Made by a program: the position numbers and the translations under genes
The notes under the pieces: generated by a model
Told to the model about the DNA's origin: nothing
Database searches by the model: none
The model's input: only the letters and a program-made list of their open reading frames with translations
Part shown: positions 1 to 64,000 of the stretch, piece after piece
Layout: each line of letters opens with the position of its first letter
Position numbering within the stretch: position 1 is the first letter of the stretch
Source: Vulcanimicrobiales bacterium
GTDB taxonomy: Bacteria; Vulcanimicrobiota; Vulcanimicrobiia; Vulcanimicrobiales; Vulcanimicrobiaceae
DNA length: 64,000 nucleotides
Direction of reading: 5' to 3'
Assembly: GCA_038231455.1 (NCBI GenBank)
Contig: JBBRLI010000011.1
Location: 1-64,000, forward strand

Positions 1-628
1 AAACGGATTCGACTCGCCACGAGCGGCGTTGCAAGAACAGATCCGATGATAAACATTGCGACCGTTTCGGGTTCAACGGCATTCAACAATGCCGCCTGAG
101 GCACGGGATTCGGATGAATCATCGCGCCGAGATACGCAAAGACACTCGCAAACGTCTCGGAACGGAAGAACAACCAGCCGAACATGACAACTCCCAGCAC
201 ATAGACGTTTCGCACGATCGGAATCGACGTGATGCGAACACGCGGTCGACCGAAACGCCGAGCGGCAGATAAACGCGAGCAAACGGTGAGGCCGGATCGA
301 ACGGCAAACCGCCGAGCGCACGGACGTTCTCGATCAAGAAGTTCACGTACTTAAACCAAACGAGAAACCCCAGGTCGACGGCAACCGCGGCGACGAGTAT
401 TGCGAAGCGCCTCCGATCCGTGAACCTCGCGATCGCAAGACCGAATCCGTAATTCACGAAAGCGAGGGCCGCGAGAACCGCGACAAATATCCCCTCGCCC
501 CACGCGTAAAAAAGCAAACTCGCGATAATAAGCGTAACGTTTTTAAATCGCGCGCCTCGAAAAGACAAGTATACCGCGAGCGTCAGCGGCAAGAATGCGA
601 AAAGAAAGATTTCGCTCGTAAACGACAT
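1..628 (-). pseudogene. AlgI/DltB-like MBOAT O-acyltransferase with internal deletion and frameshift (runs off left edge)
   Basis: N-terminus MSFTSEIFLFAFLP..SLLFYAWGE..FKYVNF..LPLGVS is AlgI-like. Right after LPLGVS (~nt 250) another frame reads RNVYVLGVVMFGWLFFRSETFASVFAYLGAM, the AlgI C-terminal segment. The central catalytic region is absent. Confidence 0.8.
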
Positions 629-699
629 TGGAGAAAAAAAGGCTTAGCGCGTTCTCGCGACATCCCCTTGCCGCACGCGGCGTTCTTGGCGACGGTACA

Positions 700-3399
700 T
701 CAGTTCGATTCCGCAACTCCGGATATGGCGGCTTGAGCGGCAGCCAGACGCGCGATCGGGACCCGGAATGGTGAACAGGAAACGTAATCGAGGCCGATCT
801 CGTGGCAAAATCCGACGGATTGCGGCTCGCCTCCATGCTCGCCGCAGATGCCGATTTTGAGACCCGGACGGCTGCTGCGGCCTTTGGCGACGGCCTCTTT
901 CATCAGCGAACCGACGCCGACACGATCCAAGACCTGAAACGGGTCGTCTTTGAGGATCTTGAGGTCGAGGTAACGTGGAATGAACGAGGCCTCCGCGTCG
1001 TCTCGACTGTACCCGTACGTCGTCTGAGTGAGGTCGTTCGTTCCGAAACTAAAGAACTGCGCGCACTCGGCGATTTCGCCCGCGACGACGCACGCCCGCG
1101 GCAATTCGATCATCGTGCCGATCCGATAGTCGACGCGTACGTTCTTCTCCGCGATCACCGCGTCGGCGATCGCCTTCACCGCCTCGAATGTCACGCGCAT
1201 TTCTTCGCGCGTCCCTACGCCGGGAATCATCACATCGGGCATCGCGTCGATGCCCTCGCCGCGCAATTCACACGCGGCCTCGAAGATCGCCCGTACCTGC
1301 ATCGCGTAGATTTCGGGATAAACGATCCCCAGACGACACACGCGCAGGCCCAGCATCGGGTTTTGTTCGTGAAGTTGTCGTACTCGCTTGAGGATGACGG
1401 CTTTGCTGCGATACGCCTCCGACTCTTCGCCTTGCAGCAAACGTAACTCGGTTGTTTCGACCAGCAGCGTTTCGAAGTCGGGCAAGAATTCGTGGAGCGG
1501 CGGGTCGAGCAGCCGGATCGTCACCGGATAACCCGACATCGCGGAGAGAATCCCGCGAAAATCTTTGCGCTGGAAAGGTAGGAGCTGCGCGAGCGCGGTG
1601 GCGCGTGCATCCGGCGTATCGGCGAGAATCATCTGTTGCACGATCGGCAGACGATCGGTCTGCATGAACATGTGCTCCGTGCGACACAGACCGATCCCCG
1701 TCGCGCCCAAATCCCGCGCCCGCTTTGCATCCTCGGGCGTGTCGGCATTCGCCCACACTTCCATGCGCCGCAAGCTGTCGGTCCATGAGAGAAATTCGGC
1801 GAGCCACGGCGGTGGTTCGGACGGCGGCGCAATAAGCGTGAGTTCGCCCAGCATGACGTTCCCGGTGCTGCCGTCGATCGTGATCGGATCTCCTTCGGCA
1901 AGATGCGCATCGCCCAGACGCGCAGTTCGCGCACGCATATCGATCTGGAGTGTCTCGCAGCCGGAGACACACGGCTTGCCCATGCCGCGTGCGACGACCG
2001 CCGCGTGCGATGTCGCGCCGCCTTTGCTCGTGAGCACGCCGCGCGCGGCGATCATGCCATGCACGTCATCGGGCGTTGTTTCGTTGCGCGCAAGCACGAC
2101 GGCGCGCCCCTCACTTGCCCACTTCACGGCTTTATCGGGATCGAAGACGATCGCTCCGGCGGCAGCGCCCGGCGATGCGTTGAGACCTTTGGCAGCGATC
2201 GCAAAGGACGCTTTGGGATCGATACGCGCGTGGAAGAGTTGGTCGAGCGAACCGGCATCGACGCGCCGCACGGCTTCGGCCTTATCGATCAACCCTTCGC
2301 GCACGAAATCGAGCGCGATGCGCACGGCGGCCTCAGCGGATCGCTTGCCGCTGCGCGTTTGCAGCATGTACAACTTCCCGCGCTCGACCGTGAATTCGAG
2401 ATCCTGCATATCTTTATAGTGCGTCTCGAGCTGCTCTGCAATCGCCACGAATTGCGCGTACACCTCGGGCTGTGATGATTGCAGATCGCCGATCGGCTCC
2501 GGAGTACGAATGCCCGCGACGACGTCTTCACCTTGCGCGTTGCGCAGATACTCGCCGAAGAGAACGCGCTCGCCGGTATTCGGATCGCGCGTGAAGGCAA
2601 CGCCGGTGCCCGAATCGTCGCCCATATTTCCAAAGACCATCGAGACGACGGAGACCGCGGTACCCCAATCGTCCGACATCTTGTTAAAGCGGCGGTAGTC
2701 GGTCGCGCGTTTGGAATGCCACGAATCAAAGACCGCCTTGATCGCAAGATCGAGTTGCTCTTCGACGTTTTGCGGAAACGGCCGGTGCGCGTGTTCGCGT
2801 ACGATCGTCTTGAATTCTTCAACGACGACGCGCCATACATCCGCGCCAATCTGCGGATCGTTCTTCGCACCGGCTTTGGTCTTCGCCGCATCGACGACGC
2901 GATCGAAATGCTCTTTGTCGATATCCAGAACGACACTCGAAAACATCGCGATGAAACGCCGGTAGGCATCCCAAGCGAAGCGCTCGTTGTTCGTCAGCGT
3001 CGCAAGTGCGGCGACGGTTTCATCGTTGAGTCCGAGGTTCAGAATCGTATCCATCATGCCGGGCATCGACACGCGCGCGCCCGAGCGCACGGAGACGAGC
3101 AGCGGGTTGTTTCCCAGGCCAAAGCGCTTGCCCGTGCGCGATTCCAGCTCACGCATTGCGGCGCGCACGTCAGCGTCAAGGCCTTCGGGGAACTGGCGGC
3201 CCGCGGCGTAGTACGCAAGACACATCTCGGTTGTTACCGTGAAGCCGTCGGGTACGGGCAGACCAGCGCTCGTCATCTCGGCTAGCCCGGCGCCTTTGCC
3301 ACCCAGGAGATCCCGCATCGAGCCGGTGGCTTGATCGAAGAAATAGAGTCGCTTGTTTGCGGACGAGACCTCTGGTGTGGGGATCAAAAGCGAAGACAA
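700..3399 (-). CDS. ppdK: pyruvate, phosphate dikinase
   Basis: LLGGKGAGLAEM, SVRSGARVSMPGMMDTILNLG, GGATSHAAVVARG (phospho-His), FSFGTNDLTQ, GICGEHGG. Start placed at TTG 3399, 6 nt after AAGGAG. Confidence 0.97.
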   Translation of the reverse strand: MSSLLIPTPEVSSANKRLYFFDQATGSMRDLLGGKGAGLAEMTSAGLPVPDGFTVTTEMCLAYYAAGRQFPEGLDADVRAAMRELESRTGKRFGLGNNPLLVSVRSGARVSMPGMMDTILNLGLNDETVAALATLTNNERFAWDAYRRFIAMFSSVVLDIDKEHFDRVVDAAKTKAGAKNDPQIGADVWRVVVEEFKTIVREHAHRPFPQNVEEQLDLAIKAVFDSWHSKRATDYRRFNKMSDDWGTAVSVVSMVFGNMGDDSGTGVAFTRDPNTGERVLFGEYLRNAQGEDVVAGIRTPEPIGDLQSSQPEVYAQFVAIAEQLETHYKDMQDLEFTVERGKLYMLQTRSGKRSAEAAVRIALDFVREGLIDKAEAVRRVDAGSLDQLFHARIDPKASFAIAAKGLNASPGAAAGAIVFDPDKAVKWASEGRAVVLARNETTPDDVHGMIAARGVLTSKGGATSHAAVVARGMGKPCVSGCETLQIDMRARTARLGDAHLAEGDPITIDGSTGNVMLGELTLIAPPSEPPPWLAEFLSWTDSLRRMEVWANADTPEDAKRARDLGATGIGLCRTEHMFMQTDRLPIVQQMILADTPDARATALAQLLPFQRKDFRGILSAMSGYPVTIRLLDPPLHEFLPDFETLLVETTELRLLQGEESEAYRSKAVILKRVRQLHEQNPMLGLRVCRLGIVYPEIYAMQVRAIFEAACELRGEGIDAMPDVMIPGVGTREEMRVTFEAVKAIADAVIAEKNVRVDYRIGTMIELPRACVVAGEIAECAQFFSFGTNDLTQTTYGYSRDDAEASFIPRYLDLKILKDDPFQVLDRVGVGSLMKEAVAKGRSSRPGLKIGICGEHGGEPQSVGFCHEIGLDYVSCSPFRVPIARLAAAQAAISGVAESN

Positions 3400-3533
3400 T
3401 CGAGGCTCCTTTAGACGTGGGCGCACACGTAGGTGGCAATCCCTTGCCGTGGAGAGACTCCTACCCTTGGAAAAAAGTTTTCACGCCGTTCGGTTGTGGT
3501 TCGAGCCCCCCTTTTTTTGGGTATGTATCCTCC

Positions 3534-3998
3534 ATGGCAATCGACCCGATCTCGGCGATCAGCACCACGGAGACCAACGCGGTCGTCCCGGTCTACAATC
3601 CGCTGGCCGCCTATGCCGCAAGCAAGGCATACGCCGCAGCACAAGCCGCAGCTGCCCCGCCAGCGTTTGCGGCCGCATTGTCGACCGTTGCAGCAGATGC
3701 CAGCCCGCTGACTGCTGCCCCAGCTGCCGTGTCGGCCGATCAGACACGATCCTTTGCTCCCGGGCCGTCGATCGGCGATAGCGCTGGCTCGACGGTGCCA
3801 CAGGCGTCGGATTACAACGCGCAGGCCGCGCTTGGGCTTGCCTTTGCCTCACCCGCGGTGGTGACGTCGCTGGCTCCTGGCGCCGCAGCCCTCGCTGCGG
3901 TTGCTTCGCTTCCGGCAGTTGGCCCAGTCGAATATCTTGCTCCGATCGCACGTGGATCGATTATCGCTGACCCGCGGTTTGTCGACGTTTATCGGTAG
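3534..3998 (+). CDS. hypothetical Ala/Pro-rich protein
   Basis: ATG at 3534 (MAIDPISAIST...) fills the gap between ppdK and argB; no family recognised. Confidence 0.6.
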   Translation: MAIDPISAISTTETNAVVPVYNPLAAYAASKAYAAAQAAAAPPAFAAALSTVAADASPLTAAPAAVSADQTRSFAPGPSIGDSAGSTVPQASDYNAQAALGLAFASPAVVTSLAPGAAALAAVASLPAVGPVEYLAPIARGSIIADPRFVDVYR

Positions 3999-4019
3999 GT
4001 AGCCGCGCCTGGGTGGCGT

Positions 4020-4133
4020 GCCGGTTTTACAGGCGCTTTCGCTCCGCTGCGCGCCCCCCACGCTTCGCGTGGGACCCCCGGGACATGGCGCACTTCGACC
4101 TGATTGGTGGAGCGCGATTCCCCGCGGGCGCGC
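4020..4133. repeat. ~115-bp dispersed hairpin repeat, copy 1
   Basis: Aligns by eye with the reverse complement of 6470-6585; central hairpin CCCACGC-TTC-GCGTGGG. Confidence 0.8.
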
Positions 4134-4150
4134 CTTGCGTCGGGGTCGTT

Positions 4151-4957
4151 TTAGTAATCGGTGGCTGCGCGGATGATTTCTGTGCCGTGGCCGTTTCGGG
4201 CGTCGCCTATTGCGCCGGGGTGAGCGCCGGTTATGATTGCGCGCCTTGCGCCGCGTCGCAGCGCGTCGAGTGCTCCGATCATTTTTGGTCGCATGCCCTC
4301 GGCGAACGTGCCGTCGGCGATCAAGCGTTCTGCATCCCCGATGGTCAGTCGATCGATTGCGCTCGAGGGGTCTTGTCGGTCGCGGAGTACGCGGGCGACG
4401 TTCGTAATGACAATGTAGGCTTCGGCTTGGAGAGCGCCGGCGATTGCGCCGGCGGCGTTGTCCGCGTTGACGTTGAGGGCTGATGTGCCGTTGGTGTCAA
4501 GGGCCAGTGGAGCGACCACCGGCAGCATTCCCGCTGCCAGGATCGCCTCGATGAGCGCCGTATCGACGGCGGGGATCTCGCCGACGAATCCGAGTGACTG
4601 CCCCTCGGCACGCGCGTACGGTGCGCGGAGCATGCCGCCATCCTGGCCGCTGACTCCGGCTGCGCGGACGCCGCGCTGGCTTAGGGCCCGGACCAAGGCC
4701 TTGTTGACCGTGGCGCAGAGGATGCGCTCGACGACCTCGAGCGAGGCCGCGTCTGTTACCCGGAGTCCGGCGATCCGGGTCTGACCGAGGCCGCGCGTGC
4801 GAAGCTCCGCATCGATCATGGGGCCGCCGCCGTGAACGAGTACGACGGGAACGCCGGCCTTGTAGAGGCTAGCAAGTTCGTCTAGCGTGGGATCCGGCGC
4901 GCCCAAAACCATGGCATTACCGCCGTACTTTACGACCAACGGCCTACATTGTTGCAT
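4151..4957 (-). CDS. argB: acetylglutamate kinase
   Basis: VVKYGGNAM, VHGGGP, GLRVTD, LNVNADNAAGAIA, GMRPK; start uncertain. Confidence 0.93.
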   Translation of the reverse strand: MQQCRPLVVKYGGNAMVLGAPDPTLDELASLYKAGVPVVLVHGGGPMIDAELRTRGLGQTRIAGLRVTDAASLEVVERILCATVNKALVRALSQRGVRAAGVSGQDGGMLRAPYARAEGQSLGFVGEIPAVDTALIEAILAAGMLPVVAPLALDTNGTSALNVNADNAAGAIAGALQAEAYIVITNVARVLRDRQDPSSAIDRLTIGDAERLIADGTFAEGMRPKMIGALDALRRGARRAIITGAHPGAIGDARNGHGTEIIRAATDY

Positions 4958-4988
4958 AATTATTCATTTCTATGTATAAATATACGAC
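4951..4988. promoter_or_regulatory. tandem ARG boxes (ArgR operator) in the argB/argF divergent region
   Basis: GTTGCATAATTATTCATT (4951-4968) and TATGTATAAATATACGAC (4971-4988), 2 bp apart, match the TGAAT-W4-ATTCA consensus. AT-rich patch in GC-rich DNA; argR lies in the same cluster. Confidence 0.85.
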
Positions 4989-4998
4989 CATGCTCGCT

Positions 4999-5970
4999 AT
5001 GACGCCCGCCGGTCGGCTTCGGGGCCGCAACGTCCTAACCGTCCTCGACCTCTCGCCCGACGAGATCCTCAGCCTTCTTGCGATCGCAACCGACCTCAAA
5101 GCGCGTGGCACGAACGAGCAGTTGCAGCTTCTCAAAGGCCGCACCCTTGGGATGCTCTTCGAAAAGCCGAGTTTGCGTACGCGCGTTTCGTTCGAAGTCG
5201 GGATGACGCAGCTCGGCGGTCATGCGATGATCGCGCACGGGTCCGATTTTTTCATGGGTACGCGCGAGACGCCCGAAGATACGGCGCGCACGCTCTCCCG
5301 CTACGTCGATGCAATCGTCGTCCGTACGCACGCACACGAACCGCTCGTGCGTTTCGCACATGCGGCGACCGTTCCCACAATCAACGGACTCTCCGCCGCC
5401 GAACATCCGTGTCAGGCACTCGCGGATCTCCTCACAATCAAGGAGCGCTTCGGCACGCTTGCCGGACTGCGACTTGCCTTCGTCGGCGATGCGCGCAATA
5501 ACGTCGCGATCTCACTTGCGGAGGCGGCCGTCATGTGCGGAATATCCGTTACGTTTGCCGCGCCGATTTCACACCGTCCGCCCGAATCGTTTCTCGCCCG
5601 CCTTGCAGAACTTGGAAAGCCGCACGGTGCAACGGCGCGCGCCTTTACGAGCCCCGGCCGCGCGGTGCGCGACGTCGACATCGTCTATACGGATGTGTGG
5701 ACCTCGATGGGCGAAGAGTCGATGGTCGAACGCAATGCCGCTGCGCTTTTTCCGTATCGCATCGATACGAAGCTGATGGCGGGCGCGGCGAAGCACGCGC
5801 TCTTCATGCACTGTCTGCCCGCGCATCGCGGGGAAGAAGTGACGGCCGATGTGATCGACGGTCCGCAAAGCATCGTGTTCGATCAGGCAGAGAATCGACT
5901 GCACGCACAAAAAGCACTCTTACTCGCACTCTTGACGGACATCCGCGGTTTCGGAGAAGATCAATCGTGA
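4999..5970 (+). CDS. argF: ornithine carbamoyltransferase
   Basis: FEKPSLRTRVSFE, HPCQALAD, DVWTSMG, HCLPAHRGEEV, DQAENRLH; start could be 4990 or 4999. Confidence 0.95.
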   Translation: MTPAGRLRGRNVLTVLDLSPDEILSLLAIATDLKARGTNEQLQLLKGRTLGMLFEKPSLRTRVSFEVGMTQLGGHAMIAHGSDFFMGTRETPEDTARTLSRYVDAIVVRTHAHEPLVRFAHAATVPTINGLSAAEHPCQALADLLTIKERFGTLAGLRLAFVGDARNNVAISLAEAAVMCGISVTFAAPISHRPPESFLARLAELGKPHGATARAFTSPGRAVRDVDIVYTDVWTSMGEESMVERNAAALFPYRIDTKLMAGAAKHALFMHCLPAHRGEEVTADVIDGPQSIVFDQAENRLHAQKALLLALLTDIRGFGEDQS

Positions 5971-6455
5971 ACAGCACCGCCCTCATCCCCAAAACCAAAC
6001 GCCAGCGCGCGATTCTCTCGCTCATCGCGGCGCGCCCCGTGCGCTCGCAAGAAGAACTCGGCTTTCTCCTCGAGGGGCAAGGCTACGAGGTCACGCAAGC
6101 CACGATCTCGCGCGACATCAAAGAGCTGGGACTCATGAAAGTCCCGCTCAAAGGCGTGAACGGCGCCGGGCAGTTCAAGTATGTCGAACCGAACGTGGGG
6201 CCCGTCTTCTCCAGCCGCCTCCACCGCATCGTCGCCGAACTGGTCGGCTCGGTGCGCGGCAGCGTCAACCAAATCGTGTTGCGTACGCCGCCGGGGAGTG
6301 CGATGATGCTTGCATCGGCAATCGACAGCGCGGGCTGGAGCGAAGTCCTCGGCACGCTAGGCGGCGACGATACGGTCCTCGTGATCGTCGAAAAACCAGA
6401 GCAACTCGGCATGGTGATGCAGCGCTTCGAGGACATGCGCGCGGATCAAGAATGA
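5967..6455 (+). CDS. argR: arginine repressor
   Basis: SQEEL..VTQATISRDIKELG winged HTH and GTLGGDDTVLV C-terminal motif; GTGA overlap with the argF stop. Confidence 0.95.
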   Translation: MNSTALIPKTKRQRAILSLIAARPVRSQEELGFLLEGQGYEVTQATISRDIKELGLMKVPLKGVNGAGQFKYVEPNVGPVFSSRLHRIVAELVGSVRGSVNQIVLRTPPGSAMMLASAIDSAGWSEVLGTLGGDDTVLVIVEKPEQLGMVMQRFEDMRADQE

Positions 6456-6469
6456 CAACACATCGCGCC

Positions 6470-6585
6470 GCGCGCCCTCGGGGAATCGAACAAACTACGA
6501 CCATCGTGAGCGCGCATGAGGCCTGGGGGCCCCACGCATCGCGTGGGGGGCGCGGAGCCAGGGGCGCAGCGCCTTTTCAACCGGC
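6470..6585. repeat. ~115-bp dispersed hairpin repeat, copy 2 (inverted relative to copy 1)
   Basis: Central hairpin CCCCACGC-ATC-GCGTGGGG; ends match copy 1 in reverse complement. Confidence 0.8.
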
Positions 6586-6599
6586 TGGAGACAATCGAA

Positions 6600-7853
6600 A
6601 TGACTAGCAAGAAGCAAAAAATCGTCCTTGCATACTCGGGTGGGCTCGATACATCGGTTCTGCTGAAGCAGTTCGCAATGGCCGGTCACGAAGTCGTTGC
6701 GCTTACGGCGAATCTTGGTGAATCCGACATGGTCGCCGGCGAGGGCTACCAGGCTGCGCTCGATGCAGTTCGTGAGAAAGCGCTCAAACTTGGCGCTGTC
6801 GATGCGATTCTCGTCGATGCACGCGATCGGTTCATTGAGAACTACGCGTTCAAGGCGCTCGCTGCGAACGCGCGTTACCAAGGTACGTATCCGTTGTCCG
6901 CCGCGCTCTCGCGGCCGCTGATTGCCGACTTGCTGGTTGAGGCCGCGCATCGCACCGGAGCGGATGCCGTCGCGCACGGCTGCACCGGCAAAGGCAACGA
7001 TCAAGTTCGGATCGAGGTCGGCGTTCGCGCGCGTGCGCCGCATCTGCGTACGCTTGCTCCGCTGCGCGACAATCCGCTCTCGCGTCCGGATGCGATCGCA
7101 TTCGCGCAAGCGAACGGCGTGCCGATCAGTCACACCGTTGCAAAACCCTATTCGGTCGATGCGAATCTTTGGGGACGTTCGATCGAAGCCGGGGTGCTCG
7201 AAGATCCGTGGAACGCGCCGCCCGAAGATGCGTTTGCCTGGACGGTCACACCGGATGCGGCGCCGGCGACGGGCGAAGAGATCGTCATCGCCTTCGATCG
7301 CGGAATTCCCACGATGAACGGGCTACGCGGCGCAGCGTTTCTTGCCGAACTCAACACGATTGCCGGACGCAATGGCGTAGGACGCATCGACATGATCGAA
7401 GATCGCGTCGTGGGCTTGAAGTCGCGCGAAGTGTACGAGTGTCCGGGATCGGTCACGCTTATCGAAGCTCACATCGCGCTCGAACGGCTCGTGCTCACGC
7501 GCGACGAACTGCGCGTCAAAGCCGGCCTCGACCAAAAATATACCGAACTCATCTACGATGGCTTGTGGTCCACACCGCTGCGCGGCGGCCTCGATGCATT
7601 CAACGAACATCTTGCACTCCGTATGACGGGTGAGGTGCGTGTGAAACTGCAACGCGGCCGTGCGATGGTGACGGGCTCGCGTTCGCCCTTCGCGCTCTAC
7701 GATGAGAAGCTCGCGACGTATGGAGCGGGCGATCAATTCGATCACGATGCGGCGACCGGCTTCATCGCGATCTGGGGCTTGCCAGTTGCGGCGGGCGCTG
7801 CAAAAGCAAACGAAGCACTCGATACGGCGGCGACGCCGCTCGTCCACTCGTGA
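6600..7853 (+). CDS. argG: argininosuccinate synthase
   Basis: VLAYSGGLDTS, HGCTGKGNDQVR, YSVDANLWGRSIEAG, KSREVYE; ATG 6600 after GGAG. Confidence 0.97.
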   Translation: MTSKKQKIVLAYSGGLDTSVLLKQFAMAGHEVVALTANLGESDMVAGEGYQAALDAVREKALKLGAVDAILVDARDRFIENYAFKALAANARYQGTYPLSAALSRPLIADLLVEAAHRTGADAVAHGCTGKGNDQVRIEVGVRARAPHLRTLAPLRDNPLSRPDAIAFAQANGVPISHTVAKPYSVDANLWGRSIEAGVLEDPWNAPPEDAFAWTVTPDAAPATGEEIVIAFDRGIPTMNGLRGAAFLAELNTIAGRNGVGRIDMIEDRVVGLKSREVYECPGSVTLIEAHIALERLVLTRDELRVKAGLDQKYTELIYDGLWSTPLRGGLDAFNEHLALRMTGEVRVKLQRGRAMVTGSRSPFALYDEKLATYGAGDQFDHDAATGFIAIWGLPVAAGAAKANEALDTAATPLVHS

Positions 7854-9268
7854 CCACAACCGATTTGCAATGGGGCGGGCGCTTCGCAAGCGCGCCCGAA
7901 CCCCAGCTGCTCGCTTTTGGCTCCTCACTTGGCGACGATCTCATTCTCGCGTCCTTTGACGTGCAGTGTTCGCACGGTCATGTCGTCGCTTTAGAACGCG
8001 GGGGCTTGATCCCGGCCTCCGATGCGGCCGCATTGCACGCCGCGCTCGATCGGGTGGCAAGCGAAATTGTTGAGGGCACGTTCACAACGTTTGCCCAAGG
8101 CGGCTCGTTCGAAGACGTCCACGGTGCAATCGACGCCCGCGTGCGCGAGCTTGTGCCCGCGCGTGCCGGCGAATCGCTTCATGCCGGACGGTCGCGCAAC
8201 GATCAAGTCGCAACGACGCTGCTGCTTTATGCGCGCGAACGTGCCGACCGCGGGGCGCGGCTGTCACTTGCGATCGCCGACGCATTCCTCGCGCGGGCAA
8301 GTAGCGCTCTCGAGCGCGGCTCGCTGCTCGCGGCGACGACGCACTGGCAGCCCGCGCAGCCGGTCCTCTTCGCATTTTGGCTTACCGCTGCCGCTCAGCC
8401 GTTCATCCGTGCATCGGGTCGCTTTGCGCGCGTCAAGCTCGATGCTTCGGCGTTTTGTCCGCTCGGCTCATCGGCGCTCGCCGGTTCCTCGCTACCGCTC
8501 GATCGCGAAGCAGCAGCCAGTTCTCTTGGCTTCCGAGCGCCCTCGCGCAATGCACTCGATAGCGTCGGCGACCGTGACGTCGCACTCGACTTGCTCACCG
8601 CCGTGACGCGCGCAACGGTCGCGGCTTCGCGACCGAGCGAAGAGTTTGTGATTTGGTCGACGCCGGCATTCGCATACGCGCAGCTCGATGACTCGGCCGC
8701 GACCGGGTCGAGTTTGATGCCGCAGAAAAAAAATCCGGATCCATTCGAACTCGTCCGTGCCGCAGGCGCTCGGCTCATCGGCGCGCTCGGCGGGGCACTT
8801 GCAACGACGAATGGGATCGGGCTTTCGTATCACCGCGATTTGCAAGAGACCAAGTCCCTCATCGTGCGCGGAACCGAACACGGACTCGCCGCGATCGATG
8901 CGTTCTCGCGCGCACTCACGCATCTTGCGTTCGATGAGAAGCGGATGACCGAACATGCCACGGTTGGATTCACCGTCGCAACCGACATCGCCGATGCGCT
9001 GATTGCGCGTGGTGCCACGGCCCGTCAGGCCCACCGCCTCGTCGGCTCCCAGGTGCTCGCAGCAGAGCAAGCAGGGCGCGACCTCGATGCATCCGATCTG
9101 ATCGCACTCGGCGAAACTGCCGGTATGGACGCTTTTACCGCACCTCTGGACGGCACAAGTTCGGTTACCGCAAAGCACACCGCCGGCTCGACGAGCCCAT
9201 CCGCCGTTCGCGATGCAATGGCGGCGTCGTCCGCCGACATCCGCTCGCTGCGCGAGGCCCTCGGATGA
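7850..9268 (+). CDS. argH: argininosuccinate lyase
   Basis: WGGRF, HAGRSRNDQVAT, GSSLMPQKKNPD, YHRDLQE. Confidence 0.95.
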   Translation: MTTTDLQWGGRFASAPEPQLLAFGSSLGDDLILASFDVQCSHGHVVALERGGLIPASDAAALHAALDRVASEIVEGTFTTFAQGGSFEDVHGAIDARVRELVPARAGESLHAGRSRNDQVATTLLLYARERADRGARLSLAIADAFLARASSALERGSLLAATTHWQPAQPVLFAFWLTAAAQPFIRASGRFARVKLDASAFCPLGSSALAGSSLPLDREAAASSLGFRAPSRNALDSVGDRDVALDLLTAVTRATVAASRPSEEFVIWSTPAFAYAQLDDSAATGSSLMPQKKNPDPFELVRAAGARLIGALGGALATTNGIGLSYHRDLQETKSLIVRGTEHGLAAIDAFSRALTHLAFDEKRMTEHATVGFTVATDIADALIARGATARQAHRLVGSQVLAAEQAGRDLDASDLIALGETAGMDAFTAPLDGTSSVTAKHTAGSTSPSAVRDAMAASSADIRSLREALG

Positions 9269-10245
9269 TCGACGTCCACATCATCGGCGCGAGCGGGTAT
9301 GCCGCCGGGGAACTCGTGCGTCTACTCGACGCGCATCCCGACGTTCGCATCGCGACGCTCGAGAGCTCGAGCGCGCCGGGAGCGCGCGTTTGCGATCTCT
9401 TTCCCGGGCTCCCCGGCATCACGCTACGCTGCGCGGATGTGGGGACAGTTGCGGCACACGCGCAGCGCGGCGATGTCGTCTTTCTTGCCGGCAATCACGA
9501 ACTCGCGCACGCAAACGCTCCGCTGCTGCTCGAGCGCGGCGCGCGCGTGATCGATCTCTCCGATGCGTTTCGCTTACACGAAAGCGCCGGGACTGCCGTG
9601 TACGGTTTCCCCGAACGGTACCGCGACGCAATCGCGCAGGCATCGCTCGTCGCAAATCCCGGTTGCTACGTCACGGCAGCACTCTTGGCACTCACGCCCC
9701 TCGGGGCGATCGCCGACCGTATCGCACAGGTCGTAATCGATGCGAAGAGCGGCATTACGGGCGCGGGACGCACGCCCAAAGTGGGCTCGCTCTTTGCCGA
9801 AGTCGAAGGAAACGTGCTGGCCTACGGGATGGACGCTCACCGCCACGGCGCGGAAATCGGCCAAGAGATCGCTGCCGCGGGCGTCGATCGCCCGTACATT
9901 TTTTCTCCGCACGTCGTGCCACTCGGCCGCGGACTGCTAGCGGATGTGTACCTCATTCCCTCGGCACCGATCGAACGCGACGAGGTTCTTGCAATCTACG
10001 AGCGCGCTTACGCCGCGAACCCATTCGTTACGGTCTTCCGCGACGGCCGCGTACCCAATCTCCCCGCACTCGTCAAAACGAACGATGCGCAGATTGCCGT
10101 CGCCGAACGCGGGGGGATCGTGCACGTCGTCTGCGGGATCGATAACCTCGGTAAAGGCGCGGCCGGACAGGCCGTGCAGAATATGAATCTCATGTGTGGT
10201 CTTGGAGAGGAACGTGGCCTTGGCACTCGCACCGCCGTCCGCTGA
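9265..10245 (+). CDS. argC: N-acetyl-gamma-glutamyl-phosphate reductase
   Basis: IIGASGYAAGEL, IDLSDAFRL, ANPGCY, IDNLGKGAAGQAVQNMN. Confidence 0.96.
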   Translation: MIDVHIIGASGYAAGELVRLLDAHPDVRIATLESSSAPGARVCDLFPGLPGITLRCADVGTVAAHAQRGDVVFLAGNHELAHANAPLLLERGARVIDLSDAFRLHESAGTAVYGFPERYRDAIAQASLVANPGCYVTAALLALTPLGAIADRIAQVVIDAKSGITGAGRTPKVGSLFAEVEGNVLAYGMDAHRHGAEIGQEIAAAGVDRPYIFSPHVVPLGRGLLADVYLIPSAPIERDEVLAIYERAYAANPFVTVFRDGRVPNLPALVKTNDAQIAVAERGGIVHVVCGIDNLGKGAAGQAVQNMNLMCGLGEERGLGTRTAVR

Positions 10246-11443
10246 AGCGGTTCGCCTGATCGAAGTCCGCGGCGGCCTTGGCGCCGTGCCGGGCGTTCGT
10301 CTCGCGGGCGTTCACGCCGGGATCAAAAAGCGCAAGACCGACCTCGCACTGATTGCCTTTGACGAGCCGCATACGTGCGCGCAAGTCATTACGACAAACG
10401 AAGTCAAAGCGGCACCGCTCTTGGTAAGTTCGGCGCATCTCGACGAAGATGGCGATGCGATCGCCGCGATCGTCTGCAACGCCGGCTGCGCGAACGCGTG
10501 CACGGGCGAACGCGGAATGCGCGATGCCCGCGCGACGGCGCGTCAAGCCGCGACCTTGCTCAAGCTCCGCACGACGCAAGTGCTCGTCGCATCGACCGGT
10601 GTGATCGGCGTTCCGCTTCCAATGGATCGCGTGAGCAAAGGCGTCGAGCGCGCGGTGAAAATGCTCGAAGCCGGCAGCGAAGCGGCGTTCGATGCGGCGG
10701 AAGCCATCATGACGACCGATCACATGCCGAAACTCTCCGCGTTCGCGTGGCACGAGAACGGCACGCGCTACACCGTTGGCGGGATTGCTAAGGGCTCGGG
10801 GATGATCTCGCCCAACATGGCAACGATGCTGTGCTTCATCGCAACCGATGCGCCGATGTCGCGCGCGTCGCTCGGCGATGCGTTACGCGAAGCGGTCGAC
10901 GGCACGTTTAATATGATCTCGGTCGACGGCGATATGTCGACGAATGACTCCGTCTATGCATGCGCGATCCCAAGCGATGCCACCGCATCCGACGGGTTTC
11001 GCGCGGCACTCGCAGCCGTGTGCCGCGATCTTGCCATTCAGATGATCAAAGACGGCGAAGGCGCGAGCAAGACCCTGACGTTCCACGTCACCGGAGCGCG
11101 CGATGAAGCGCAAGCCCGTACCGTCGCCCGCGCCGTCATCAACTCGAGCCTCGTAAAAACCGCACTGTACGGCGAAGACCCGAACTGGGGTCGCGTGATT
11201 GCGGCCGCTGGTTCCGCGCATGCCGGCATCGATCCCGAATCGTGGTCGCTCTTTCTTGGCGGCCAACAGTGGGTCGAGAAAGGCGCAATCGAAACGCTCT
11301 CCGAGGCGGAAGCGCATACGATCCTCGAGGATCCCTTGATCGAGATCCGGTTGGACCTTGGCATCGGCGATGCCGCGGCCACCGGTTGGGGCTGCGATCT
11401 CTCCAGCGAGTATGTGCGCATCAACGCGCACTATCGCACGTAA
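10214..11443 (+). CDS. argJ: ornithine acetyltransferase / N-acetylglutamate synthase
   Basis: NAGCANACTG, STGVIG, IMTTD, KGSGMISPNMATML, DGDMSTND, DPNWGR; GTG 10214 after GGAGAGG. Confidence 0.96.
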   Translation: MALALAPPSAEAVRLIEVRGGLGAVPGVRLAGVHAGIKKRKTDLALIAFDEPHTCAQVITTNEVKAAPLLVSSAHLDEDGDAIAAIVCNAGCANACTGERGMRDARATARQAATLLKLRTTQVLVASTGVIGVPLPMDRVSKGVERAVKMLEAGSEAAFDAAEAIMTTDHMPKLSAFAWHENGTRYTVGGIAKGSGMISPNMATMLCFIATDAPMSRASLGDALREAVDGTFNMISVDGDMSTNDSVYACAIPSDATASDGFRAALAAVCRDLAIQMIKDGEGASKTLTFHVTGARDEAQARTVARAVINSSLVKTALYGEDPNWGRVIAAAGSAHAGIDPESWSLFLGGQQWVEKGAIETLSEAEAHTILEDPLIEIRLDLGIGDAAATGWGCDLSSEYVRINAHYRT

Positions 11444-12663
11444 TGGCGATCGAAGCGCGCCGCAGCGGGTCGCTTGCCGCGCGGCATCCGCACCTCATGC
11501 AGAACTACGGTCGCGCCGAGATCAATTTCGTGCGCGGCGACGGCGTCTGGCTGATCGACGAAAACGGCGATCGGTATTTGGATTTGGTCGCGGGGATTGC
11601 CGTCTGCGCGCTCGGCCATGCTCACCCGCGCATCGCGCGCGCAATCGCCGACCAAGCGCTCACGCTCGTCCACTGCAGCAACCTCTACTATCACGAACCG
11701 GCGGACACGCTAGCGGATCGACTCTGCGAGCTCGCGGAGTTCGATGTGACCTTCTTCTGCAACTCGGGCGCAGAAGCAAACGAAGCGGCGATCAAACTCG
11801 CCCGGAAGTTTGCCTACCGAAGCGGCAAACCGGAACGCACGACGATCCTTGCCGCAAACGGCTCGTTCCACGGACGGACGTTCGGCGCGCTTGCCGCAAC
11901 GGATAATCCCGCTTACAAAGTCGGTTTCGAACCCTTACCGCTGGGCTTTGCCTTTACGCCCATGAACGACATCGCCGCGCTCGAATCGGCGATCGACGAA
12001 CGGACGGCCGCGTTCATCATCGAGCCGATTCAAGGCGAGAGCGGCGTGATGCCCGCAACGCGCGCGTTCCTGCAAGCAGCCCGCGACCTGTGCGACAAGC
12101 ACGGCGCACTTTTGATCTTCGATGAGATCCAGTGCGGCATGGGGCGGCTTGGAAAGCTTTTCGCGTGGCAGTACTTTGGCGTGAAGCCCGACATCATCAC
12201 GATGGCAAAAGCACTCGCAAACGGTTTGCCGATCGGCGCGATTCTCGTGCACGGCGATGCGGCGACGGGTTTGCGCCCCGGCGATCATGGCACGACCTTC
12301 GGCGGTTCCCCGGTGCCGGCAGCCGCAGCGCTCGAACATTTGCACATTCGCGAAGTCATCGACCTCGACGCACACGTCGCTCAAGTTGGCACGCTGCTTT
12401 TCGATGGCCTCGCCGCGATCGCCGCGGATCATTCGACGGTCTTTGAGGCCCCGCGTGGCCACGGTCTCATGCTCGGTTTGCCCGTGCGCGCTCCGTACGA
12501 AGCGAAGAACTTCGTCCCGATCGCCCTGCAACTTCATTTGCTGATCAACGCCGCCGGACGAAACACGCTACGCTTCATCCCGCCGCTCATCATCACCGAA
12601 GAAGAAGTTGTCGACGCGCTCGCGCGCCTACGCGCCGCAATCGCGCAGTGTCTCTCGTCCTAG
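11443..12663 (+). CDS. argD: acetylornithine aminotransferase
   Basis: NSGAEANEAAIK, SFHGRT, EPIQGE, DEIQCGMGR, HGTTFGG; TAATG overlap with argJ. Confidence 0.93.
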   Translation: MAIEARRSGSLAARHPHLMQNYGRAEINFVRGDGVWLIDENGDRYLDLVAGIAVCALGHAHPRIARAIADQALTLVHCSNLYYHEPADTLADRLCELAEFDVTFFCNSGAEANEAAIKLARKFAYRSGKPERTTILAANGSFHGRTFGALAATDNPAYKVGFEPLPLGFAFTPMNDIAALESAIDERTAAFIIEPIQGESGVMPATRAFLQAARDLCDKHGALLIFDEIQCGMGRLGKLFAWQYFGVKPDIITMAKALANGLPIGAILVHGDAATGLRPGDHGTTFGGSPVPAAAALEHLHIREVIDLDAHVAQVGTLLFDGLAAIAADHSTVFEAPRGHGLMLGLPVRAPYEAKNFVPIALQLHLLINAAGRNTLRFIPPLIITEEEVVDALARLRAAIAQCLSS

Positions 12664-12688
12664 CGCCGTATCTCCGCGCGGAAGAAGC

Positions 12689-14050
12689 CTAACGGCCTCC
12701 GCCGAGTTTGTCGTGTAAATACGTCGCGAGCTGCGCATCCGCGACGCGCTCCTGGCGCATCGTGTCGCGGTCGCGCACGGTCACCGTGCCATCTTCGAGT
12801 GAGTCGTAGTCGACCATGATGCAACTTGGCGTGCCGATTTCGTCCTGACGGCGATACAGCTGCCCGACGTTGCCTTCATCGTACTGCGTGCGGAAGAACG
12901 GGCGCAGCGCCTGCTCGATGTTCTTTGCGCGTTCGACAAGATCGGGCTTGTTACGCGCCAGCGGAAAGACGCCGACTTGGATCGGCGCAATTTTCGGATG
13001 GAAGCGCAGCACGACCCGGCTGCTCTCTTTGCCGTTTTCATCGGCGAACGTCTCGTTCGTAAACGCATCGACGAGCATCGTAAGCGCGGTGCGATCCATA
13101 CCCGCCGAGCTTTCGATCAGGATCGGCGTGTACTTCGCTTTTGCAGCCTCATCGAAGAACGTGAGATCTTTTCCCGAGAGGTTCATGTGGGCGTCGAGAT
13201 CGTAGGTGCCGCGGTGGGCGATCGATTCGAGTTCGCCCCAGCCCCACGGGAAGAGGTACTCGACGTCGGTGCCGGCTTTTGCGTAATGCGGGCGCTCCTG
13301 CGGCGTGAGTTCGTAGAAGCGCAAGCGCTCGGGTTTGACCCCGTAGTCCGCGTACCACTGTTTGCGGCGCGCGACCCACTCTTCGTAGCACGCCATGTCC
13401 TTGCCGTCGTCGGGCACGAAATATTCCAGTTCCGCCTGTTCGAATTCGCGCTGGCGGTAGGTGAAGTTGCCGGGCGTGATCTCGTTGCGGAACGACTTAC
13501 CGATTTGCGCGATGCCGAAGGGCGGCTTTTTGCGCGCGCTCTGATAGATATTTTTGAAATTGACGAAAATGCCCTGAGCGGTTTCGGGACGCAGATACGC
13601 ACGCGAGGCGGTATCTTCCATCGGCCCGATCGCCGTCTGCATCATCAAGTTGAAGTTACGCGGTTCCGTGAGCGTGCCGCTCATCCCGCAGTCGGGACAC
13701 TTGTCGAGCGAGGGCAAGTGGTCGGCGCGGAAGCGGTGCTTGCAATTCTTGCAATCGACCATGCGATCGTGGAACGCATCGACGTGGCCCGAAGCTTTCC
13801 ACACCGAGGGATGCATGATGATCGAGGAATCAAACGCGACGACATCATCACGAAGTTCGACATTCTCACGCCACCACGCGTCTTTGACATTGCGCTTGAG
13901 GACCGCCCCGAGCGGGCCGTAATCGAAGAAGCCGCCGATGCCCCCGTAGATTTCACTGGACTGGAAAATAAAGCCGCGACGCTTGGCAAGGCCCGTGATC
14001 TCTTCCATTGTCGCGCGGAGGGATGGGGTCTGCTCCTTGGGTTCGTTCAT
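12689..14050 (-). CDS. glyQS: glycine--tRNA ligase, alpha2 type
   Basis: DYGPLG, YLRPETAQGIF, GKSFRNEITP, REFEQAELE, YRRQDEIGTP. Confidence 0.95.
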   Translation of the reverse strand: MNEPKEQTPSLRATMEEITGLAKRRGFIFQSSEIYGGIGGFFDYGPLGAVLKRNVKDAWWRENVELRDDVVAFDSSIIMHPSVWKASGHVDAFHDRMVDCKNCKHRFRADHLPSLDKCPDCGMSGTLTEPRNFNLMMQTAIGPMEDTASRAYLRPETAQGIFVNFKNIYQSARKKPPFGIAQIGKSFRNEITPGNFTYRQREFEQAELEYFVPDDGKDMACYEEWVARRKQWYADYGVKPERLRFYELTPQERPHYAKAGTDVEYLFPWGWGELESIAHRGTYDLDAHMNLSGKDLTFFDEAAKAKYTPILIESSAGMDRTALTMLVDAFTNETFADENGKESSRVVLRFHPKIAPIQVGVFPLARNKPDLVERAKNIEQALRPFFRTQYDEGNVGQLYRRQDEIGTPSCIMVDYDSLEDGTVTVRDRDTMRQERVADAQLATYLHDKLGGGR

Positions 14051-14106
14051 AGCCGCCCGCTCTTCGGTCCGCGGGCGCAGAGACCCCGCGCAGCGTAGCT
14101 AGCGAA

Positions 14107-14940
14107 ATGCAGAAGATTGTCGCCTGGACCATTCTGGCCGCGCTGCTGCTGGCCGCACCGGCACGCGCCGCAGTCGATCCGAAGACCGGCGTCATCGCGC
14201 GGCCCGATCGCGCATATCTCACGGACGGCCTCGACAAACATATGCTCGATGTCTTCTCACCACGGACCGGCGTCGGCTATCCGGTTTTTGTCTACGTGCA
14301 TGGCGGCGGCTGGACGGAAGGCGACCGCCGGAATTACGCCTTCATCGCGCGCGCGATTGCGGCCGAGGGCATCGTGGTCGTTGTACCGTCCTATCGCCTG
14401 TGGCCGGTGACCGATGCGTTCGGTATGGCAGAAGACATCGGCGCGGCTTCTGCCTGGACGTTCGAGCACATTCGCGACTACGGCGGAGATCCGCGTCATG
14501 TCGTCATCGGTGGTCATTCGGCCGGTGGCCATCTTGCGGCACTCGTCGGTTTCGATTCGCGCTATTTGCGCGATAGCGGAGCGACCTCGAACCGCTTTGC
14601 CGGCGTCGCGTTGCTCTCAGGCACCTACGACTTGCGGCCAGCGAACTTCACCGACGACGCACTCTTCGGCTCGACCATGCAGAAACGGATGCAGCTCTCA
14701 CCCATTCTGTATTTGAGCGATTCGACGCCGCCGGTGCTGGCCGTATGCGCGGGCGACGAAGCGCCGATTTCTTGTCGCCTCCGCAATCAGCTCGCCGCAG
14801 CAATAACCGAAGCGCACGGGTATGTCCGCAGCTTCGATGCGGTTGGGCGCACGCACATCAGCGAAATCGTCGACCTGGCAGACGTGGCGAACGACCCGCT
14901 GCGAGCGGCGCTTGCCGCGTTCATTCGCAATCCCCGCTAG
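14107..14940 (+). CDS. secreted alpha/beta hydrolase (HSL-like esterase)
   Basis: Signal peptide, HGGGW oxyanion motif, GHSAGG nucleophile elbow. Confidence 0.88.
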   Translation: MQKIVAWTILAALLLAAPARAAVDPKTGVIARPDRAYLTDGLDKHMLDVFSPRTGVGYPVFVYVHGGGWTEGDRRNYAFIARAIAAEGIVVVVPSYRLWPVTDAFGMAEDIGAASAWTFEHIRDYGGDPRHVVIGGHSAGGHLAALVGFDSRYLRDSGATSNRFAGVALLSGTYDLRPANFTDDALFGSTMQKRMQLSPILYLSDSTPPVLAVCAGDEAPISCRLRNQLAAAITEAHGYVRSFDAVGRTHISEIVDLADVANDPLRAALAAFIRNPR

Positions 14941-15752
14941 TTGTCCGAGGCCACTTGACCGAAGTTCAGCAGCGCAACGAATCCAACGCCGCCGATGATA
15001 TTGCCAATGAGCACGGGGACAAGGAAGCTGCCGAGATACGTAAGCGGAGCAACAGCGCCGCGTTCGACGGCGTAGAGCACGTCAACCGAACCCGCGATGA
15101 TGTGCGTAAATTTTGCTGCCGCGAGTAAGTAGGTCATGCCGAAAATAATGAGCGGACGCGCCGCGGCTTCTGCCGCCGGCAACAGCCACACCATGAGTGC
15201 GAGTATCCAGCCAGCAAAAATCGCTTTGACGAACGTCGTGAGCCACGGGTAGGAAACCGAGTCCGTTCCGATCTTGAGAAATGCGGCGCGCACATCATCG
15301 CTAAACGCACCCGAGTGAACGATCAACGTTGCGGCGATCAGCGTTCCGACAAGATTGGCCGCGAGAACGAGCGACCAAAGGCGCATGACTTTCGCAAACA
15401 CCCCGCGCGTCGGGCGTTTCAAAAAGACCAGCACCGGCGTCAGCGTATTTTCTGTAAAAAGCTGCTGCCGGCCGAGAATGACGATCACAAAACCGAATGT
15501 GTATCCGACGCTCTCTATGAGCCCATGATACCGTGAAGCCGGAATCGCCGAGCCGATCACGCCCATGGCAATGAGCGAGAAACACATGGAAAGCCCCGCT
15601 GCTAGACCCGAGAAAAGCAACGCGGGTGCGGTGCGCTCGATCTCCTCGGCACCCTCCTTGCGAATTGTCTCGAAGACGATCGATGCCGAGGGCAGCTTTC
15701 GCTCCTCGGCCTCCTCGTTCTCGCTCTGCTTATCGCTTGCCGCTGCGGTCAT
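14937..15752 (-). CDS. formate/nitrite transporter family protein (YfdC-like)
   Basis: GLAAGLSM, GRQQLFTENT, NLVG, HIIAGS, GNIIGG; multiple TM segments. Confidence 0.88.
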   Translation of the reverse strand: MTAAASDKQSENEEAEERKLPSASIVFETIRKEGAEEIERTAPALLFSGLAAGLSMCFSLIAMGVIGSAIPASRYHGLIESVGYTFGFVIVILGRQQLFTENTLTPVLVFLKRPTRGVFAKVMRLWSLVLAANLVGTLIAATLIVHSGAFSDDVRAAFLKIGTDSVSYPWLTTFVKAIFAGWILALMVWLLPAAEAAARPLIIFGMTYLLAAAKFTHIIAGSVDVLYAVERGAVAPLTYLGSFLVPVLIGNIIGGVGFVALLNFGQVASDN

Positions 15753-15800
15753 GGGGCAAGCTATACCCAGGTTGCGGCCGCCTGCACCCAAGGAAAAGGC

Positions 15801-17042
15801 TCAGCAGCCCTTCGGCGCATCCTGCACCGCGGGCGGAATCGGTTTTGCATCGCCGGGGTTCTCAACGTCGATGGTACTTGATGTTTTTTTCGTGCTCCAG
15901 ACAATCGGGAATTCTGTCGTACCGGGAACGGCCTGCCCATTCACGATCTCCGGCCAGTAACGACTCGCAAGCGCACTTTTTACCACGGCTTGATTGAGGA
16001 CTTCGTTGCCAGAATCGTGACTGAGGACGGCGTCCGTCGGTTTTCCATCCGAACCGATGGTAACGCGGGCAGATGCGATGGCCGTTGCCGATCGTACGCG
16101 CTGTGGGACATCGTTTGCGAACGGCTCCAAAACGAGGCTGATTGCAAGCAAACGCACCTCTGACCAACACCCGCGCCCGACCGTAAGCAGAGGGAAATAC
16201 ACGCGATAGACTCCGGGGCTGACGCCCCCCGTCCGGGTACTGACAAGCTTCAACGCCGCAGATTCGTGGGATTTATCGTTGGGCGAATCGCCGCAAACGG
16301 AATACGCGAAGCCAATTTTCCCGTCGCGCTCGGTACCGGGAACCGTCCGGGCCCAAATAAATTCATTGTGCTGCGGATCGATTGGGACATCTGCCAGTCC
16401 GGAGAAGAGCGGCGTCCGCGCATGCGCGATCCCCGCAGCCGTAGCACAATCGGGATACGTCTGTTGGATGACCGGCGCGAGTTCGGTCGTCGTAGCGAGG
16501 GGATCGAATGTCGGGCGCGGCCTCGGCGTTGTTCTCGCAGGATGATAGTTCGGCAAGGTCTCCGGAATTGGCGAGAGTGTCGCTTTCCACGGTGTGCCGT
16601 CCGCAAAATCGACATGGTCGACGTAGTAAACAACGAGCGAAACACCCGTTTTCGGATAATGCATCGACACGCAATTCTCGCGATTCGCGTTCCGCGTGCG
16701 CTCATCGTACGACTTGATTCTCACGTCGGTCGAAAATGTACCCGAACGATCGAGAAAGTCGCCCCCGACGTGCATTCCCATCGCATCATAGTAGACGAAA
16801 TTGACGCGAAACGACGTCGCCGTTCGGGGGTCGCTATTGTGAAAGCTGACGCAGATAAAATCCACCGCGACCTTCTGAAAACCGTCTGAATGAAAACCCG
16901 CCGGTCCGGCACCGTCGATGACGACCGGGCTTTCCGTCTTTAAGCCGATCAGATTGAACGGAGCACTGGCAGTTTGAGCGATTGCCCCAACAGGAATTAA
17001 GACTGCGGCCATCACCGCGAAAACAAGCCGAATCAAACGCAC
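15801..17042 (-). CDS. secreted protein with C-terminal TonB-C-like domain
   Basis: Signal peptide; C-terminal VTIGSDGKPTDAVLSHDSGNEVLNQAVVKSALASRYWPEIVNGQAV resembles TonB_C; N-terminal domain unrecognised. Confidence 0.7.
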   Translation of the reverse strand: MRLIRLVFAVMAAVLIPVGAIAQTASAPFNLIGLKTESPVVIDGAGPAGFHSDGFQKVAVDFICVSFHNSDPRTATSFRVNFVYYDAMGMHVGGDFLDRSGTFSTDVRIKSYDERTRNANRENCVSMHYPKTGVSLVVYYVDHVDFADGTPWKATLSPIPETLPNYHPARTTPRPRPTFDPLATTTELAPVIQQTYPDCATAAGIAHARTPLFSGLADVPIDPQHNEFIWARTVPGTERDGKIGFAYSVCGDSPNDKSHESAALKLVSTRTGGVSPGVYRVYFPLLTVGRGCWSEVRLLAISLVLEPFANDVPQRVRSATAIASARVTIGSDGKPTDAVLSHDSGNEVLNQAVVKSALASRYWPEIVNGQAVPGTTEFPIVWSTKKTSSTIDVENPGDAKPIPPAVQDAPKGC

Positions 17043-17078
17043 CCGATACCCTCCGTAAAACGCGCGAACGCGCGAGTC

Positions 17079-18269
17079 TTACGTCTGTTCTTCTACGGTT
17101 CGGGGTGCCTTTGCCTCGGTCGCGGCATATCGGCCGCTGTACGTTCGGCCACGCCACGATACACCGCGGCCGGTGAGCACGCGTGCGGTTGAATTCAACG
17201 TGATCCCGGCAAGAACCGCAAATCCGAGCGGCGCGAATACGCCAAGCGTTCGAGACATCCGCGTCTGTCCCACCGCCCACGTCGCCGTTGCAACAACGGT
17301 CGCGAGCGCAGCGATCGCCTCGAGCGCTTCGAACGGGCGGCGACGCGCGGCGGCGTTGATTGCCAGCAACGGCGGCCCAACCGAGAGCGCAACAAGAAAA
17401 ACGATACCGCCAAGCAGACGTTCGGGACGACCCTCTGCTCCAAGATAGATGTTCTTCGTGAATCCGTTCCAGATTTCAAGCAGCGAATGATACATCCGAA
17501 CGCTTGCGAGATCTTCACCGCCCGCCAAGATCATTTGGAATCGACCATCGCGTTTCACTAGCCGCGCGAATTCCAAGTCTTCGACGATCTGGCCACGAAC
17601 CGACTCGTGACCCCCGAGTGCCGTATAGGCGCGGCGCGAAATCATGATGTACTGGCCGTTTGCGATCGCAACGGGGCTCGTGGGGTCGTTGATCTCATCG
17701 AACGTTCCCACCGTAAAGAGCACGATCCCGAGAATCGCCGGCAAGACGGCGCGCTCCCAAAACGTCCCGAGCTCTTGCCGCGTCGCGATCGTGACCGCAT
17801 CGACCTCGGCCACCTGCGCGAACGCCAGCACCGATCGCGTCGCGAACGGCTCGTGATATGAGTCGGCGTCGGTAAAGAGCAACCACGATCCGCGTGCCAT
17901 GCGCGCGCCCTGAACGAGGGCCCAGGGTTTTCCAACCCAGCCGTCCGGCAACGCCTCGCCGGTAATCACGCGTAAGCGATCGCTGCCGGATGCAAGCTCA
18001 TGCAAAATCTCGCCGGTGCGATCGGTCGATCGATCGTCGACGACGATCACCTCGAAATTACTGAGGTCTTGCGCCAAGAGCGAACGCACGCAGCGTTCGA
18101 TGCTGCGTTCCTCATCACGCGCGGGAACGACGATCGAAACGAGCGTCGCGTCGTCACTCTCAGTAACAACCGGGACGCGGATCCAACCGGCCGCGTAGCG
18201 GGCGCTGCGCACCGCATAGAACAGCGCGACACCGGCGCATCCGTGTGTGAGAACGCTCCCGAGTTTCAA
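17079..18269 (-). CDS. membrane GT2 glycosyltransferase (CrtQ/HpnB-like)
   Basis: VPARDEE, VVDDRSTD, GWVGKPWAL, FTDAD, ANGQ, EDL, RMY..GFTKN, WRGRTY. Confidence 0.85.
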   Translation of the reverse strand: MKLGSVLTHGCAGVALFYAVRSARYAAGWIRVPVVTESDDATLVSIVVPARDEERSIERCVRSLLAQDLSNFEVIVVDDRSTDRTGEILHELASGSDRLRVITGEALPDGWVGKPWALVQGARMARGSWLLFTDADSYHEPFATRSVLAFAQVAEVDAVTIATRQELGTFWERAVLPAILGIVLFTVGTFDEINDPTSPVAIANGQYIMISRRAYTALGGHESVRGQIVEDLEFARLVKRDGRFQMILAGGEDLASVRMYHSLLEIWNGFTKNIYLGAEGRPERLLGGIVFLVALSVGPPLLAINAAARRRPFEALEAIAALATVVATATWAVGQTRMSRTLGVFAPLGFAVLAGITLNSTARVLTGRGVSWRGRTYSGRYAATEAKAPRTVEEQT

Positions 18270-18275
18270 ACGGAT

Positions 18276-19355
18276 TTAGACGTGTGCGCGGGGTTGCGTT
18301 TCGGCGCGAAGTTGTCCGCAAGCCGCAGCGATGTCGCGGCCCATCGGAACGCGCACCGTATTGGCGACGCCTTTTGCTTCGAGAATCGCGGCGAAAGCGC
18401 GAATGCGTTCGTCGCCGCTGCTGCCGAGTGCCGCATCGGGGGTTGAATTATATGGGATCAGGTTCACGTGATAGAGCGGGCCACGCATGAGGCGCGCGAG
18501 TTCTTCGGCGTCTTGGGGACGGTCGTTCACGCCTTCGAGCATGATGTATTCGAAGAAGACTTTGCGATTGGTCTTCTCGATGTACATTTTGACCGTCGCC
18601 ATGAGCTCGTCCATCGCCCAGCGTTTGTTTACCGGCATGATCGACGAGCGAACCTCGTCGTTTGGCGCATGCAGAGAAATCGCAAGATTGACTTGAATTC
18701 CTTCGTTTGCGAAGCGTTCGATTTGCGGAACGAGACCGACGGTCGAGATCGTGATGTGCCGATGCCCGAGGCCAAATCCCTGGCCGTCGTTGAGGAGCGA
18801 CACGGCGCCCATCACGGCGTCGTAATTGTGGAACGGTTCGCCCATTCCCATGAATACAATGTTCGTGATGCGGCGGTTCTGTTTTGCCAGCAGACGTGCG
18901 AAGTATCGCGCTTGATCGAAAATTTCTGTCGCTTCGAGTTGGCGCGTGAAACCAGCTTGCCCGGTCGAGCAAAACGAACACGCAAACGCACAGCCGGCTT
19001 GGCTCGAAATACACACCGTATTGCGTTCGCCGAAATGCTCCATTAGCACGGCTTCGACTTCCGCGCCGTCCGCAAGTGCGAAGAGGCCCTTCGTGGTCTG
19101 CTTGTCGTTCGATTTCTGAATGACGACCGGCTCGACCGAATCGAACGCGAATCCCTCACCCGCGAGCGTCGCTCGTAGTTCTTTGGGCAGTGTCGTGACA
19201 TCAGCGAGGTCATCGACGAATTCTTTTGCCGCGGCGCGATAGAGCTGCTCGAGGCGATAGTTCTTGAGCCCGTGGGCAAGGGCGAAGGCGGCCCCGTCGG
19301 CGTAGCCGGCGCGGCGGGCTTTCTCATCGATCCCGAGCTGGCCAGCGGGTGTCAT
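18276..19355 (-). CDS. rlmN: dual-specificity RNA methyltransferase RlmN
   Basis: CISSQAGCAFACSFCSTG, FMGMGEP, ISLHA, DIAAACGQL. Confidence 0.96.
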   Translation of the reverse strand: MTPAGQLGIDEKARRAGYADGAAFALAHGLKNYRLEQLYRAAAKEFVDDLADVTTLPKELRATLAGEGFAFDSVEPVVIQKSNDKQTTKGLFALADGAEVEAVLMEHFGERNTVCISSQAGCAFACSFCSTGQAGFTRQLEATEIFDQARYFARLLAKQNRRITNIVFMGMGEPFHNYDAVMGAVSLLNDGQGFGLGHRHITISTVGLVPQIERFANEGIQVNLAISLHAPNDEVRSSIMPVNKRWAMDELMATVKMYIEKTNRKVFFEYIMLEGVNDRPQDAEELARLMRGPLYHVNLIPYNSTPDAALGSSGDERIRAFAAILEAKGVANTVRVPMGRDIAAACGQLRAETQPRAHV

Positions 19356-19363
19356 GACGCCCT

Positions 19364-19372
19364 ATTGTACCA
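19364..19372 (-). promoter_or_regulatory. extended -10 element of rlmN (TGGTACAAT)
   Basis: TGn-TACAAT ends 8 nt upstream of the rlmN ATG; no clear SD. Confidence 0.6.
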
Positions 19373-19405
19373 CGGCCGGTTTCCGGCGTCTGCGACCAAG
19401 GCGGC

Positions 19406-20071
19406 CTAGTCGAAAAGGCTGTCTTGGCAGGCGTCCACGGGGGCGATGACCTTCGGGGCGTCGAGCCGGGTGCGGACGGCCTTGAGGTCTTCCCAAACCA
19501 GGCGTTTCATGGCGTTCAGCTCACCGCCGGTCTGCCGCAAGATGTACGCGGGGTGGAATGTGGCGATCAGCGCGATCCCGTCCGGGCCGTCGAACCACTG
19601 GCCGCGCTGCTTGGTGATCGAGAATTTGTCACCCATGAACGACTTTGCAGCCGGAGCGCCGAGTGCGAGGATGATCTCGGGCCGGATAATTGCGATCTGC
19701 TCGTCCAAATACGGACGGCAGTTCTTCATCTCGATCGGATCGGGCGGGCGGTTGCGCAATTTCTTTCCGCCGTCATCGAGCGTGGGTCGGCATTTGACGG
19801 TGTTGCAGATGAACACATCTTCGCGCGGCAGGTCGATCGCCGCGAGCATCTTCTCCAGCAGTTCGCCCGCGCGGCCGACAAATGGTCTTCCGAGCGCATC
19901 TTCCGTCTCGCCCGGACCCTCGCCCACAACCATCACCCGCGCGCACGGATCGCCTTCACCGAAAACACTCTTGGTGCGCGTCGAACCGATCTCGCATTTG
20001 CGACATGCGGCGACAACGGCTGCTTCGCGTTCGAGTTGACGCTCGCGCGAGGTGCGTTCCGCCAAACTCAC
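19406..20071 (-). CDS. uracil-DNA glycosylase, family 4
   Basis: CRKC, GEGPGETED..GRPFVGRAG, NTVKCRP, FHPAY. Confidence 0.93.
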   Translation of the reverse strand: MSLAERTSRERQLEREAAVVAACRKCEIGSTRTKSVFGEGDPCARVMVVGEGPGETEDALGRPFVGRAGELLEKMLAAIDLPREDVFICNTVKCRPTLDDGGKKLRNRPPDPIEMKNCRPYLDEQIAIIRPEIILALGAPAAKSFMGDKFSITKQRGQWFDGPDGIALIATFHPAYILRQTGGELNAMKRLVWEDLKAVRTRLDAPKVIAPVDACQDSLFD

Positions 20072-20421
20072 GCGGGCGCGGTTCCCGGCGTGGGTTCGAG
20101 CACGACGGCTTCACCGAATGCGAGCACGCGCGTCGTCCCGTCCGTCTGTTCGGATGCTTGGAATTGAAGCCCGATGATGCCGTTTGCGCCCATGCCTTCC
20201 GCTTTTGCGATCAGCATCGCAAGCGAATCGGTACGGGCGCGTTCCGCTTCGGTGAGATACTCCATCGGCGCAAGACCGATAAAGACGCCGATGCTGCGAA
20301 ACGTCGCCCGCAAAAGGTTGCGGGGACGCGTCGCGTGGCCGTACGCATAGCCGTACGACCGAACGACCCGATAGCCGTCGATCTTCTCGAACGTCACGAC
20401 GGCTTCGGGTGCCAGTGCCAT
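20068..20421 (-). CDS. YbjQ / UPF0145 family protein
   Basis: VTFEKIDGYRV..G, A..MGANGIIGL, VLAFGEAVVL; TGATG coupling to upstream gene. Confidence 0.8.
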   Translation of the reverse strand: MALAPEAVVTFEKIDGYRVVRSYGYAYGHATRPRNLLRATFRSIGVFIGLAPMEYLTEAERARTDSLAMLIAKAEGMGANGIIGLQFQASEQTDGTTRVLAFGEAVVLEPTPGTAPA

Positions 20422-21308
20422 CAGCGAAGAAACGCTCGTCGTGCGAGAAGGGCCGCACTTGCGGCGACTCCGACGTAAAGCGCGTAGCGCCCAATGAGGG
20501 CGGCGTTCAGCGCGGCATACCACGCGACCCCATGATGTTTGACCCAGTAGATGCGGCGCGATTTTTGCTTGCGCGCATCGACGCTATACTGGCCCTTCGC
20601 GCTGCCCATGCCTTCGTGAATCGCTTCGCTTTGCGGAACGTACCACGTCTCCCAGCCGGCATCGGCCGCGCGTTTCGCGTAGTCGACTTCTTCGTGATAG
20701 AGAAAGAACTGTTCGTCGAAGATGCCGATCTCATCCATCATCGTGCGCCGGATCGCAAGCGCGGCGCCGATCGCAATATCCACGCGACGCTCCGAGTTGT
20801 AATCCCACGATCGCAGTTCGGCGCCGTTTGCATACTTGCGGAAGGCGGGCCACTCACCCCAGGCACTCGACCGCAAATATGCGCCGACCCAGGTATCGAA
20901 TTCGCCACACGACTCTTGCACGCTGCCATCGTAATTATAGATCCGCGAGCCCGCGATTCCACAGCGCGGATGTCCGTCCATGAAGATCACCATGTTGGCG
21001 AGCGCACCGGCCTTGAGTTCGGCGTCGGGGTTGAGCAAGAACGCATAGTCCGAGGATGTTTTTACGAATGCACGATTGCAGGCCGCGGCAAATCCCAAGT
21101 TCGCGCCGTTCTCGACGATCTGTACGCGGCCGCCGTAGCGCTCGGTGATGAACTCCCGGCTGCCGTCCGAACTGCCATTATCGGAAACGACGACGTTTGC
21201 GAAGTGCGGATCGCGCTGCACTTCGGGTAGGGCAAAGACGGAATCGAGCGCCGTCGTGATTTTCTCGCGATCGTTCCAGCAAACCACAATGACATCGACG
21301 CGGCTCAT
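20421..21308 (-). CDS. GT2 glycosyltransferase (WbbL-like)
   Basis: DNGSSDGS, NLGFAAACN, LLNPD, FDEQFFLYHEEVD. Confidence 0.9.
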   Translation of the reverse strand: MSRVDVIVVCWNDREKITTALDSVFALPEVQRDPHFANVVVSDNGSSDGSREFITERYGGRVQIVENGANLGFAAACNRAFVKTSSDYAFLLNPDAELKAGALANMVIFMDGHPRCGIAGSRIYNYDGSVQESCGEFDTWVGAYLRSSAWGEWPAFRKYANGAELRSWDYNSERRVDIAIGAALAIRRTMMDEIGIFDEQFFLYHEEVDYAKRAADAGWETWYVPQSEAIHEGMGSAKGQYSVDARKQKSRRIYWVKHHGVAWYAALNAALIGRYALYVGVAASAALLARRAFLR

Positions 21309-22415
21309 GCCACACCCGTAAAGCGTTTTCGTTGCTGGAGATACGGCCAGATGAACTCATCGATGTCACCCTCGAGTATCGCGGCCGTGTTGCCGGACTC
21401 AACGCCCGTGCGATGATCTTTGACCATCTGGTACGGATTGAGCACGTACGAACGGATCTGCGAACCCCATTCGTTTGCGCGGCGTTCGCCGCGCAATTCC
21501 ATGAGCTTGGCCTCGCGTTCTTCGCGTTCGCGCTGGGCGAGTTTTGCACGCAAGATCGTCATCGCGACCTCGCGGTTCTGCAGCTGCGAGCGTTCTTGCT
21601 GCGAGGCCACGATGGTGTTGGTGGGCACGTGGATGATCCGAATTGCTGACTCAGTCTTGTTGACATACTGGCCACCGGCACCGCTGGCTTTGAACGTCTC
21701 GATGCGCAAATCTTCGGGCTTGAGCTCGGTCGTCACGTCATCGCCTTCGATCTCCGGAACGATGTCGATCGAGGCAAAGGACGTATGTCGACGGGCCGCC
21801 GCATCGAAGGGCGAAATGCGTACGAGGCGGTGCACGCCGCGTTCGCTCTCCAGCATCCCGTACGCGTTCTTACCGCGGATAAAAAACGTGATCGATTTGA
21901 GACCCGCTTCTTCGGCGAGCGACTCTTCGGTAACGTGCGCTTTGTAGCCGCGCTTCTCGGCCCAGCGCAAATACATGCGCGAGAGAATCTCGGTCCAATC
22001 CGCGGCATCCACGCCGCCGGCACCGGCATGGATCGTCACAATCGCACCATGCGAATCGTACGGCTGATCAAAGTTCGCCGCCATTTCGAGCGCGTCGAGA
22101 CCTTTGAATGCTTGTTCGATGAGGCGATCCACTTCATCGGATGCGCCCGCTTCATCGCCGAGGATCTCGATCGTCTCAGCGGCGTCGTCGAGCTGTTTGC
22201 CCACGGCGTCGAGTTCCTCGATCTCCGAACGCAGATCGGCGATCTGCTTCATCGTCACTTGCGCGCGCGCAGCGTCGGTCCAGAACTCATCCGAGCGCGA
22301 ACGTTCTTCGCGTTCCGCTAGCGAGCGCTGCTTTCCGGCATAGTCAAAGACGCCCCCGGAGCGTCACGAGCCGCTCGCGAGCGCGCGTAATTGCCGATAA
22401 CTGGGATTCACTCAT
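21305..22415 (-). CDS. prfB: peptide chain release factor 2 (programmed +1 frameshift at codon 23-24)
   Basis: SPF and GGQ motifs. Upstream frame MSESQLSAITRARERLVTLRGRL ends in CTT TGA C, then continues DYAGKQ..EFWTD in the +1 frame. Confidence 0.96.
22343..22358 (-). other. prfB frameshift cassette (internal SD GGGGG + CTT TGA C)
   Basis: Minus strand reads CGGGGGCGTCTTTGAC. Confidence 0.93.
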
Positions 22416-22448
22416 GAGGATTGTCGCTTTTCTCGGTCGCTATCTGCA

Positions 22449-22649
22449 TTAAAATGGGATCATCGTTCGCGGACCGTTCAAATACAAGATAACGGCAACG
22501 AGCAAACCGAGGCCGCCGACGCCCGCGAGCGCGATCATGCGCGTATCGCGCGTTTTTCGCTCGACGGAGGCGCGTAGCGCGCGAATCAACCCGACGACGA
22601 GCAACCCGATGCTTACGTAGAAGAGTCCCGCGACGAAACCTTCGTTCAC
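22449..22649 (-). CDS. small two-TM membrane protein
   Basis: GTG start just after the secA stop; two hydrophobic segments separated by a basic loop. Confidence 0.65.
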   Translation of the reverse strand: MNEGFVAGLFYVSIGLLVVGLIRALRASVERKTRDTRMIALAGVGGLGLLVAVILYLNGPRTMIPF

Positions 22650-22656
22650 GACGCGG

Positions 22657-25356
22657 CTACGATACCGCCGCGCCGTGACATTTCTTGTACTTCTTGCCCG
22701 AGCCGCACGGGCACACGTCGTTCCGGCCGACCTTGTCGGCGGCGATGACCGGCTTTGCCGGTTCTTGGTCGCCGCGATTGGTGTGGAGGTGCGTCGGTGT
22801 GCTCCCGGGCACGGGACCGAGCAACTTCTCGACGGTACGTTCATCCAAACGTGAGGGCTGCGGCGTCATCGCGCTTGAGGGGACGGTTTCGAATGCTGGC
22901 GCGAGTTGCTCGACGAGCGAGCCATTCGTGTAGCCGCCATTTTGCGGGCCGACCGGCGCAACTTCTTCAGGACCGGGGCCGAACTCACCCTGACCGTCGT
23001 CCGGATTCTGGAGTTCGATGCGCACGAGGAACGCCGCTTTGATCGCTTCGTCGGCGATGTTCGACTTGAGATCCTCGAAGATTTCGTACGCTTCTTTTTC
23101 GTACTCGACGCGCGGATCTTTTTGACCGTAGCCGCGCAGGCCGATGCCCGTCTTGAGCGCGTCCATCACATAGAGATGGTCGACCCACATGCGGTCGATG
23201 ATCGGCAGCATGATGTACTGCGCTTCAACGAAGCGCATGATCTCGGGCGTAACTTCGGCTTCTTTACGCTCGTAGGCGGCAACCGCGACGCGCTCGAGTT
23301 CTTCTTTCATTTCCTCGCGGTCGAGCTTCTCGAGGTCTTCTTCGCCGATGTCTTCGCGAATCGGGAAGACGAGTTCGAGTTCGTCGAGGATTGCCTCGAG
23401 ATCCCAGTCGCTAGCATGTTTCTCGGCCGAGGCGTTGGCTTCGACTGCGGTCTCGACTTTCGCGCGCAGCGTTTCGAGCATGAAGTCACGCATCGACTCG
23501 CCTTGGAGTACCGCGCGGCGATCCTTGTAGATGATCTCGCGCTGTTTGTTCATGACGTCGTCGTATTCGAGAACCTGTTTACGAATTTCGTAGTTGTGGT
23601 TCTCAACTTTGGACTGCGCGTTCTCAATCGAGCGCGAGAGGATCCCCGCTTCGATCGGCGTTTCGTCGGTGAACTTCACGAAATCCATCATCTTCTGGAT
23701 CCGTTCGGCCCCGAAAAGACGCATGAGTTCGTCATCGAGTGCGATGTAAAAGCGTGTCGAGCCCATATCGCCTTGACGGCCGGCGCGACCGCGCAGCTGA
23801 TTGTCGATGCGCCGCGATTCGTGACTCTCCGTACCGATGATATGCAGACCGCCGACTTCGGGGACACGCTCGCCGAGTTTGATATCGACGCCGCGACCGG
23901 CCATGTTGGTCGCGATCGTCACGGCGCCGTACAGACCGGCATCCTTGATGATCTGCGCTTCCTGTTCGTGATACTTCGCGTTGAGCACGCTGCACTCGAC
24001 GCCTTTACGGCGCAAGAGCGCGGCGAGGCGCTCCGACTTCTCGATCGAGCGTGTTCCGACGAGAACCGGGCGGCCGGTCTTGTTCTCGGCGACGATTTCA
24101 TCGACAACCGCATCGAACTTCGCCTTCTCCGTGCGATACACGATGTCGGGCATGTCTTTACGCGCGATCGGCCGGTTCGTAGGCATTACGACAACGTCGA
24201 GCCCGTAGATATCGCGGAATTCGCGCTCTTCGGTTTTTGCGGTACCCGTCATCCCGGCGAGCTTGTCGTACAAGCGGAAGTAATTCTGGAACGTAATCGT
24301 CGCGAGCGTTTGGTCTTCGCTGCGAACGGCAATGCCTTCTTTTGCCTCGATCGCCTGATGGATGCCATCGGAGTAGCGGCGGCCTTGCATGAGGCGGCCA
24401 GTGAATTCATCGACGATGATCACTTCACCATCTTTGACAATATACTGCTGATCGCGATGGAACAGATGCCAGGCCTTGAGCGCGGCATTCAGTTGATGCG
24501 TCAGTTCGAGGTTGCGCTGATCGTAGAGATTGCTGACGCCGAGCATCTTTTCGACTTTTGCGACGCCGTCTTCCGTAATCGGAACGGCGTGCGCTTTTTC
24601 ATCAACGGTAAAATCGGTGTCTTTGACCAAGCGCGGAATGACTTGCGCAAATTTTCCGTAGAGTTCGGTCGCGTCGGTTCCCTGACCGCTGATGATGAGC
24701 GGCGTGCGCGCCTCGTCGATGAGGATCGAGTCGACTTCATCGACGATCGCAAAGCTCAGGTGACGCTGCACCATGTCTTCAAGCCGCCACGCCATATTAT
24801 CGCGCAAGTAGTCGAAACCGACTTCGTTGTTCGTGACGTAGGTGATATCGGAATCGTATGCGGCTCGGCGCGCGGCGGAATCTAAATCGTGCTGGATCAC
24901 GCCCACGGTCATGCCGAGAAATTCATACAGCGGCGACATCCATTCGGCGTCGCGACGTGCGAGATAATCGTTGACGGTAACGACGTGGACGCCTTTCCCC
25001 GTGAGGGCATTGGCATAGGTCGCAAGCGTCCCGACGAGCGTCTTGCCTTCGCCGGTTTTCATCTCGGCGACTTTGCCTTCGTGCAGCGCCTGGCCGCCCA
25101 TGATCTGCACGTCGAAGTGACGCATGCTCATGATGCGCTTGCCCGCCTCGCGGCAAACGGCGAAGACTTCGGGCAGCATCGCATCGAGCGATTCACCCGC
25201 GGCAAGACGTTCCTTAAACTCCGGCGTTTTGGCCTTGAGCTGGTCGTCGGAGAGCGCCGAAATCGCCGGCTCGAGCGCGTTCACGCGTTCGGCGGTTTTC
25301 CGGAGTCGGGCAACTTCGCGTTCGTTGCCATCAAAGAGCGTCTTAAGAAAAGCCAT
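22657..25356 (-). CDS. secA: preprotein translocase ATPase SecA
   Basis: [54 protein letters not shown]-terminal [18 protein letters not shown]. Confidence 0.98.
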
Positions 25357-25403
25357 ATATAACTCTAACCGTTCGCTGGAGGCGGTGGTTCCTCTTGGGC
25401 ATG

Positions 25404-25435
25404 AAGAAGGGCGGACCGGTCGTCCGCCCTTTTCT
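25404..25435. terminator. intrinsic terminator-like hairpin
   Basis: AAGGGCGGAC-CGGTC-GTCCGCCCTT with short pyrimidine tails on both strands, downstream of the 71-aa gene. Confidence 0.7.
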
Positions 25436-25455
25436 ACCCAGTTTTGGGAGCGAGG

Positions 25456-25671
25456 TTACTTGGACATCGGGGCGCCGGCTGTGGCGGGCGCGGACGACGT
25501 CGTGGCGTCGATTCCCGGACCCGAGAGGTCCTTCGGCGTGATGCCGGACTTGTTCATGAAGAAGAATATCAGGACGACGAGGATCGCAAGGACGATAGCA
25601 ATCCCGCCGAACGTGCGGGCCTCGGCGTTCGCGCGGCTCTGGGAGTCGGTGTTGACGATCTGACGGCTCAC
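25456..25671 (-). CDS. small single-TM protein
   Basis: 71 aa, one strong TM segment, followed by a terminator hairpin. Confidence 0.65.
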   Translation of the reverse strand: MSRQIVNTDSQSRANAEARTFGGIAIVLAILVVLIFFFMNKSGITPKDLSGPGIDATTSSAPATAGAPMSK

Positions 25672-25689
25672 GGTCTCAAGTTCCCCTTA

Positions 25690-25731
25690 CAGTAGTGTGG
25701 TGCCCGGTTTCAGTAGTGTGGTGCCCGGTTT
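25690..25731. repeat. perfect 21-bp tandem duplication
   Basis: CAGTAGTGTGGTGCCCGGTTT x2. Confidence 0.95.
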
Positions 25732-25915
25732 CGGACCGACCCTAGTGCGTCCATGAAGCGGCCGTTCCCTCCGTTGCTGTTGGGCAAGCGGCCGCTTGAA
25801 TTCGAGCGCGGCCGCCTTTGCCTCTTGAAAAGAATAGGGATAATTTTATAAGCCCCCTTTGTTTCGGCCAACCTATCGACCTTACACAGGGTGTTCTCGG
25901 ATAGAGAGGTTCTGA

Positions 25916-25941
25916 ATCGCCACGTTATATCGCCACGTTAT
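25916..25941. repeat. perfect 13-bp tandem duplication
   Basis: ATCGCCACGTTAT x2. Confidence 0.92.
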
Positions 25942-26074
25942 ACGGATTGCGCGCTAAGCCCGCCCATGAAATTTCGGCAATCTTCCGCGCTTTAAGGTTT
26001 GTTTGCAAGCTGTTACAAACACAGGGCAACGGCTCTTCGAGCGCTTGACCTCAGTGACGGGCTGATCGGTTTTC

Positions 26075-26734
26075 CTACTCGATAACCTGCACAGTTACTT
26101 CAGTTGCTTCGTCCAGACGTAGCGGATGAATGATAAGGACGTAACCGTCTCCAGGCTTCGGCTCTGGCAAGGCCCTGCTTTGAATTCGCGCACGTAAGCG
26201 TAAAGCTGCGCGATTGGCGTCTTCCAGCGATGCGTAAGTATTGCTTGTATCTTCGAAATTCGGGCCGGAAACGACGACCACAAATTTCTTGCTTAAGATC
26301 GGGTCGCGAGCGTTGTCACCGTTATTGGAGTCGGATGAAATGCACGCTTGACTGAGTTCGGATAATATATCGAGGATATCAATTGACAAATTACGCGCAG
26401 CGCGCACCAGAAAATCTTTTTCAGAAAATTCAAATGCCGCTCGAACGAGATCAATAAGTGCGATCGATCCAGCGCTACGGTTTTCTGCGTGAATCGACGA
26501 CAACGTCATAATTTCTGCAATCTTACCAATGTCGGTCCGCTTCTCTATGGACTGATCCTGTAAGACGCTATCGGCGAACGAGTCGATTGCGGAATTTAGC
26601 TCTGAATTTGCCGTGACACAATATTTCAGAATTAGAACAAACAGGAGAGTCGGCGAAAGTTGAAGCCCGCGCTTATCGATAACAATTGTCGCTTCTGCAA
26701 GCGCCTCGCTCGCTTCTTTCCCGAGCAATATCAA
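26075..26734 (-). CDS. hypothetical protein in low-GC islet
   Basis: 219-aa ORF starting right after the upstream stop; AT-rich codons; start uncertain. Confidence 0.55.
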   Translation of the reverse strand: MILLGKEASEALAEATIVIDKRGLQLSPTLLFVLILKYCVTANSELNSAIDSFADSVLQDQSIEKRTDIGKIAEIMTLSSIHAENRSAGSIALIDLVRAAFEFSEKDFLVRAARNLSIDILDILSELSQACISSDSNNGDNARDPILSKKFVVVVSGPNFEDTSNTYASLEDANRAALRLRARIQSRALPEPKPGDGYVLIIHPLRLDEATEVTVQVIE

Positions 26735-27478
26735 CTAAATTCCCACACTCAAGCCGCCACCCCGAAAAGTACAGCCTAGTTGGTCCGGAAGCTCTTTAAA
26801 GCACACCTGTAAATTAGTAAAAACTGAAGGTGGCCCCTCAGCTTCAATTACTAACTCTTCGCCTGGGAGACGTGGCCTACCAGACCCAATCAAGCGCCCT
26901 CCATTGGAGGCGAAAAAATACGCGTTCCAAAACCAATCCGGGCCTTTTGGATTCGGTACGATCGGCGCTAGGCAGGTCAAAAGATAGGCGCTTCCGGTAT
27001 AACTGTAAACTCCACCGGAGCAAGGCCCGTAAACTAGGGAGGCATACTTATATCCGAACGCTCCTACTGGGTCGAAGCACGCTAAAAAATATGCATCGTA
27101 GGAAAGCCCGAAGAATGGACATGAATTTACCGCCGAATCAACACCGCCCAGGTCTGACGGACTGGAGCTTGTAATTATCGGATTCCAAACGCAGTCCGGA
27201 CATGGGTCTACGTAGGGAGGGCAGTCGAAGCCGGGAGTACACTGCCGTACAAAATCCGGCAATGGACCTGACCCAGCTGGCCTGACTAGATCAGAACTCC
27301 GAGAAATATTTTTTTTGGCTTCCCGGAGGCCGGGCATCGCGTGTAGCGGTATTGTGCCAACTTCTCCGGCTGCGAGATGAATTGGCGGGCTTTGCCCCTT
27401 CGGCAGCGACGAGTTACCACTACACGCAGTAAGCGTCAAACTTGCGAAGAGGATCGCTCCAATTAAAAAAGATCGCAA
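26735..27478 (-). CDS. Cys-rich putative lipoprotein in low-GC islet
   Basis: MRSFLIGAILFASLTLTA-C lipobox; GGAG 7 nt before TTG; CTPGFDCPPYVDPCPDC cluster. Confidence 0.7.
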   Translation of the reverse strand: MRSFLIGAILFASLTLTACSGNSSLPKGQSPPIHLAAGEVGTIPLHAMPGLREAKKNISRSSDLVRPAGSGPLPDFVRQCTPGFDCPPYVDPCPDCVWNPIITSSSPSDLGGVDSAVNSCPFFGLSYDAYFLACFDPVGAFGYKYASLVYGPCSGGVYSYTGSAYLLTCLAPIVPNPKGPDWFWNAYFFASNGGRLIGSGRPRLPGEELVIEAEGPPSVFTNLQVCFKELPDQLGCTFRGGGLSVGI

Positions 27479-27605
27479 GGTCCATCTCCACCCATAAGAC
27501 TCCTGAGGAGCAAAAAATTTAACCGCTGCTTTTAAAAAGCCTTGTCCTCTGGTTGCACTGTGACCGATGCCTGTTTGTCACGGCAGCTGCTGGAAATCAG
27601 AATGC

Positions 27606-28433
27606 CTACGGATCGATGAGCACTTTCGCCGGTCGGTTCAAGTCGACGGAGGCGACTCGCGCCTCGATTTGCCCGACGGTGAGGAACGTATACCCGGCTT
27701 TCCGGAAACGATCGACGATCGTCGGGAGCATGGCCATCGTTGCCTGGCGGCCATTATGGAGCAAGAGCACCTCAGGCGCCGTCGCGTGCTTGAGGATGTG
27801 CTCGGCGATCTGGCTTGGCGGCACCGGTCGCCAGTCGCCCGGGTCATCTGTCCAGAGAATCGTGTCGTACCCCGCGGCGCGCGCCGTTACGAGCGTCTCT
27901 TCGGTGAAGCGTCCGTGCGGCGGGCGGAACATCGTCGTGATAGCGGGATCGTGAACGAGCCCGGCGAGCGTCGCGGCGCCACCGGCGAGTTCGCGTCGTA
28001 CGCCCTCGGGCGGGAGCTGATCCATGTTGGGATGGGTCATCGTGTGGTTGCCGATCTCGTTGCCGCCCGCTTCGATGCGACGGGTAAGATCGGGCCACGC
28101 TTGTGCATCGCGTCCGATGAGGAAAAACGTAGCGGGAACGTGCAGCGCCGCGAGTTCATCGAGTAGGAGCGGCGTGTCGACCGGATAGGGACCGTCATCG
28201 AACGTCAGCGCGATGTATTTCGCACGTTCGTTGCGGCCGGGGCTCGAGCGATCGTCGAGCAGCCGACCGATACGCGCGTCGATGGCAGGTGAGGTCGCGC
28301 GGTGAATGTCGGTCGATTTCCGTACCAGCGCTGGCTCACCCAGGACCGTCGATTTTTTGTACAGATGAGCGGAAAAAACGCCGACACCGACCAGGAACGC
28401 GAGGACGAGAACGAGCGCGATCGGACGCCACAC
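27606..28433 (-). CDS. polysaccharide deacetylase (NodB/CE4)
   Basis: ALTFDDGP, GNHTMTH, FRPPHG, LLLH; N-terminal TM. Confidence 0.92.
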   Translation of the reverse strand: MWRPIALVLVLAFLVGVGVFSAHLYKKSTVLGEPALVRKSTDIHRATSPAIDARIGRLLDDRSSPGRNERAKYIALTFDDGPYPVDTPLLLDELAALHVPATFFLIGRDAQAWPDLTRRIEAGGNEIGNHTMTHPNMDQLPPEGVRRELAGGAATLAGLVHDPAITTMFRPPHGRFTEETLVTARAAGYDTILWTDDPGDWRPVPPSQIAEHILKHATAPEVLLLHNGRQATMAMLPTIVDRFRKAGYTFLTVGQIEARVASVDLNRPAKVLIDP

Positions 28434-29842
28434 TACGGCGTCTTGACCGCTTTCGGACTGGCTGCGGCTCCGCTCATGTGTGCGACGTAGTCACGCCCGA
28501 CGATGACCGTGACGTCGGAGGTGTGTTTGCTCAGTGCCGATGTCGTGGTGGTCGATGCGATCGTCGTGGCGGTACCGGTCGGCTGCGGATCCGGCGCAAT
28601 TTGCGCCCCGGGAAACTTCATCTCTTCCCGGACGCGTTCGCCAAGGCCGGCGATCGGCGCGTGCGTGTGAATTTCCGTTGTCTCATACCCGAACGACGCA
28701 GCGTTGCCGACGGTTCCGACTTTGAAGCCCTTCTTCGTCAGCTCCGCGGCCATCTTACCGCCGAGTCCCGGTTCGCCGCTGCCGTTCTCGACATCGACGC
28801 GGATCTTCGCCGGTGCGATCGGCGCGGCGGCGATGACCGGAGGCGGCGTCACATTGGCGTATGTGCCGGTGAAATCAGCGACGAGCTTCGCGCGCCCGAC
28901 TTCATCGGGTATCAGCAAATTGCCGGCATACGCCGTATCTTTATCGCCCGTAAACGGCACCTGTTCGGCTTTGAAATCGGCAAGGTTGACGTTCGAGAAA
29001 TCGTTCGCAAGGCTCACGATCTCATCGCTCGAGAGGTTCGTTACGACGTTCTTCTGCACGATCGGAATGAGCTGCGTGATGTGCGCGAGATCGTTGAGTT
29101 TATCGTCCTTAAGTTTTTTGACGATGATCTTCATGACTTGCTGTTGGCGTTTGATGCGGCACGGATCGCTGCACGCATCGTGCCGGAAGCGCGCGTACGA
29201 AATCGCCTGCTCGCCGTCCATGTGGGTCATACCCGGCTTGAAATGGATGTGCAGATGCCCCCAGCTGTCGTCATAATTGAGGGTCTCGGTTACCGGTACG
29301 TCGATTCCGCCAATCGCGTCGACCACGGCCTTGGCAGCATTCACTTTGAGTACGACGTAGCGATCGAAATAGGTGTCCGTCGTCGACTTCGGCATGCCGA
29401 GCCAATCGCCGATGACCGAGTCCGCCATCTTCGTCCCGCCTGCAGCATACGCACCGTTGATCTTGTCTTCGTGCCCGCCAAATCGGGCGGCCATGTCGCG
29501 CGGGATCGAAATCAACTTGACGGCGTGCGTCGTAAAATCGAGGCCCGCAACCATGATGGTATCGCTACGCGCACCGGCCGAATACTCTTGGTCCTTGTTA
29601 TCGTAGTTGTAGTCGATGCCCAGGATCATGAGATACAGGCGGTTCTTGCCAAACTTCGATTCCGCCGATGGAACGAAGAGCGAGACCGTCGTGCTGAGCA
29701 TATTGCGATGCATCGCATTCGATCTCACGGCGATGAACGCGGTCGCGATGCAAAAGAGCGCAAGTAACGAAAGTATGACGATCGGGAGGACGCCAAGCCG
29801 TCTGCGCGACGAAGCTTCCACGGGCGCTAAGTGCTTGCTCAC
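28433..29842 (-). CDS. LCP (LytR-CpsA-Psr) protein with LytR_C domain
   Basis: RSDTIMV, SIPRD, KINGAY, YARFRH..D..RIKRQQ; C-terminal VENGSGEPGLG. Confidence 0.92.
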   Translation of the reverse strand: MSKHLAPVEASSRRRLGVLPIVILSLLALFCIATAFIAVRSNAMHRNMLSTTVSLFVPSAESKFGKNRLYLMILGIDYNYDNKDQEYSAGARSDTIMVAGLDFTTHAVKLISIPRDMAARFGGHEDKINGAYAAGGTKMADSVIGDWLGMPKSTTDTYFDRYVVLKVNAAKAVVDAIGGIDVPVTETLNYDDSWGHLHIHFKPGMTHMDGEQAISYARFRHDACSDPCRIKRQQQVMKIIVKKLKDDKLNDLAHITQLIPIVQKNVVTNLSSDEIVSLANDFSNVNLADFKAEQVPFTGDKDTAYAGNLLIPDEVGRAKLVADFTGTYANVTPPPVIAAAPIAPAKIRVDVENGSGEPGLGGKMAAELTKKGFKVGTVGNAASFGYETTEIHTHAPIAGLGERVREEMKFPGAQIAPDPQPTGTATTIASTTTTSALSKHTSDVTVIVGRDYVAHMSGAAASPKAVKTP

Positions 29843-31209
29843 GCGGTGACCCGCGCACCGACGCGTTCCCCGTAGAAGTCAAAGGCACCGTACCCGTCGA
29901 GGCGCACCTCGATAAACGATCCGATATCGGCGCGCTCGGTGAAATAAATCGCGCCGTCGACACCGGGTGCCTCACCCATCGAGCGACCGACGAAGACCGT
30001 CGTCGCTTTGAGCGCGACGGCCACCGGATCCGTCTTGCGCAGCGTCCGCTCTTCTTCGACGAGCACGCGCACGACATCGCCGATCCGTTTGGAACGCGCA
30101 CGTTCCGACGCCAGTCGCTGCGCTTCGCGCAGGCGAACGAGTCGCTTGCGTTTTTCTTTGGCCGAAACCTGATTCGGAAGCTCGGCGCCGGGCGTGCCTT
30201 CTTCGGGCGAATACGTGAAGAAACCGACCCGATCGAGTTCGGCATTGGCGATCCACTCCTCGAGATACGCCACGTGTTCGTCGGTCTCGCCAGGAAAGCC
30301 AACGATGAAGGTGGAGCGCATCGTGACACCCGGAACGCGGGCCCGGAAGTCATTGATGATCTCGAGATACCGCTCACCGTTACTGGGACGAAGCATCGCA
30401 CGTAAGACCTCGGGATGCGCGTGCTGGAGCGGCATATCCATGTACTTGCACACCTTCGGGAGGCGCGCCATTGCATCGATCAATTCCGAATCGACCGTCG
30501 CCGGATACAAGTACAGCATCCGAATCCAGTCGATCCCATCGATCTCGCTAATTTTTTCGAGCAGAACCGCAAGGCCGCCGCGACGGATGCCGCGATCGCG
30601 ACCCCACATCGAGGTGTCCTGGGCGATGAGGATCAGCTCTTTTGTTCCGCCCGCGGCGAGCGCACGCGCTTCCATCAAGATCGACTCTTCGCTGCGCGAA
30701 CGAAACTTGCCGCGCAGTTGCGGGATGATGCAGAACGTACACGGATGATCGCACCCCTCAGCGATCTTCAAGTAGGCCGTCGCTGAGGGTGTCGTGATCA
30801 AACGCGGCAGAAAATCGTGTTCGGGTTCGGGTTCGAAATCGAGACGAACGGGTTTCTTACCGGCCTGCGCGTCTTCGAGCAACTCGACGATCCCGGCATA
30901 CGCGCCCGTACCGATGACGCCGTCGACTTCGGGGATCAAGGCCTGCAACTGTTCGCCGAATCGCTGCGAGAGGCAGCCGGCGACGATGAGCTGTTGCCCC
31001 GGACGTTTCGCCGCCGCGTGTTCGAGGATCACATCCGTCGATTCCGCTTTTGCCGGGTCGATGAACGCGCAGGTGTTGATGACGACGGCATCCGCGTTCG
31101 AACCGTCGGGAACGAGTTCCCAACCGGCCGCGCCGAGTTTGCCGATCATCACTTCGGTGTCGACGAGATTTTTTGCGCATCCGAGCGACACGAACGAAAC
31201 GGTTTGCAT
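29839..31209 (-). CDS. rimO: ribosomal protein S12 methylthiotransferase
   Basis: SLGCAKNLVD, NTCAFI, YLKIAEGCDHPCTFC, APGVDG TRAM region. Confidence 0.96.
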   Translation of the reverse strand: MQTVSFVSLGCAKNLVDTEVMIGKLGAAGWELVPDGSNADAVVINTCAFIDPAKAESTDVILEHAAAKRPGQQLIVAGCLSQRFGEQLQALIPEVDGVIGTGAYAGIVELLEDAQAGKKPVRLDFEPEPEHDFLPRLITTPSATAYLKIAEGCDHPCTFCIIPQLRGKFRSRSEESILMEARALAAGGTKELILIAQDTSMWGRDRGIRRGGLAVLLEKISEIDGIDWIRMLYLYPATVDSELIDAMARLPKVCKYMDMPLQHAHPEVLRAMLRPSNGERYLEIINDFRARVPGVTMRSTFIVGFPGETDEHVAYLEEWIANAELDRVGFFTYSPEEGTPGAELPNQVSAKEKRKRLVRLREAQRLASERARSKRIGDVVRVLVEEERTLRKTDPVAVALKATTVFVGRSMGEAPGVDGAIYFTERADIGSFIEVRLDGYGAFDFYGERVGARVTA

Positions 31210-31212
31210 ACC

Positions 31213-31704
31213 CTACCGATAATTCACGAACTGCAACGGCAATTCGTAGTCCAGCGATTTGAGCAAGCTTTGAATGGCTTGCAAGTCATCGCGGGACTTG
31301 CTCGTCACGCGAATCTGCTCGTCTTGGTACTGAGCGGTTACCTTGAGCTTGGCCGCTTTGATGGCGTCCATGAGCACTTTACTCTTGTCTTTTGGGATAC
31401 CGCTGCGGAGCACGACTTTTTGGCGGAGCGTATTGCCGGATGCTTGCTCGACCTTCTGATAGTCGAAGGCTTTAATGTCGATCCCGCGCTTCATCGCTTT
31501 GGACTGAACGATGTCGATGACGTTTTTCAACTTCATTTCATCATCGGCCAGAATCGTGATCTCTTTTTCGGTATTCTCGATCGATGCGATCGAGTTCTTG
31601 AAATCGAAGCGGCCCGTAATCTCCTTACGGGCTTGGTTCAGGGCGTTTTCGAGTTCTTGCCCGTCGACTTTGGAGACGACGTCGAATGAGGAGTCGCTGG
31701 CCAT
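31213..31704 (-). CDS. yajQ: YajQ family nucleotide-binding protein
   Basis: SFDVVSKVD.QEL.NA..Q, RFDFK, IRVTSKSRDDLQ, LQFVNYR. Confidence 0.95.
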   Translation of the reverse strand: MASDSSFDVVSKVDGQELENALNQARKEITGRFDFKNSIASIENTEKEITILADDEMKLKNVIDIVQSKAMKRGIDIKAFDYQKVEQASGNTLRQKVVLRSGIPKDKSKVLMDAIKAAKLKVTAQYQDEQIRVTSKSRDDLQAIQSLLKSLDYELPLQFVNYR

Positions 31705-31712
31705 GTTCCTAT

Positions 31713-32474
31713 CTATTCTCCGGTCAGCGAGAACGTTCGCTCGACCACGTCGCCGGAAGCACCGAGCTTGCCGACGGATTTGCCGTTAACCCTCAGATTG
31801 ACCCCACCGGCATTGCCGGCGCGGACGACCGCGGATTTGCCTTTGAACGCGCGCTGCGTTCCGGCGGGAAAGATCCCTTCCATCTGCGATTTGCCGTCGA
31901 CGACAACGCGCAGCCACGAGCGCTCCGAGAGTTTGACGAAGAGGGCGTTCTTCTCATCGCCGCTCGGGCTTTCACTAGCACTTGGGGTGGGACTGGTCGC
32001 GGCGTGCGAAGCCGCGGGGACCACCGCCATCGACCCCTCGGGTGAGGGGCTCGGTTGCGCGGGATTTCCGGTCGTCGCCGTTACGGCGGTCCGGGGCGCG
32101 GCCTGAAGCAAGAAATACTCGTACCCCACGAAGGCGAGCAGGGCAACCGCCACCACGGCGCCGACCCAGATCCAGGGCGAAGGCCCGCCGCGCTCCCGCT
32201 CGCTTGGGACGCCATAATCCGGTACCGGCGGAGGCATCGCGCTCGAAGGCGAACGTTCGTTGAAGATTTGGACGGCACGCTCGACATCGAGCGACAAGAA
32301 GCGGGCGTAGGTCCGGATAAATCCGCGAACGTACACCGGTGCCCCGATCGATGTCCAATCTTCGGACTCGATCCCAGCCAAGTAGACCGAGCGGATATGA
32401 ATCTGCTCGGCTACATCTGAAAGCGTCAGACCACGCGCTTCGCGTGCTGCGCGGAACTCTTCGCCCAGAGTCAT
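31713..32474 (-). CDS. rodZ: RodZ-like protein (HTH, TM, DUF4115)
   Basis: [40 protein letters not shown]. Confidence 0.85.
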
Positions 32475-32529
32475 CACTCGAATCTTAGCTTACGCACCCC
32501 TCTCTCCTCTCCACGGGTTACCAACCTCG

Positions 32530-33621
32530 ATGAACACAACCGGAAAAACGCGCGTTATCGCGGCGATGAGCGGCGGAGTCGACTCCGCCGTCGCTGCCGG
32601 TTTGCTCGTCGAGCAGGGGTACGATGTTATCGGCGTCACGATGAAGATGTACGCTCCGACAAAAGCGGCACATGCGAAGTCGTGCTGCGGTGCGGACGAC
32701 TTCGATGACGCCCGCAAGAGCGCAGCGACCCTGGGCATTCCGCACTACGTCCTTGATTTCGAAGAGACGTTCCGCAAGACGGTTATCGAGCGTTTCGCCG
32801 AGGACTACACGAACGGCCGCACGCCCAACCCGTGCGTTTCGTGCAATAATTTCGTCAAACTCGGCACGCTGCGCGCTTACGCCGACCGCCTAGGTGCCCG
32901 CTATGTGGCAACAGGCCACTACGCCCGGCTCGAGCACACAGCAGACGGCCCGCGCCTCTTCCGCGGCACGCACGCCAAAGACCAGGCCTATGCCCTCGCC
33001 CAGCTCACCCCCGAGCAACTCGACCGTCTGCTCCTGCCGCTGGGAGCGATGAGCAAGCCGCAAACGCGCGAACACGCCGTGCGCCTGGGTCTGGCGGTCG
33101 CCGAGAAAACCGAATCGCAGGACATTTGCTTTGTCGAGGGCGGCGACTACCGTGACGTCCTCGACTCTCTCGCCCCCGGCTCCGCCGAGGCGGGCGACGT
33201 CGTCACGACCGCAGGCGAGATCGTCGGCCGCCACGCCGGGATCTTGGGCTACACGGTGGGCCAGCGCCGCGGCTTGCCCGCAAGCGGCGGAGGTGAAGGT
33301 CCGCGCTACGTCACCCGCATCGACCCACGCACGAATACGATCGTGATCGGCCGCGAAGACGAACTCGCCGCAAACGGGCTCATCGCAGATGAAGTCAATT
33401 TGATCCGACCGGCCGCATTCGCGACGGGCGAGACGCGCGTCGATGCGATGGTGCGGTACCGCGGCGAAGCCGTCCCCGCAATCGCAACCGTCACAACCGA
33501 AAAACTCACGCTCCGCTTCGAGCGCCCGCAAAAAGCGGTCTCGCCGGGTCAACTCGTTGCGATGTTCGCACCGGATAGCGATGAAGTACTCGGCGCGGCC
33601 ACAATCGCCGAGGGCGTCTAA
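32530..33621 (+). CDS. mnmA: tRNA 2-thiouridylase
   Basis: [47 protein letters not shown]. Confidence 0.96.
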
Positions 33622-33627
33622 AGCCGC

Positions 33628-33849
33628 ATGAGCGAGTTCAAAGACCAGCTACCCGCCGACGGACCAACGGACGAAGAAGTCGTCACGATCCTCTTCAACG
33701 CGGCAATGAGCGGCGACATCGAGGCATTCACAACCAAACACGAGCTCGATCCCAAACTCTTGCAGATGTGGAAACACACCCATGCTCAAGAATACATCGC
33801 GTTTTTAGAAAAGCTGCTCCGCGTCATCCGAAAACGCGCGGAGGCATAA
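33628..33849 (+). CDS. hypothetical 73-aa protein
   Basis: ATG 6 nt after the mnmA stop; protein-like composition. Confidence 0.65.
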   Translation: MSEFKDQLPADGPTDEEVVTILFNAAMSGDIEAFTTKHELDPKLLQMWKHTHAQEYIAFLEKLLRVIRKRAEA

Positions 33850-33862
33850 CCTTCGCCCAGCT

Positions 33863-35863
33863 TCACGGCATCGGTTTAAACGTGTAGACGTGTTGGCCGT
33901 CGCGCAGGAGGAGACTCTTCGCATCGACACCCGTACCGAAAGCGAATTCGAAACCTTCCGTGCCGGGGTCGATCGTCACATATGACATCGAACCATCGTC
34001 ATTCTTGCGAACGGCGACGTGGCTCGAGAGACTATTGAACTGGAACGACACACCTGCGCCATCGCGATGGACGACCATCGCACCAAGTTCCGGATTTGTG
34101 TACCGCGATGCGAGCATCATTGCAAGAGCCGAGGGAACCGGCACCGTGTAACGCGGGCGTTCGGCGATTTGAGCCGCGGCGATTTGCTTTGCGCTCGTCG
34201 CGATATTTTCAGCCGCCTCCGGCTTTCCGTCATACATCAGTTCCAACATTCGCCGCAAAAATTGTCCACGCAGAATCGGACCTTGATCGGAGTTCGTCAA
34301 GATCACCGCACCGACTCCAGCGCCCGGAATGGCAAACCAATCGCTGTGATAGCCCGCCAGATCGCCGCCGTGGTGGACGATCGGAATACCGTAACGGTTG
34401 TCGGTCATCAAGCCCATCCCATACCAACCGTCCTCGCCGATCGCCACGGTCCGCTCGCGCCGCTGCAGCAAGTTTTTCTCCGAGACAAGTTGCGCGCCGC
34501 TCGGAAGTTTTCCAAGAGCGAGCTCGTCATCAACGTAACGAATCATGTCGTGCGGCGTCGACCAAGCGCCACCCGCCGGTCGGAACGGCGCGATCGCCTC
34601 GTTAACGTCTTGGCTGTCGCGTGCGAGCTTGCCGTCGATATCGAGCCCAAAGGGTTCGGCATGGTCGGAATCGGCGATCGCCGCCCGCATGCTGAACGTC
34701 GTACGTGACATACCGAGCGGATCGAAGATATATGTCTGCATGGCCCGATCGTACGCCGCACCGATTTCCATATCCGGATAAGCGACGTGCCCCGCGATGT
34801 AGCCGGCCGCCGTCGCCATAAGATTATTGTATTGAAACACCTCGCCAAACTTACTCGTCGGTGCCGTGGCCGCCAAATAGGTAAACGTCTGCGTCGCGGG
34901 TGTCTGCGCGTTCGTATTGAGCAGCCACTCAAAGTCTTTTCGCGGCAATCCCGTGCAAGCGCACACGAGATGCTTCACAAGAACGCTCTTCGTTACGGTG
35001 TCGTCGCCAAGACGAAACGCCGGATACACATCGATAACCGGCTCATCCCAGCGAACCTTACCAAGATCGACCATCTTCGCAAGCAGCAGTGTCGAGAGCC
35101 CTTTGGTATTCGAGGCAATCATAAACTGCGTATTCGCATCAACGGGCGACTTGGTAACGATGTCGCGAACGCCGAGACCGCCTTCATACACAATCCGCCC
35201 GTGATCGCTCAAAGCGATCCCAACCCCCGGTATCTTCAACTCACCCATCGCCATCGAAACGAACGCCTTCAATTGCGCGACACGCTGCGCATCAAATTGG
35301 TGCGCCACCTTACCCGTAAACATTTCACGCGCATAGTTCCCCGGACGCAAACTCCCCAGAAGAAGACCAGCATCCGAGCCGCGCTTCTCCGCAGTCGCCG
35401 CGCTCCCATCGATCAAGGTCACGGTGGTCGTTGCCCCGTGACGTGAGGCGACAGCCTGCACAACGGCGTGTTCCGCAGGCGACGTCTCATACGCGATAAC
35501 GGTACTACCGTCCCAACCTTGCCGACCGGGAACATCTTGCGCAAGCGAAACCGCCCGCTTAAACGACGGCTGCCACTGCGCCCAAGCCCTTGCAATTGCA
35601 TCTTTGCCATCAACAACACCGCTAAATTCAACCAGCGCGATATGCAAATCGCCCTCAGGCGGTGTCAACACCGTAACGCCCCGCACCACGGCAATCGTCC
35701 ACGATGCGGGCACCGTATACGTAGCCCCGGAAGCGGTCGTCTGCGGCGTGTTGGCCGCAAGCGCCCCACCCGGCGTATCCGCCGCAACCGCGGGCACCGC
35801 CCCCAAAATCAAAGCAAAGCAAAGAGCAGCAATAGCCGATCGGCAAAACGTCGAACGCATCAT
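33863..35863 (-). CDS. secreted serine hydrolase (beta-lactamase class C-like)
   Basis: Signal peptide, SxxK (ASNTK), YxN (QYNN), HGG; start 35863 or 35860. Confidence 0.88.
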   Translation of the reverse strand: MMRSTFCRSAIAALCFALILGAVPAVAADTPGGALAANTPQTTASGATYTVPASWTIAVVRGVTVLTPPEGDLHIALVEFSGVVDGKDAIARAWAQWQPSFKRAVSLAQDVPGRQGWDGSTVIAYETSPAEHAVVQAVASRHGATTTVTLIDGSAATAEKRGSDAGLLLGSLRPGNYAREMFTGKVAHQFDAQRVAQLKAFVSMAMGELKIPGVGIALSDHGRIVYEGGLGVRDIVTKSPVDANTQFMIASNTKGLSTLLLAKMVDLGKVRWDEPVIDVYPAFRLGDDTVTKSVLVKHLVCACTGLPRKDFEWLLNTNAQTPATQTFTYLAATAPTSKFGEVFQYNNLMATAAGYIAGHVAYPDMEIGAAYDRAMQTYIFDPLGMSRTTFSMRAAIADSDHAEPFGLDIDGKLARDSQDVNEAIAPFRPAGGAWSTPHDMIRYVDDELALGKLPSGAQLVSEKNLLQRRERTVAIGEDGWYGMGLMTDNRYGIPIVHHGGDLAGYHSDWFAIPGAGVGAVILTNSDQGPILRGQFLRRMLELMYDGKPEAAENIATSAKQIAAAQIAERPRYTVPVPSALAMMLASRYTNPELGAMVVHRDGAGVSFQFNSLSSHVAVRKNDDGSMSYVTIDPGTEGFEFAFGTGVDAKSLLLRDGQHVYTFKPMP

Positions 35864-35957
35864 ACCCAAGCATACCAAGCTGCCCGGGAAAAGTTGCAAT
35901 GGAGAACTAGCTAGCCGATAAAACGGCTAAGAAGAGACCAATCCCACCAGAAGCCGC

Positions 35958-36159
35958 TGTAATCGTGCCAGGTCGTCGGGGCGACATGCTGACGGCGGGG
36001 TGTCTGAGCATTTTGCGAAGCGTGTTGGCCCAGCGTAGGCTGGGACAACTCATCAGGATGGCGAGAGCAAAATGTCAGCAAGTAGCGATTTCACAAGGAT
36101 GTGAAATCGCGGGCGTCCCCGCCGGCAGCATGTCGCCCCGACGGCAAGCCACAATTACA
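35958..36159. repeat. ~200-nt inverted-repeat-bounded multibranched element (MITE/REPIN-like or ncRNA)
   Basis: 27-bp IR 35974-36000 / 36117-36143 (1 mismatch), outer 10-bp IR, several internal hairpins. Confidence 0.8.
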
Positions 36160-36162
36160 CGC

Positions 36163-37245
36163 CTAGGCACTAGCAAGCGAAATATCAGAACGCAAGTTCC
36201 AATACGTATCGCGAATAACCGGATTGAACCCAGCCCCAATAATCGTCTCTTCAAGCTGCTTACGCGTAGCCTCGTTGGTCGATCCAGCAAGCGTAACAAC
36301 CCGCTCCTCGAGAATCGTACCACCCATATCATCGGCACCATACATGAGCGCAAGCTGACCGAGCTTCAAACCTGGTGTAAGCCAAGAAGCCTGGATGTGC
36401 GCGAAGTTATCGAGATACAGCCGCGACATCGCAAGCGTGCGCAGATACTCAACGCCGGTTGACTGCCGCCCTTTGAGCGGCGTCTTGAACGGCACGTAAT
36501 ACCAAGGAATGAACGCGGTAAATCCACCGGTTTCGTCTTGAAGTTGACGCATCACCTCGAAGTGCTCGATGCGCTCTTCGTCGTTCTCGATCGAGCCGAA
36601 CATCATTGTCGAGGTCGTGGGCAATCCAAGCTCCTGGGCATCGCGCATGATGCCGAGCCACTTCTCGGGCACGATCTTGCGCGCGCTGATGCGTTTACGA
36701 ACGCGCTCGACGAGCACTTCCGCACCCGCGCCGGGCAGCGATTTTAACCCCGCAGCCTTAAGCCGGATCAGCACTTCACGCGGCGTCATGCCTTCGGTGT
36801 TCGCAAGACCGTTGATCTCCGAGACCGAGAGCGAGTGCAAATCGACGTGCGGAAATTCCGCCGTGATGCGGCGGAAGAGTTGCTCGAACCACGTCAGTTT
36901 GATCTCGGGGTTGACGCCGCCCTGAATCATGATCTGCGTTGCGCCTTGATCCGCGGCATACTTTACGCGCGAGATGACCTCGTCGTGCGACATCGTGTAG
37001 CCTTCGCCGTGTTTCTCGGGGCGGAAGAACGCGCAAAAGGAACAGTGGACGTTGCAGACGTTGGTATAGTTTATCGTCGTGTCGATGACGTAGGTAACGT
37101 CGGTCGTCGGATAGAGTTGGAACCGGCGCGCATGGGCGGCACCGGCGAGTTCGTGCAGCGGCGCTTCGCGATAAACGCGCAACCCCTCATCATACGAGAG
37201 CCGGCCGCCGGTAGCGGCGCGGTCGAGCAGATCAGCGACCGACAT
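36163..37245 (-). CDS. mqnC: cyclic dehypoxanthinyl futalosine synthase
   Basis: INYTNVCNVHCSFCAF, QGGVNP, LPGAGAE, MMFG, FIPW, IQASW; ATG after GGAGG. Confidence 0.88.
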   Translation of the reverse strand: MSVADLLDRAATGGRLSYDEGLRVYREAPLHELAGAAHARRFQLYPTTDVTYVIDTTINYTNVCNVHCSFCAFFRPEKHGEGYTMSHDEVISRVKYAADQGATQIMIQGGVNPEIKLTWFEQLFRRITAEFPHVDLHSLSVSEINGLANTEGMTPREVLIRLKAAGLKSLPGAGAEVLVERVRKRISARKIVPEKWLGIMRDAQELGLPTTSTMMFGSIENDEERIEHFEVMRQLQDETGGFTAFIPWYYVPFKTPLKGRQSTGVEYLRTLAMSRLYLDNFAHIQASWLTPGLKLGQLALMYGADDMGGTILEERVVTLAGSTNEATRKQLEETIIGAGFNPVIRDTYWNLRSDISLASA

Positions 37246-38038
37246 GAAGAACCTCCGAGTAACCAAGTTCGCTTGCGAAGCGGGCGAGTCCAGCGCGCGC
37301 TTCATCGTCGAACGTATACGAGAGCGTCGAAAAATACTTGCTATAGAGTGCAGAATCCCGCGGGGCAAGGCGCTGGGCGCCGGCGATGACCTCATCCATG
37401 TGCGTTGCCGACCATGCGACGCTCTGCGCGAAGAGTGCGCCAAGTTCCGCGACCTGGCCCGGCCGCTCGTATGCGACTTCTTTGCGCGCCACCCACACCG
37501 CGAACACCATCGGCAGCGCCGTCCAGTCGTTCCACAGTTCGGCCAAATCGTAAAGATGGCTCGGCGGAAAGATGACTCGGGCATCGAGGGCGCGATCGCC
37601 GATCATGAGCGTCGGACGTCCGGCTCGGGCCGCAGCGATCGGATCGTCCACGGGCTCGAAGCGGGGATCGATGCCGTAGCGGCGTCGCAAAAGTAGATTG
37701 AGGAGCGCAAGACCACTGGCGGAGTCGCGTGTCACCGCAATCGGCGTATTCGCTAAGAGACCCGGCGGCATCGCCGAGACGAGTGCGACGGAGAGAACTT
37801 CATCGCGCGCTGCGATACAGACGTCCGGAATCAACGTGTAGCGTTCGGCATGACGGAGGTAATACGCAGCGCTCACGGGCCCAGCGTCGAGCTCCCCGCG
37901 AGCGAGTTTTGCGTTGAGGACACTGGGCACACCCGTGATGAATTGCGCGTCCGTTGGGATCGCGCCGGTATCGAACGCGGTATACACCGGAGCCACATTC
38001 GTGTAGGCGATCCGCCCCACGCGCAGCGGGTTAGACAC
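37232..38038 (-). CDS. mqnA: chorismate dehydratase
   Basis: GRIAYTNVAP, GVPSVLN, IGDRAL, DLAELW..WT.LPMVFAVW. Confidence 0.9.
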   Translation of the reverse strand: MSNPLRVGRIAYTNVAPVYTAFDTGAIPTDAQFITGVPSVLNAKLARGELDAGPVSAAYYLRHAERYTLIPDVCIAARDEVLSVALVSAMPPGLLANTPIAVTRDSASGLALLNLLLRRRYGIDPRFEPVDDPIAAARAGRPTLMIGDRALDARVIFPPSHLYDLAELWNDWTALPMVFAVWVARKEVAYERPGQVAELGALFAQSVAWSATHMDEVIAGAQRLAPRDSALYSKYFSTLSYTFDDEARAGLARFASELGYSEVLHVGR

Positions 38039-39188
38039 CGCTTGCGACGAGCTCCCCAGTCGGCGGCGTCCAGTCATACGGAAATTCTTCGTAGGTCGAA
38101 TTGCGGCGGACCGGCGTATAACCGACTTCTTCGATCAAACGGCGGAACTCACGGTCATCAACGTACTGTCCCGACTGCGTTCCGGCGCTATGGTAAATGC
38201 GCTCCTCATCAGTCGAGCCATGCGTGCCGTCCATGTCGTCAGCGCCGTATTGCAACGCGAGCTGGCAAATTTTCAGACCCTGAATCATCCAGTATGCTTT
38301 GATGTGGTCGAAGTTGTTGAGCATCAGGCGTGAGACGGCGAACATCCGAATGTCATCGAGGCCGCTTGTCCACCCATGTCCGCTCATCTCGTTACCGTCG
38401 GGGTGGAACGCGAGCGGGATGAATGAATTGAAACCCGGCGAGCGCTGCTGTGATTCGCGCAATGCTACAAGATGCTCGAGACGCTCCTCGAGCGTTTCGA
38501 TCGTGCCGTACAGCATCGTTGCGTTCGATGCGACGCCGTGCCGGTGAAGCGTTTCGTGAATCTTCAGCCAATTGTCGCCGTCGACTTTATTCGGGCAGAC
38601 GATCTTGCGAAAACGCGGCGAGAAGACTTCGGCGCCGCCGCCGTTGACGTTGTCCAGACCCGCTTCGCGAAGTTGCGCGCAAATCTCATCGTACGAAAGT
38701 CGATGACGGCGCGCCATATAGTCGATTTCGGCGGCGGTAAAGAGTGAGAGCTGAACGTGCGGCGCGGCTTCTTTGAAGCGGCGCATGAGCGGCAGCCAGT
38801 AATCGAGCGAGAGCTGGCGCGGATCGTGACCGCCAACGATGTGGAGCTGGTTGAAATTCGAACCGGTCTCCATCGCCTTCTCGAAAACGGTGTCGGCCGA
38901 CATACGCACCATGTCGCTATCTTTTTCGCTCTTGGAGAACGAGCAGAATTTACACGCGGCGTAGCAAACGCTCGTCGAATTGATGTACCGGTTGAGAACG
39001 TAGAACACGTTCTTCCCGCTCTTGCGCTCTTTCTGCGCTTGCGCCATGCGGCCGAGGCCGTGCAGATCGTGCGTTTTGAAGAGCGTCATGCCGTCATCGA
39101 TTGAGAGCGGGATGCCCTCTTCGACTTTGTGCTGGATCGGCTTGAGTGCGGGGTCGATGAGCGTCACGTGTGTTCCCTTGTTGTCCAC
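38031..39188 (-). CDS. mqnE: aminofutalosine synthase (CofH/MqnE radical SAM)
   Basis: CYAACKFCSF, HIVGG, GGGAEVF, SNATMLYG, FIPLAFHP, HIKAYW; adjacent to mqnA and mqnC. Confidence 0.85.
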   Translation of the reverse strand: MDNKGTHVTLIDPALKPIQHKVEEGIPLSIDDGMTLFKTHDLHGLGRMAQAQKERKSGKNVFYVLNRYINSTSVCYAACKFCSFSKSEKDSDMVRMSADTVFEKAMETGSNFNQLHIVGGHDPRQLSLDYWLPLMRRFKEAAPHVQLSLFTAAEIDYMARRHRLSYDEICAQLREAGLDNVNGGGAEVFSPRFRKIVCPNKVDGDNWLKIHETLHRHGVASNATMLYGTIETLEERLEHLVALRESQQRSPGFNSFIPLAFHPDGNEMSGHGWTSGLDDIRMFAVSRLMLNNFDHIKAYWMIQGLKICQLALQYGADDMDGTHGSTDEERIYHSAGTQSGQYVDDREFRRLIEEVGYTPVRRNSTYEEFPYDWTPPTGELVASGV

Positions 39189-39259
39189 TATAGAGATTAG
39201 AGTAGCTCCAGGCTCAAATCGTCACAAGGACGTTTGCCGCACGAGGGATGCAGGGGCAT

Positions 39260-39294
39260 GCAAAAGGGGCGGTCCCGAAGGACCGCCCCTTTGC
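39260..39294 (-). terminator. intrinsic terminator of receptor-lipoprotein module 1
   Basis: Minus strand AAAGGGGCGGTCC-TTCG-GGACCGCCCCTTTT: cUUCGg loop and U tail, just after the lipoprotein stop. Confidence 0.85.
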
Positions 39295-39311
39295 TTGGGT
39301 TGGAAAGGAAC

Positions 39312-40385
39312 CTATTCGGCTCCGACCGTGATCGCCGAAGCGGTGAGATCGGCTTGACCGTTCGCACCGGTAATCGACGGGGACTGCGAGAGATTGCCCG
39401 GAGGCGCTGCCTCGAAAGCCCCATAATCGAAGCCAATGGCAACGACGTTGATGGTATCGCCTGCAGCGAGCGTCGGGGTGGCGCCGCTGGTTAGCGTCGT
39501 CGGACCGAGTTTATCGGGGAGCTGGACGGTCTTTGCCGTGCCGCCGGGCACGAAGATCGAGTAGTAGAGTCCCGCGGTTGTGTCACGCACGTAGACGATC
39601 GTCTCCGTGACGCCTGGCGGGGGCGCAATCGCGATCGTCCCGCCGCCAAGCCCATCCGATGTGAACACCGGCGCGGGATAGGTTCCAAGCGGAGCGGTCG
39701 ACGTAAGCGCCGCGGCTGCCGTGAGAGTCGAGACCTGTTTCGGATCGGAAGAGGGAACCAACACGCTAAGCGTGTAGGTGCCCGGCGCGAGCGTCACGCC
39801 GGCGAACGACGCGAAGCCCGACGGATATCCGACGAATCCGCCAACGGTGTTACCGTCGGTGAACGTCGGGGTCGCCGGCGGCCCGAGGATCGGACGCATT
39901 TGCGTGGCCGAATAGAACGGTTCGCGGTAGTAGCCGGCCGTCGTGACGCCGACAATTTGCGACCCGCCGGTCGTCGAGTTGAGCGGAGCAAACCCGTAAC
40001 CGAACACGCCACCGGATTGCCCGAAGGTCGTCGCAACAGCCACATTCCCCGGCAGAGTCTGGAGCGTTGCGGTGATCGATCCCGTACCGGCGTCGGTACC
40101 GGCAGACGCTACTGCCGGTACGACGAAGCCGGCTGGGCCGACGATCGAGGGTGTGTTGAGCTGCGTTGCGCTCAGGCCGTTTGCCTGGCGGAACGTCGTG
40201 ACGGTATTCAAGCCCACCGTCCCGGCGTAGTTCGCGGTACCGACCGCGAACTGGAGTTTCGTAGTGGCTGGGACGTTTACCGACGTGTACGTCGGTAAAA
40301 CCCCAGCCTGACCGCCCGTGCACGCTGTGAGCACCGAAATGCATCCCAGCGCGGCGAGACGGAGTGACGTTTTCTGCAAGATCAT
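39312..40385 (-). CDS. uncharacterised lipoprotein, paralog 1
   Basis: Lipobox LTA-C; LQFAVGTAN..GLNTV..RQ.NGL shared with 46401-47567. Confidence 0.8.
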   Translation of the reverse strand: MILQKTSLRLAALGCISVLTACTGGQAGVLPTYTSVNVPATTKLQFAVGTANYAGTVGLNTVTTFRQANGLSATQLNTPSIVGPAGFVVPAVASAGTDAGTGSITATLQTLPGNVAVATTFGQSGGVFGYGFAPLNSTTGGSQIVGVTTAGYYREPFYSATQMRPILGPPATPTFTDGNTVGGFVGYPSGFASFAGVTLAPGTYTLSVLVPSSDPKQVSTLTAAAALTSTAPLGTYPAPVFTSDGLGGGTIAIAPPPGVTETIVYVRDTTAGLYYSIFVPGGTAKTVQLPDKLGPTTLTSGATPTLAAGDTINVVAIGFDYGAFEAAPPGNLSQSPSITGANGQADLTASAITVGAE

Positions 40386-40388
40386 CTC

Positions 40389-43300
40389 CTAGAAACCGAG
40401 CTGGTAGTAGAAACGGAACGAACGAGGCGTCGCGTTGGGGGTTTCGTAGTACGGTCCCTGACCGCCCAGACGTGCGCTGTAGTTCGGTGCGATTCCGATT
40501 CCGGGGAACGCAAGGGCCGTCGTCGAGTAACCCGTCTTCGGTCCAGCGATGCCCGTTGCCACCGGCTGATATCGGCCGGAAAGCGTCGGCTGCGTGTAGA
40601 GTTGATTGAACAGGTTGGTGATCAATACGCCGAAGGTTTGCTTCTGCGATGCGGGCGGCGTGAACTCAAACGAGATATTCGCCTGAGCGATACGCGCACG
40701 GCTCAAGAAGCCACCGGCGCTTGCTGTATCCGGCGTTCCGCGCGTCGTTGCGATGTTCGGCTTGCCGAACGTGCCGGGATTTTGCGGATCGACGTAGCGA
40801 TCGGTGCCGGTCGCACCGGCCGGATTGGTGATGTTGGTGTTGGGCACGTTTACCGGGACGCCGTTAACGAACGTCGCCGTGATGAGCCCGGGGCCGGTCG
40901 GATAGCCATTGTTGTAGTACAGGATCGGGTTGATTTTGAAGCCCGAACGCGTCTTGTATGCAAGGGCCGTCGTGATATTGAGCGGCGAGAGGAAGCCCAC
41001 GCGATACTGGTTGCCGAGCAAGAGTGACGGCGCAGGAATCGAGGGGAAGAAATCTTCCGATCCGCTCAGCGGGATAACGTTGGAGAACTCGTTGAGGTAC
41101 GTCACCGAAAGCTGGCCCGAGAGGCCGAAATTGGCTTCTTTGGTCAGGTATGCTTCAACGCCGGTCACGCGCGAAATCCCGAGATTGGTTTGCGTGGGCG
41201 GGTTGTAGATCAGTGCGCCGGTGATCGGGTCGGTGAGCGCTTTGCCGTTGACGATACGCGGGGTCGCGGACTGCGCGAGCCCGTCATAACCGCGACGGTA
41301 GAACGGCGTGATCTTGACCGCGACATTCTTCGGAAACTGGTGCGAGTACGAAGCATCAAAGTTCGTGAACGTCGATGACTTGACGGGCTGAATCGGAATG
41401 CCGAGATATGCCGTGGCATTGTTCCAATACAGCTGGTCCGCGTAGCTCTTACACAGACGGTCGGCCGTTGTGCCGCACCACGTCGCTGCCGATCCGGTCG
41501 TATTATCGAACGACGGGATGTTGTTGAACGCACTGAAGTCGTTCTTTTGTGGGGTCACATCGACGAATGCGAGCGCCGGAATTTCGACCGAGCGGCCGTA
41601 ACCCAAGCGCAGCGAGTCGTTCTTCGTGAACTGGTACGAGAGACCAAATCGCGGCTCGAATATCCGCGGCGTGCGTGTTTCATTCGAGTAGTTGAAGCGA
41701 TCGGCTGCCGGGTTCGGCGTACCGATCAGCGCAGCGTTACCGCCGTTGTTCGTAGCATCGTACAGGCCCGTCGCCGTCGGCAGACAGGTGTTGATGTTAC
41801 AAGCGGGCAGACGCAGGTTGGATCCGTCAAGACGAAGCCCGACATTGATCTTGAGCTTGTCGCTTGCGGTAAACGCATCGTTCAGATAGAGCGCGAAATC
41901 GTTACGATTCGTTGCCGTGCCTTCATCAGCCGGCGGAATGGTCGGAACGCCGCCCGAGAAGAACGATGAGCCGCCCGTGTTGCCGGTCGAGAGATAGCCG
42001 CCGGGCAGGAAGTCTGCCGCGGAGAATCCGTATCCGAATCCGGCATTGATCAAGAATCCGTCGGTTCCGGACGGCGAGCTGTAGACCGGATGCAAGTATT
42101 CGTACTTGCCGCCGACCGTCAACAGGTTCTTCGAGTTGAGCTGGCGCGTGATGTCGACTGCGAAGCCGGTACGTGCGCCGCCCTGGAGAGCCGTGAATTC
42201 CGCGTTCGAAAAGAACGCGGTCGCGTCGTACGGCCAGTCGAAGGTTACGACTGAGCCGACTTTATAGAATTTGGCCGTAAGGAACGTCGATGCATCCAGA
42301 TTGTTCGAATACTGGATTTTGAACGTATCGTTCGGCTGATGATAGTTGATCGGCGCGCGATTGAGTTTTTGCGTCGCCGACTGCTGATACGGATTGAGGG
42401 TAAGCACCGACTGGATTTGCGCTGTCGTGAAGCCCGAGACGGCCTTCGCGTTGGCGAGCCAGAACGGATCGTTCGACTTGAAATACAGGTTGCTGTATCC
42501 GCCGTAGCCTACGGCGAATTCATTGGCCTGATTCTGGTAGAAGAACTGGAGCTGCTGGCCATTGTCTTTACCGAACTTGTAAATCGCGTTGTTGACAAAG
42601 TCTTCCGACGTGTAGTTCGAGGTCGAATAGAAACGGTTGATCAGCGTTGCATCGGGTTGACCCGAACCGTAGCGGTTGCCCTGACGTGTTCCGATGAAGG
42701 AGGTGTAGTTCGAGAACCGGCCATTCGGCGTTGCGAAGCCGTACTCGCCGCGCAAGTAGTGATTGTAAGCCGGTGCGCCTGCATCGAGTTCGAATGTGCC
42801 GAACGGCGGGCGCGTGCCTTTGTTAGCAATCAGGTTGATGACGCCCGTGCCCGAGTTACCACTCGACGCGTCGCCGGCGCCCGGCGTGAGCTGGAGCGAT
42901 TGGACGCCGTTAATGGAAAGCGTGTTAACGAATTGGCTCGTGAACGCATCGGTGTAGTCGATGCCTTCGAACTGGAAGCCCTCTTCGTTCTCGCGTCCGC
43001 CGCGAAGCACCGGATAGCCGCTCGAATCGAGCGACGCGCCGGGGAGCGCGGTGAGAAGATTCGATTCGCTCGTGCCGCCTTTTTTACCAAGGACGGTATC
43101 GATCTGCGCCGCGGTCACCGTGTAGGTGTCGACGGTCTGCGTCGGCTGATACGCGCCGCCTTGGCTACGCGCCGTCGTGCGCCCGATGGTCTTGAGTTCT
43201 TTTGAGAGGGTGACATTGACGGTGTTCACCGCGTCGGCGAATACGCTGATACCCTGTTGGGTCTGCGGTTCGTATCCGGCGCCGGCAAATGACACGGTAT

Positions 43301-43556
43301 ACGTGTCGGGCGAAACGCCGAGGAACGAATAGTACCCCTGAGCGTTGGTCTTCGTCTGATAACGTCCGGTCGGCGATTGCGCCGTGACCGTCACGTTTGC
43401 GAGCGGGGTTCCGGCGACCGTCACGGTGCCGGCGATCTGTCCTGTCGTACCGGATATACCGGCCGACATGCTTGTAGCCACGAAGGCAATGATGAGCGCC
43501 ATACTGATAATGCCGCGCACATATTGAATCGTGGTACGCAGTGTCTTAGAAAACAC
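40389..43556 (-). CDS. Oar-like TonB-dependent receptor, paralog 1
   Basis: Signal peptide, carboxypeptidase-regulatory-like domain (TGQIAGTVT..TNAQGYYSF), plug-like LPG..LRGG, barrel-like INVGLRLD / EPRFGLSY, C-terminal RFYYQLGF. Confidence 0.85.
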   Translation of the reverse strand: MFSKTLRTTIQYVRGIISMALIIAFVATSMSAGISGTTGQIAGTVTVAGTPLANVTVTAQSPTGRYQTKTNAQGYYSFLGVSPDTYTVSFAGAGYEPQTQQGISVFADAVNTVNVTLSKELKTIGRTTARSQGGAYQPTQTVDTYTVTAAQIDTVLGKKGGTSESNLLTALPGASLDSSGYPVLRGGRENEEGFQFEGIDYTDAFTSQFVNTLSINGVQSLQLTPGAGDASSGNSGTGVINLIANKGTRPPFGTFELDAGAPAYNHYLRGEYGFATPNGRFSNYTSFIGTRQGNRYGSGQPDATLINRFYSTSNYTSEDFVNNAIYKFGKDNGQQLQFFYQNQANEFAVGYGGYSNLYFKSNDPFWLANAKAVSGFTTAQIQSVLTLNPYQQSATQKLNRAPINYHQPNDTFKIQYSNNLDASTFLTAKFYKVGSVVTFDWPYDATAFFSNAEFTALQGGARTGFAVDITRQLNSKNLLTVGGKYEYLHPVYSSPSGTDGFLINAGFGYGFSAADFLPGGYLSTGNTGGSSFFSGGVPTIPPADEGTATNRNDFALYLNDAFTASDKLKINVGLRLDGSNLRLPACNINTCLPTATGLYDATNNGGNAALIGTPNPAADRFNYSNETRTPRIFEPRFGLSYQFTKNDSLRLGYGRSVEIPALAFVDVTPQKNDFSAFNNIPSFDNTTGSAATWCGTTADRLCKSYADQLYWNNATAYLGIPIQPVKSSTFTNFDASYSHQFPKNVAVKITPFYRRGYDGLAQSATPRIVNGKALTDPITGALIYNPPTQTNLGISRVTGVEAYLTKEANFGLSGQLSVTYLNEFSNVIPLSGSEDFFPSIPAPSLLLGNQYRVGFLSPLNITTALAYKTRSGFKINPILYYNNGYPTGPGLITATFVNGVPVNVPNTNITNPAGATGTDRYVDPQNPGTFGKPNIATTRGTPDTASAGGFLSRARIAQANISFEFTPPASQKQTFGVLITNLFNQLYTQPTLSGRYQPVATGIAGPKTGYSTTALAFPGIGIAPNYSARLGGQGPYYETPNATPRSFRFYYQLGF

Positions 43557-43762
43557 GTAAGTACCTCGTGGTCCGAGTGAATAGGGCTAACCCGATGATA
43601 CTATGCCTTAACTCGTTCTTAAATCCTTTGGCAAAGCGAGAAAAGGCGTAGGTCCCGGGAAGTGTTCCATTGGACGATTGTCGGTTCCCGGGCGTCTCGC
43701 TTTCCGCAAAACTTTCGTAGTCGGGGGATTGCGAGCGCGATCCCGGAACCCTCGAACACGCA

Positions 43763-44632
43763 ATGGCCACCTCGACCCTTGCGGCTCCGGCGTCGCGCAG
43801 CTTTGCGCTCGATGTCTGGCGCCGTTTCCGAAAAGCTCCCGGCGCCATCGTCGGGGCCGCAATCGTCGCCTTTATCGTTCTCGCCGCAATCGCCGCGCCG
43901 CTGATCGCGGGCGCCGATCCGCTGGCCCAGAACCTCGCCAACCAGTCAGCCGCCCCAAACGCCGCGCATTGGATGGGTACGGACAAGCTCGGCCGGGACG
44001 TATTCTCCCGCATCCTCTTTGGAGCACGGACGTCGATTCGGATCGGCTTCGTCGCCGTCGGACTCGCGATCACGGTCGGGACGTTCATCGGCCTGCTCGC
44101 GGGGTATATCGGCGGTCGGCTCGATGCGGTGCTGATGAGCGCGATGGACGTCATGCTCGCGTTTCCCTCGATCATCTTGGCGATCGCCATCACGACGCTC
44201 CTCGGACCCAGCATCACCAATTTGATGCTCGCCGTTGGGATCGTCTACGTGCCGCAGTACGCGCGCCTCGCTCGCTCGTCGGTCCTTGCCGTCCGTGAGA
44301 CCGAGTATGTCGAAGCCGCCCGCGCGATCGGCGCGATGACACCGACGATTTTGATCCGGCACGTCCTGCCCAACATCTTGGCGCCGCTCCTGGTCCAGGC
44401 AACCCTGGGCGTGGCGACGGCCGAACTCGAGGCGGCGGGGCTTTCGTATCTGGGCCTCGGTGCGCGGCCGCCGGCGCCCGAGTGGGGCGCGATGCTCAAC
44501 GATGCACGCGATTACTGGCTCTCGGCGCCCTGGGCATTGATCTTCCCGGGCCTTGCCATCACCACACTGGTGCTCGGATTCAACCTGCTCGGCGACGGCC
44601 TCCGCGACGCACTCGATCCGAAAACAAAGTAG
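43763..44632 (+). CDS. ABC peptide/nickel transporter permease (DppC/OppC-like)
   Basis: HWMGTDKLGRDVFSR, EAA motif EYVEAARAIGA, RHVLPN, GDGLRDALDP. Confidence 0.92.
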   Translation: MATSTLAAPASRSFALDVWRRFRKAPGAIVGAAIVAFIVLAAIAAPLIAGADPLAQNLANQSAAPNAAHWMGTDKLGRDVFSRILFGARTSIRIGFVAVGLAITVGTFIGLLAGYIGGRLDAVLMSAMDVMLAFPSIILAIAITTLLGPSITNLMLAVGIVYVPQYARLARSSVLAVRETEYVEAARAIGAMTPTILIRHVLPNILAPLLVQATLGVATAELEAAGLSYLGLGARPPAPEWGAMLNDARDYWLSAPWALIFPGLAITTLVLGFNLLGDGLRDALDPKTK

Positions 44633-44635
44633 CGT

Positions 44636-45481
44636 ATGGCGATCGCCCTCGCCCTGATCGCTGCGCTGCTCTACGGAGCGGCTGACTTTATTGGAGGCCT
44701 GGCGAGTCGAAAAACGGCGACGGTCATCGTCGTGATCGTCTCGCAGTTGGCCGGCTTTTTCGTTCTGCTCGCGATCGTGCCGTTCTTAGGCGGGCGGCCA
44801 CTCGTGGTGGATCTCTGGTGGGGCGTTCTTGCCGGCGCGCTCGGCGCCGTTGGCATCGTGCTTTTGTACCGCGCCCTTGCGATCGGTCGCATGGGAATCG
44901 TCTCGCCGGTCACGGCCGTTATCGCAGCGACGATTCCCGTGCTTTTTGGAATCACGATTGGCGAGCGACCGAGTACGTTTGCCTGGATTGGTATCGGCCT
45001 TGCCATCGTGGCCGTCATCCTCATCTCGGCTCACGATCCCGCCGAAGAACGCGACCGCCGCGCATCGCTCGGCATGCCGATTGGCGTGCCGACCGCTATT
45101 CTCTCGGGAATCACACTCGGCTTCTTCTTCATCGTGCTTGCAAAAGTGCAGCCGATCAGCGGGCTCTATCCGCTCCTGAGTGCGCGCATCGCGTCGGTCG
45201 TGGCGCTGACGGTCGTAGCGCTCGCACAAGGCATTCCATTACGCACGACGCGCGCCGCGTTACCGGCGATCGTGTTTTCCGGCGCGCTCGATATGGGCGC
45301 AAATGCTCTTTACGTGATCGCGGCGCACAATGGCTTGATCGCAATCGCCGCGGTGCTCACATCACTCTACCCCGCGAGCACCGTCGCGCTAGCAGCGATG
45401 GTGCTCCACGAACGTCTCGCGCGCACGCAATGGATCGGCGTGGCGCTCGCGCTCGTCGGCGTCGTACTCGTCGCCCGCTGA
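44636..45481 (+). CDS. EamA/DMT family transporter
   Basis: About 10 TM in two repeats; YGAADF.GG, VSPV, SLYPA.TV, ERL.R.QW.G. Confidence 0.88.
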   Translation: MAIALALIAALLYGAADFIGGLASRKTATVIVVIVSQLAGFFVLLAIVPFLGGRPLVVDLWWGVLAGALGAVGIVLLYRALAIGRMGIVSPVTAVIAATIPVLFGITIGERPSTFAWIGIGLAIVAVILISAHDPAEERDRRASLGMPIGVPTAILSGITLGFFFIVLAKVQPISGLYPLLSARIASVVALTVVALAQGIPLRTTRAALPAIVFSGALDMGANALYVIAAHNGLIAIAAVLTSLYPASTVALAAMVLHERLARTQWIGVALALVGVVLVAR

Positions 45482-45494
45482 ACGAGAGCTGCTC

Positions 45495-46244
45495 TTACTG
45501 ACCGATGAATTCGTAGATTTGGGTGAAATCATCGATGCTGGCAAGACAGCGAAAACGTGTTGGTCGATAGCGGCTTTGCCGTGCTGCCAAGAGTGCTGCA
45601 TTCCCCAAATCCATCCCAACGACGGTATCGTGGCTTAGCTGCGCATCGATTGCGCGGCCATCGGGGCCGACCGTTACGATGACGGTCGTGCGTACACTTC
45701 GCTGGCCATAATTCGCGGCGATTCTTGAAACATCCGGCGGGATATGTTCGATTTCCGATACCGAGCTATCCGGCTCACGACACGTTGCGGTACCCGCCGC
45801 TCGCGCGTCAATGACGTTCGACAAACCAATCTTTGCAACGAAATCAGCGGCGCCGGTGGATGATTGACGGGTCGACGTCCATGGACGAAAGGGGGCGCAT
45901 TTGGTCCCGCCGACCGAAGCGACATACGCGCCGTCGATCGACTCCGGCACGCGGGCGACGATCGGACTCGCGCCGGCAAGCGATCCATCCAAACGCACGG
46001 GGCGGACGGTATCGACGTCCACATCATAGGACGTCAGCCCGTGCATGAGGCGAACGGTTGCGCCAGATATTGGATCGTCGGAACCATCGCGAGCAAGCGC
46101 AACCGCAACGGTTGCACCGGTAGAGGACGGAAAGACGGCTACAACGGCCGTACCGCAACTCGAAAGCGATTGCGCCTCGACGGGAGCCGCGAGGTTCGAC
46201 AGAACGATCGCAAGACAACAGAACGCTGCGGCAGACACCCTCAT
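45495..46244 (-). CDS. secreted protein with C-terminal TonB-C-like domain
   Basis: Signal peptide; VIVTVGPDGRAIDAQL..LGNAALLAARQSRYRP..C; downstream of receptor module 2. Confidence 0.7.
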   Translation of the reverse strand: MRVSAAAFCCLAIVLSNLAAPVEAQSLSSCGTAVVAVFPSSTGATVAVALARDGSDDPISGATVRLMHGLTSYDVDVDTVRPVRLDGSLAGASPIVARVPESIDGAYVASVGGTKCAPFRPWTSTRQSSTGAADFVAKIGLSNVIDARAAGTATCREPDSSVSEIEHIPPDVSRIAANYGQRSVRTTVIVTVGPDGRAIDAQLSHDTVVGMDLGNAALLAARQSRYRPTRFRCLASIDDFTQIYEFIGQ

Positions 46245-46400
46245 GTGCTTGCGGTTCGTTTGCGAAATCGGATCGCCTCCGGCAGAAAAAGAAACAACGT
46301 GCGCCCATCTTCCGATGGACTCACGCTGTTTTGTGACTCCGGTTCTCGACGACGTGGAGTCGATAGGTGGCGGAGATACGCCGCCGAGAGCGACTCGTTT

Positions 46401-47567
46401 CTAGGGCAGGGCCGCCGTCGTCACGACGGCCGAGGTCGAGATATCGGCTTGACCGCTAGCTCCGGTGATAGCCGGTTTTTGTTGGACATTCTGGGGCGGG
46501 CCCGCGCCAAATGCCGGATAGTCGAAACCGACAACATACACTTGCGCCTTGTCACCGGCGCACGTCGAGCGCACCGCTGCGTTGGTCAAGTATTTCGGTC
46601 CGAGGTTCGCCGGAATCGCCGGAAAGGCCGTGACGCCTGCGGTGTTGATCGCGGTAACGCGCGTGGTGTAATACACCGCGCCGTTGCCCGTACCGCCGCC
46701 TTGATACGGAGCGGGGTAACATGCTCCGGTTCCGGCAGCAGCCGCACTCGCAACACCACCGATACGGACGATGGCCATCGCCTCGGTGATACGCGGGTCG
46801 GTGATCGTGGCAGAAACGGTACCGCCGCCAGCGCCGTCTGGCGTGAACGTGACACCGGTAATAGCGCCCAAAGGCGTAACGTTGGTGAGCGTCCCCGTTG
46901 CGCTAGCGGTCGTCGTTGTTGGATTCCCACTGGCATCAAATCCCGTCGGAACGAGCAGCGAGAGCGCGTAGGCGCCGGCAACGGGTGCCACGTTGAAATC
47001 CGTGAAGCCCATTGGATACCCGGTGAAGCCCGAGGGGAACGTGCCGTCGCGCACGTTGGGGTACGCGGGTGCGCCCCCAATGTACGGAACGGCCGTAACG
47101 CCTGCGGGCGCATAGAACGGCAGCGAGTAACGCGTAAACGAAGGCGAATTACTCGAAGCCGTTGAGTTGGCGGGTTGGAATCCATACGCGAATGCGCCGC
47201 CGGCCGTGCCGAGGGTCGATGCGGTGGCGGCCGTTCCAAGTGTTACCTGAGGCGAACCCGAGATCGTTGCCGTCCCCGAGTTAACGCCCGCAGCCGCAGC
47301 GGACCCGGTATTGGTGAACCCAGCCGGCCCGGTGATGGTCGGCGTGCTCAGGAGCGTGCCGTCCAGACCGTTGGGCTGGCGCCAGGTCACGACGGTATTC
47401 AGGCCCGTCGCGACGCCGGCGATGTTTGCGGTTCCAACCGCGAATTGGAGGCTGTTGGTGCTCGTCGAGACGTCCACGGCGCGCTGGTTCGGCGGAATGC
47501 CGACCTGGCCCGCGGTGCATCCCGCTAGAGCAACTGCGGCAAACGCCGCGATCATGTGTCTTTGCAA
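46401..47567 (-). CDS. uncharacterised lipoprotein, paralog 2
   Basis: Lipobox LAG-C; shares N- and C-terminal blocks with 39312-40385. Confidence 0.8.
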   Translation of the reverse strand: MQRHMIAAFAAVALAGCTAGQVGIPPNQRAVDVSTSTNSLQFAVGTANIAGVATGLNTVVTWRQPNGLDGTLLSTPTITGPAGFTNTGSAAAAGVNSGTATISGSPQVTLGTAATASTLGTAGGAFAYGFQPANSTASSNSPSFTRYSLPFYAPAGVTAVPYIGGAPAYPNVRDGTFPSGFTGYPMGFTDFNVAPVAGAYALSLLVPTGFDASGNPTTTTASATGTLTNVTPLGAITGVTFTPDGAGGGTVSATITDPRITEAMAIVRIGGVASAAAAGTGACYPAPYQGGGTGNGAVYYTTRVTAINTAGVTAFPAIPANLGPKYLTNAAVRSTCAGDKAQVYVVGFDYPAFGAGPPQNVQQKPAITGASGQADISTSAVVTTAALP

Positions 47568-47576
47568 GATGTCGTC

Positions 47577-50500
47577 CTAGAGAGCCAGCTGGTAGTAGAA
47601 ACGGACTGCGGTCGGAGCACCGCTCGGAGCGAGAATGTAGGCATTCCGACCATAGCGCTCCTGACCGTAGTTATAGAATCCGTAGACGGTTCCGAGCGTC
47701 TGCGTCGAGGCCGTTTGGCCCGTCTGCGGTCCGCCAACGCCCGTTGCAACGGGCTGCCAACGCGAATTCAGGCCCGGCTCCGAGTAAACCAGATTGAAGA
47801 TGTTGGAAATGTACGCTCCAAACGTGTTTTTGGAACCCGGTGCCGACAGCTCGAACGAGAGATCGAGGTTGCCGCGGGCGCGTGAGAGGACGCCGCCTGC
47901 AAGCGATGTTTCCGACGTACCGCGTGTCGCCGCAATGTTCGGGCTGAGGATCGAACCCGGATTGGTCGGCGATACGTATTGCGTAACCAACAGACTCGTA
48001 CCGGAGTTCGCGACAGCACCGCCGCCGACCGTAGCGGCATTGGTATTTCCGACGACGCGGGCAGTACCGTTGACCGTCGCGGCTACGAGTGTACCAGCGC
48101 CAATCGGGAAGCCCTTATCGAACGAGAAGATCGGGTTGATACGGAGACCCGCGCGGTTTTTATAGCTCAGGCCAACGCGGCCGGTTAGCGGCGAGAGATA
48201 GCCCGCTTTGTAGAGTTGTCCGAGCTGAAGCGAGACGGGAGGAATCGAGGGGTAGAAATCCTCGGTTTGACCGCCGTAGCCAGGAGGGACGTTCTGCAGA
48301 CGGTTCACGTAGGTTGCGCTAACGAAGCCCGACACACCGTATGGGACGTCTTTTGTGAGATAGAACTCGACGCCGGTCGATTTGTCGATCCCGCTATTCG
48401 AGAGTCGCGCCGAACCAAAGAGCGGCAGACCCGTGTTGACGTCCGCCCCAATGACGGGTGTTGTAAACACGTTGACATCGTAACCGCGCTTGAAGAATGG
48501 CGTGACCTTGAGGCCGACGCCGCCCTTGAACTGATGCGAATACGAGAAGTCATAGTTATTGTAGGTAGCCGGTTTCACGTTGAAGCTTTCCAAGCCGAAC
48601 GCTTGCACGTATTCGTCGTGGAGTTGCTGCGCGTAATTTGAGCACGCCGACGTGAAGAGGGGCGCGCCGCAGGTCTGCGCGGTTGTCCCGGTGCGTGAAT
48701 CACGCGAAGGAACCCCGGCAAACTGTTGGTAGGTCGAGATGGGATTGTTAATAAGAATTCCGGGCACGAACTGGACCGATCGTCCGTATGACGCGCGAAT
48801 GGCATCCGCATTGGAGATCTGATACGCCCCGGCAAAGCGCGGTTCGATGACGCGCGGATGACGTGCATCATCGGTGATGTACGAGTAGCCGTTTACGAAC
48901 TGCTGGTTGTCGCCATCGAGACGAATACCATAGTCCAGGCGCAGCTTCGAGCTTACGTTGAACTGGTCGCGGATACCGATTCCCCAAATCTGCGAATGTC
49001 CGCCGTTGTAGGCGCGAAGATTCGGAATGATCAGTTGGCCGCCCGGGTTTCCGAGCGCAGCCAGGTTGGCGGCGTTGTAGAGATATCCGCAGCCGTTGCC
49101 GCTGGCATTGCCGACTTTGCTAAGCGCATTGCCGCTCAGATCCGAGGTCGGGCAGGGTTGGCCCGGTTGGATGAAGTCCGCGAGTTCGTAGCCGGGCGTT
49201 CCGGCGAGGCCGGATGCCGCGCGGAATCCGAGCGTGTTGCTGGTGTAGTCATACTGCGTGTCTTGCGACTCGTAGAGATAACTGAAATCGATTTGGTGCT
49301 TGCCTGAAGTGCGAATAAGATCGCCGCTCAGACCCGACCGGCCGCCGCCTTGATAGGCGATGCGCGAACCGGTACCGGTACCCGCGTATGTCGTATCAAA
49401 TCGAGCGGTACCGACGACGTGGTAGAGGCGGTTTGCCCAATAGGTCTTGTCATCGATGAGTTGATCGAGTTCGAGTTTTGCAACATCAACCGGTTGGTAC
49501 TGATGTGGCTGATAGGCGAGGTTCGAGAGAACGTTTGGTTGCCCAGGCAACAGATCGATGAGCGACTGGACTTCGCCTGTGCGAGCCGCAGCGGCCACAC
49601 CGGGAAGCGCGGGCGTGAGATTCGGTAAGGCTGTTGGGTCGTTCGTCTTGTAAAAGTAGTTCTGCCAACCATTGCGGCCGACGTTGAAATCCGAGAGACG
49701 ATCCTGCAGCAAGAGCTGAAGCGAACGCGAGTTGTCGTGACCGAAACGGTAGACCGTATTATTCACGATGTCGCGCGTCTTGACGAACTCCGTTGCGAAG
49801 ACCGAGCCGCTGATGTACGCCGGCGTGCCGATCGTACCGTAAATGCGGTCCTGATTTTGCGCAAGGAACGACGTGTAGTTCGAGAGTCGTCCGCTCGGCG
49901 TTGCGAAGCCGTACTCGAGACCCAGTTGGTGGGTAAACGGATAACCAACGGCTTCGAGGTCGATCTGACCGAACGGCGGGCGCGCGCCGCGCTTGACGAC
50001 GATGTTGATGGCACCGGCTCCAGCGTTGCCTTGCGTGGCATCGCCGGCGCCCGGGTTTACCTGCAGCGATTGAAGTCCGTTGATACCAAGCGAGTTTTGA
50101 AACTGCGAGGTAGCGGGATCCGTGTAGTTGATTCCATCAAATTGATACGCGAGTTCCGTACGAGTCGATCCGCGAATCGACGATGATCCATAGACCGTCT
50201 GTTGGATGCCCGGAACCGAGCTTTGAAGCTGCGTTTGCGAAATGTTGAACGATTTTCCAAGCGCCGTCTGGAGTTGCGCTCCGGAAACCTGATAGGTGTC
50301 CGTCGGCTGCTTGGGCTGGAACGCTTGCGACTGCGATCGCGATGAAACGCGGCCGATCGTCTGAAGCGATTTCGACAGATTGACATCCTGGTTGACGATT
50401 CCGTCGCCCTGAACGGTCACACCGTTGAGCGTAATCGGCTCGTAGGCGCCGATTGTGAAATTGACCTGATACGTGTCAACGGGTAAGCCGACGAAGCGGT

Positions 50501-50732
50501 ACGCGCCGCGTTCGTCGGTTGTTGTCTTCTGAACGATTGCGGCCGATGCCACAGTGACCGTTACTCCGCGTACGGGAGCCTTGGTGGTCGCATCGACGAC
50601 GGTGCCAGTGAGTGTGCCGTTCGTACCGCCAATTGCAAACGCCGGCGCAAATGAGCCGACGAGCAAGGCGAACGTGAGAGCAACCACGGCGACCGCTCGA
50701 ATCGACCCGAAAACGAGTCGTGAGTAAGCCAT
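47577..50732 (-). CDS. Oar-like TonB-dependent receptor, paralog 2
   Basis: Signal peptide, GTLTGTVVD..TDERGAYRF, plug-like VPG..IRG, DYGIRLD, EPRFAGAY, C-terminal RFYYQLAL; AAGGAG SD. Confidence 0.85.
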   Translation of the reverse strand: MAYSRLVFGSIRAVAVVALTFALLVGSFAPAFAIGGTNGTLTGTVVDATTKAPVRGVTVTVASAAIVQKTTTDERGAYRFVGLPVDTYQVNFTIGAYEPITLNGVTVQGDGIVNQDVNLSKSLQTIGRVSSRSQSQAFQPKQPTDTYQVSGAQLQTALGKSFNISQTQLQSSVPGIQQTVYGSSSIRGSTRTELAYQFDGINYTDPATSQFQNSLGINGLQSLQVNPGAGDATQGNAGAGAINIVVKRGARPPFGQIDLEAVGYPFTHQLGLEYGFATPSGRLSNYTSFLAQNQDRIYGTIGTPAYISGSVFATEFVKTRDIVNNTVYRFGHDNSRSLQLLLQDRLSDFNVGRNGWQNYFYKTNDPTALPNLTPALPGVAAAARTGEVQSLIDLLPGQPNVLSNLAYQPHQYQPVDVAKLELDQLIDDKTYWANRLYHVVGTARFDTTYAGTGTGSRIAYQGGGRSGLSGDLIRTSGKHQIDFSYLYESQDTQYDYTSNTLGFRAASGLAGTPGYELADFIQPGQPCPTSDLSGNALSKVGNASGNGCGYLYNAANLAALGNPGGQLIIPNLRAYNGGHSQIWGIGIRDQFNVSSKLRLDYGIRLDGDNQQFVNGYSYITDDARHPRVIEPRFAGAYQISNADAIRASYGRSVQFVPGILINNPISTYQQFAGVPSRDSRTGTTAQTCGAPLFTSACSNYAQQLHDEYVQAFGLESFNVKPATYNNYDFSYSHQFKGGVGLKVTPFFKRGYDVNVFTTPVIGADVNTGLPLFGSARLSNSGIDKSTGVEFYLTKDVPYGVSGFVSATYVNRLQNVPPGYGGQTEDFYPSIPPVSLQLGQLYKAGYLSPLTGRVGLSYKNRAGLRINPIFSFDKGFPIGAGTLVAATVNGTARVVGNTNAATVGGGAVANSGTSLLVTQYVSPTNPGSILSPNIAATRGTSETSLAGGVLSRARGNLDLSFELSAPGSKNTFGAYISNIFNLVYSEPGLNSRWQPVATGVGGPQTGQTASTQTLGTVYGFYNYGQERYGRNAYILAPSGAPTAVRFYYQLAL

Positions 50733-50912
50733 CCGGAACTCCTTTAGAAGGAAAGGATCAATAGCAAACAGCGGCCTCGTCCTGAAGATCGACCACTCTG
50801 CACATTAAGACTTCCTAAATGCAAGACGCCTTCCTGCCAAATACGCTTTTCGCCCAACGGCAATCGTACGTCAATCTTCAGTAAAGCCGCGTCTTTTCCG
50901 AACAAATCGCGC

Positions 50913-51986
50913 CTAGAGAGACGCCCAAACGTCAAGCTTGTTCTTCACCTTGCCGATAACAGCATCGGTAAATTCACTGGTCGAGGACTGGCCGCCGAGG
51001 TCGCTTGTCGCGGTTCCCTCGCGGACCGTTTCGAGCACGCCCTCGTAAATCGCACGCGATGCGGTCGTGGCCCGGCGATCGTCGATATACGAGAGGACGG
51101 CCGCTGAGGCAAGGATCATCGCCATCGGGTTTGCGACGTTCTTCCCGAACAACCGTGGTGCCGTGCCGTGCGGAGCTTCGGCCATGACGACGTCCGGCTT
51201 GAACTCCGCATCGAAGGACATAAGCACGGATTCGGCGCCGGCGATGGAGCCGAAGAGTTGCATGACAAGATCCGAGAGGCAGTCTCCGTCGCGGTTGAGC
51301 GAGGGGATCACCATCGCATCGCCCGGATTGGAGATAAGGAGAGCATAGGTCGCGTCGATCAGCTGGGGGTCGTACTCAACATCCGGGTAGCGAGCGGCTG
51401 CGGCATCCATCTCTTCTTTTAAGAGGCCTTCATAAACCGGGCTCACGGTGTACTTCGGGCCACCGAAAACTTTGCTGTGCGTGCGGCGCGCGTGGAAAAA
51501 CGCGTACTCGGCGACCGCTCGGCAGACGGTCCGCTCGATTCTCTCGGTACGAAAGGCGATTTCATTATCACCCTCGCCTTCGCGCCACTCTTTTGCACCA
51601 TATGCGTCGCCGACGGCCATGCGCACGATCGCGATCGGCGCGTGGATTCCGGCGACCGGGCGGACACCCGGAATACGGCGACCGGTTCGCAAGATGACTT
51701 TCCCGTCGATCTCTTTGCGGATGATGGCGTTGGGCGAGCCGACGTCACCTTTGATTTCGGGCGTGATCGTCGCCGCCTTGAGTCCGAGCTTATGCAACTT
51801 CATCGCGGCGGCAGCTTCGTATGCGACGCCGTTCTTCGTCGCGCGCCGCTTCTCGAGCGAGAGATCGTAGTGTTCGAATGCAAGGTCCATGCCGATGACG
51901 CTCGGTTCCAGAACGCGCAGTGCTTCGACGAGCAATTCTTGACCGGTCTGATCGCCTTCAAGAACGACGATGGTGGGCTTGGACAC
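50913..51986 (-). CDS. isocitrate/isopropylmalate dehydrogenase family protein
   Basis: LEGDQTGQE, LKAATITP, SPN, NRDGDCLSDL, EAPHGTAP, ANPMAMIL; GTG after AGGAG; substrate not assignable. Confidence 0.88.
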   Translation of the reverse strand: MSKPTIVVLEGDQTGQELLVEALRVLEPSVIGMDLAFEHYDLSLEKRRATKNGVAYEAAAAMKLHKLGLKAATITPEIKGDVGSPNAIIRKEIDGKVILRTGRRIPGVRPVAGIHAPIAIVRMAVGDAYGAKEWREGEGDNEIAFRTERIERTVCRAVAEYAFFHARRTHSKVFGGPKYTVSPVYEGLLKEEMDAAAARYPDVEYDPQLIDATYALLISNPGDAMVIPSLNRDGDCLSDLVMQLFGSIAGAESVLMSFDAEFKPDVVMAEAPHGTAPRLFGKNVANPMAMILASAAVLSYIDDRRATTASRAIYEGVLETVREGTATSDLGGQSSTSEFTDAVIGKVKNKLDVWASL

Positions 51987-52098
51987 GCGACTCCTAACAT
52001 GCAGAGAGCAAACAATCTGGAATTCCGGCCCGCCTAAGGGAATCACTTCTGCCGCTTGGCGACAGGTGTTAATCCATGCGTCTGTAAGGTTTTAGGCC

Positions 52099-54435
52099 AT
52101 GGCACGCGTACGCCGTAAGGCGACTGCGACGATGCGTCTGAATTTCGAGATCGCCGGAATCGCGGCCCTCGGTATCGCGATTCTTCTTGGTGTTGCGCTC
52201 GTGCTTCCGCCTGCGCGCTCGGGACTTATCGGCGCGAATACTGCGGCCGGACTGCGTTTCTTGTTCGGTAGCGCCGCCGCATTATTTCCGGTCCTCATCG
52301 CAATCATCGGGGCGATCGTCTTCCTCGAAATCAACGTGCCCAAGCTGATGGCCACCTGGGGTCTTGCGGCGCTCGGATATTTCATCGTCGTCGACGCGTT
52401 CTTCGGTAGGCACGGTGGATTGCTCGGCTCGAGCGTTTCCGGCGGACTGCATACGCTGCTCGGCGATTTTGGGACGGCACTCTTGCTTGCTCTTCTCGCG
52501 CTCGGCATCACCGTGTGGATCACCAACGTCTCGGTCAAGAAAGTCATCGGCTGGTGCATCGCGCGAATCTCGGCCATGTGGCCGGCGCCGCGCGAGCGCG
52601 AAACAAAACCCGCTGCCGCACTTGCGCCCGGACCGAAAAACCTGCGCGAAGCGTTCAATCTTCCCGCCATACTGCCACGCGCACCGGCGCGCGCCGCAAG
52701 TGCGACCACCGCGGCTGCAGCTCCGCTCGCATCGATGACGACCGCGCATGACGAATCGGTCGATGAGATCGAAGATGACGAGGACCTCGAAGATGATGAA
52801 GAACTCGATGACGAGGCGTACGACGATTACGATGAAGAGGATGAGGACGGCGAGATCGACGAGCCGTTCGTCATCCCCGCACCCGTTGTCGCGGTAGCTC
52901 CGGTGCGCGTCGCGGCTACCGCTGCGACGGCTGCGGCCGTCGCGGTGGTCGGCGAATACGAATCCGCTTCGAGCACGCGCGCCGGAGGCGTCGTGTATCG
53001 CTTGCCCGATCTTTCGCTCTTCGATCCGCCACAAGCGCAAAAAGTCGATGAGACCTCGCGCGCGAGCACGCTCGAAGACACGCTCGCCTCGTTCGGCGTC
53101 GGCGCCAAAGTACAGCACATCGAACGCGGTCCCTCGATTACGCGCTACGAACTCAAACCCGATCGCGGCGTAAAAATCTCGCGTATCTCATCGCTTGCCG
53201 ACGATCTTGCACTTGCACTTGCGGCTACCTCGGTGCGCATCGAAGCGCCGATTCCCGGCAAGTCCGCCGTCGGCATCGAAGTCCCGAACGCGACCGTCTC
53301 GATCGTGGCAATCCGCGAGATCTTCGATGCATTTCCGTCGCGCGGCACGATCCCGCCACTCAACATGGCGCTCGGCAAAGACATAACGGGCCGCCCCGTT
53401 TACGGCGATCTGGGGAAGATGCCGCATTTGCTCGTCGCCGGAGCGACCGGCAGCGGCAAGAGCGTTTGCCTCAATTCGATCATCGCATCGATCCTCGTCT
53501 CGGCGACACCCGATCAAGTGCAAATGCTCATGATCGATCCCAAACGCGTCGAGCTCACGGTCTATAACGGAATTCCGCATCTGATCGAACCCGTCATTAC
53601 GGATGCGAAGATGGCAGCGGGCGCGCTCTTTCAGATGACCAAGGAAATGGACTCGCGATACGAGCGTTTCGCCAAAGCCGGCGTCCGCAAAATCGAAGAG
53701 TACAATGCGAAGTTCCCCGACGAGCAGCTGCCATACGTCGTGATCGTGATCGACGAGCTTGCCGATCTGATGCTGATCGCACCGGCGAAAGTCGAGACGA
53801 CGATCTGCCGTCTCGCGCAGCTCGCGCGCGCGACGGGTATCCATCTCATCGTTGCAACGCAGCGGCCGTCGGTCGACGTCATTACCGGCATCATTAAAGC
53901 GAACATTCCTTCGCGCATCGCCTTTGCCGTAAGCTCGCAAGTCGATTCGCGTACCATTCTCGACATGGGCGGCGCGGAACGCCTGCTCGGCCGCGGCGAC
54001 ATGCTCTTCTTACCCATCGATGCGCCCAAACCCAAGCGCGCACAAGGCGCACTCGTCACGAGCGCAGAGATTTCGCGTTTGGTCGATTTCTGGGCCGCTC
54101 AAGCACGTCCGGATAACCTCATCGAAGTCGAGATTACCCCGATCTCCGATGACGACGACAAAGGCTCGCGAAACGTCGATCCGCTTTGCTACGATGCAGC
54201 CAAGTTCATCATCGAGAGCAACTTTGCATCGACGGCGCAATTGCAGTCGCACTTCTCGGTCGGCCACCCGCGGGCAGTTCGGATCATGAAGCAGCTCGAA
54301 GACTTCAAAGTGGTCGGGCCGCACGAAGGCACGAAGCCGCGCACGATCAAGCTGCGTATCGACGAACTCGAAGTGATCGCGTCGCGCTTAGGCAAGGACG
54401 ACAGCCAACAAGACCTCTTCGCCGCCGGATCCTAG
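52099..54435 (+). CDS. ftsK: DNA translocase FtsK
   Basis: N-terminal TMs, PHLLVAGATGSGKS, IDPKRVEL, IDELADLM, ATQRPS, gamma domain. Confidence 0.95.
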   Translation: MARVRRKATATMRLNFEIAGIAALGIAILLGVALVLPPARSGLIGANTAAGLRFLFGSAAALFPVLIAIIGAIVFLEINVPKLMATWGLAALGYFIVVDAFFGRHGGLLGSSVSGGLHTLLGDFGTALLLALLALGITVWITNVSVKKVIGWCIARISAMWPAPRERETKPAAALAPGPKNLREAFNLPAILPRAPARAASATTAAAAPLASMTTAHDESVDEIEDDEDLEDDEELDDEAYDDYDEEDEDGEIDEPFVIPAPVVAVAPVRVAATAATAAAVAVVGEYESASSTRAGGVVYRLPDLSLFDPPQAQKVDETSRASTLEDTLASFGVGAKVQHIERGPSITRYELKPDRGVKISRISSLADDLALALAATSVRIEAPIPGKSAVGIEVPNATVSIVAIREIFDAFPSRGTIPPLNMALGKDITGRPVYGDLGKMPHLLVAGATGSGKSVCLNSIIASILVSATPDQVQMLMIDPKRVELTVYNGIPHLIEPVITDAKMAAGALFQMTKEMDSRYERFAKAGVRKIEEYNAKFPDEQLPYVVIVIDELADLMLIAPAKVETTICRLAQLARATGIHLIVATQRPSVDVITGIIKANIPSRIAFAVSSQVDSRTILDMGGAERLLGRGDMLFLPIDAPKPKRAQGALVTSAEISRLVDFWAAQARPDNLIEVEITPISDDDDKGSRNVDPLCYDAAKFIIESNFASTAQLQSHFSVGHPRAVRIMKQLEDFKVVGPHEGTKPRTIKLRIDELEVIASRLGKDDSQQDLFAAGS

Positions 54436-54438
54436 CGC

Positions 54439-55047
54439 GTGCGGGCCTCACTAGTCGTCGCGGTCCTCGCACTGCTGGGCTTCTTCATCCTCGGCTCTTC
54501 GGTTTCAGGAACGGACCCGTCGGCATTCGATCTTGCGACCGCGAGTTGGGTCGGCGTCGCGACGCCGCTCGCGTGGATCTTCACTGCATCGTGTCTCTTA
54601 CCGACACTCAGCGTTATCGCCGTCCTTCTTATAAGTAGCGCCGTCACGTTTCCGGCTTGGCGCGGGCGCGTGATCTTCGCGCTCGTCGTAACACTTGCGA
54701 GCTGGCAGGCAAGCGATGTGTTCAAAGCACGCTTCGCACGACCGCGACCCGAGCACTGGGTGCGCATTCACGAAACGTCGTTCGCCTATTCGAGCGGACA
54801 CGCGATGTTTGCCGTACTCGTTTACGGACTCTGGGCGTATTTTCTTTGGAAGAGCGATTTACCGCGCCCGATTCGCATCGTAGGATCGATCGTTCTGGTC
54901 GTGTGGGGATGCGGGGTGCTGTGGTCGCGCTTAGCCCTTGGCGCACACTATCCAACCGACTTGATCGGCGGCATATTGCTCGCGACGGCGGCGCTTGGCA
55001 TCGGAAACGCCGTGGCAATCGCAATCGCGTCGCGGCGCACCGCCTAG
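54439..55047 (+). CDS. PAP2 family phosphatase
   Basis: KARFARPRP, SSGHA, SRLALGAHYPTD. Confidence 0.9.
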   Translation: MRASLVVAVLALLGFFILGSSVSGTDPSAFDLATASWVGVATPLAWIFTASCLLPTLSVIAVLLISSAVTFPAWRGRVIFALVVTLASWQASDVFKARFARPRPEHWVRIHETSFAYSSGHAMFAVLVYGLWAYFLWKSDLPRPIRIVGSIVLVVWGCGVLWSRLALGAHYPTDLIGGILLATAALGIGNAVAIAIASRRTA

Positions 55048-56450
55048 CTCGGCGTTTGTGTAACGAGCGTCGGCCGCTTCGTGTGGAAGTCGGTCGCCGC
55101 TTGGTACCGTTTGGCGATCGCCGTTAGGCGTGCTTCGCCAAACGCAACGCCGAGCAGCGCCATCCCCGTGGGCAAGCCGTTCTCTCCAAATCCGTTTGGC
55201 ATCCCGATTGCCGGAAGCCCGCAGGCGTTGCCAGCGCCGATCAGACTCGGCCCACCTTCGACATTCGGATACGCGTTGTTAAAGGGGATCCCGACCGGCG
55301 GGGTTACCGTCGAGAGCGTCGGTGTGGCGACGCCGTCGAATTTGCCGAAGGCGTCGTTCACTTTTTTGATCATCATCGGGCGCCGGCGCTGCGCGTCGAT
55401 ATAGTCGACGGCAAGTGTCGCGTACGACGCATACCCGCCGAGATGGTCGCCCGTGTTTTGCAACATACGCGACTTTCCGCTTTCGATCAGATCGCGAAAT
55501 GCTGCCGCCCCCTCAGCACTTACGATCGTACCGACCGTCGCGCCGTACGGCGCATCGGGCAGCTCGACGTCCATCGTGATGTCGCAAAATTGCGCGAGCA
55601 CTTTGAGCGATGCTTCGAAGTTGGCTTTCACTTCGGGCATTACGCCATGCGTCGCGTTCTTGAGCACGGCGACACGCGGTTTGCGCGACGGCGCGCGCAG
55701 CGGTCGATCGACGGCGGTCGGATCGGCGGGATCGGCACCCGCAATCACACGCAGAATCGTCTCCGTATCGCGCGCGCTGCGCGCCATCGGGCCGATTTTA
55801 TCGAGCGACCAACAGAGGGCCATCGCGCCGTGGCGACTCACGCGGCCGTAGGTGGGGCGCAGCCCCGTGATGCCGCACGCCGTTGCCGGATTGAGAATTG
55901 ATCCCGAGGTTTCCGTGCCGATGCCAAAACCGACCAGGCCCGCGGCAACCGAAGCGCCGGTGCCACTCGAAGAACCGCCACTCCAGAATTTCGCATTCCA
56001 TGGCGTGCGTCCGGGACCGGTGAATGATGCATCCGCATCGCTGTAGCCAAACCCGCCGGCAAGCTCCACCATCGCGAGTTTGGCAAGCAGAACGCCGCCG
56101 GCATCGGTAATCTTTTTCACGACCGTCGCATCGAAATCGAAATGCTGATCGCGATACGGCGCCGAGCCCCAGGTCGTCGGCGCATCGGGCGTCGCGAGCA
56201 AATCTTTTACGCCGTACGGCACGCCGTGCAGCGGCGAGCGAATCTTGCCGGCTTTGCGTTCCCGATCGGCGCGTTTTGCTTCTTTCATCGCGCGCTCGCG
56301 CAAGATCGTCACGACGGCGCCGTAGACGTGACCGTATGTCTCCAGGCGTTCGAGATACAGTTTTGTCAGGTCCACCGACGATACGCTTCCCGCGGTCATC
56401 AGTTTCTGTAAGGTGGTCGCGTCGCTAAAGGCGAGATCGTCGTTCGTCAT
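55044..56450 (-). CDS. amidase-signature family enzyme
   Basis: PLHGVPYGVKD, GGSSSG, GTETSGSI..P; no signal peptide. Confidence 0.92.
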   Translation of the reverse strand: MTNDDLAFSDATTLQKLMTAGSVSSVDLTKLYLERLETYGHVYGAVVTILRERAMKEAKRADRERKAGKIRSPLHGVPYGVKDLLATPDAPTTWGSAPYRDQHFDFDATVVKKITDAGGVLLAKLAMVELAGGFGYSDADASFTGPGRTPWNAKFWSGGSSSGTGASVAAGLVGFGIGTETSGSILNPATACGITGLRPTYGRVSRHGAMALCWSLDKIGPMARSARDTETILRVIAGADPADPTAVDRPLRAPSRKPRVAVLKNATHGVMPEVKANFEASLKVLAQFCDITMDVELPDAPYGATVGTIVSAEGAAAFRDLIESGKSRMLQNTGDHLGGYASYATLAVDYIDAQRRRPMMIKKVNDAFGKFDGVATPTLSTVTPPVGIPFNNAYPNVEGGPSLIGAGNACGLPAIGMPNGFGENGLPTGMALLGVAFGEARLTAIAKRYQAATDFHTKRPTLVTQTPS

Positions 56451-56451
56451 C

Positions 56452-56796
56452 CTATTTCACGTCCGTGAAGGGAACGGTAAAACGCGTGATCGGCTCGTCG
56501 GCATTCTTGAGCAGCGTGCCTTTCGGATTGAGAAGGTTCCCAGCGCCACGCTTGCGGTCGATGCTTCGCGCGATCGTCTCGAGGTCGTCATCCGTGAGTG
56601 CGGCATCGAATCCACGAAACGTCAGCGCAACGGCTATGGCTTCCGCGGAGGGTTTCGGGGACGCCGACGAACTTGGGTGCGGAGAAGCAACGGCCGCGCT
56701 AGCTGGCACCGATTGCGCATCCGCAGATTTTCCGAGAACTGCCACACCCACTCCGCTCGCGGCCACCGCGGTCAAAAACGAACGCCGATTTTTCAT
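56452..56796 (-). CDS. small Tat-signal protein coupled to amidase
   Basis: MKNRRSFL twin-arginine motif, h-region, ADA cleavage site; stop 1 nt before the amidase ATG. Confidence 0.75.
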   Translation of the reverse strand: MKNRRSFLTAVAASGVGVAVLGKSADAQSVPASAAVASPHPSSSASPKPSAEAIAVALTFRGFDAALTDDDLETIARSIDRKRGAGNLLNPKGTLLKNADEPITRFTVPFTDVK

Positions 56797-56853
56797 CCGA
56801 GCCGAATGCGGGAGAGGTTCTCGACGCTCCTTCGTGCTGACGCTGTCGCGAAG

Positions 56854-57384
56854 CTAGCGTTTCGCGCTCGCGAAATAAGCAGCTACGTCGAGCATAAAGT
56901 CGGGGAGCGCGACATGAACGAGCACGTCGCCGATGGACCACGTAACCACCCCATCGAGAGACTCCGCGCGAATCGTTTCAGTCTTGGGATCAACGACGAT
57001 GACGGCTTCCGCGCCAGCACGAAGATACGTTTCGACTTTATGCCGGACGTCGCGCGGGCGGTCGTCACGCGAGAGAATGTCGACCGCGATATTTGGCGTC
57101 GCAAGCGGTATCTGCGCCGCGTCCTCCTCGGCGGCGCCTAAACGGTCGTACGAAAGATACGCCACGTCCGGGACCAGCGGGCGGATACTCTCACCGGGAG
57201 GCGCAATTCGGAATCGCCACTCGATGCCCACGCGGCCGCGGTCCTCGGCCCAATCATTCAGCGCCACCCAAAATTGCGACTGGAGACGCGAATGGCGGTA
57301 CGTCGGGCTCACTTTTTGCAGTGCCCGTCCGTTGACCCATTCGGTCTCCGGCTTGGTCTCGGGGAGCACGATTTCGGTCTGCAT
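56854..57384 (-). CDS. Uma2 family putative endonuclease
   Basis: TEWVNG..KVSP..HS, PDVAY, AVDILS, K...YL.AG, VDP. Confidence 0.88.
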   Translation of the reverse strand: MQTEIVLPETKPETEWVNGRALQKVSPTYRHSRLQSQFWVALNDWAEDRGRVGIEWRFRIAPPGESIRPLVPDVAYLSYDRLGAAEEDAAQIPLATPNIAVDILSRDDRPRDVRHKVETYLRAGAEAVIVVDPKTETIRAESLDGVVTWSIGDVLVHVALPDFMLDVAAYFASAKR

Positions 57385-57391
57385 GGAAAGT

Positions 57392-57427
57392 ACCTCACCT
57401 GAAGCGTATCACGCGTTCAGGTGAGGT
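57392..57427. promoter_or_regulatory. hairpin between rnj and uma2 covering the uma2 SD
   Basis: ACCTCACCTGAA-GCGT-ATC-ACGC-G-TTCAGGTGAGGT. Confidence 0.65.
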
Positions 57428-57444
57428 GGCTAGAGCGAGGTCGG

Positions 57445-59166
57445 CTAGACTTCCATTACGACAGGGATGACCATCGGCCGGCGGCGCGATTTCTCGAACA
57501 CGGCCTTGGAGAGTCCGCTGCGGATGTGTTCTTTGACGGTGCCGACATCGCGGATGCCCTCAACCGAACACTGCGCGAGAATCGAGGTTAGCTTTGCCTT
57601 GAATTCTTCTTGCAGTTCGCTTGAATCCGGTAAGTAGAAAACGCCACGCGAGATGAGGTCGGGACCGGCAACGACGCGTGCTTCTTCCGCATCGACCGTT
57701 ACGACGACCATCATGATGCCGTCTGCCGAGAGATGCTTACGATCGCGCAGAACGGCTTCGCCGACATCGCCGACGCCCGATCCATCGACCATCACATTGC
57801 CGCCATAGGTGCGCCCGACTTTGTCGGCCGTCGTCTCGGTGAACTGGATGATGTCGCCGTTTTCGATGACGAACACATTGTCGCCAGGAACGCCTGTCGT
57901 CGTTGCGAGCTTCCCGTGCGTGACGAGCATCCGATACTCGCCGTGAACGGGGATAAAGTATTCGGGCCGCACGAGGTTGAGCATGAGCAAGAGTTCTTCT
58001 TGCGATGCGTGGCCCGAAACGTGCGCGCTGCCGGCGGTTCCGGTGATGACCGTTGCGCCGAGGCGGTAGAGATTATTGATCGTCTTCGAGACGCTCTTTT
58101 CATTGCCGGGAATCGGCGTCGCCGAGATGACGACCGTATCGCCCGCATTAATGCGCAGCTTCTTATGATCGCGCACGGAGAGCCGCGTGAGCGCCGACAT
58201 CGGCTCGCCTTGCGAGCCGGTCGTCATCACGACGACTTGTTCGGGCGGATAATCATCGACATCCTCGAGCTTGATCACCAGGCCCGCGGGGATATCGAGA
58301 TAGCCGAGTTCCGTTGAGAAGTGCAGCACGTTCGAGAGCGAGCGCCCGAGGAAGGCGACTTTGCGGCCGAAGCGCTGCGCCTGATCCACGACTTGTTGGA
58401 TGCGCGGCACGTTCGAGGCAAACGACGTAACGATGATGCGGCCTTTGGCGCGCGCGAAGATATTCGCAAACGCATCGCCCACGGTGCGCTCCGAGAGCGT
58501 GTGGCCGGGACGTTCGGCGTTCGTCGAATCCGCGAGCATGCAGAGCACGCCTTCTTCACCGACGCGCGCGATCGCCGCGAAATCGGCGGGTTTACCGTCG
58601 ATCGGCGTTTGATCGAATTTGAAATCGCCCGTATGGAAGACGACGCCCGATGGCGTGCGGATCGCAAGCGCGCACGCGCCCGCAAGCGAGTGATTGATGT
58701 GAATGAATTCGGTCTCGATCGCGCCGTACTTCACGCGGTCGCCCGGGTTGACCGTGACGAGATTCAACTCGCTCGGTTTGTGTTCGCGCATCTTTGCGCG
58801 AATGAGCGCAAGCGAGAGCGGCGTGCCGACGATCGGGACTTGAAACTCGCGTAGGAGGTACGGAATCCCGCCGATATGGTCTTCGTGGCCGTGCGTGACG
58901 AGCAGCGCGCGAAACTTGTCTTTACGTTCGCGCAGATACGAGAAGTCGTTAATAACGATGTCGACGCCGAACATCTCGTCATCGGGGAACATGAGGCCGC
59001 AGTCGACCACGACGATGTCGTCGTTCGTTTCGATGACCGTCATGTTGCGGCCGATTTCGCCACAGCCGCCGAGGGGGATGATTCGGAGGTACGGTTCTGC
59101 CGGGGGTTTGGGCACCACTAAGGTGTCCGCGTACGGTTGGCCGTTCTGGCCGCTACTGGATTGCAA
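57445..59166 (-). CDS. rnj: ribonuclease J
   Basis: PLGGCGEIGRNM, THGHEDHIG, HTGDFK, TGSQGEP, HVSGHA, PVHGE. Confidence 0.96.
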   Translation of the reverse strand: MQSSSGQNGQPYADTLVVPKPPAEPYLRIIPLGGCGEIGRNMTVIETNDDIVVVDCGLMFPDDEMFGVDIVINDFSYLRERKDKFRALLVTHGHEDHIGGIPYLLREFQVPIVGTPLSLALIRAKMREHKPSELNLVTVNPGDRVKYGAIETEFIHINHSLAGACALAIRTPSGVVFHTGDFKFDQTPIDGKPADFAAIARVGEEGVLCMLADSTNAERPGHTLSERTVGDAFANIFARAKGRIIVTSFASNVPRIQQVVDQAQRFGRKVAFLGRSLSNVLHFSTELGYLDIPAGLVIKLEDVDDYPPEQVVVMTTGSQGEPMSALTRLSVRDHKKLRINAGDTVVISATPIPGNEKSVSKTINNLYRLGATVITGTAGSAHVSGHASQEELLLMLNLVRPEYFIPVHGEYRMLVTHGKLATTTGVPGDNVFVIENGDIIQFTETTADKVGRTYGGNVMVDGSGVGDVGEAVLRDRKHLSADGIMMVVVTVDAEEARVVAGPDLISRGVFYLPDSSELQEEFKAKLTSILAQCSVEGIRDVGTVKEHIRSGLSKAVFEKSRRRPMVIPVVMEV

Positions 59167-59213
59167 TGCTCGTCCCGTCTAGTCGTTCGCCTCGGCCGGC
59201 GTGATCGTTCAGC

Positions 59214-59522
59214 ATGCTGACGATTGCCGCTCGTGCGACCCTGTGGTTGCTATTTTTGACGTTCTTCACGCCTGGAGCTGTCATTGCAGCTCAAAAATCT
59301 TTTGTGGCCTCGGACCGCCGGATCGATAATCTCTACTCGGCACGGGCCAAACGCCGCCTTGCGACCTACCTGCGGTTGAAGTTCCTGGAGATGCGCAAAG
59401 TCGACCTCGACCGTGCGGCGCTGGTCGTCCAGCACCGGCTCGGAATCGAAAGCCTCTTCGTACCCGCGAACCCGGTCCCCCCGCGGAAGGATGCAAGGCC
59501 GGCCAAGCTGCCCGGCCAATGA
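59214..59522 (+). CDS. hypothetical protein with N-terminal hydrophobic segment
   Basis: Fills the gap before the Yip1 genes; no family recognised. Confidence 0.45.
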   Translation: MLTIAARATLWLLFLTFFTPGAVIAAQKSFVASDRRIDNLYSARAKRRLATYLRLKFLEMRKVDLDRAALVVQHRLGIESLFVPANPVPPRKDARPAKLPGQ

Positions 59523-59529
59523 GGGGGCC

Positions 59530-60195
59530 GTGGCCTCCGCTCGATTCTCGCCCCAGATTCTCCTGAAGCTCATCGTCCAGCCGGTCGCGGCCCTCGATGA
59601 AATTCGCGAAAGTGCCCGCTGGGTTGAAGCCTACATCTTCACCGCCGCGTGCTCGTTCGCGGCATTCGTGCTCACGATCCCCGCCTCGAAGTATTATATG
59701 GCGACCATGCCAACAGGCGATCTGAAAAATTCCACAGTCGGGTCGGCCAATATCGCCTTTGCTGCCGTCACGATCCTCTCGTTCGTCGGGCCGCCGATCC
59801 TCTGGGTCGTGCAGGCCGCCGTTCTCCAGATCGCGGTTCGGCTCGGACGAGGCGAAACGAGCCTCCGCCGCCTCTACGCGCTCGTTGCGAATGCCGGCGT
59901 TCCGGCGAGCATCGGAGCCTTGATCGTGGGCATCGGCGTTCACGCGCAGGATCCCGCAAAATTTCACTCGGCGCTCGACCTCACACTTTCGCTGCCGATT
60001 ACGCTTGCCGCGCTCTTGCACCGCACGCCGCAGGAGGCGCTATTTTTTAGCTCCTACGGCATTTTCAACATCTGGTCGTACGTGCTCGTCGCGATCGGCC
60101 TCGTACGCGGTGCGAAGCTCTCTCCGCTGGTCGCCGCACTTACGATGCTGGCAATTAGCTTAGGCGTCGCACTTGCGCGATCGCAGTTCAGTTAG
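59530..60195 (+). CDS. Yip1 domain membrane protein
   Basis: LIVQPVAALDEI start pattern, ~5 TM, IFNIWSYVLVAIGL; GTG after GAGGGG. Confidence 0.75.
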   Translation: MASARFSPQILLKLIVQPVAALDEIRESARWVEAYIFTAACSFAAFVLTIPASKYYMATMPTGDLKNSTVGSANIAFAAVTILSFVGPPILWVVQAAVLQIAVRLGRGETSLRRLYALVANAGVPASIGALIVGIGVHAQDPAKFHSALDLTLSLPITLAALLHRTPQEALFFSSYGIFNIWSYVLVAIGLVRGAKLSPLVAALTMLAISLGVALARSQFS

Positions 60196-60280
60196 AAGAA
60201 CGCGTATCGCATGAAGTGAAACATTCCGTACCTCGCTCTGTACCAACACGGCGAGCCTGCTTGGTTTAAGGAGTTACGGG

Positions 60281-61030
60281 ATGGTCTCGGAACCAATGAC
60301 TGCACCTAAGGGCAATGGTCTTACGACGGCCCTCGATATTGTTGTATCACCGGCGGATGCGTTTGCCCGCCTGCGCGTCGTCCCCACGTGGGGTTATGCG
60401 TTTCTGATCGCTGCTGTGCTCGGCATGGTTGGCGGATTTCTTGGGTCCGCCGCAAGTGAACACGCGACGATTGCGAGCATACCGGCCGCGATGGCGAAAA
60501 ATCCGGCGGCCGCGCAAATGACCCCGGAAAAACGTCAAGCCTCGATCGACGCTCAGGTCGGAATCACGAAAGCCGTTTCGAAATTCAACTTCGCGTTCGT
60601 TCCGCTGATTCTGCTTGTGAGCGCACTCCTACAGAGTGTCTATCTCTTGATCTTCAATGCGATCGTGCGCGGAGAGGGCAACTTTAAAAAGTACTGGGCG
60701 CTTGCGATCAACATTTCGATTGTCGGGATTGGCCTGGGGACGCTCGTCTTGGGCGTCATCGAATTGATCCGCGGACCGGAAGCGTTCAACTCGCAAAGCG
60801 ACTTGTTCAACGCGCTTCCAAGCCTTGCGTGGATCGTTCCCGGATCGACGGGCTTTCTTCACGGGTTTCTCGCCTCGTGCTCGGTCTTCGCATTGTGGGC
60901 AACCGGACTTTTCGCGATGGGCCTCATCGGAATGGCAAGAATTAAACCCGCCCAAGCCTATGTCGGAGCCGGACTTATGCTCGTGTTCGGCGCGGTCATC
61001 GGCGGCGTTTTTGCCAGTTTTCAAGGGTAA
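60281..61030 (+). CDS. Yip1 domain membrane protein (YknW-like)
   Basis: IVVSPADAFARL..P.W, ~5 TM, SVFALW; AAGGAG SD. Confidence 0.8.
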   Translation: MVSEPMTAPKGNGLTTALDIVVSPADAFARLRVVPTWGYAFLIAAVLGMVGGFLGSAASEHATIASIPAAMAKNPAAAQMTPEKRQASIDAQVGITKAVSKFNFAFVPLILLVSALLQSVYLLIFNAIVRGEGNFKKYWALAINISIVGIGLGTLVLGVIELIRGPEAFNSQSDLFNALPSLAWIVPGSTGFLHGFLASCSVFALWATGLFAMGLIGMARIKPAQAYVGAGLMLVFGAVIGGVFASFQG

Positions 61031-61046
61031 GCGAAAGGCACCAGCG

Positions 61047-62459
61047 TTGCGTACCACTTCAATCATCGGCGGGCTCATCGCCGCCGTATTTCTCGGCGCG
61101 CCGGCGTTCGCGGCGGACCCCGGTCCGCTCGATCTGCAAGGCGCGCTGAAGTTCGCACTCAACCATAGCCAAACGATTCTTGCGAAACGCTCGACCCTCG
61201 CGAGTCTCGAATCAAACTATGCGCGTCTGCATGCCGCGGAGTTTCCAACCATCGTTGGATCGTTGCAAAATACGCTTCAGAAGAGCGCGAACACCGCCGG
61301 TGCGTTCCAGCAGTTTAACCTCTCGCAGCAAAGCGTCTTTTCGCAGAACACCGCGCAGATCGGTTCGAATTGGACGATCAATACCGGATCGTCGCAGCAA
61401 ATCAGCGCGCAGCAAGCAAAACGCCAGCAAGACGCGGCACAAGCCGACTTACATCGTTCGGAGCAGCAGCTCGCGGTCGACGTGAGCAACGGATTTTACG
61501 CGCTCGTCGCCAAGCGTGAAGCAACGCGACTCGCGCGTGCGGACCGCGCCTATCAACAAGCTTTACTCGACGTTGCACGGCAGAGTGAAAAAGTCGGCCG
61601 TGTCGCCGGTGTCGACGTCTTGCGCGCACAGGCCAACGAGCTGCGAAGCGAGTCGACGCTCGTCTCAACGACGAGCGATGAGGCGACGGCCGCCGAGACG
61701 CTCGCACAGACGATCGGCGCGCCTGCGGAGACCGCTTTTGCAATCCCGACCATCGTTCCTGAACCCGCACTCGTACAGACACCGGTCGCCCAACTCATCA
61801 CGATCGCACAGAATACGCGCCTCGATATTCTCGGCGCACGTGCGACACTCGATGCCGACCGGCTCGCCGACGGTTTGATCGAGACCGATCGCCGTCCGAT
61901 CGTTCAACTCGGCGGTTCGTTCGGCAATCAAACCTCGCCGACGACCTTCGTCTCTCAGCAGCGCAGCATCGATGCGCAGAACGCGATCAATCGTCAACTC
62001 GGTCAACCGCTACTACCGAACGTCGTGCGCGGCGGCCCGGGATTCTGGCAGCTCAACGCAACATCGTCGTTTTCGCTTCCGCTCATCGAATACGGTTCGC
62101 GCCGCGCCCAACACAACGCGGCACGTGCCGCGATCGACGCTGCGCAGTCACAGCTCGACGCAACTAAACGCAGCGTCGAGATCGACGTCCGCCAAGCGCT
62201 TCGCGCCGCGCAAACGGCATCGGCCACACTCGCGTTCGCCAAGCAGTCAGCGCAGTTCGGCGCCGAATCCGCTCGCGTCGCGCAGTTGCAATATAAAAAC
62301 GGACTGATTTCCCTCACTGATGCGACAGCCGCCGAGCAGACGTCGCTCAGTTCGCAGAACGATCTCATCAATGCCCGGATCGCGTATGTCGAGGCCGCGA
62401 TTCGTCTTCGCGTGGCCCTCGGCACGTATGACCCGCTCGTCGCCGTGGATGTGAAATAA
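61047..62459 (+). CDS. TolC family outer-membrane efflux protein
   Basis: Signal peptide, LQGALKFAL, DVLRAQ, FSLPL, QYKNGLISLTD; TTG 61047. Confidence 0.9.
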   Translation: MRTTSIIGGLIAAVFLGAPAFAADPGPLDLQGALKFALNHSQTILAKRSTLASLESNYARLHAAEFPTIVGSLQNTLQKSANTAGAFQQFNLSQQSVFSQNTAQIGSNWTINTGSSQQISAQQAKRQQDAAQADLHRSEQQLAVDVSNGFYALVAKREATRLARADRAYQQALLDVARQSEKVGRVAGVDVLRAQANELRSESTLVSTTSDEATAAETLAQTIGAPAETAFAIPTIVPEPALVQTPVAQLITIAQNTRLDILGARATLDADRLADGLIETDRRPIVQLGGSFGNQTSPTTFVSQQRSIDAQNAINRQLGQPLLPNVVRGGPGFWQLNATSSFSLPLIEYGSRRAQHNAARAAIDAAQSQLDATKRSVEIDVRQALRAAQTASATLAFAKQSAQFGAESARVAQLQYKNGLISLTDATAAEQTSLSSQNDLINARIAYVEAAIRLRVALGTYDPLVAVDVK

Positions 62460-62460
62460 C

Positions 62461-64000
62461 ATGAATCGCCGCCGGAATATCATCATACTCGTAGGCGCGC
62501 TCGCCGCGATCATTATCATCGCGATCGTCGCGAACGCCTCCAAACCCAAGGGCAGCGGGCTGACCGTCTCAACGCAAACCATCGTCTACACGCGCTTCAC
62601 GACCCGGCTGCCGGAGACCGGAACGCTCCAGCGTCCGCAAACGCAAACGCTCGCAGCGCTCGTCGGCGGCAATCTCGGCGCACTCTACGTCCACCCGGGC
62701 GATCACGTTACGCAAGGGCAACTCGTCGCGACGGTCGAGAACCCGCAGCTCGCCTCGTCACTATCGACAGCCCGTGACACGCTGCTCTCCGCACAAGCTC
62801 GAGTCAAGACGGTCGCCGAAACCAATGCCGCACTTCCGGCGCAGAATCGTTCCTCGATCGTGCAAGCACAAGCCGCTGTCGAGCAAGCAAAGTTCGCACT
62901 CAATCAAGCTCGGCAGGACGCACTAAACGGATCGCAATCCGGCCTCGGCTACGGCGGCTCGTCGGCCGAAGAACAGCGCCTCTCCGCGAATGCAAGTGTC
63001 GCGAACGCCGATAGCAACTTGAGCGAAGCGCAGCGAATCTATAATGCCAATAAAGACTTGTTCGCGAATAAAGCGATTTCGAAAGACCAGCTTGATTCCT
63101 CACAAGCAAGATTCGTGCAAGCGCAAGTCGCCGACAATCAAGCGCGTCGCCAGCGTGACTTTACAATCCAAAATCTCGGCCGCCAAAAACCCGTTTTGCA
63201 AGATCGCGCTCGCGCGTCCGAAGACAGCCTTCGACAAGCGCAAGCCCAACTTGCTGCGGCCCAAGCAAACGCCGCACAATCGAAATCCGGCGATCTCGAC
63301 TCGGCGCGGGCCGATGCGGCAAAGGCGCAGAGCGACTATCAGTATGCCGCAGACCAAGTGGCGCGCCTGCAAATCCACGCGCCCATCAGTGGGACGGTGC
63401 AAACGATCGCATCCCAAACCACGGATACTCTGCGGCAACTCCAACCCGGCGACTCCGTTACGGTAGGACAAGCGCTCGTGACCGTTGCGGGCGATAATGG
63501 CCTCGTGGTACGCACGAAAGTAGACGAACAGGACGTTGCCTCCATTCGCGTCGGTCAGCGCGCGAATGTAAGCGGCGAAGACCTCGGCGGCAAAACGCTA
63601 CCCGGACATATCTCGTTCATCTCCGCTGTCGCTCAAAAGAGCGACGATCCATCCAATACCGCTCGTCAAGTCATCACGACCGTGGCCCTCGACAAGACGC
63701 TCCCCTTCTTGCGCGATGGCATGACGGTCGATGTCGATATCCTCACGCGCGACATGCCGCACACGATCGCCGTTCCGAATGACGCGATTCGCAAAGAGAC
63801 GAACGGCAACGCTTCCTACGTTTTCGTTCTCTCGGGCGGTAAGGCCAAGAAAACGTCGATCAAAACCGGGCTCGCGAATGATTCGCAAACGATCGTATCG
63901 AGCGGCGTCAAGCCCGGCGATGTGATCGTCACCGAGAATAATCCGCTCGTCACCGACGGTGCGGCCGTGGCTCCCAAGCCGAAACCATCGGCCTTGCCGA
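62461..64000 (+). CDS. efflux periplasmic adaptor (MFP), truncated by window end
   Basis: Not in the ORF track (no stop in window). MNRRRNIIILVGAL TM, VHPGDHVTQGQLV, coiled coil, IHAPISGTV, VDEQDV..IRVGQ, GMTVDVDI, VPNDAI. Confidence 0.9.
   Translation, partial: MNRRRNIIILVGALAAIIIIAIVANASKPKGSGLTVSTQTIVYTRFTTRLPETGTLQRPQTQTLAALVGGNLGALYVHPGDHVTQGQLVATVENPQLASSLSTARDTLLSAQARVKTVAETNAALPAQNRSSIVQAQAAVEQAKFALNQARQDALNGSQSGLGYGGSSAEEQRLSANASVANADSNLSEAQRIYNANKDLFANKAISKDQLDSSQARFVQAQVADNQARRQRDFTIQNLGRQKPVLQDRARASEDSLRQAQAQLAAAQANAAQSKSGDLDSARADAAKAQSDYQYAADQVARLQIHAPISGTVQTIASQTTDTLRQLQPGDSVTVGQALVTVAGDNGLVVRTKVDEQDVASIRVGQRANVSGEDLGGKTLPGHISFISAVAQKSDDPSNTARQVITTVALDKTLPFLRDGMTVDVDILTRDMPHTIAVPNDAIRKETNGNASYVFVLSGGKAKKTSIKTGLANDSQTIVSSGVKPGDVIVTENNPLVTDGAAVAPKPKPSALP

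Follow-up and report, generated by a model that had tools for sequence, protein, structure and literature searches.

We posit that the window, i.e., the whole 64,000-nucleotide stretch of DNA analysed here, carries two copies of an uptake unit of the outer membrane that is confined to a single class of Eremiobacterota, in which a lipoprotein would serve a TonB-dependent transporter as its surface partner, either capturing substrate or acting as a lid. To this reading as a whole we assign a probability of about 0.55. It builds on the domain composition of the two proteins, on the tight and widespread linkage of their genes and on the predicted surface features of the transporter.

According to the ORF list of the window, four genes, all on the minus strand, make up two paralogous modules of a receptor followed by a lipoprotein. 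Module A consists of receptor A (47577-50732, minus strand; 1051 aa, with a signal peptide and a predicted CarboxypepD_reg-like N-terminal domain, plug and barrel) and lipoprotein A (46401-47567, minus strand; 388 aa, a member of the Eremiobacteria family described below), whose start codon is TTG, with an ATG four codons further in. Module B consists of receptor B (40389-43556, minus strand; a predicted TonB-dependent transporter of 1055 aa with a GTG start) and lipoprotein B (39312-40385, minus strand; 357 aa, with a linker and two modelled beta-sandwich domains). The distance from receptor stop to lipoprotein start is 9 nt in module A and 3 nt in module B, and with such short gaps the two genes of each module are almost certainly co-transcribed. 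The receptors share 37% identity over 1098 alignment columns and the lipoproteins 40% over 389 columns, the latter a similarity (E 6e-61) well outside anything that chance would give. Both the ORF coordinates and the gaps given in an earlier note on this DNA are correct, and the blocks that it had quoted as shared between the receptors (EYGFATP.GR.SNYTSF, SYSHQF, GVE.YLTK, RWQP/RYQPVATG, RFYYQL) and between the lipoproteins (LQFAVGTAN..., GFDY.AF.A.PP.N..Q.P.ITGA.GQAD) are all seen in the alignments. A tentative sigma-70-like promoter match (43595..43622, minus strand, 9/12) falls in the intergenic stretch of 206 nt that precedes receptor B; with 4 sites of this kind in the complete scan where shuffles predict 3.4, it represents a consensus match and is no evidence of function. 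No riboswitch was found in the search.

Sequence and model together indicate that both receptors are genuine TonB-dependent transporters with a CarboxypepD_reg-like domain, a plug and a barrel. PF13620 (CarboxypepD_reg) matches both at about 1e-14 (E 1.2e-14 for receptor A), and the PF00593 barrel matches lie above the family cut-off (E 1.4e-9 for receptor A, 5.3e-9 for receptor B). The Pfam Plug family matches receptor A weakly and below its cut-off (E 0.25) and receptor B not at all; while the sequence signal of the plug is thus weak, its structural signal in the superposition with BtuB is clear. The AlphaFold2 model of receptor B (pLDDT 81, pTM 0.76) comprises an N-terminal beta-sandwich (39-112), a plug (~145-244) and a barrel (~252-1054) in which 22 strands can be assigned. 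It resembles solved transporters with a Foldseek E of 5e-26 and VIA Z scores of 31-36 against Fiu, Cir, BtuB and others, and solved BtuB-BtuG complexes are among its fold matches. Residues 126-1055 align to BtuB 6-594 (Z 34.8, rmsd 3.0, 530 residues), covering both the plug and the position of the TonB box. The low-confidence linker between the N-terminal sandwich and the plug contains a candidate TonB box (~121-132), where a conserved L..L..I.....R segment (LKTIGRTTAR, 121-130) aligns with the start of BtuB. The description of these proteins as outer-membrane receptors, made previously from the letters of the DNA, is hence borne out by the Pfam barrel and by the match of the model to solved transporters. 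In the NCBIfam scan at E<=1, receptor A had only two matches, weak ones to adhesin domains, and receptor B had none. It gave no SusC/RagA match for either receptor, the library scanned presumably including the SusC/RagA model TIGR04056. That model is named as such by Price, Deutschbauer and Arkin (10.1101/2023.03.17.533168).

The source genome contains 7 TonB_C and 3 ExbD matches over cut-offs, with TonB_C and ExbD matches clustering on contig C3 at 78-82 kb, as well as 1 Omp85/BamA and 13 TonB-dependent transporter barrel matches. For the cultured relative Vulcanimicrobium alpinum, an outer membrane with LPS is reported (PMC9758169).

Both lipoproteins carry a signal peptide that ends in a bacterial lipobox (LAGC in A, LTAC in B), from which lipidation is predicted. 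At least 90% of 51 homologs retain the lipobox cysteine (Cys22), behind which come a T-[SG]-G-[QN] motif, also conserved, and a linker rich in Pro. Ala, Gly, Thr and Pro account for 49-53% of the residues, as expected from the Thr/Gly/Pro-rich character noted before. In the AlphaFold2 model of lipoprotein B (pLDDT 83.9, pTM 0.81; ~335 mature residues), a linker of ~18 residues after the lipobox leads into two beta-sandwich domains (D1 ~42-227, D2 ~232-357) with 17 strands in total, and helices outside the signal peptide are short. With this all-beta, FN3/Ig-like model, which lacks the alpha-helical TPR fold, and with no SusD Pfam match, the lipoproteins are not SusD. The matches listed by fold searches with the model were all tandem FN3/Ig-like proteins, the best at VIA Z 7.1, a level that the tool calls common; so generic a fold carries no information on the ligand. 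Neither lipoprotein matched any Pfam or NCBIfam family at E<=1, and no PDB sequence matched the profile of their family at E<=1, a profile to which lipoprotein A fits with E 5.4e-117. Membership in BtuG, DUF4374, DUF4249, DUF4625 or DUF4876 was rejected on the same grounds (no Pfam match at E<=1 for either lipoprotein, no PDB match). The profile searches and the model thereby agree with the earlier view of an unrecognised, beta-rich family distinct from SusD. Its picture of conserved ends around a variable middle is roughly right: conservation peaks at residues 41-135 and 318-350, and insertion hot-spots follow positions 150 and 272 (lipoprotein B numbering).

The pairing of the two genes was followed through 61 related loci from GTDB genomes, with 66 lipoprotein copies showing an N-terminal match, 60 of them with at least 1 kb of upstream sequence. 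A same-strand receptor of the family ends -14 to +32 nt upstream in 55 of these 60 copies (one at 167 nt), so that the homologs proved to be mostly linked in the kind of neighbourhood survey that had been proposed. Two of the five exceptions are second lipoprotein copies behind a receptor-lipoprotein pair, and three lipoprotein genes (L026, L050 and the first copy in L047) have no upstream receptor. Within the source genome, three of the four full-length receptor paralogs are followed by a lipoprotein of the family; the fourth, on contig C36 (73% identity to receptor B), has as its downstream neighbour a 172-aa protein without lipobox. The distance matrices of 39 receptor-lipoprotein pairs correlate with r 0.83, a value reached by 0 of 999 Mantel permutations, and the two trees have 17 of 36 splits in common (label shuffles: mean 0.13, maximum 2). 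Congruence is partial: the receptor A-type clade is monophyletic in the receptor tree but loses its monophyly on the lipoprotein side. Neighbouring genes would also covary if they were simply inherited together, and this, along with the C36 receptor and the three lipoprotein genes lacking a receptor, would suit two genes that share no more than a transcript, their products working independently and never touching each other. We regard this as very improbable, however, given that the adjacency, with a gap of ~6 nt, spans many genera and several whole-module duplications, and that the complex score described next, weak as it is, lies above all controls.

The predicted extracellular loops L9 and L10 of the receptor have mean conservation values of 0.75 and 0.64, compared with 0.58 for the membrane strands, while L2-L6 and L8 reach 0.27-0.43. 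Being conserved above the membrane strands, L9-L10 would fit a conserved docking site. Complex prediction with the barrel of receptor B without its plug (248-1055) and domain 1 of lipoprotein B (36-227) lends weak support to binding: the median ipSAE was 0.55 (runs 0.67, 0.00 and 0.55) against 0.00 for the best of three controls. Of 80 solved complexes, 58 reach the ipSAE mark, as do 2 of 110 mismatched pairs; 7 of the 80 solved complexes and both passing mismatches reach it at 0.60 or below. Contact agreement of the runs was at least 0%, partner pLDDT was at least 62, and no interface was reported.

The face of contact is hence not fixed by the prediction, and the lipoprotein might instead sit in the inner leaflet of the outer membrane, facing the periplasm and working with the transporter from below. 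There it could take over imported substrate, stabilise the barrel or assist its assembly, or modulate access of TonB to the N-terminal domain. Facing the periplasm is the default for lipoproteins of diderm bacteria, and adjacency and covariation fit this location equally well. No export signal or machinery was identified: PF03548 (LolA) had no match in the source genome, which is 93.7% complete, and the Slam family search gave no match, with its control likewise matching in no genome. We know of no machinery for surface-lipoprotein export in Eremiobacterota. We nevertheless judge the periplasmic location rather unlikely, as the modelled barrel has short periplasmic turns of 2-7 residues, conservation outside the membrane is highest in the predicted extracellular loops L9-L10, and SusD, BtuG, XusB, TbpB and HpuA, the known transporter-adjacent lipoproteins with a demonstrated role, are surface-exposed. 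One probably periplasmic case, the protease homolog BT0149, is included in Price et al. (10.1101/2023.03.17.533168).

Both protein families were confined to three related families of Eremiobacterota (f1-f3) in a phylum sample of 301 genomes. The lipoprotein profile matched 181 genomes (161 of 215, 2 of 4 and 17 of 23 in f1, f2 and f3, and 0 of 58 in the other 16 families), with 1 to 6 matches per genome and often a single copy; the receptor, at E<=1e-80, was found in 124 (104 of 215, 0 of 4, 19 of 23, and 0 of 58 elsewhere). The lipoprotein family is small, with 407 cluster representatives among 1.84 billion. Genes flanking the 61 loci are of a housekeeping type (isocitrate/isopropylmalate dehydrogenase, FtsK, menaquinone synthesis, EamA, OppC-like permease, amidase, RNase J); glycoside hydrolase, peptidase and siderophore genes were not among them, and the neighbourhood therefore gives no hint at the substrate. 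A conserved housekeeping setting without catabolic genes, and modules that occur in most genomes of the class and often as single copies, would also befit a structural or export unit of the Eremiobacteria envelope in place of a nutrient importer. This might be a TonB-dependent exporter of the Oar-like kind, or a major protein complex of the outer membrane, in which the lipoprotein would be a fixed subunit. Oar-type TonB-dependent transporters have an export role, and the Oar-like barrel family PF25183 appears in the precomputed Pfam lists of a few receptor homologs. Pfam did not report PF25183 for receptor A or B, however, and copy numbers of up to six together with paralog-specific variable loops are more typical of substrate-diversified importers, which makes a structural or export function distinctly unlikely.

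As an uptake unit, the module resembles SusC/SusD and RagA/RagB of Bacteroidota in its CarboxypepD_reg-like N-terminal domain, in the lipoprotein gene lying immediately downstream and in the duplication of modules as units. It also shares with SusC a very long barrel region, here ~808 residues after the plug, compared with ~470-590 residues for the same region in non-SusC transporters (10.1101/2023.03.17.533168). The differences are that the receptors here lack an NCBIfam SusC/RagA match, that no SusD-family lipoprotein adjoins the receptor, its place being taken by an all-beta protein of two sandwiches instead of an alpha-helical TPR protein, and that the modules occur in another phylum with no glycan- or peptide-degrading genes nearby. 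SusE and SusF, which have a tandem Ig-like/beta-sandwich fold, are likewise lipid-anchored and encoded in a transporter operon, but the lipoproteins here have no Pfam match and no recognised carbohydrate-binding site. Moreover, the genes for SusE/F lie behind that for SusD and their products add to a SusCD pair, while in the modules described here the transporter has no partner besides the beta-sandwich protein. In tbpBA and hpuAB of Neisseriaceae the lipoprotein gene comes first, the reverse of the order found here. In TbpB and HpuA, which are Slam-dependent, a beta-handle or sandwich is joined to an 8-stranded barrel, whereas our model has two sandwich domains, and chains of the TbpB/HpuA type are absent among the fold matches listed for lipoprotein B. 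For TbpA/TbpB and HpuB/HpuA, PMC7857515 describes a surface lipoprotein that catches the ligand and passes it on to the transporter; as in these systems, a TonB-dependent transporter is here combined with an all-beta lipoprotein on an anchoring linker, which is long in TbpB/HpuA.

Lipoproteins unrelated to SusD are known as partners or lids of non-SusC TonB-dependent transporters in Bacteroides, the alternative lids including BtuG, XusB/DUF4374, DUF4249, DUF4625, DUF4876 and BT4056/ElpS (Price, Deutschbauer and Arkin, 10.1101/2023.03.17.533168). The family described here differs from them in having no Pfam match at E<=1, those DUFs included, in being found only in Eremiobacterota and in being known from sequence and models. 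The Bacteroides transporters associated with such lids have ordinary barrel lengths (median 569 aa; 10.1101/2023.03.17.533168), whereas those studied here are of SusC length. The earlier idea of an independent lid is therefore new as far as the protein family and the phylum are concerned, but not in its general principle, since non-SusD lipoprotein lids had already been described in Bacteroides (10.1101/2023.03.17.533168). That Eremiobacteria independently evolved a SusCD-like 'pedal-bin', closing a transporter of SusC length with a lipoprotein of two beta-sandwich domains whose family occurs nowhere else, seems to us a tentative and rather doubtful proposition.

In the mechanism we propose, the first gene of a module encodes, as sequence and predicted structure show, a long TonB-dependent transporter with a CarboxypepD_reg-like domain, candidate TonB box, plug and 22-strand barrel, energised by the TonB-ExbBD system of the genome. 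The product of the second gene, with its predicted lipid anchor, flexible linker and two FN3/Ig-like beta-sandwich domains, would be exported to the cell surface and may dock on the conserved extracellular loops L9-L11 of the transporter. It would there capture or retain substrate over the mouth of the barrel ahead of TonB-driven import, a role analogous to that of SusD, SusE/F, BtuG or TbpB in an unrelated family. The variable loops, those after positions 150 and 272 in the lipoprotein and L2-L6 and L8 in the receptor, would vary from one paralogous module to the next and may tune binding. From the long barrel and the N-terminal domain we would guess at an oligomeric or bulky nutrient as substrate, and not a small siderophore.

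A good understanding of TonB-dependent transporters and their dedicated lipoprotein partners exists mostly for Bacteroidota (SusCD, BtuBG) and for a few Proteobacteria (TbpAB), while Eremiobacterota are an abundant, barely studied phylum of soil and oligotrophic habitats. The system is testable, as the cultured relative Vulcanimicrobium alpinum carries a homolog, WPS_07610. The pairing probably stands for a new family of partner proteins in nutrient uptake, which would give a likely role and a name to several hundred 'hypothetical proteins'. Price et al. (10.1101/2023.03.17.533168) ask why lids seem tied to Bacteroidota. If our reading is true, the class-wide linked transporter-lipoprotein pair would be an independent example based on an unrelated lipoprotein family, and would also point to an unrecognised way of bringing lipoproteins to the cell surface in Eremiobacterota. 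Should the more doubtful 'pedal-bin' version hold, lidded TonB-dependent import would be a recurrent solution of diderm bacteria and not a speciality of Bacteroidota.

We posit that the two receptor-lipoprotein modules of the window encode a class-specific two-component uptake unit, in which a surface-tethered beta-sandwich lipoprotein would bind the barrel rim of a TonB-dependent transporter of SusC-like architecture and capture substrate; we give this reading a probability of roughly 0.55. All four genes lie on the minus strand, in the positions assigned to them by the earlier note: receptor A (47577-50732, 1051 aa) with lipoprotein A (46401-47567, 388 aa), and receptor B (40389-43556, 1055 aa) with lipoprotein B (39312-40385, 357 aa). 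The gaps of 3-9 nt that the note had claimed measure 9 nt in module A and 3 nt in module B, and every motif block it quoted is found in the sequences. The module is indeed duplicated, the receptors being 37% identical over 1098 alignment columns and the lipoproteins 40% identical (E 6e-61), and in each pair the downstream product carries a signal peptide with a terminal lipobox.

This linkage, on which the earlier note had built its idea, is kept among homologs. One genome per GTDB species was scanned, which yielded 61 related loci and 66 lipoprotein copies, counted as tblastn matches that include the N-terminus (query start <= 60; partial matches, for example in loci L057, L063 and L064, were left out). 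Of these 66 copies, 60 have 1 kb or more of sequence upstream, and 55 of the 60 are preceded on the same strand by a receptor of the family that ends -14 to +32 nt upstream (one at 167 nt). Two of the five exceptions (loci L038 and L065) are second lipoprotein copies located right after a receptor-lipoprotein pair, and three (L026, L050 and the first copy in L047) have no upstream receptor. Where less than 1 kb was available, a receptor C-terminus is found at the contig edge in five of six cases. At two loci, L005 (8194-11421) and L064 (11-4083), the receptor match, and in L064 also the lipoprotein match, is fragmented across frames, which suggests pseudogenised modules or assembly errors.

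The window is part of contig C11 of a 3.71 Mb assembly that is 93.7% complete and holds four full-length receptor paralogs, three of them followed by a lipoprotein of the family. The third module is encoded on the plus strand of contig C18 (receptor 47855-51289, lipoprotein 51305-52546). The fourth receptor (contig C36, 8859-12556, minus strand) shares 73% identity with receptor B, and 2 nt separate it from a downstream gene for a 172-aa secreted protein that has a signal peptide but no lipobox and lies outside the lipoprotein family; this receptor, a recent duplicate, may share lipoprotein B or function unaccompanied. A different 770-aa TonB-dependent transporter is found on the minus strand of contig C2 (about 8.7-10 kb); an unrelated 326-aa lipobox protein follows it after 177 nt, and the two may represent a further type of transporter-lipoprotein pair within this genome.

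According to our survey of 301 genomes of the phylum, in which six genomes flagged as unpublished are included but carry no claim individually, the lipoprotein profile matches 181 genomes: 161/215, 2/4 and 17/23 in three groups (f1, f2 and f3) that the labels place in the family, order and class of the genome of the window, and 0/58 in the other 16 families. Receptor B (E<=1e-80) is found in 124 genomes, with 104/215, 0/4 and 19/23 in the same three groups and 0/58 in the others. The lipoprotein family is small, since its profile recovered 407 members at E<=0.001 among 1.84 billion cluster representatives; named homologs belong to Vulcanimicrobium alpinum, Candidatus Elarobacter, Rubrimentiphilum and 'Eremiobacteraeota', which assigns the window to Eremiobacterota (WPS-2). 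The homolog in V. alpinum WC8-2 is WPS_07610, at 48% identity. Complete modules also occur under record titles outside Eremiobacterota (Rhodospirillales, Candidatus Limnocylindrales and 'uncultured proteobacterium'; L027, L036, L045; L030, L031; L056, L060, L065), for which gene transfer seems a less likely cause than wrong labels or wrong binning of MAGs.

Distance matrices of 39 receptor/lipoprotein pairs are correlated (r 0.83, with 0 of 999 permutations as high), and the two trees have 17 of 36 splits in common, a number that did not exceed 2 when labels were shuffled. Co-inheritance by itself would also be expected to produce covariation of this kind. The congruence is incomplete, an A-type clade being recovered in the receptor tree and absent from the lipoprotein tree. 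That the two genes are merely co-transcribed, their products never touching, we regard as highly improbable.

The receptors contain a CarboxypepD_reg domain (E about 1e-14) and a TonB-dependent barrel above the cut-off (E about 1e-9) according to Pfam, together with a sub-threshold Plug match in receptor A and none in receptor B; their database homologs carry the label 'TonB-dependent receptor'. A scan of NCBIfam, a library which we take to hold the SusC/RagA model, gave nothing relevant for the receptors at E<=1, and a PDB sequence search with receptor B gave no match at E<=0.01. In the AlphaFold2 model of receptor B (34 homologs, pLDDT 81, pTM 0.76), residues 39-112 form an N-terminal beta-sandwich, 120-132 a low-confidence linker and about 145-244 the plug, and the barrel (about 252-1054) has 22 assignable strands. 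The model matches solved transporters with E down to 5e-26 in Foldseek and Z 31-36 in VIA, and VIA aligned residues 126-1055 to BtuB 6-594, TonB-box position and plug included. The conserved segment LKTIGRTTAR (residues 121-130) lies in the same place as the TonB-box position of BtuB.

About 808 residues follow the plug of receptor B, compared with 468-592 in E. coli transporters and a median of 569 in lid-associated non-SusC transporters of Bacteroides, while SusC barrels are 'substantially longer' (Price et al., 10.1101/2023.03.17.533168). Because of this length, the receptors of the window resemble SusC in architecture, with an N-terminal extension and long loops, but by sequence they are not members of that family, as no relevant NCBIfam match was obtained. 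Under the strand assignment of the receptor B model, the predicted extracellular loops L9 (826-858) and L10 (884-954) show mean conservation of 0.75 and 0.64, compared with 0.58 for the membrane strands and 0.27-0.43 for loops L2-L6 and L8. From this we infer a candidate docking surface for the partner, since a site that receives a conserved protein would be expected to show conservation concentrated on one flank of the barrel mouth.

The lipoproteins matched no family in Pfam and NCBIfam scans at E<=1, in line with the earlier note's view of an unrecognised family, and no PDB sequence matched the family profile at E<=1. The ESM Atlas returned unnamed clusters only, with best scores of 0.87-0.88, under the level at which the tool regards a match as more than a lead. 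The AlphaFold2 model of lipoprotein B (51 homologs, pLDDT 83.9, pTM 0.81) is all-beta: a linker of about 18 residues after the lipidated Cys22 (conserved C-T-[SG]-G-[QN]..., then prolines) leads to domain 1 (about 42-227), whose loops are long and which is disordered at 135-154, and to domain 2 (about 232-357). Fold searches gave generic tandem FN3/Ig or cytokine-receptor-like matches only, with a best Foldseek match of E 5e-5 at a TM of about 0.2 and a best VIA Z of 7.1, rated by the tool as a common arrangement; domain 2 alone reached Z 5.8 (rmsd 2.2, 89 residues). Chains of SusD, BtuG, TbpB or SusE/F were not among the matches listed by Foldseek and VIA for this model. The description 'beta-rich, not SusD' thus agrees with the model, and judged from the predicted fold the lipoproteins are certainly not SusD, since they match only tandem FN3/Ig-like proteins. 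Beyond two beta-sandwich domains, the modelled fold offers no functional clue. Conservation peaks at residues 41-135 and 318-350, and insertions within the family are concentrated after positions 150 and 272. An hhalign comparison of domains 1 and 2 gave a probability of 0.4%, so no internal duplication is detectable.

Complex prediction was performed with the receptor B barrel without plug (248-1055) and domain 1 of lipoprotein B (36-227). The three runs scored 0.67, 0.00 and 0.55, giving a median of 0.55, and the best of three controls scored 0.00. In the calibration, 58 of 80 solved complexes and 2 of 110 mismatched pairs passed the mark; only 7 of those 80 complexes, and both of the passing mismatches, did so with scores of 0.60 or under. 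Contact agreement was at least 0% and partner pLDDT at least 62, and no interface was reported for this truncated pair. The prediction lends weak support to receptor-lipoprotein contact, nudging its probability slightly upward.

Pfam searches of the genome found seven TonB_C, three ExbD, one Omp85/BamA and 13 TonB-dependent barrel matches, and the cultured V. alpinum is described (PMC9758169) as having a typical Gram-negative envelope with an outer membrane covered by LPS; an outer-membrane system energised by TonB is therefore plausible in the source organism. LolA (PF03548) had no match in this 93.7%-complete genome despite its lipoproteins and outer membrane; the same model also missed the control Bacteroides, and the missing match may reflect a sensitivity limit of PF03548. 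A search for Slam (PF04575) gave no match, but its control likewise matched in no genome. Alternatively, the lipoprotein could be a partner that faces the periplasm beneath the transporter, which we consider unlikely. If it is instead tethered at the surface, as in the uptake unit that we favour, it may close over the barrel in the manner of SusD, or serve as a side-arm, as SusE/F and TbpB do.

The flanks of the window and related loci contain genes for isocitrate/isopropylmalate dehydrogenase, FtsK, futalosine-type menaquinone synthesis, an EamA transporter, an amidase and RNase J. Inspection of all 61 loci for substrate clues showed housekeeping families only, and no glycoside hydrolase, peptidase or siderophore genes were found in these flanks. 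An Rfam scan of 38000-53000 (E<=1) revealed no riboswitch or other RNA, and a sequencing-run search found no RNA data set with the module sequence and one DNA run, probably the source sample. The possibility that the pair serves as a structural or export unit we rate as improbable. A lone OppC-like ABC permease (OppC_N + BPD_transp_1; 43763-44632, plus strand) is divergent from receptor B and followed by the EamA transporter; OppA/B/D/F genes are absent beside it, and the same cluster adjoins the module in 21 of the 61 loci. It could hint at peptide uptake or represent plain synteny. Directly downstream of lipoprotein B lie three futalosine-pathway-type menaquinone genes (36163-39188, minus strand), two radical-SAM CofH/MqnC-like and one VitK2_biosynth, a neighbourhood that recurs in related loci. 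A 249-aa secreted protein (45495-46244, minus strand), encoded 156 nt downstream of lipoprotein A, has no Pfam match and no homolog in the 61 loci or the rest of the genome, and was therefore rejected as a module member. Its C-terminus looks TonB_C-like by eye; it was not listed by the Pfam TonB_C search of the genome.

Non-SusD lipoprotein partners of TonB-dependent transporters have already been published for Bacteroides, namely BtuG, XusB, DUF4249, DUF4625, DUF4876 and BT4056/ElpS, on the evidence of adjacency, multimer prediction and cofitness (10.1101/2023.03.17.533168). The kind of evidence is alike here. TbpAB and HpuAB are classical bipartite examples (PMC7857515). Literature searches on TonB in Eremiobacterota, judged by title or abstract, and on the Vulcanimicrobium outer membrane gave no description of the lipoprotein family or of such a system. 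What is new is that the lipoprotein family is unrelated to these partners, is paired with SusC-length transporters and is confined to Eremiobacterota.
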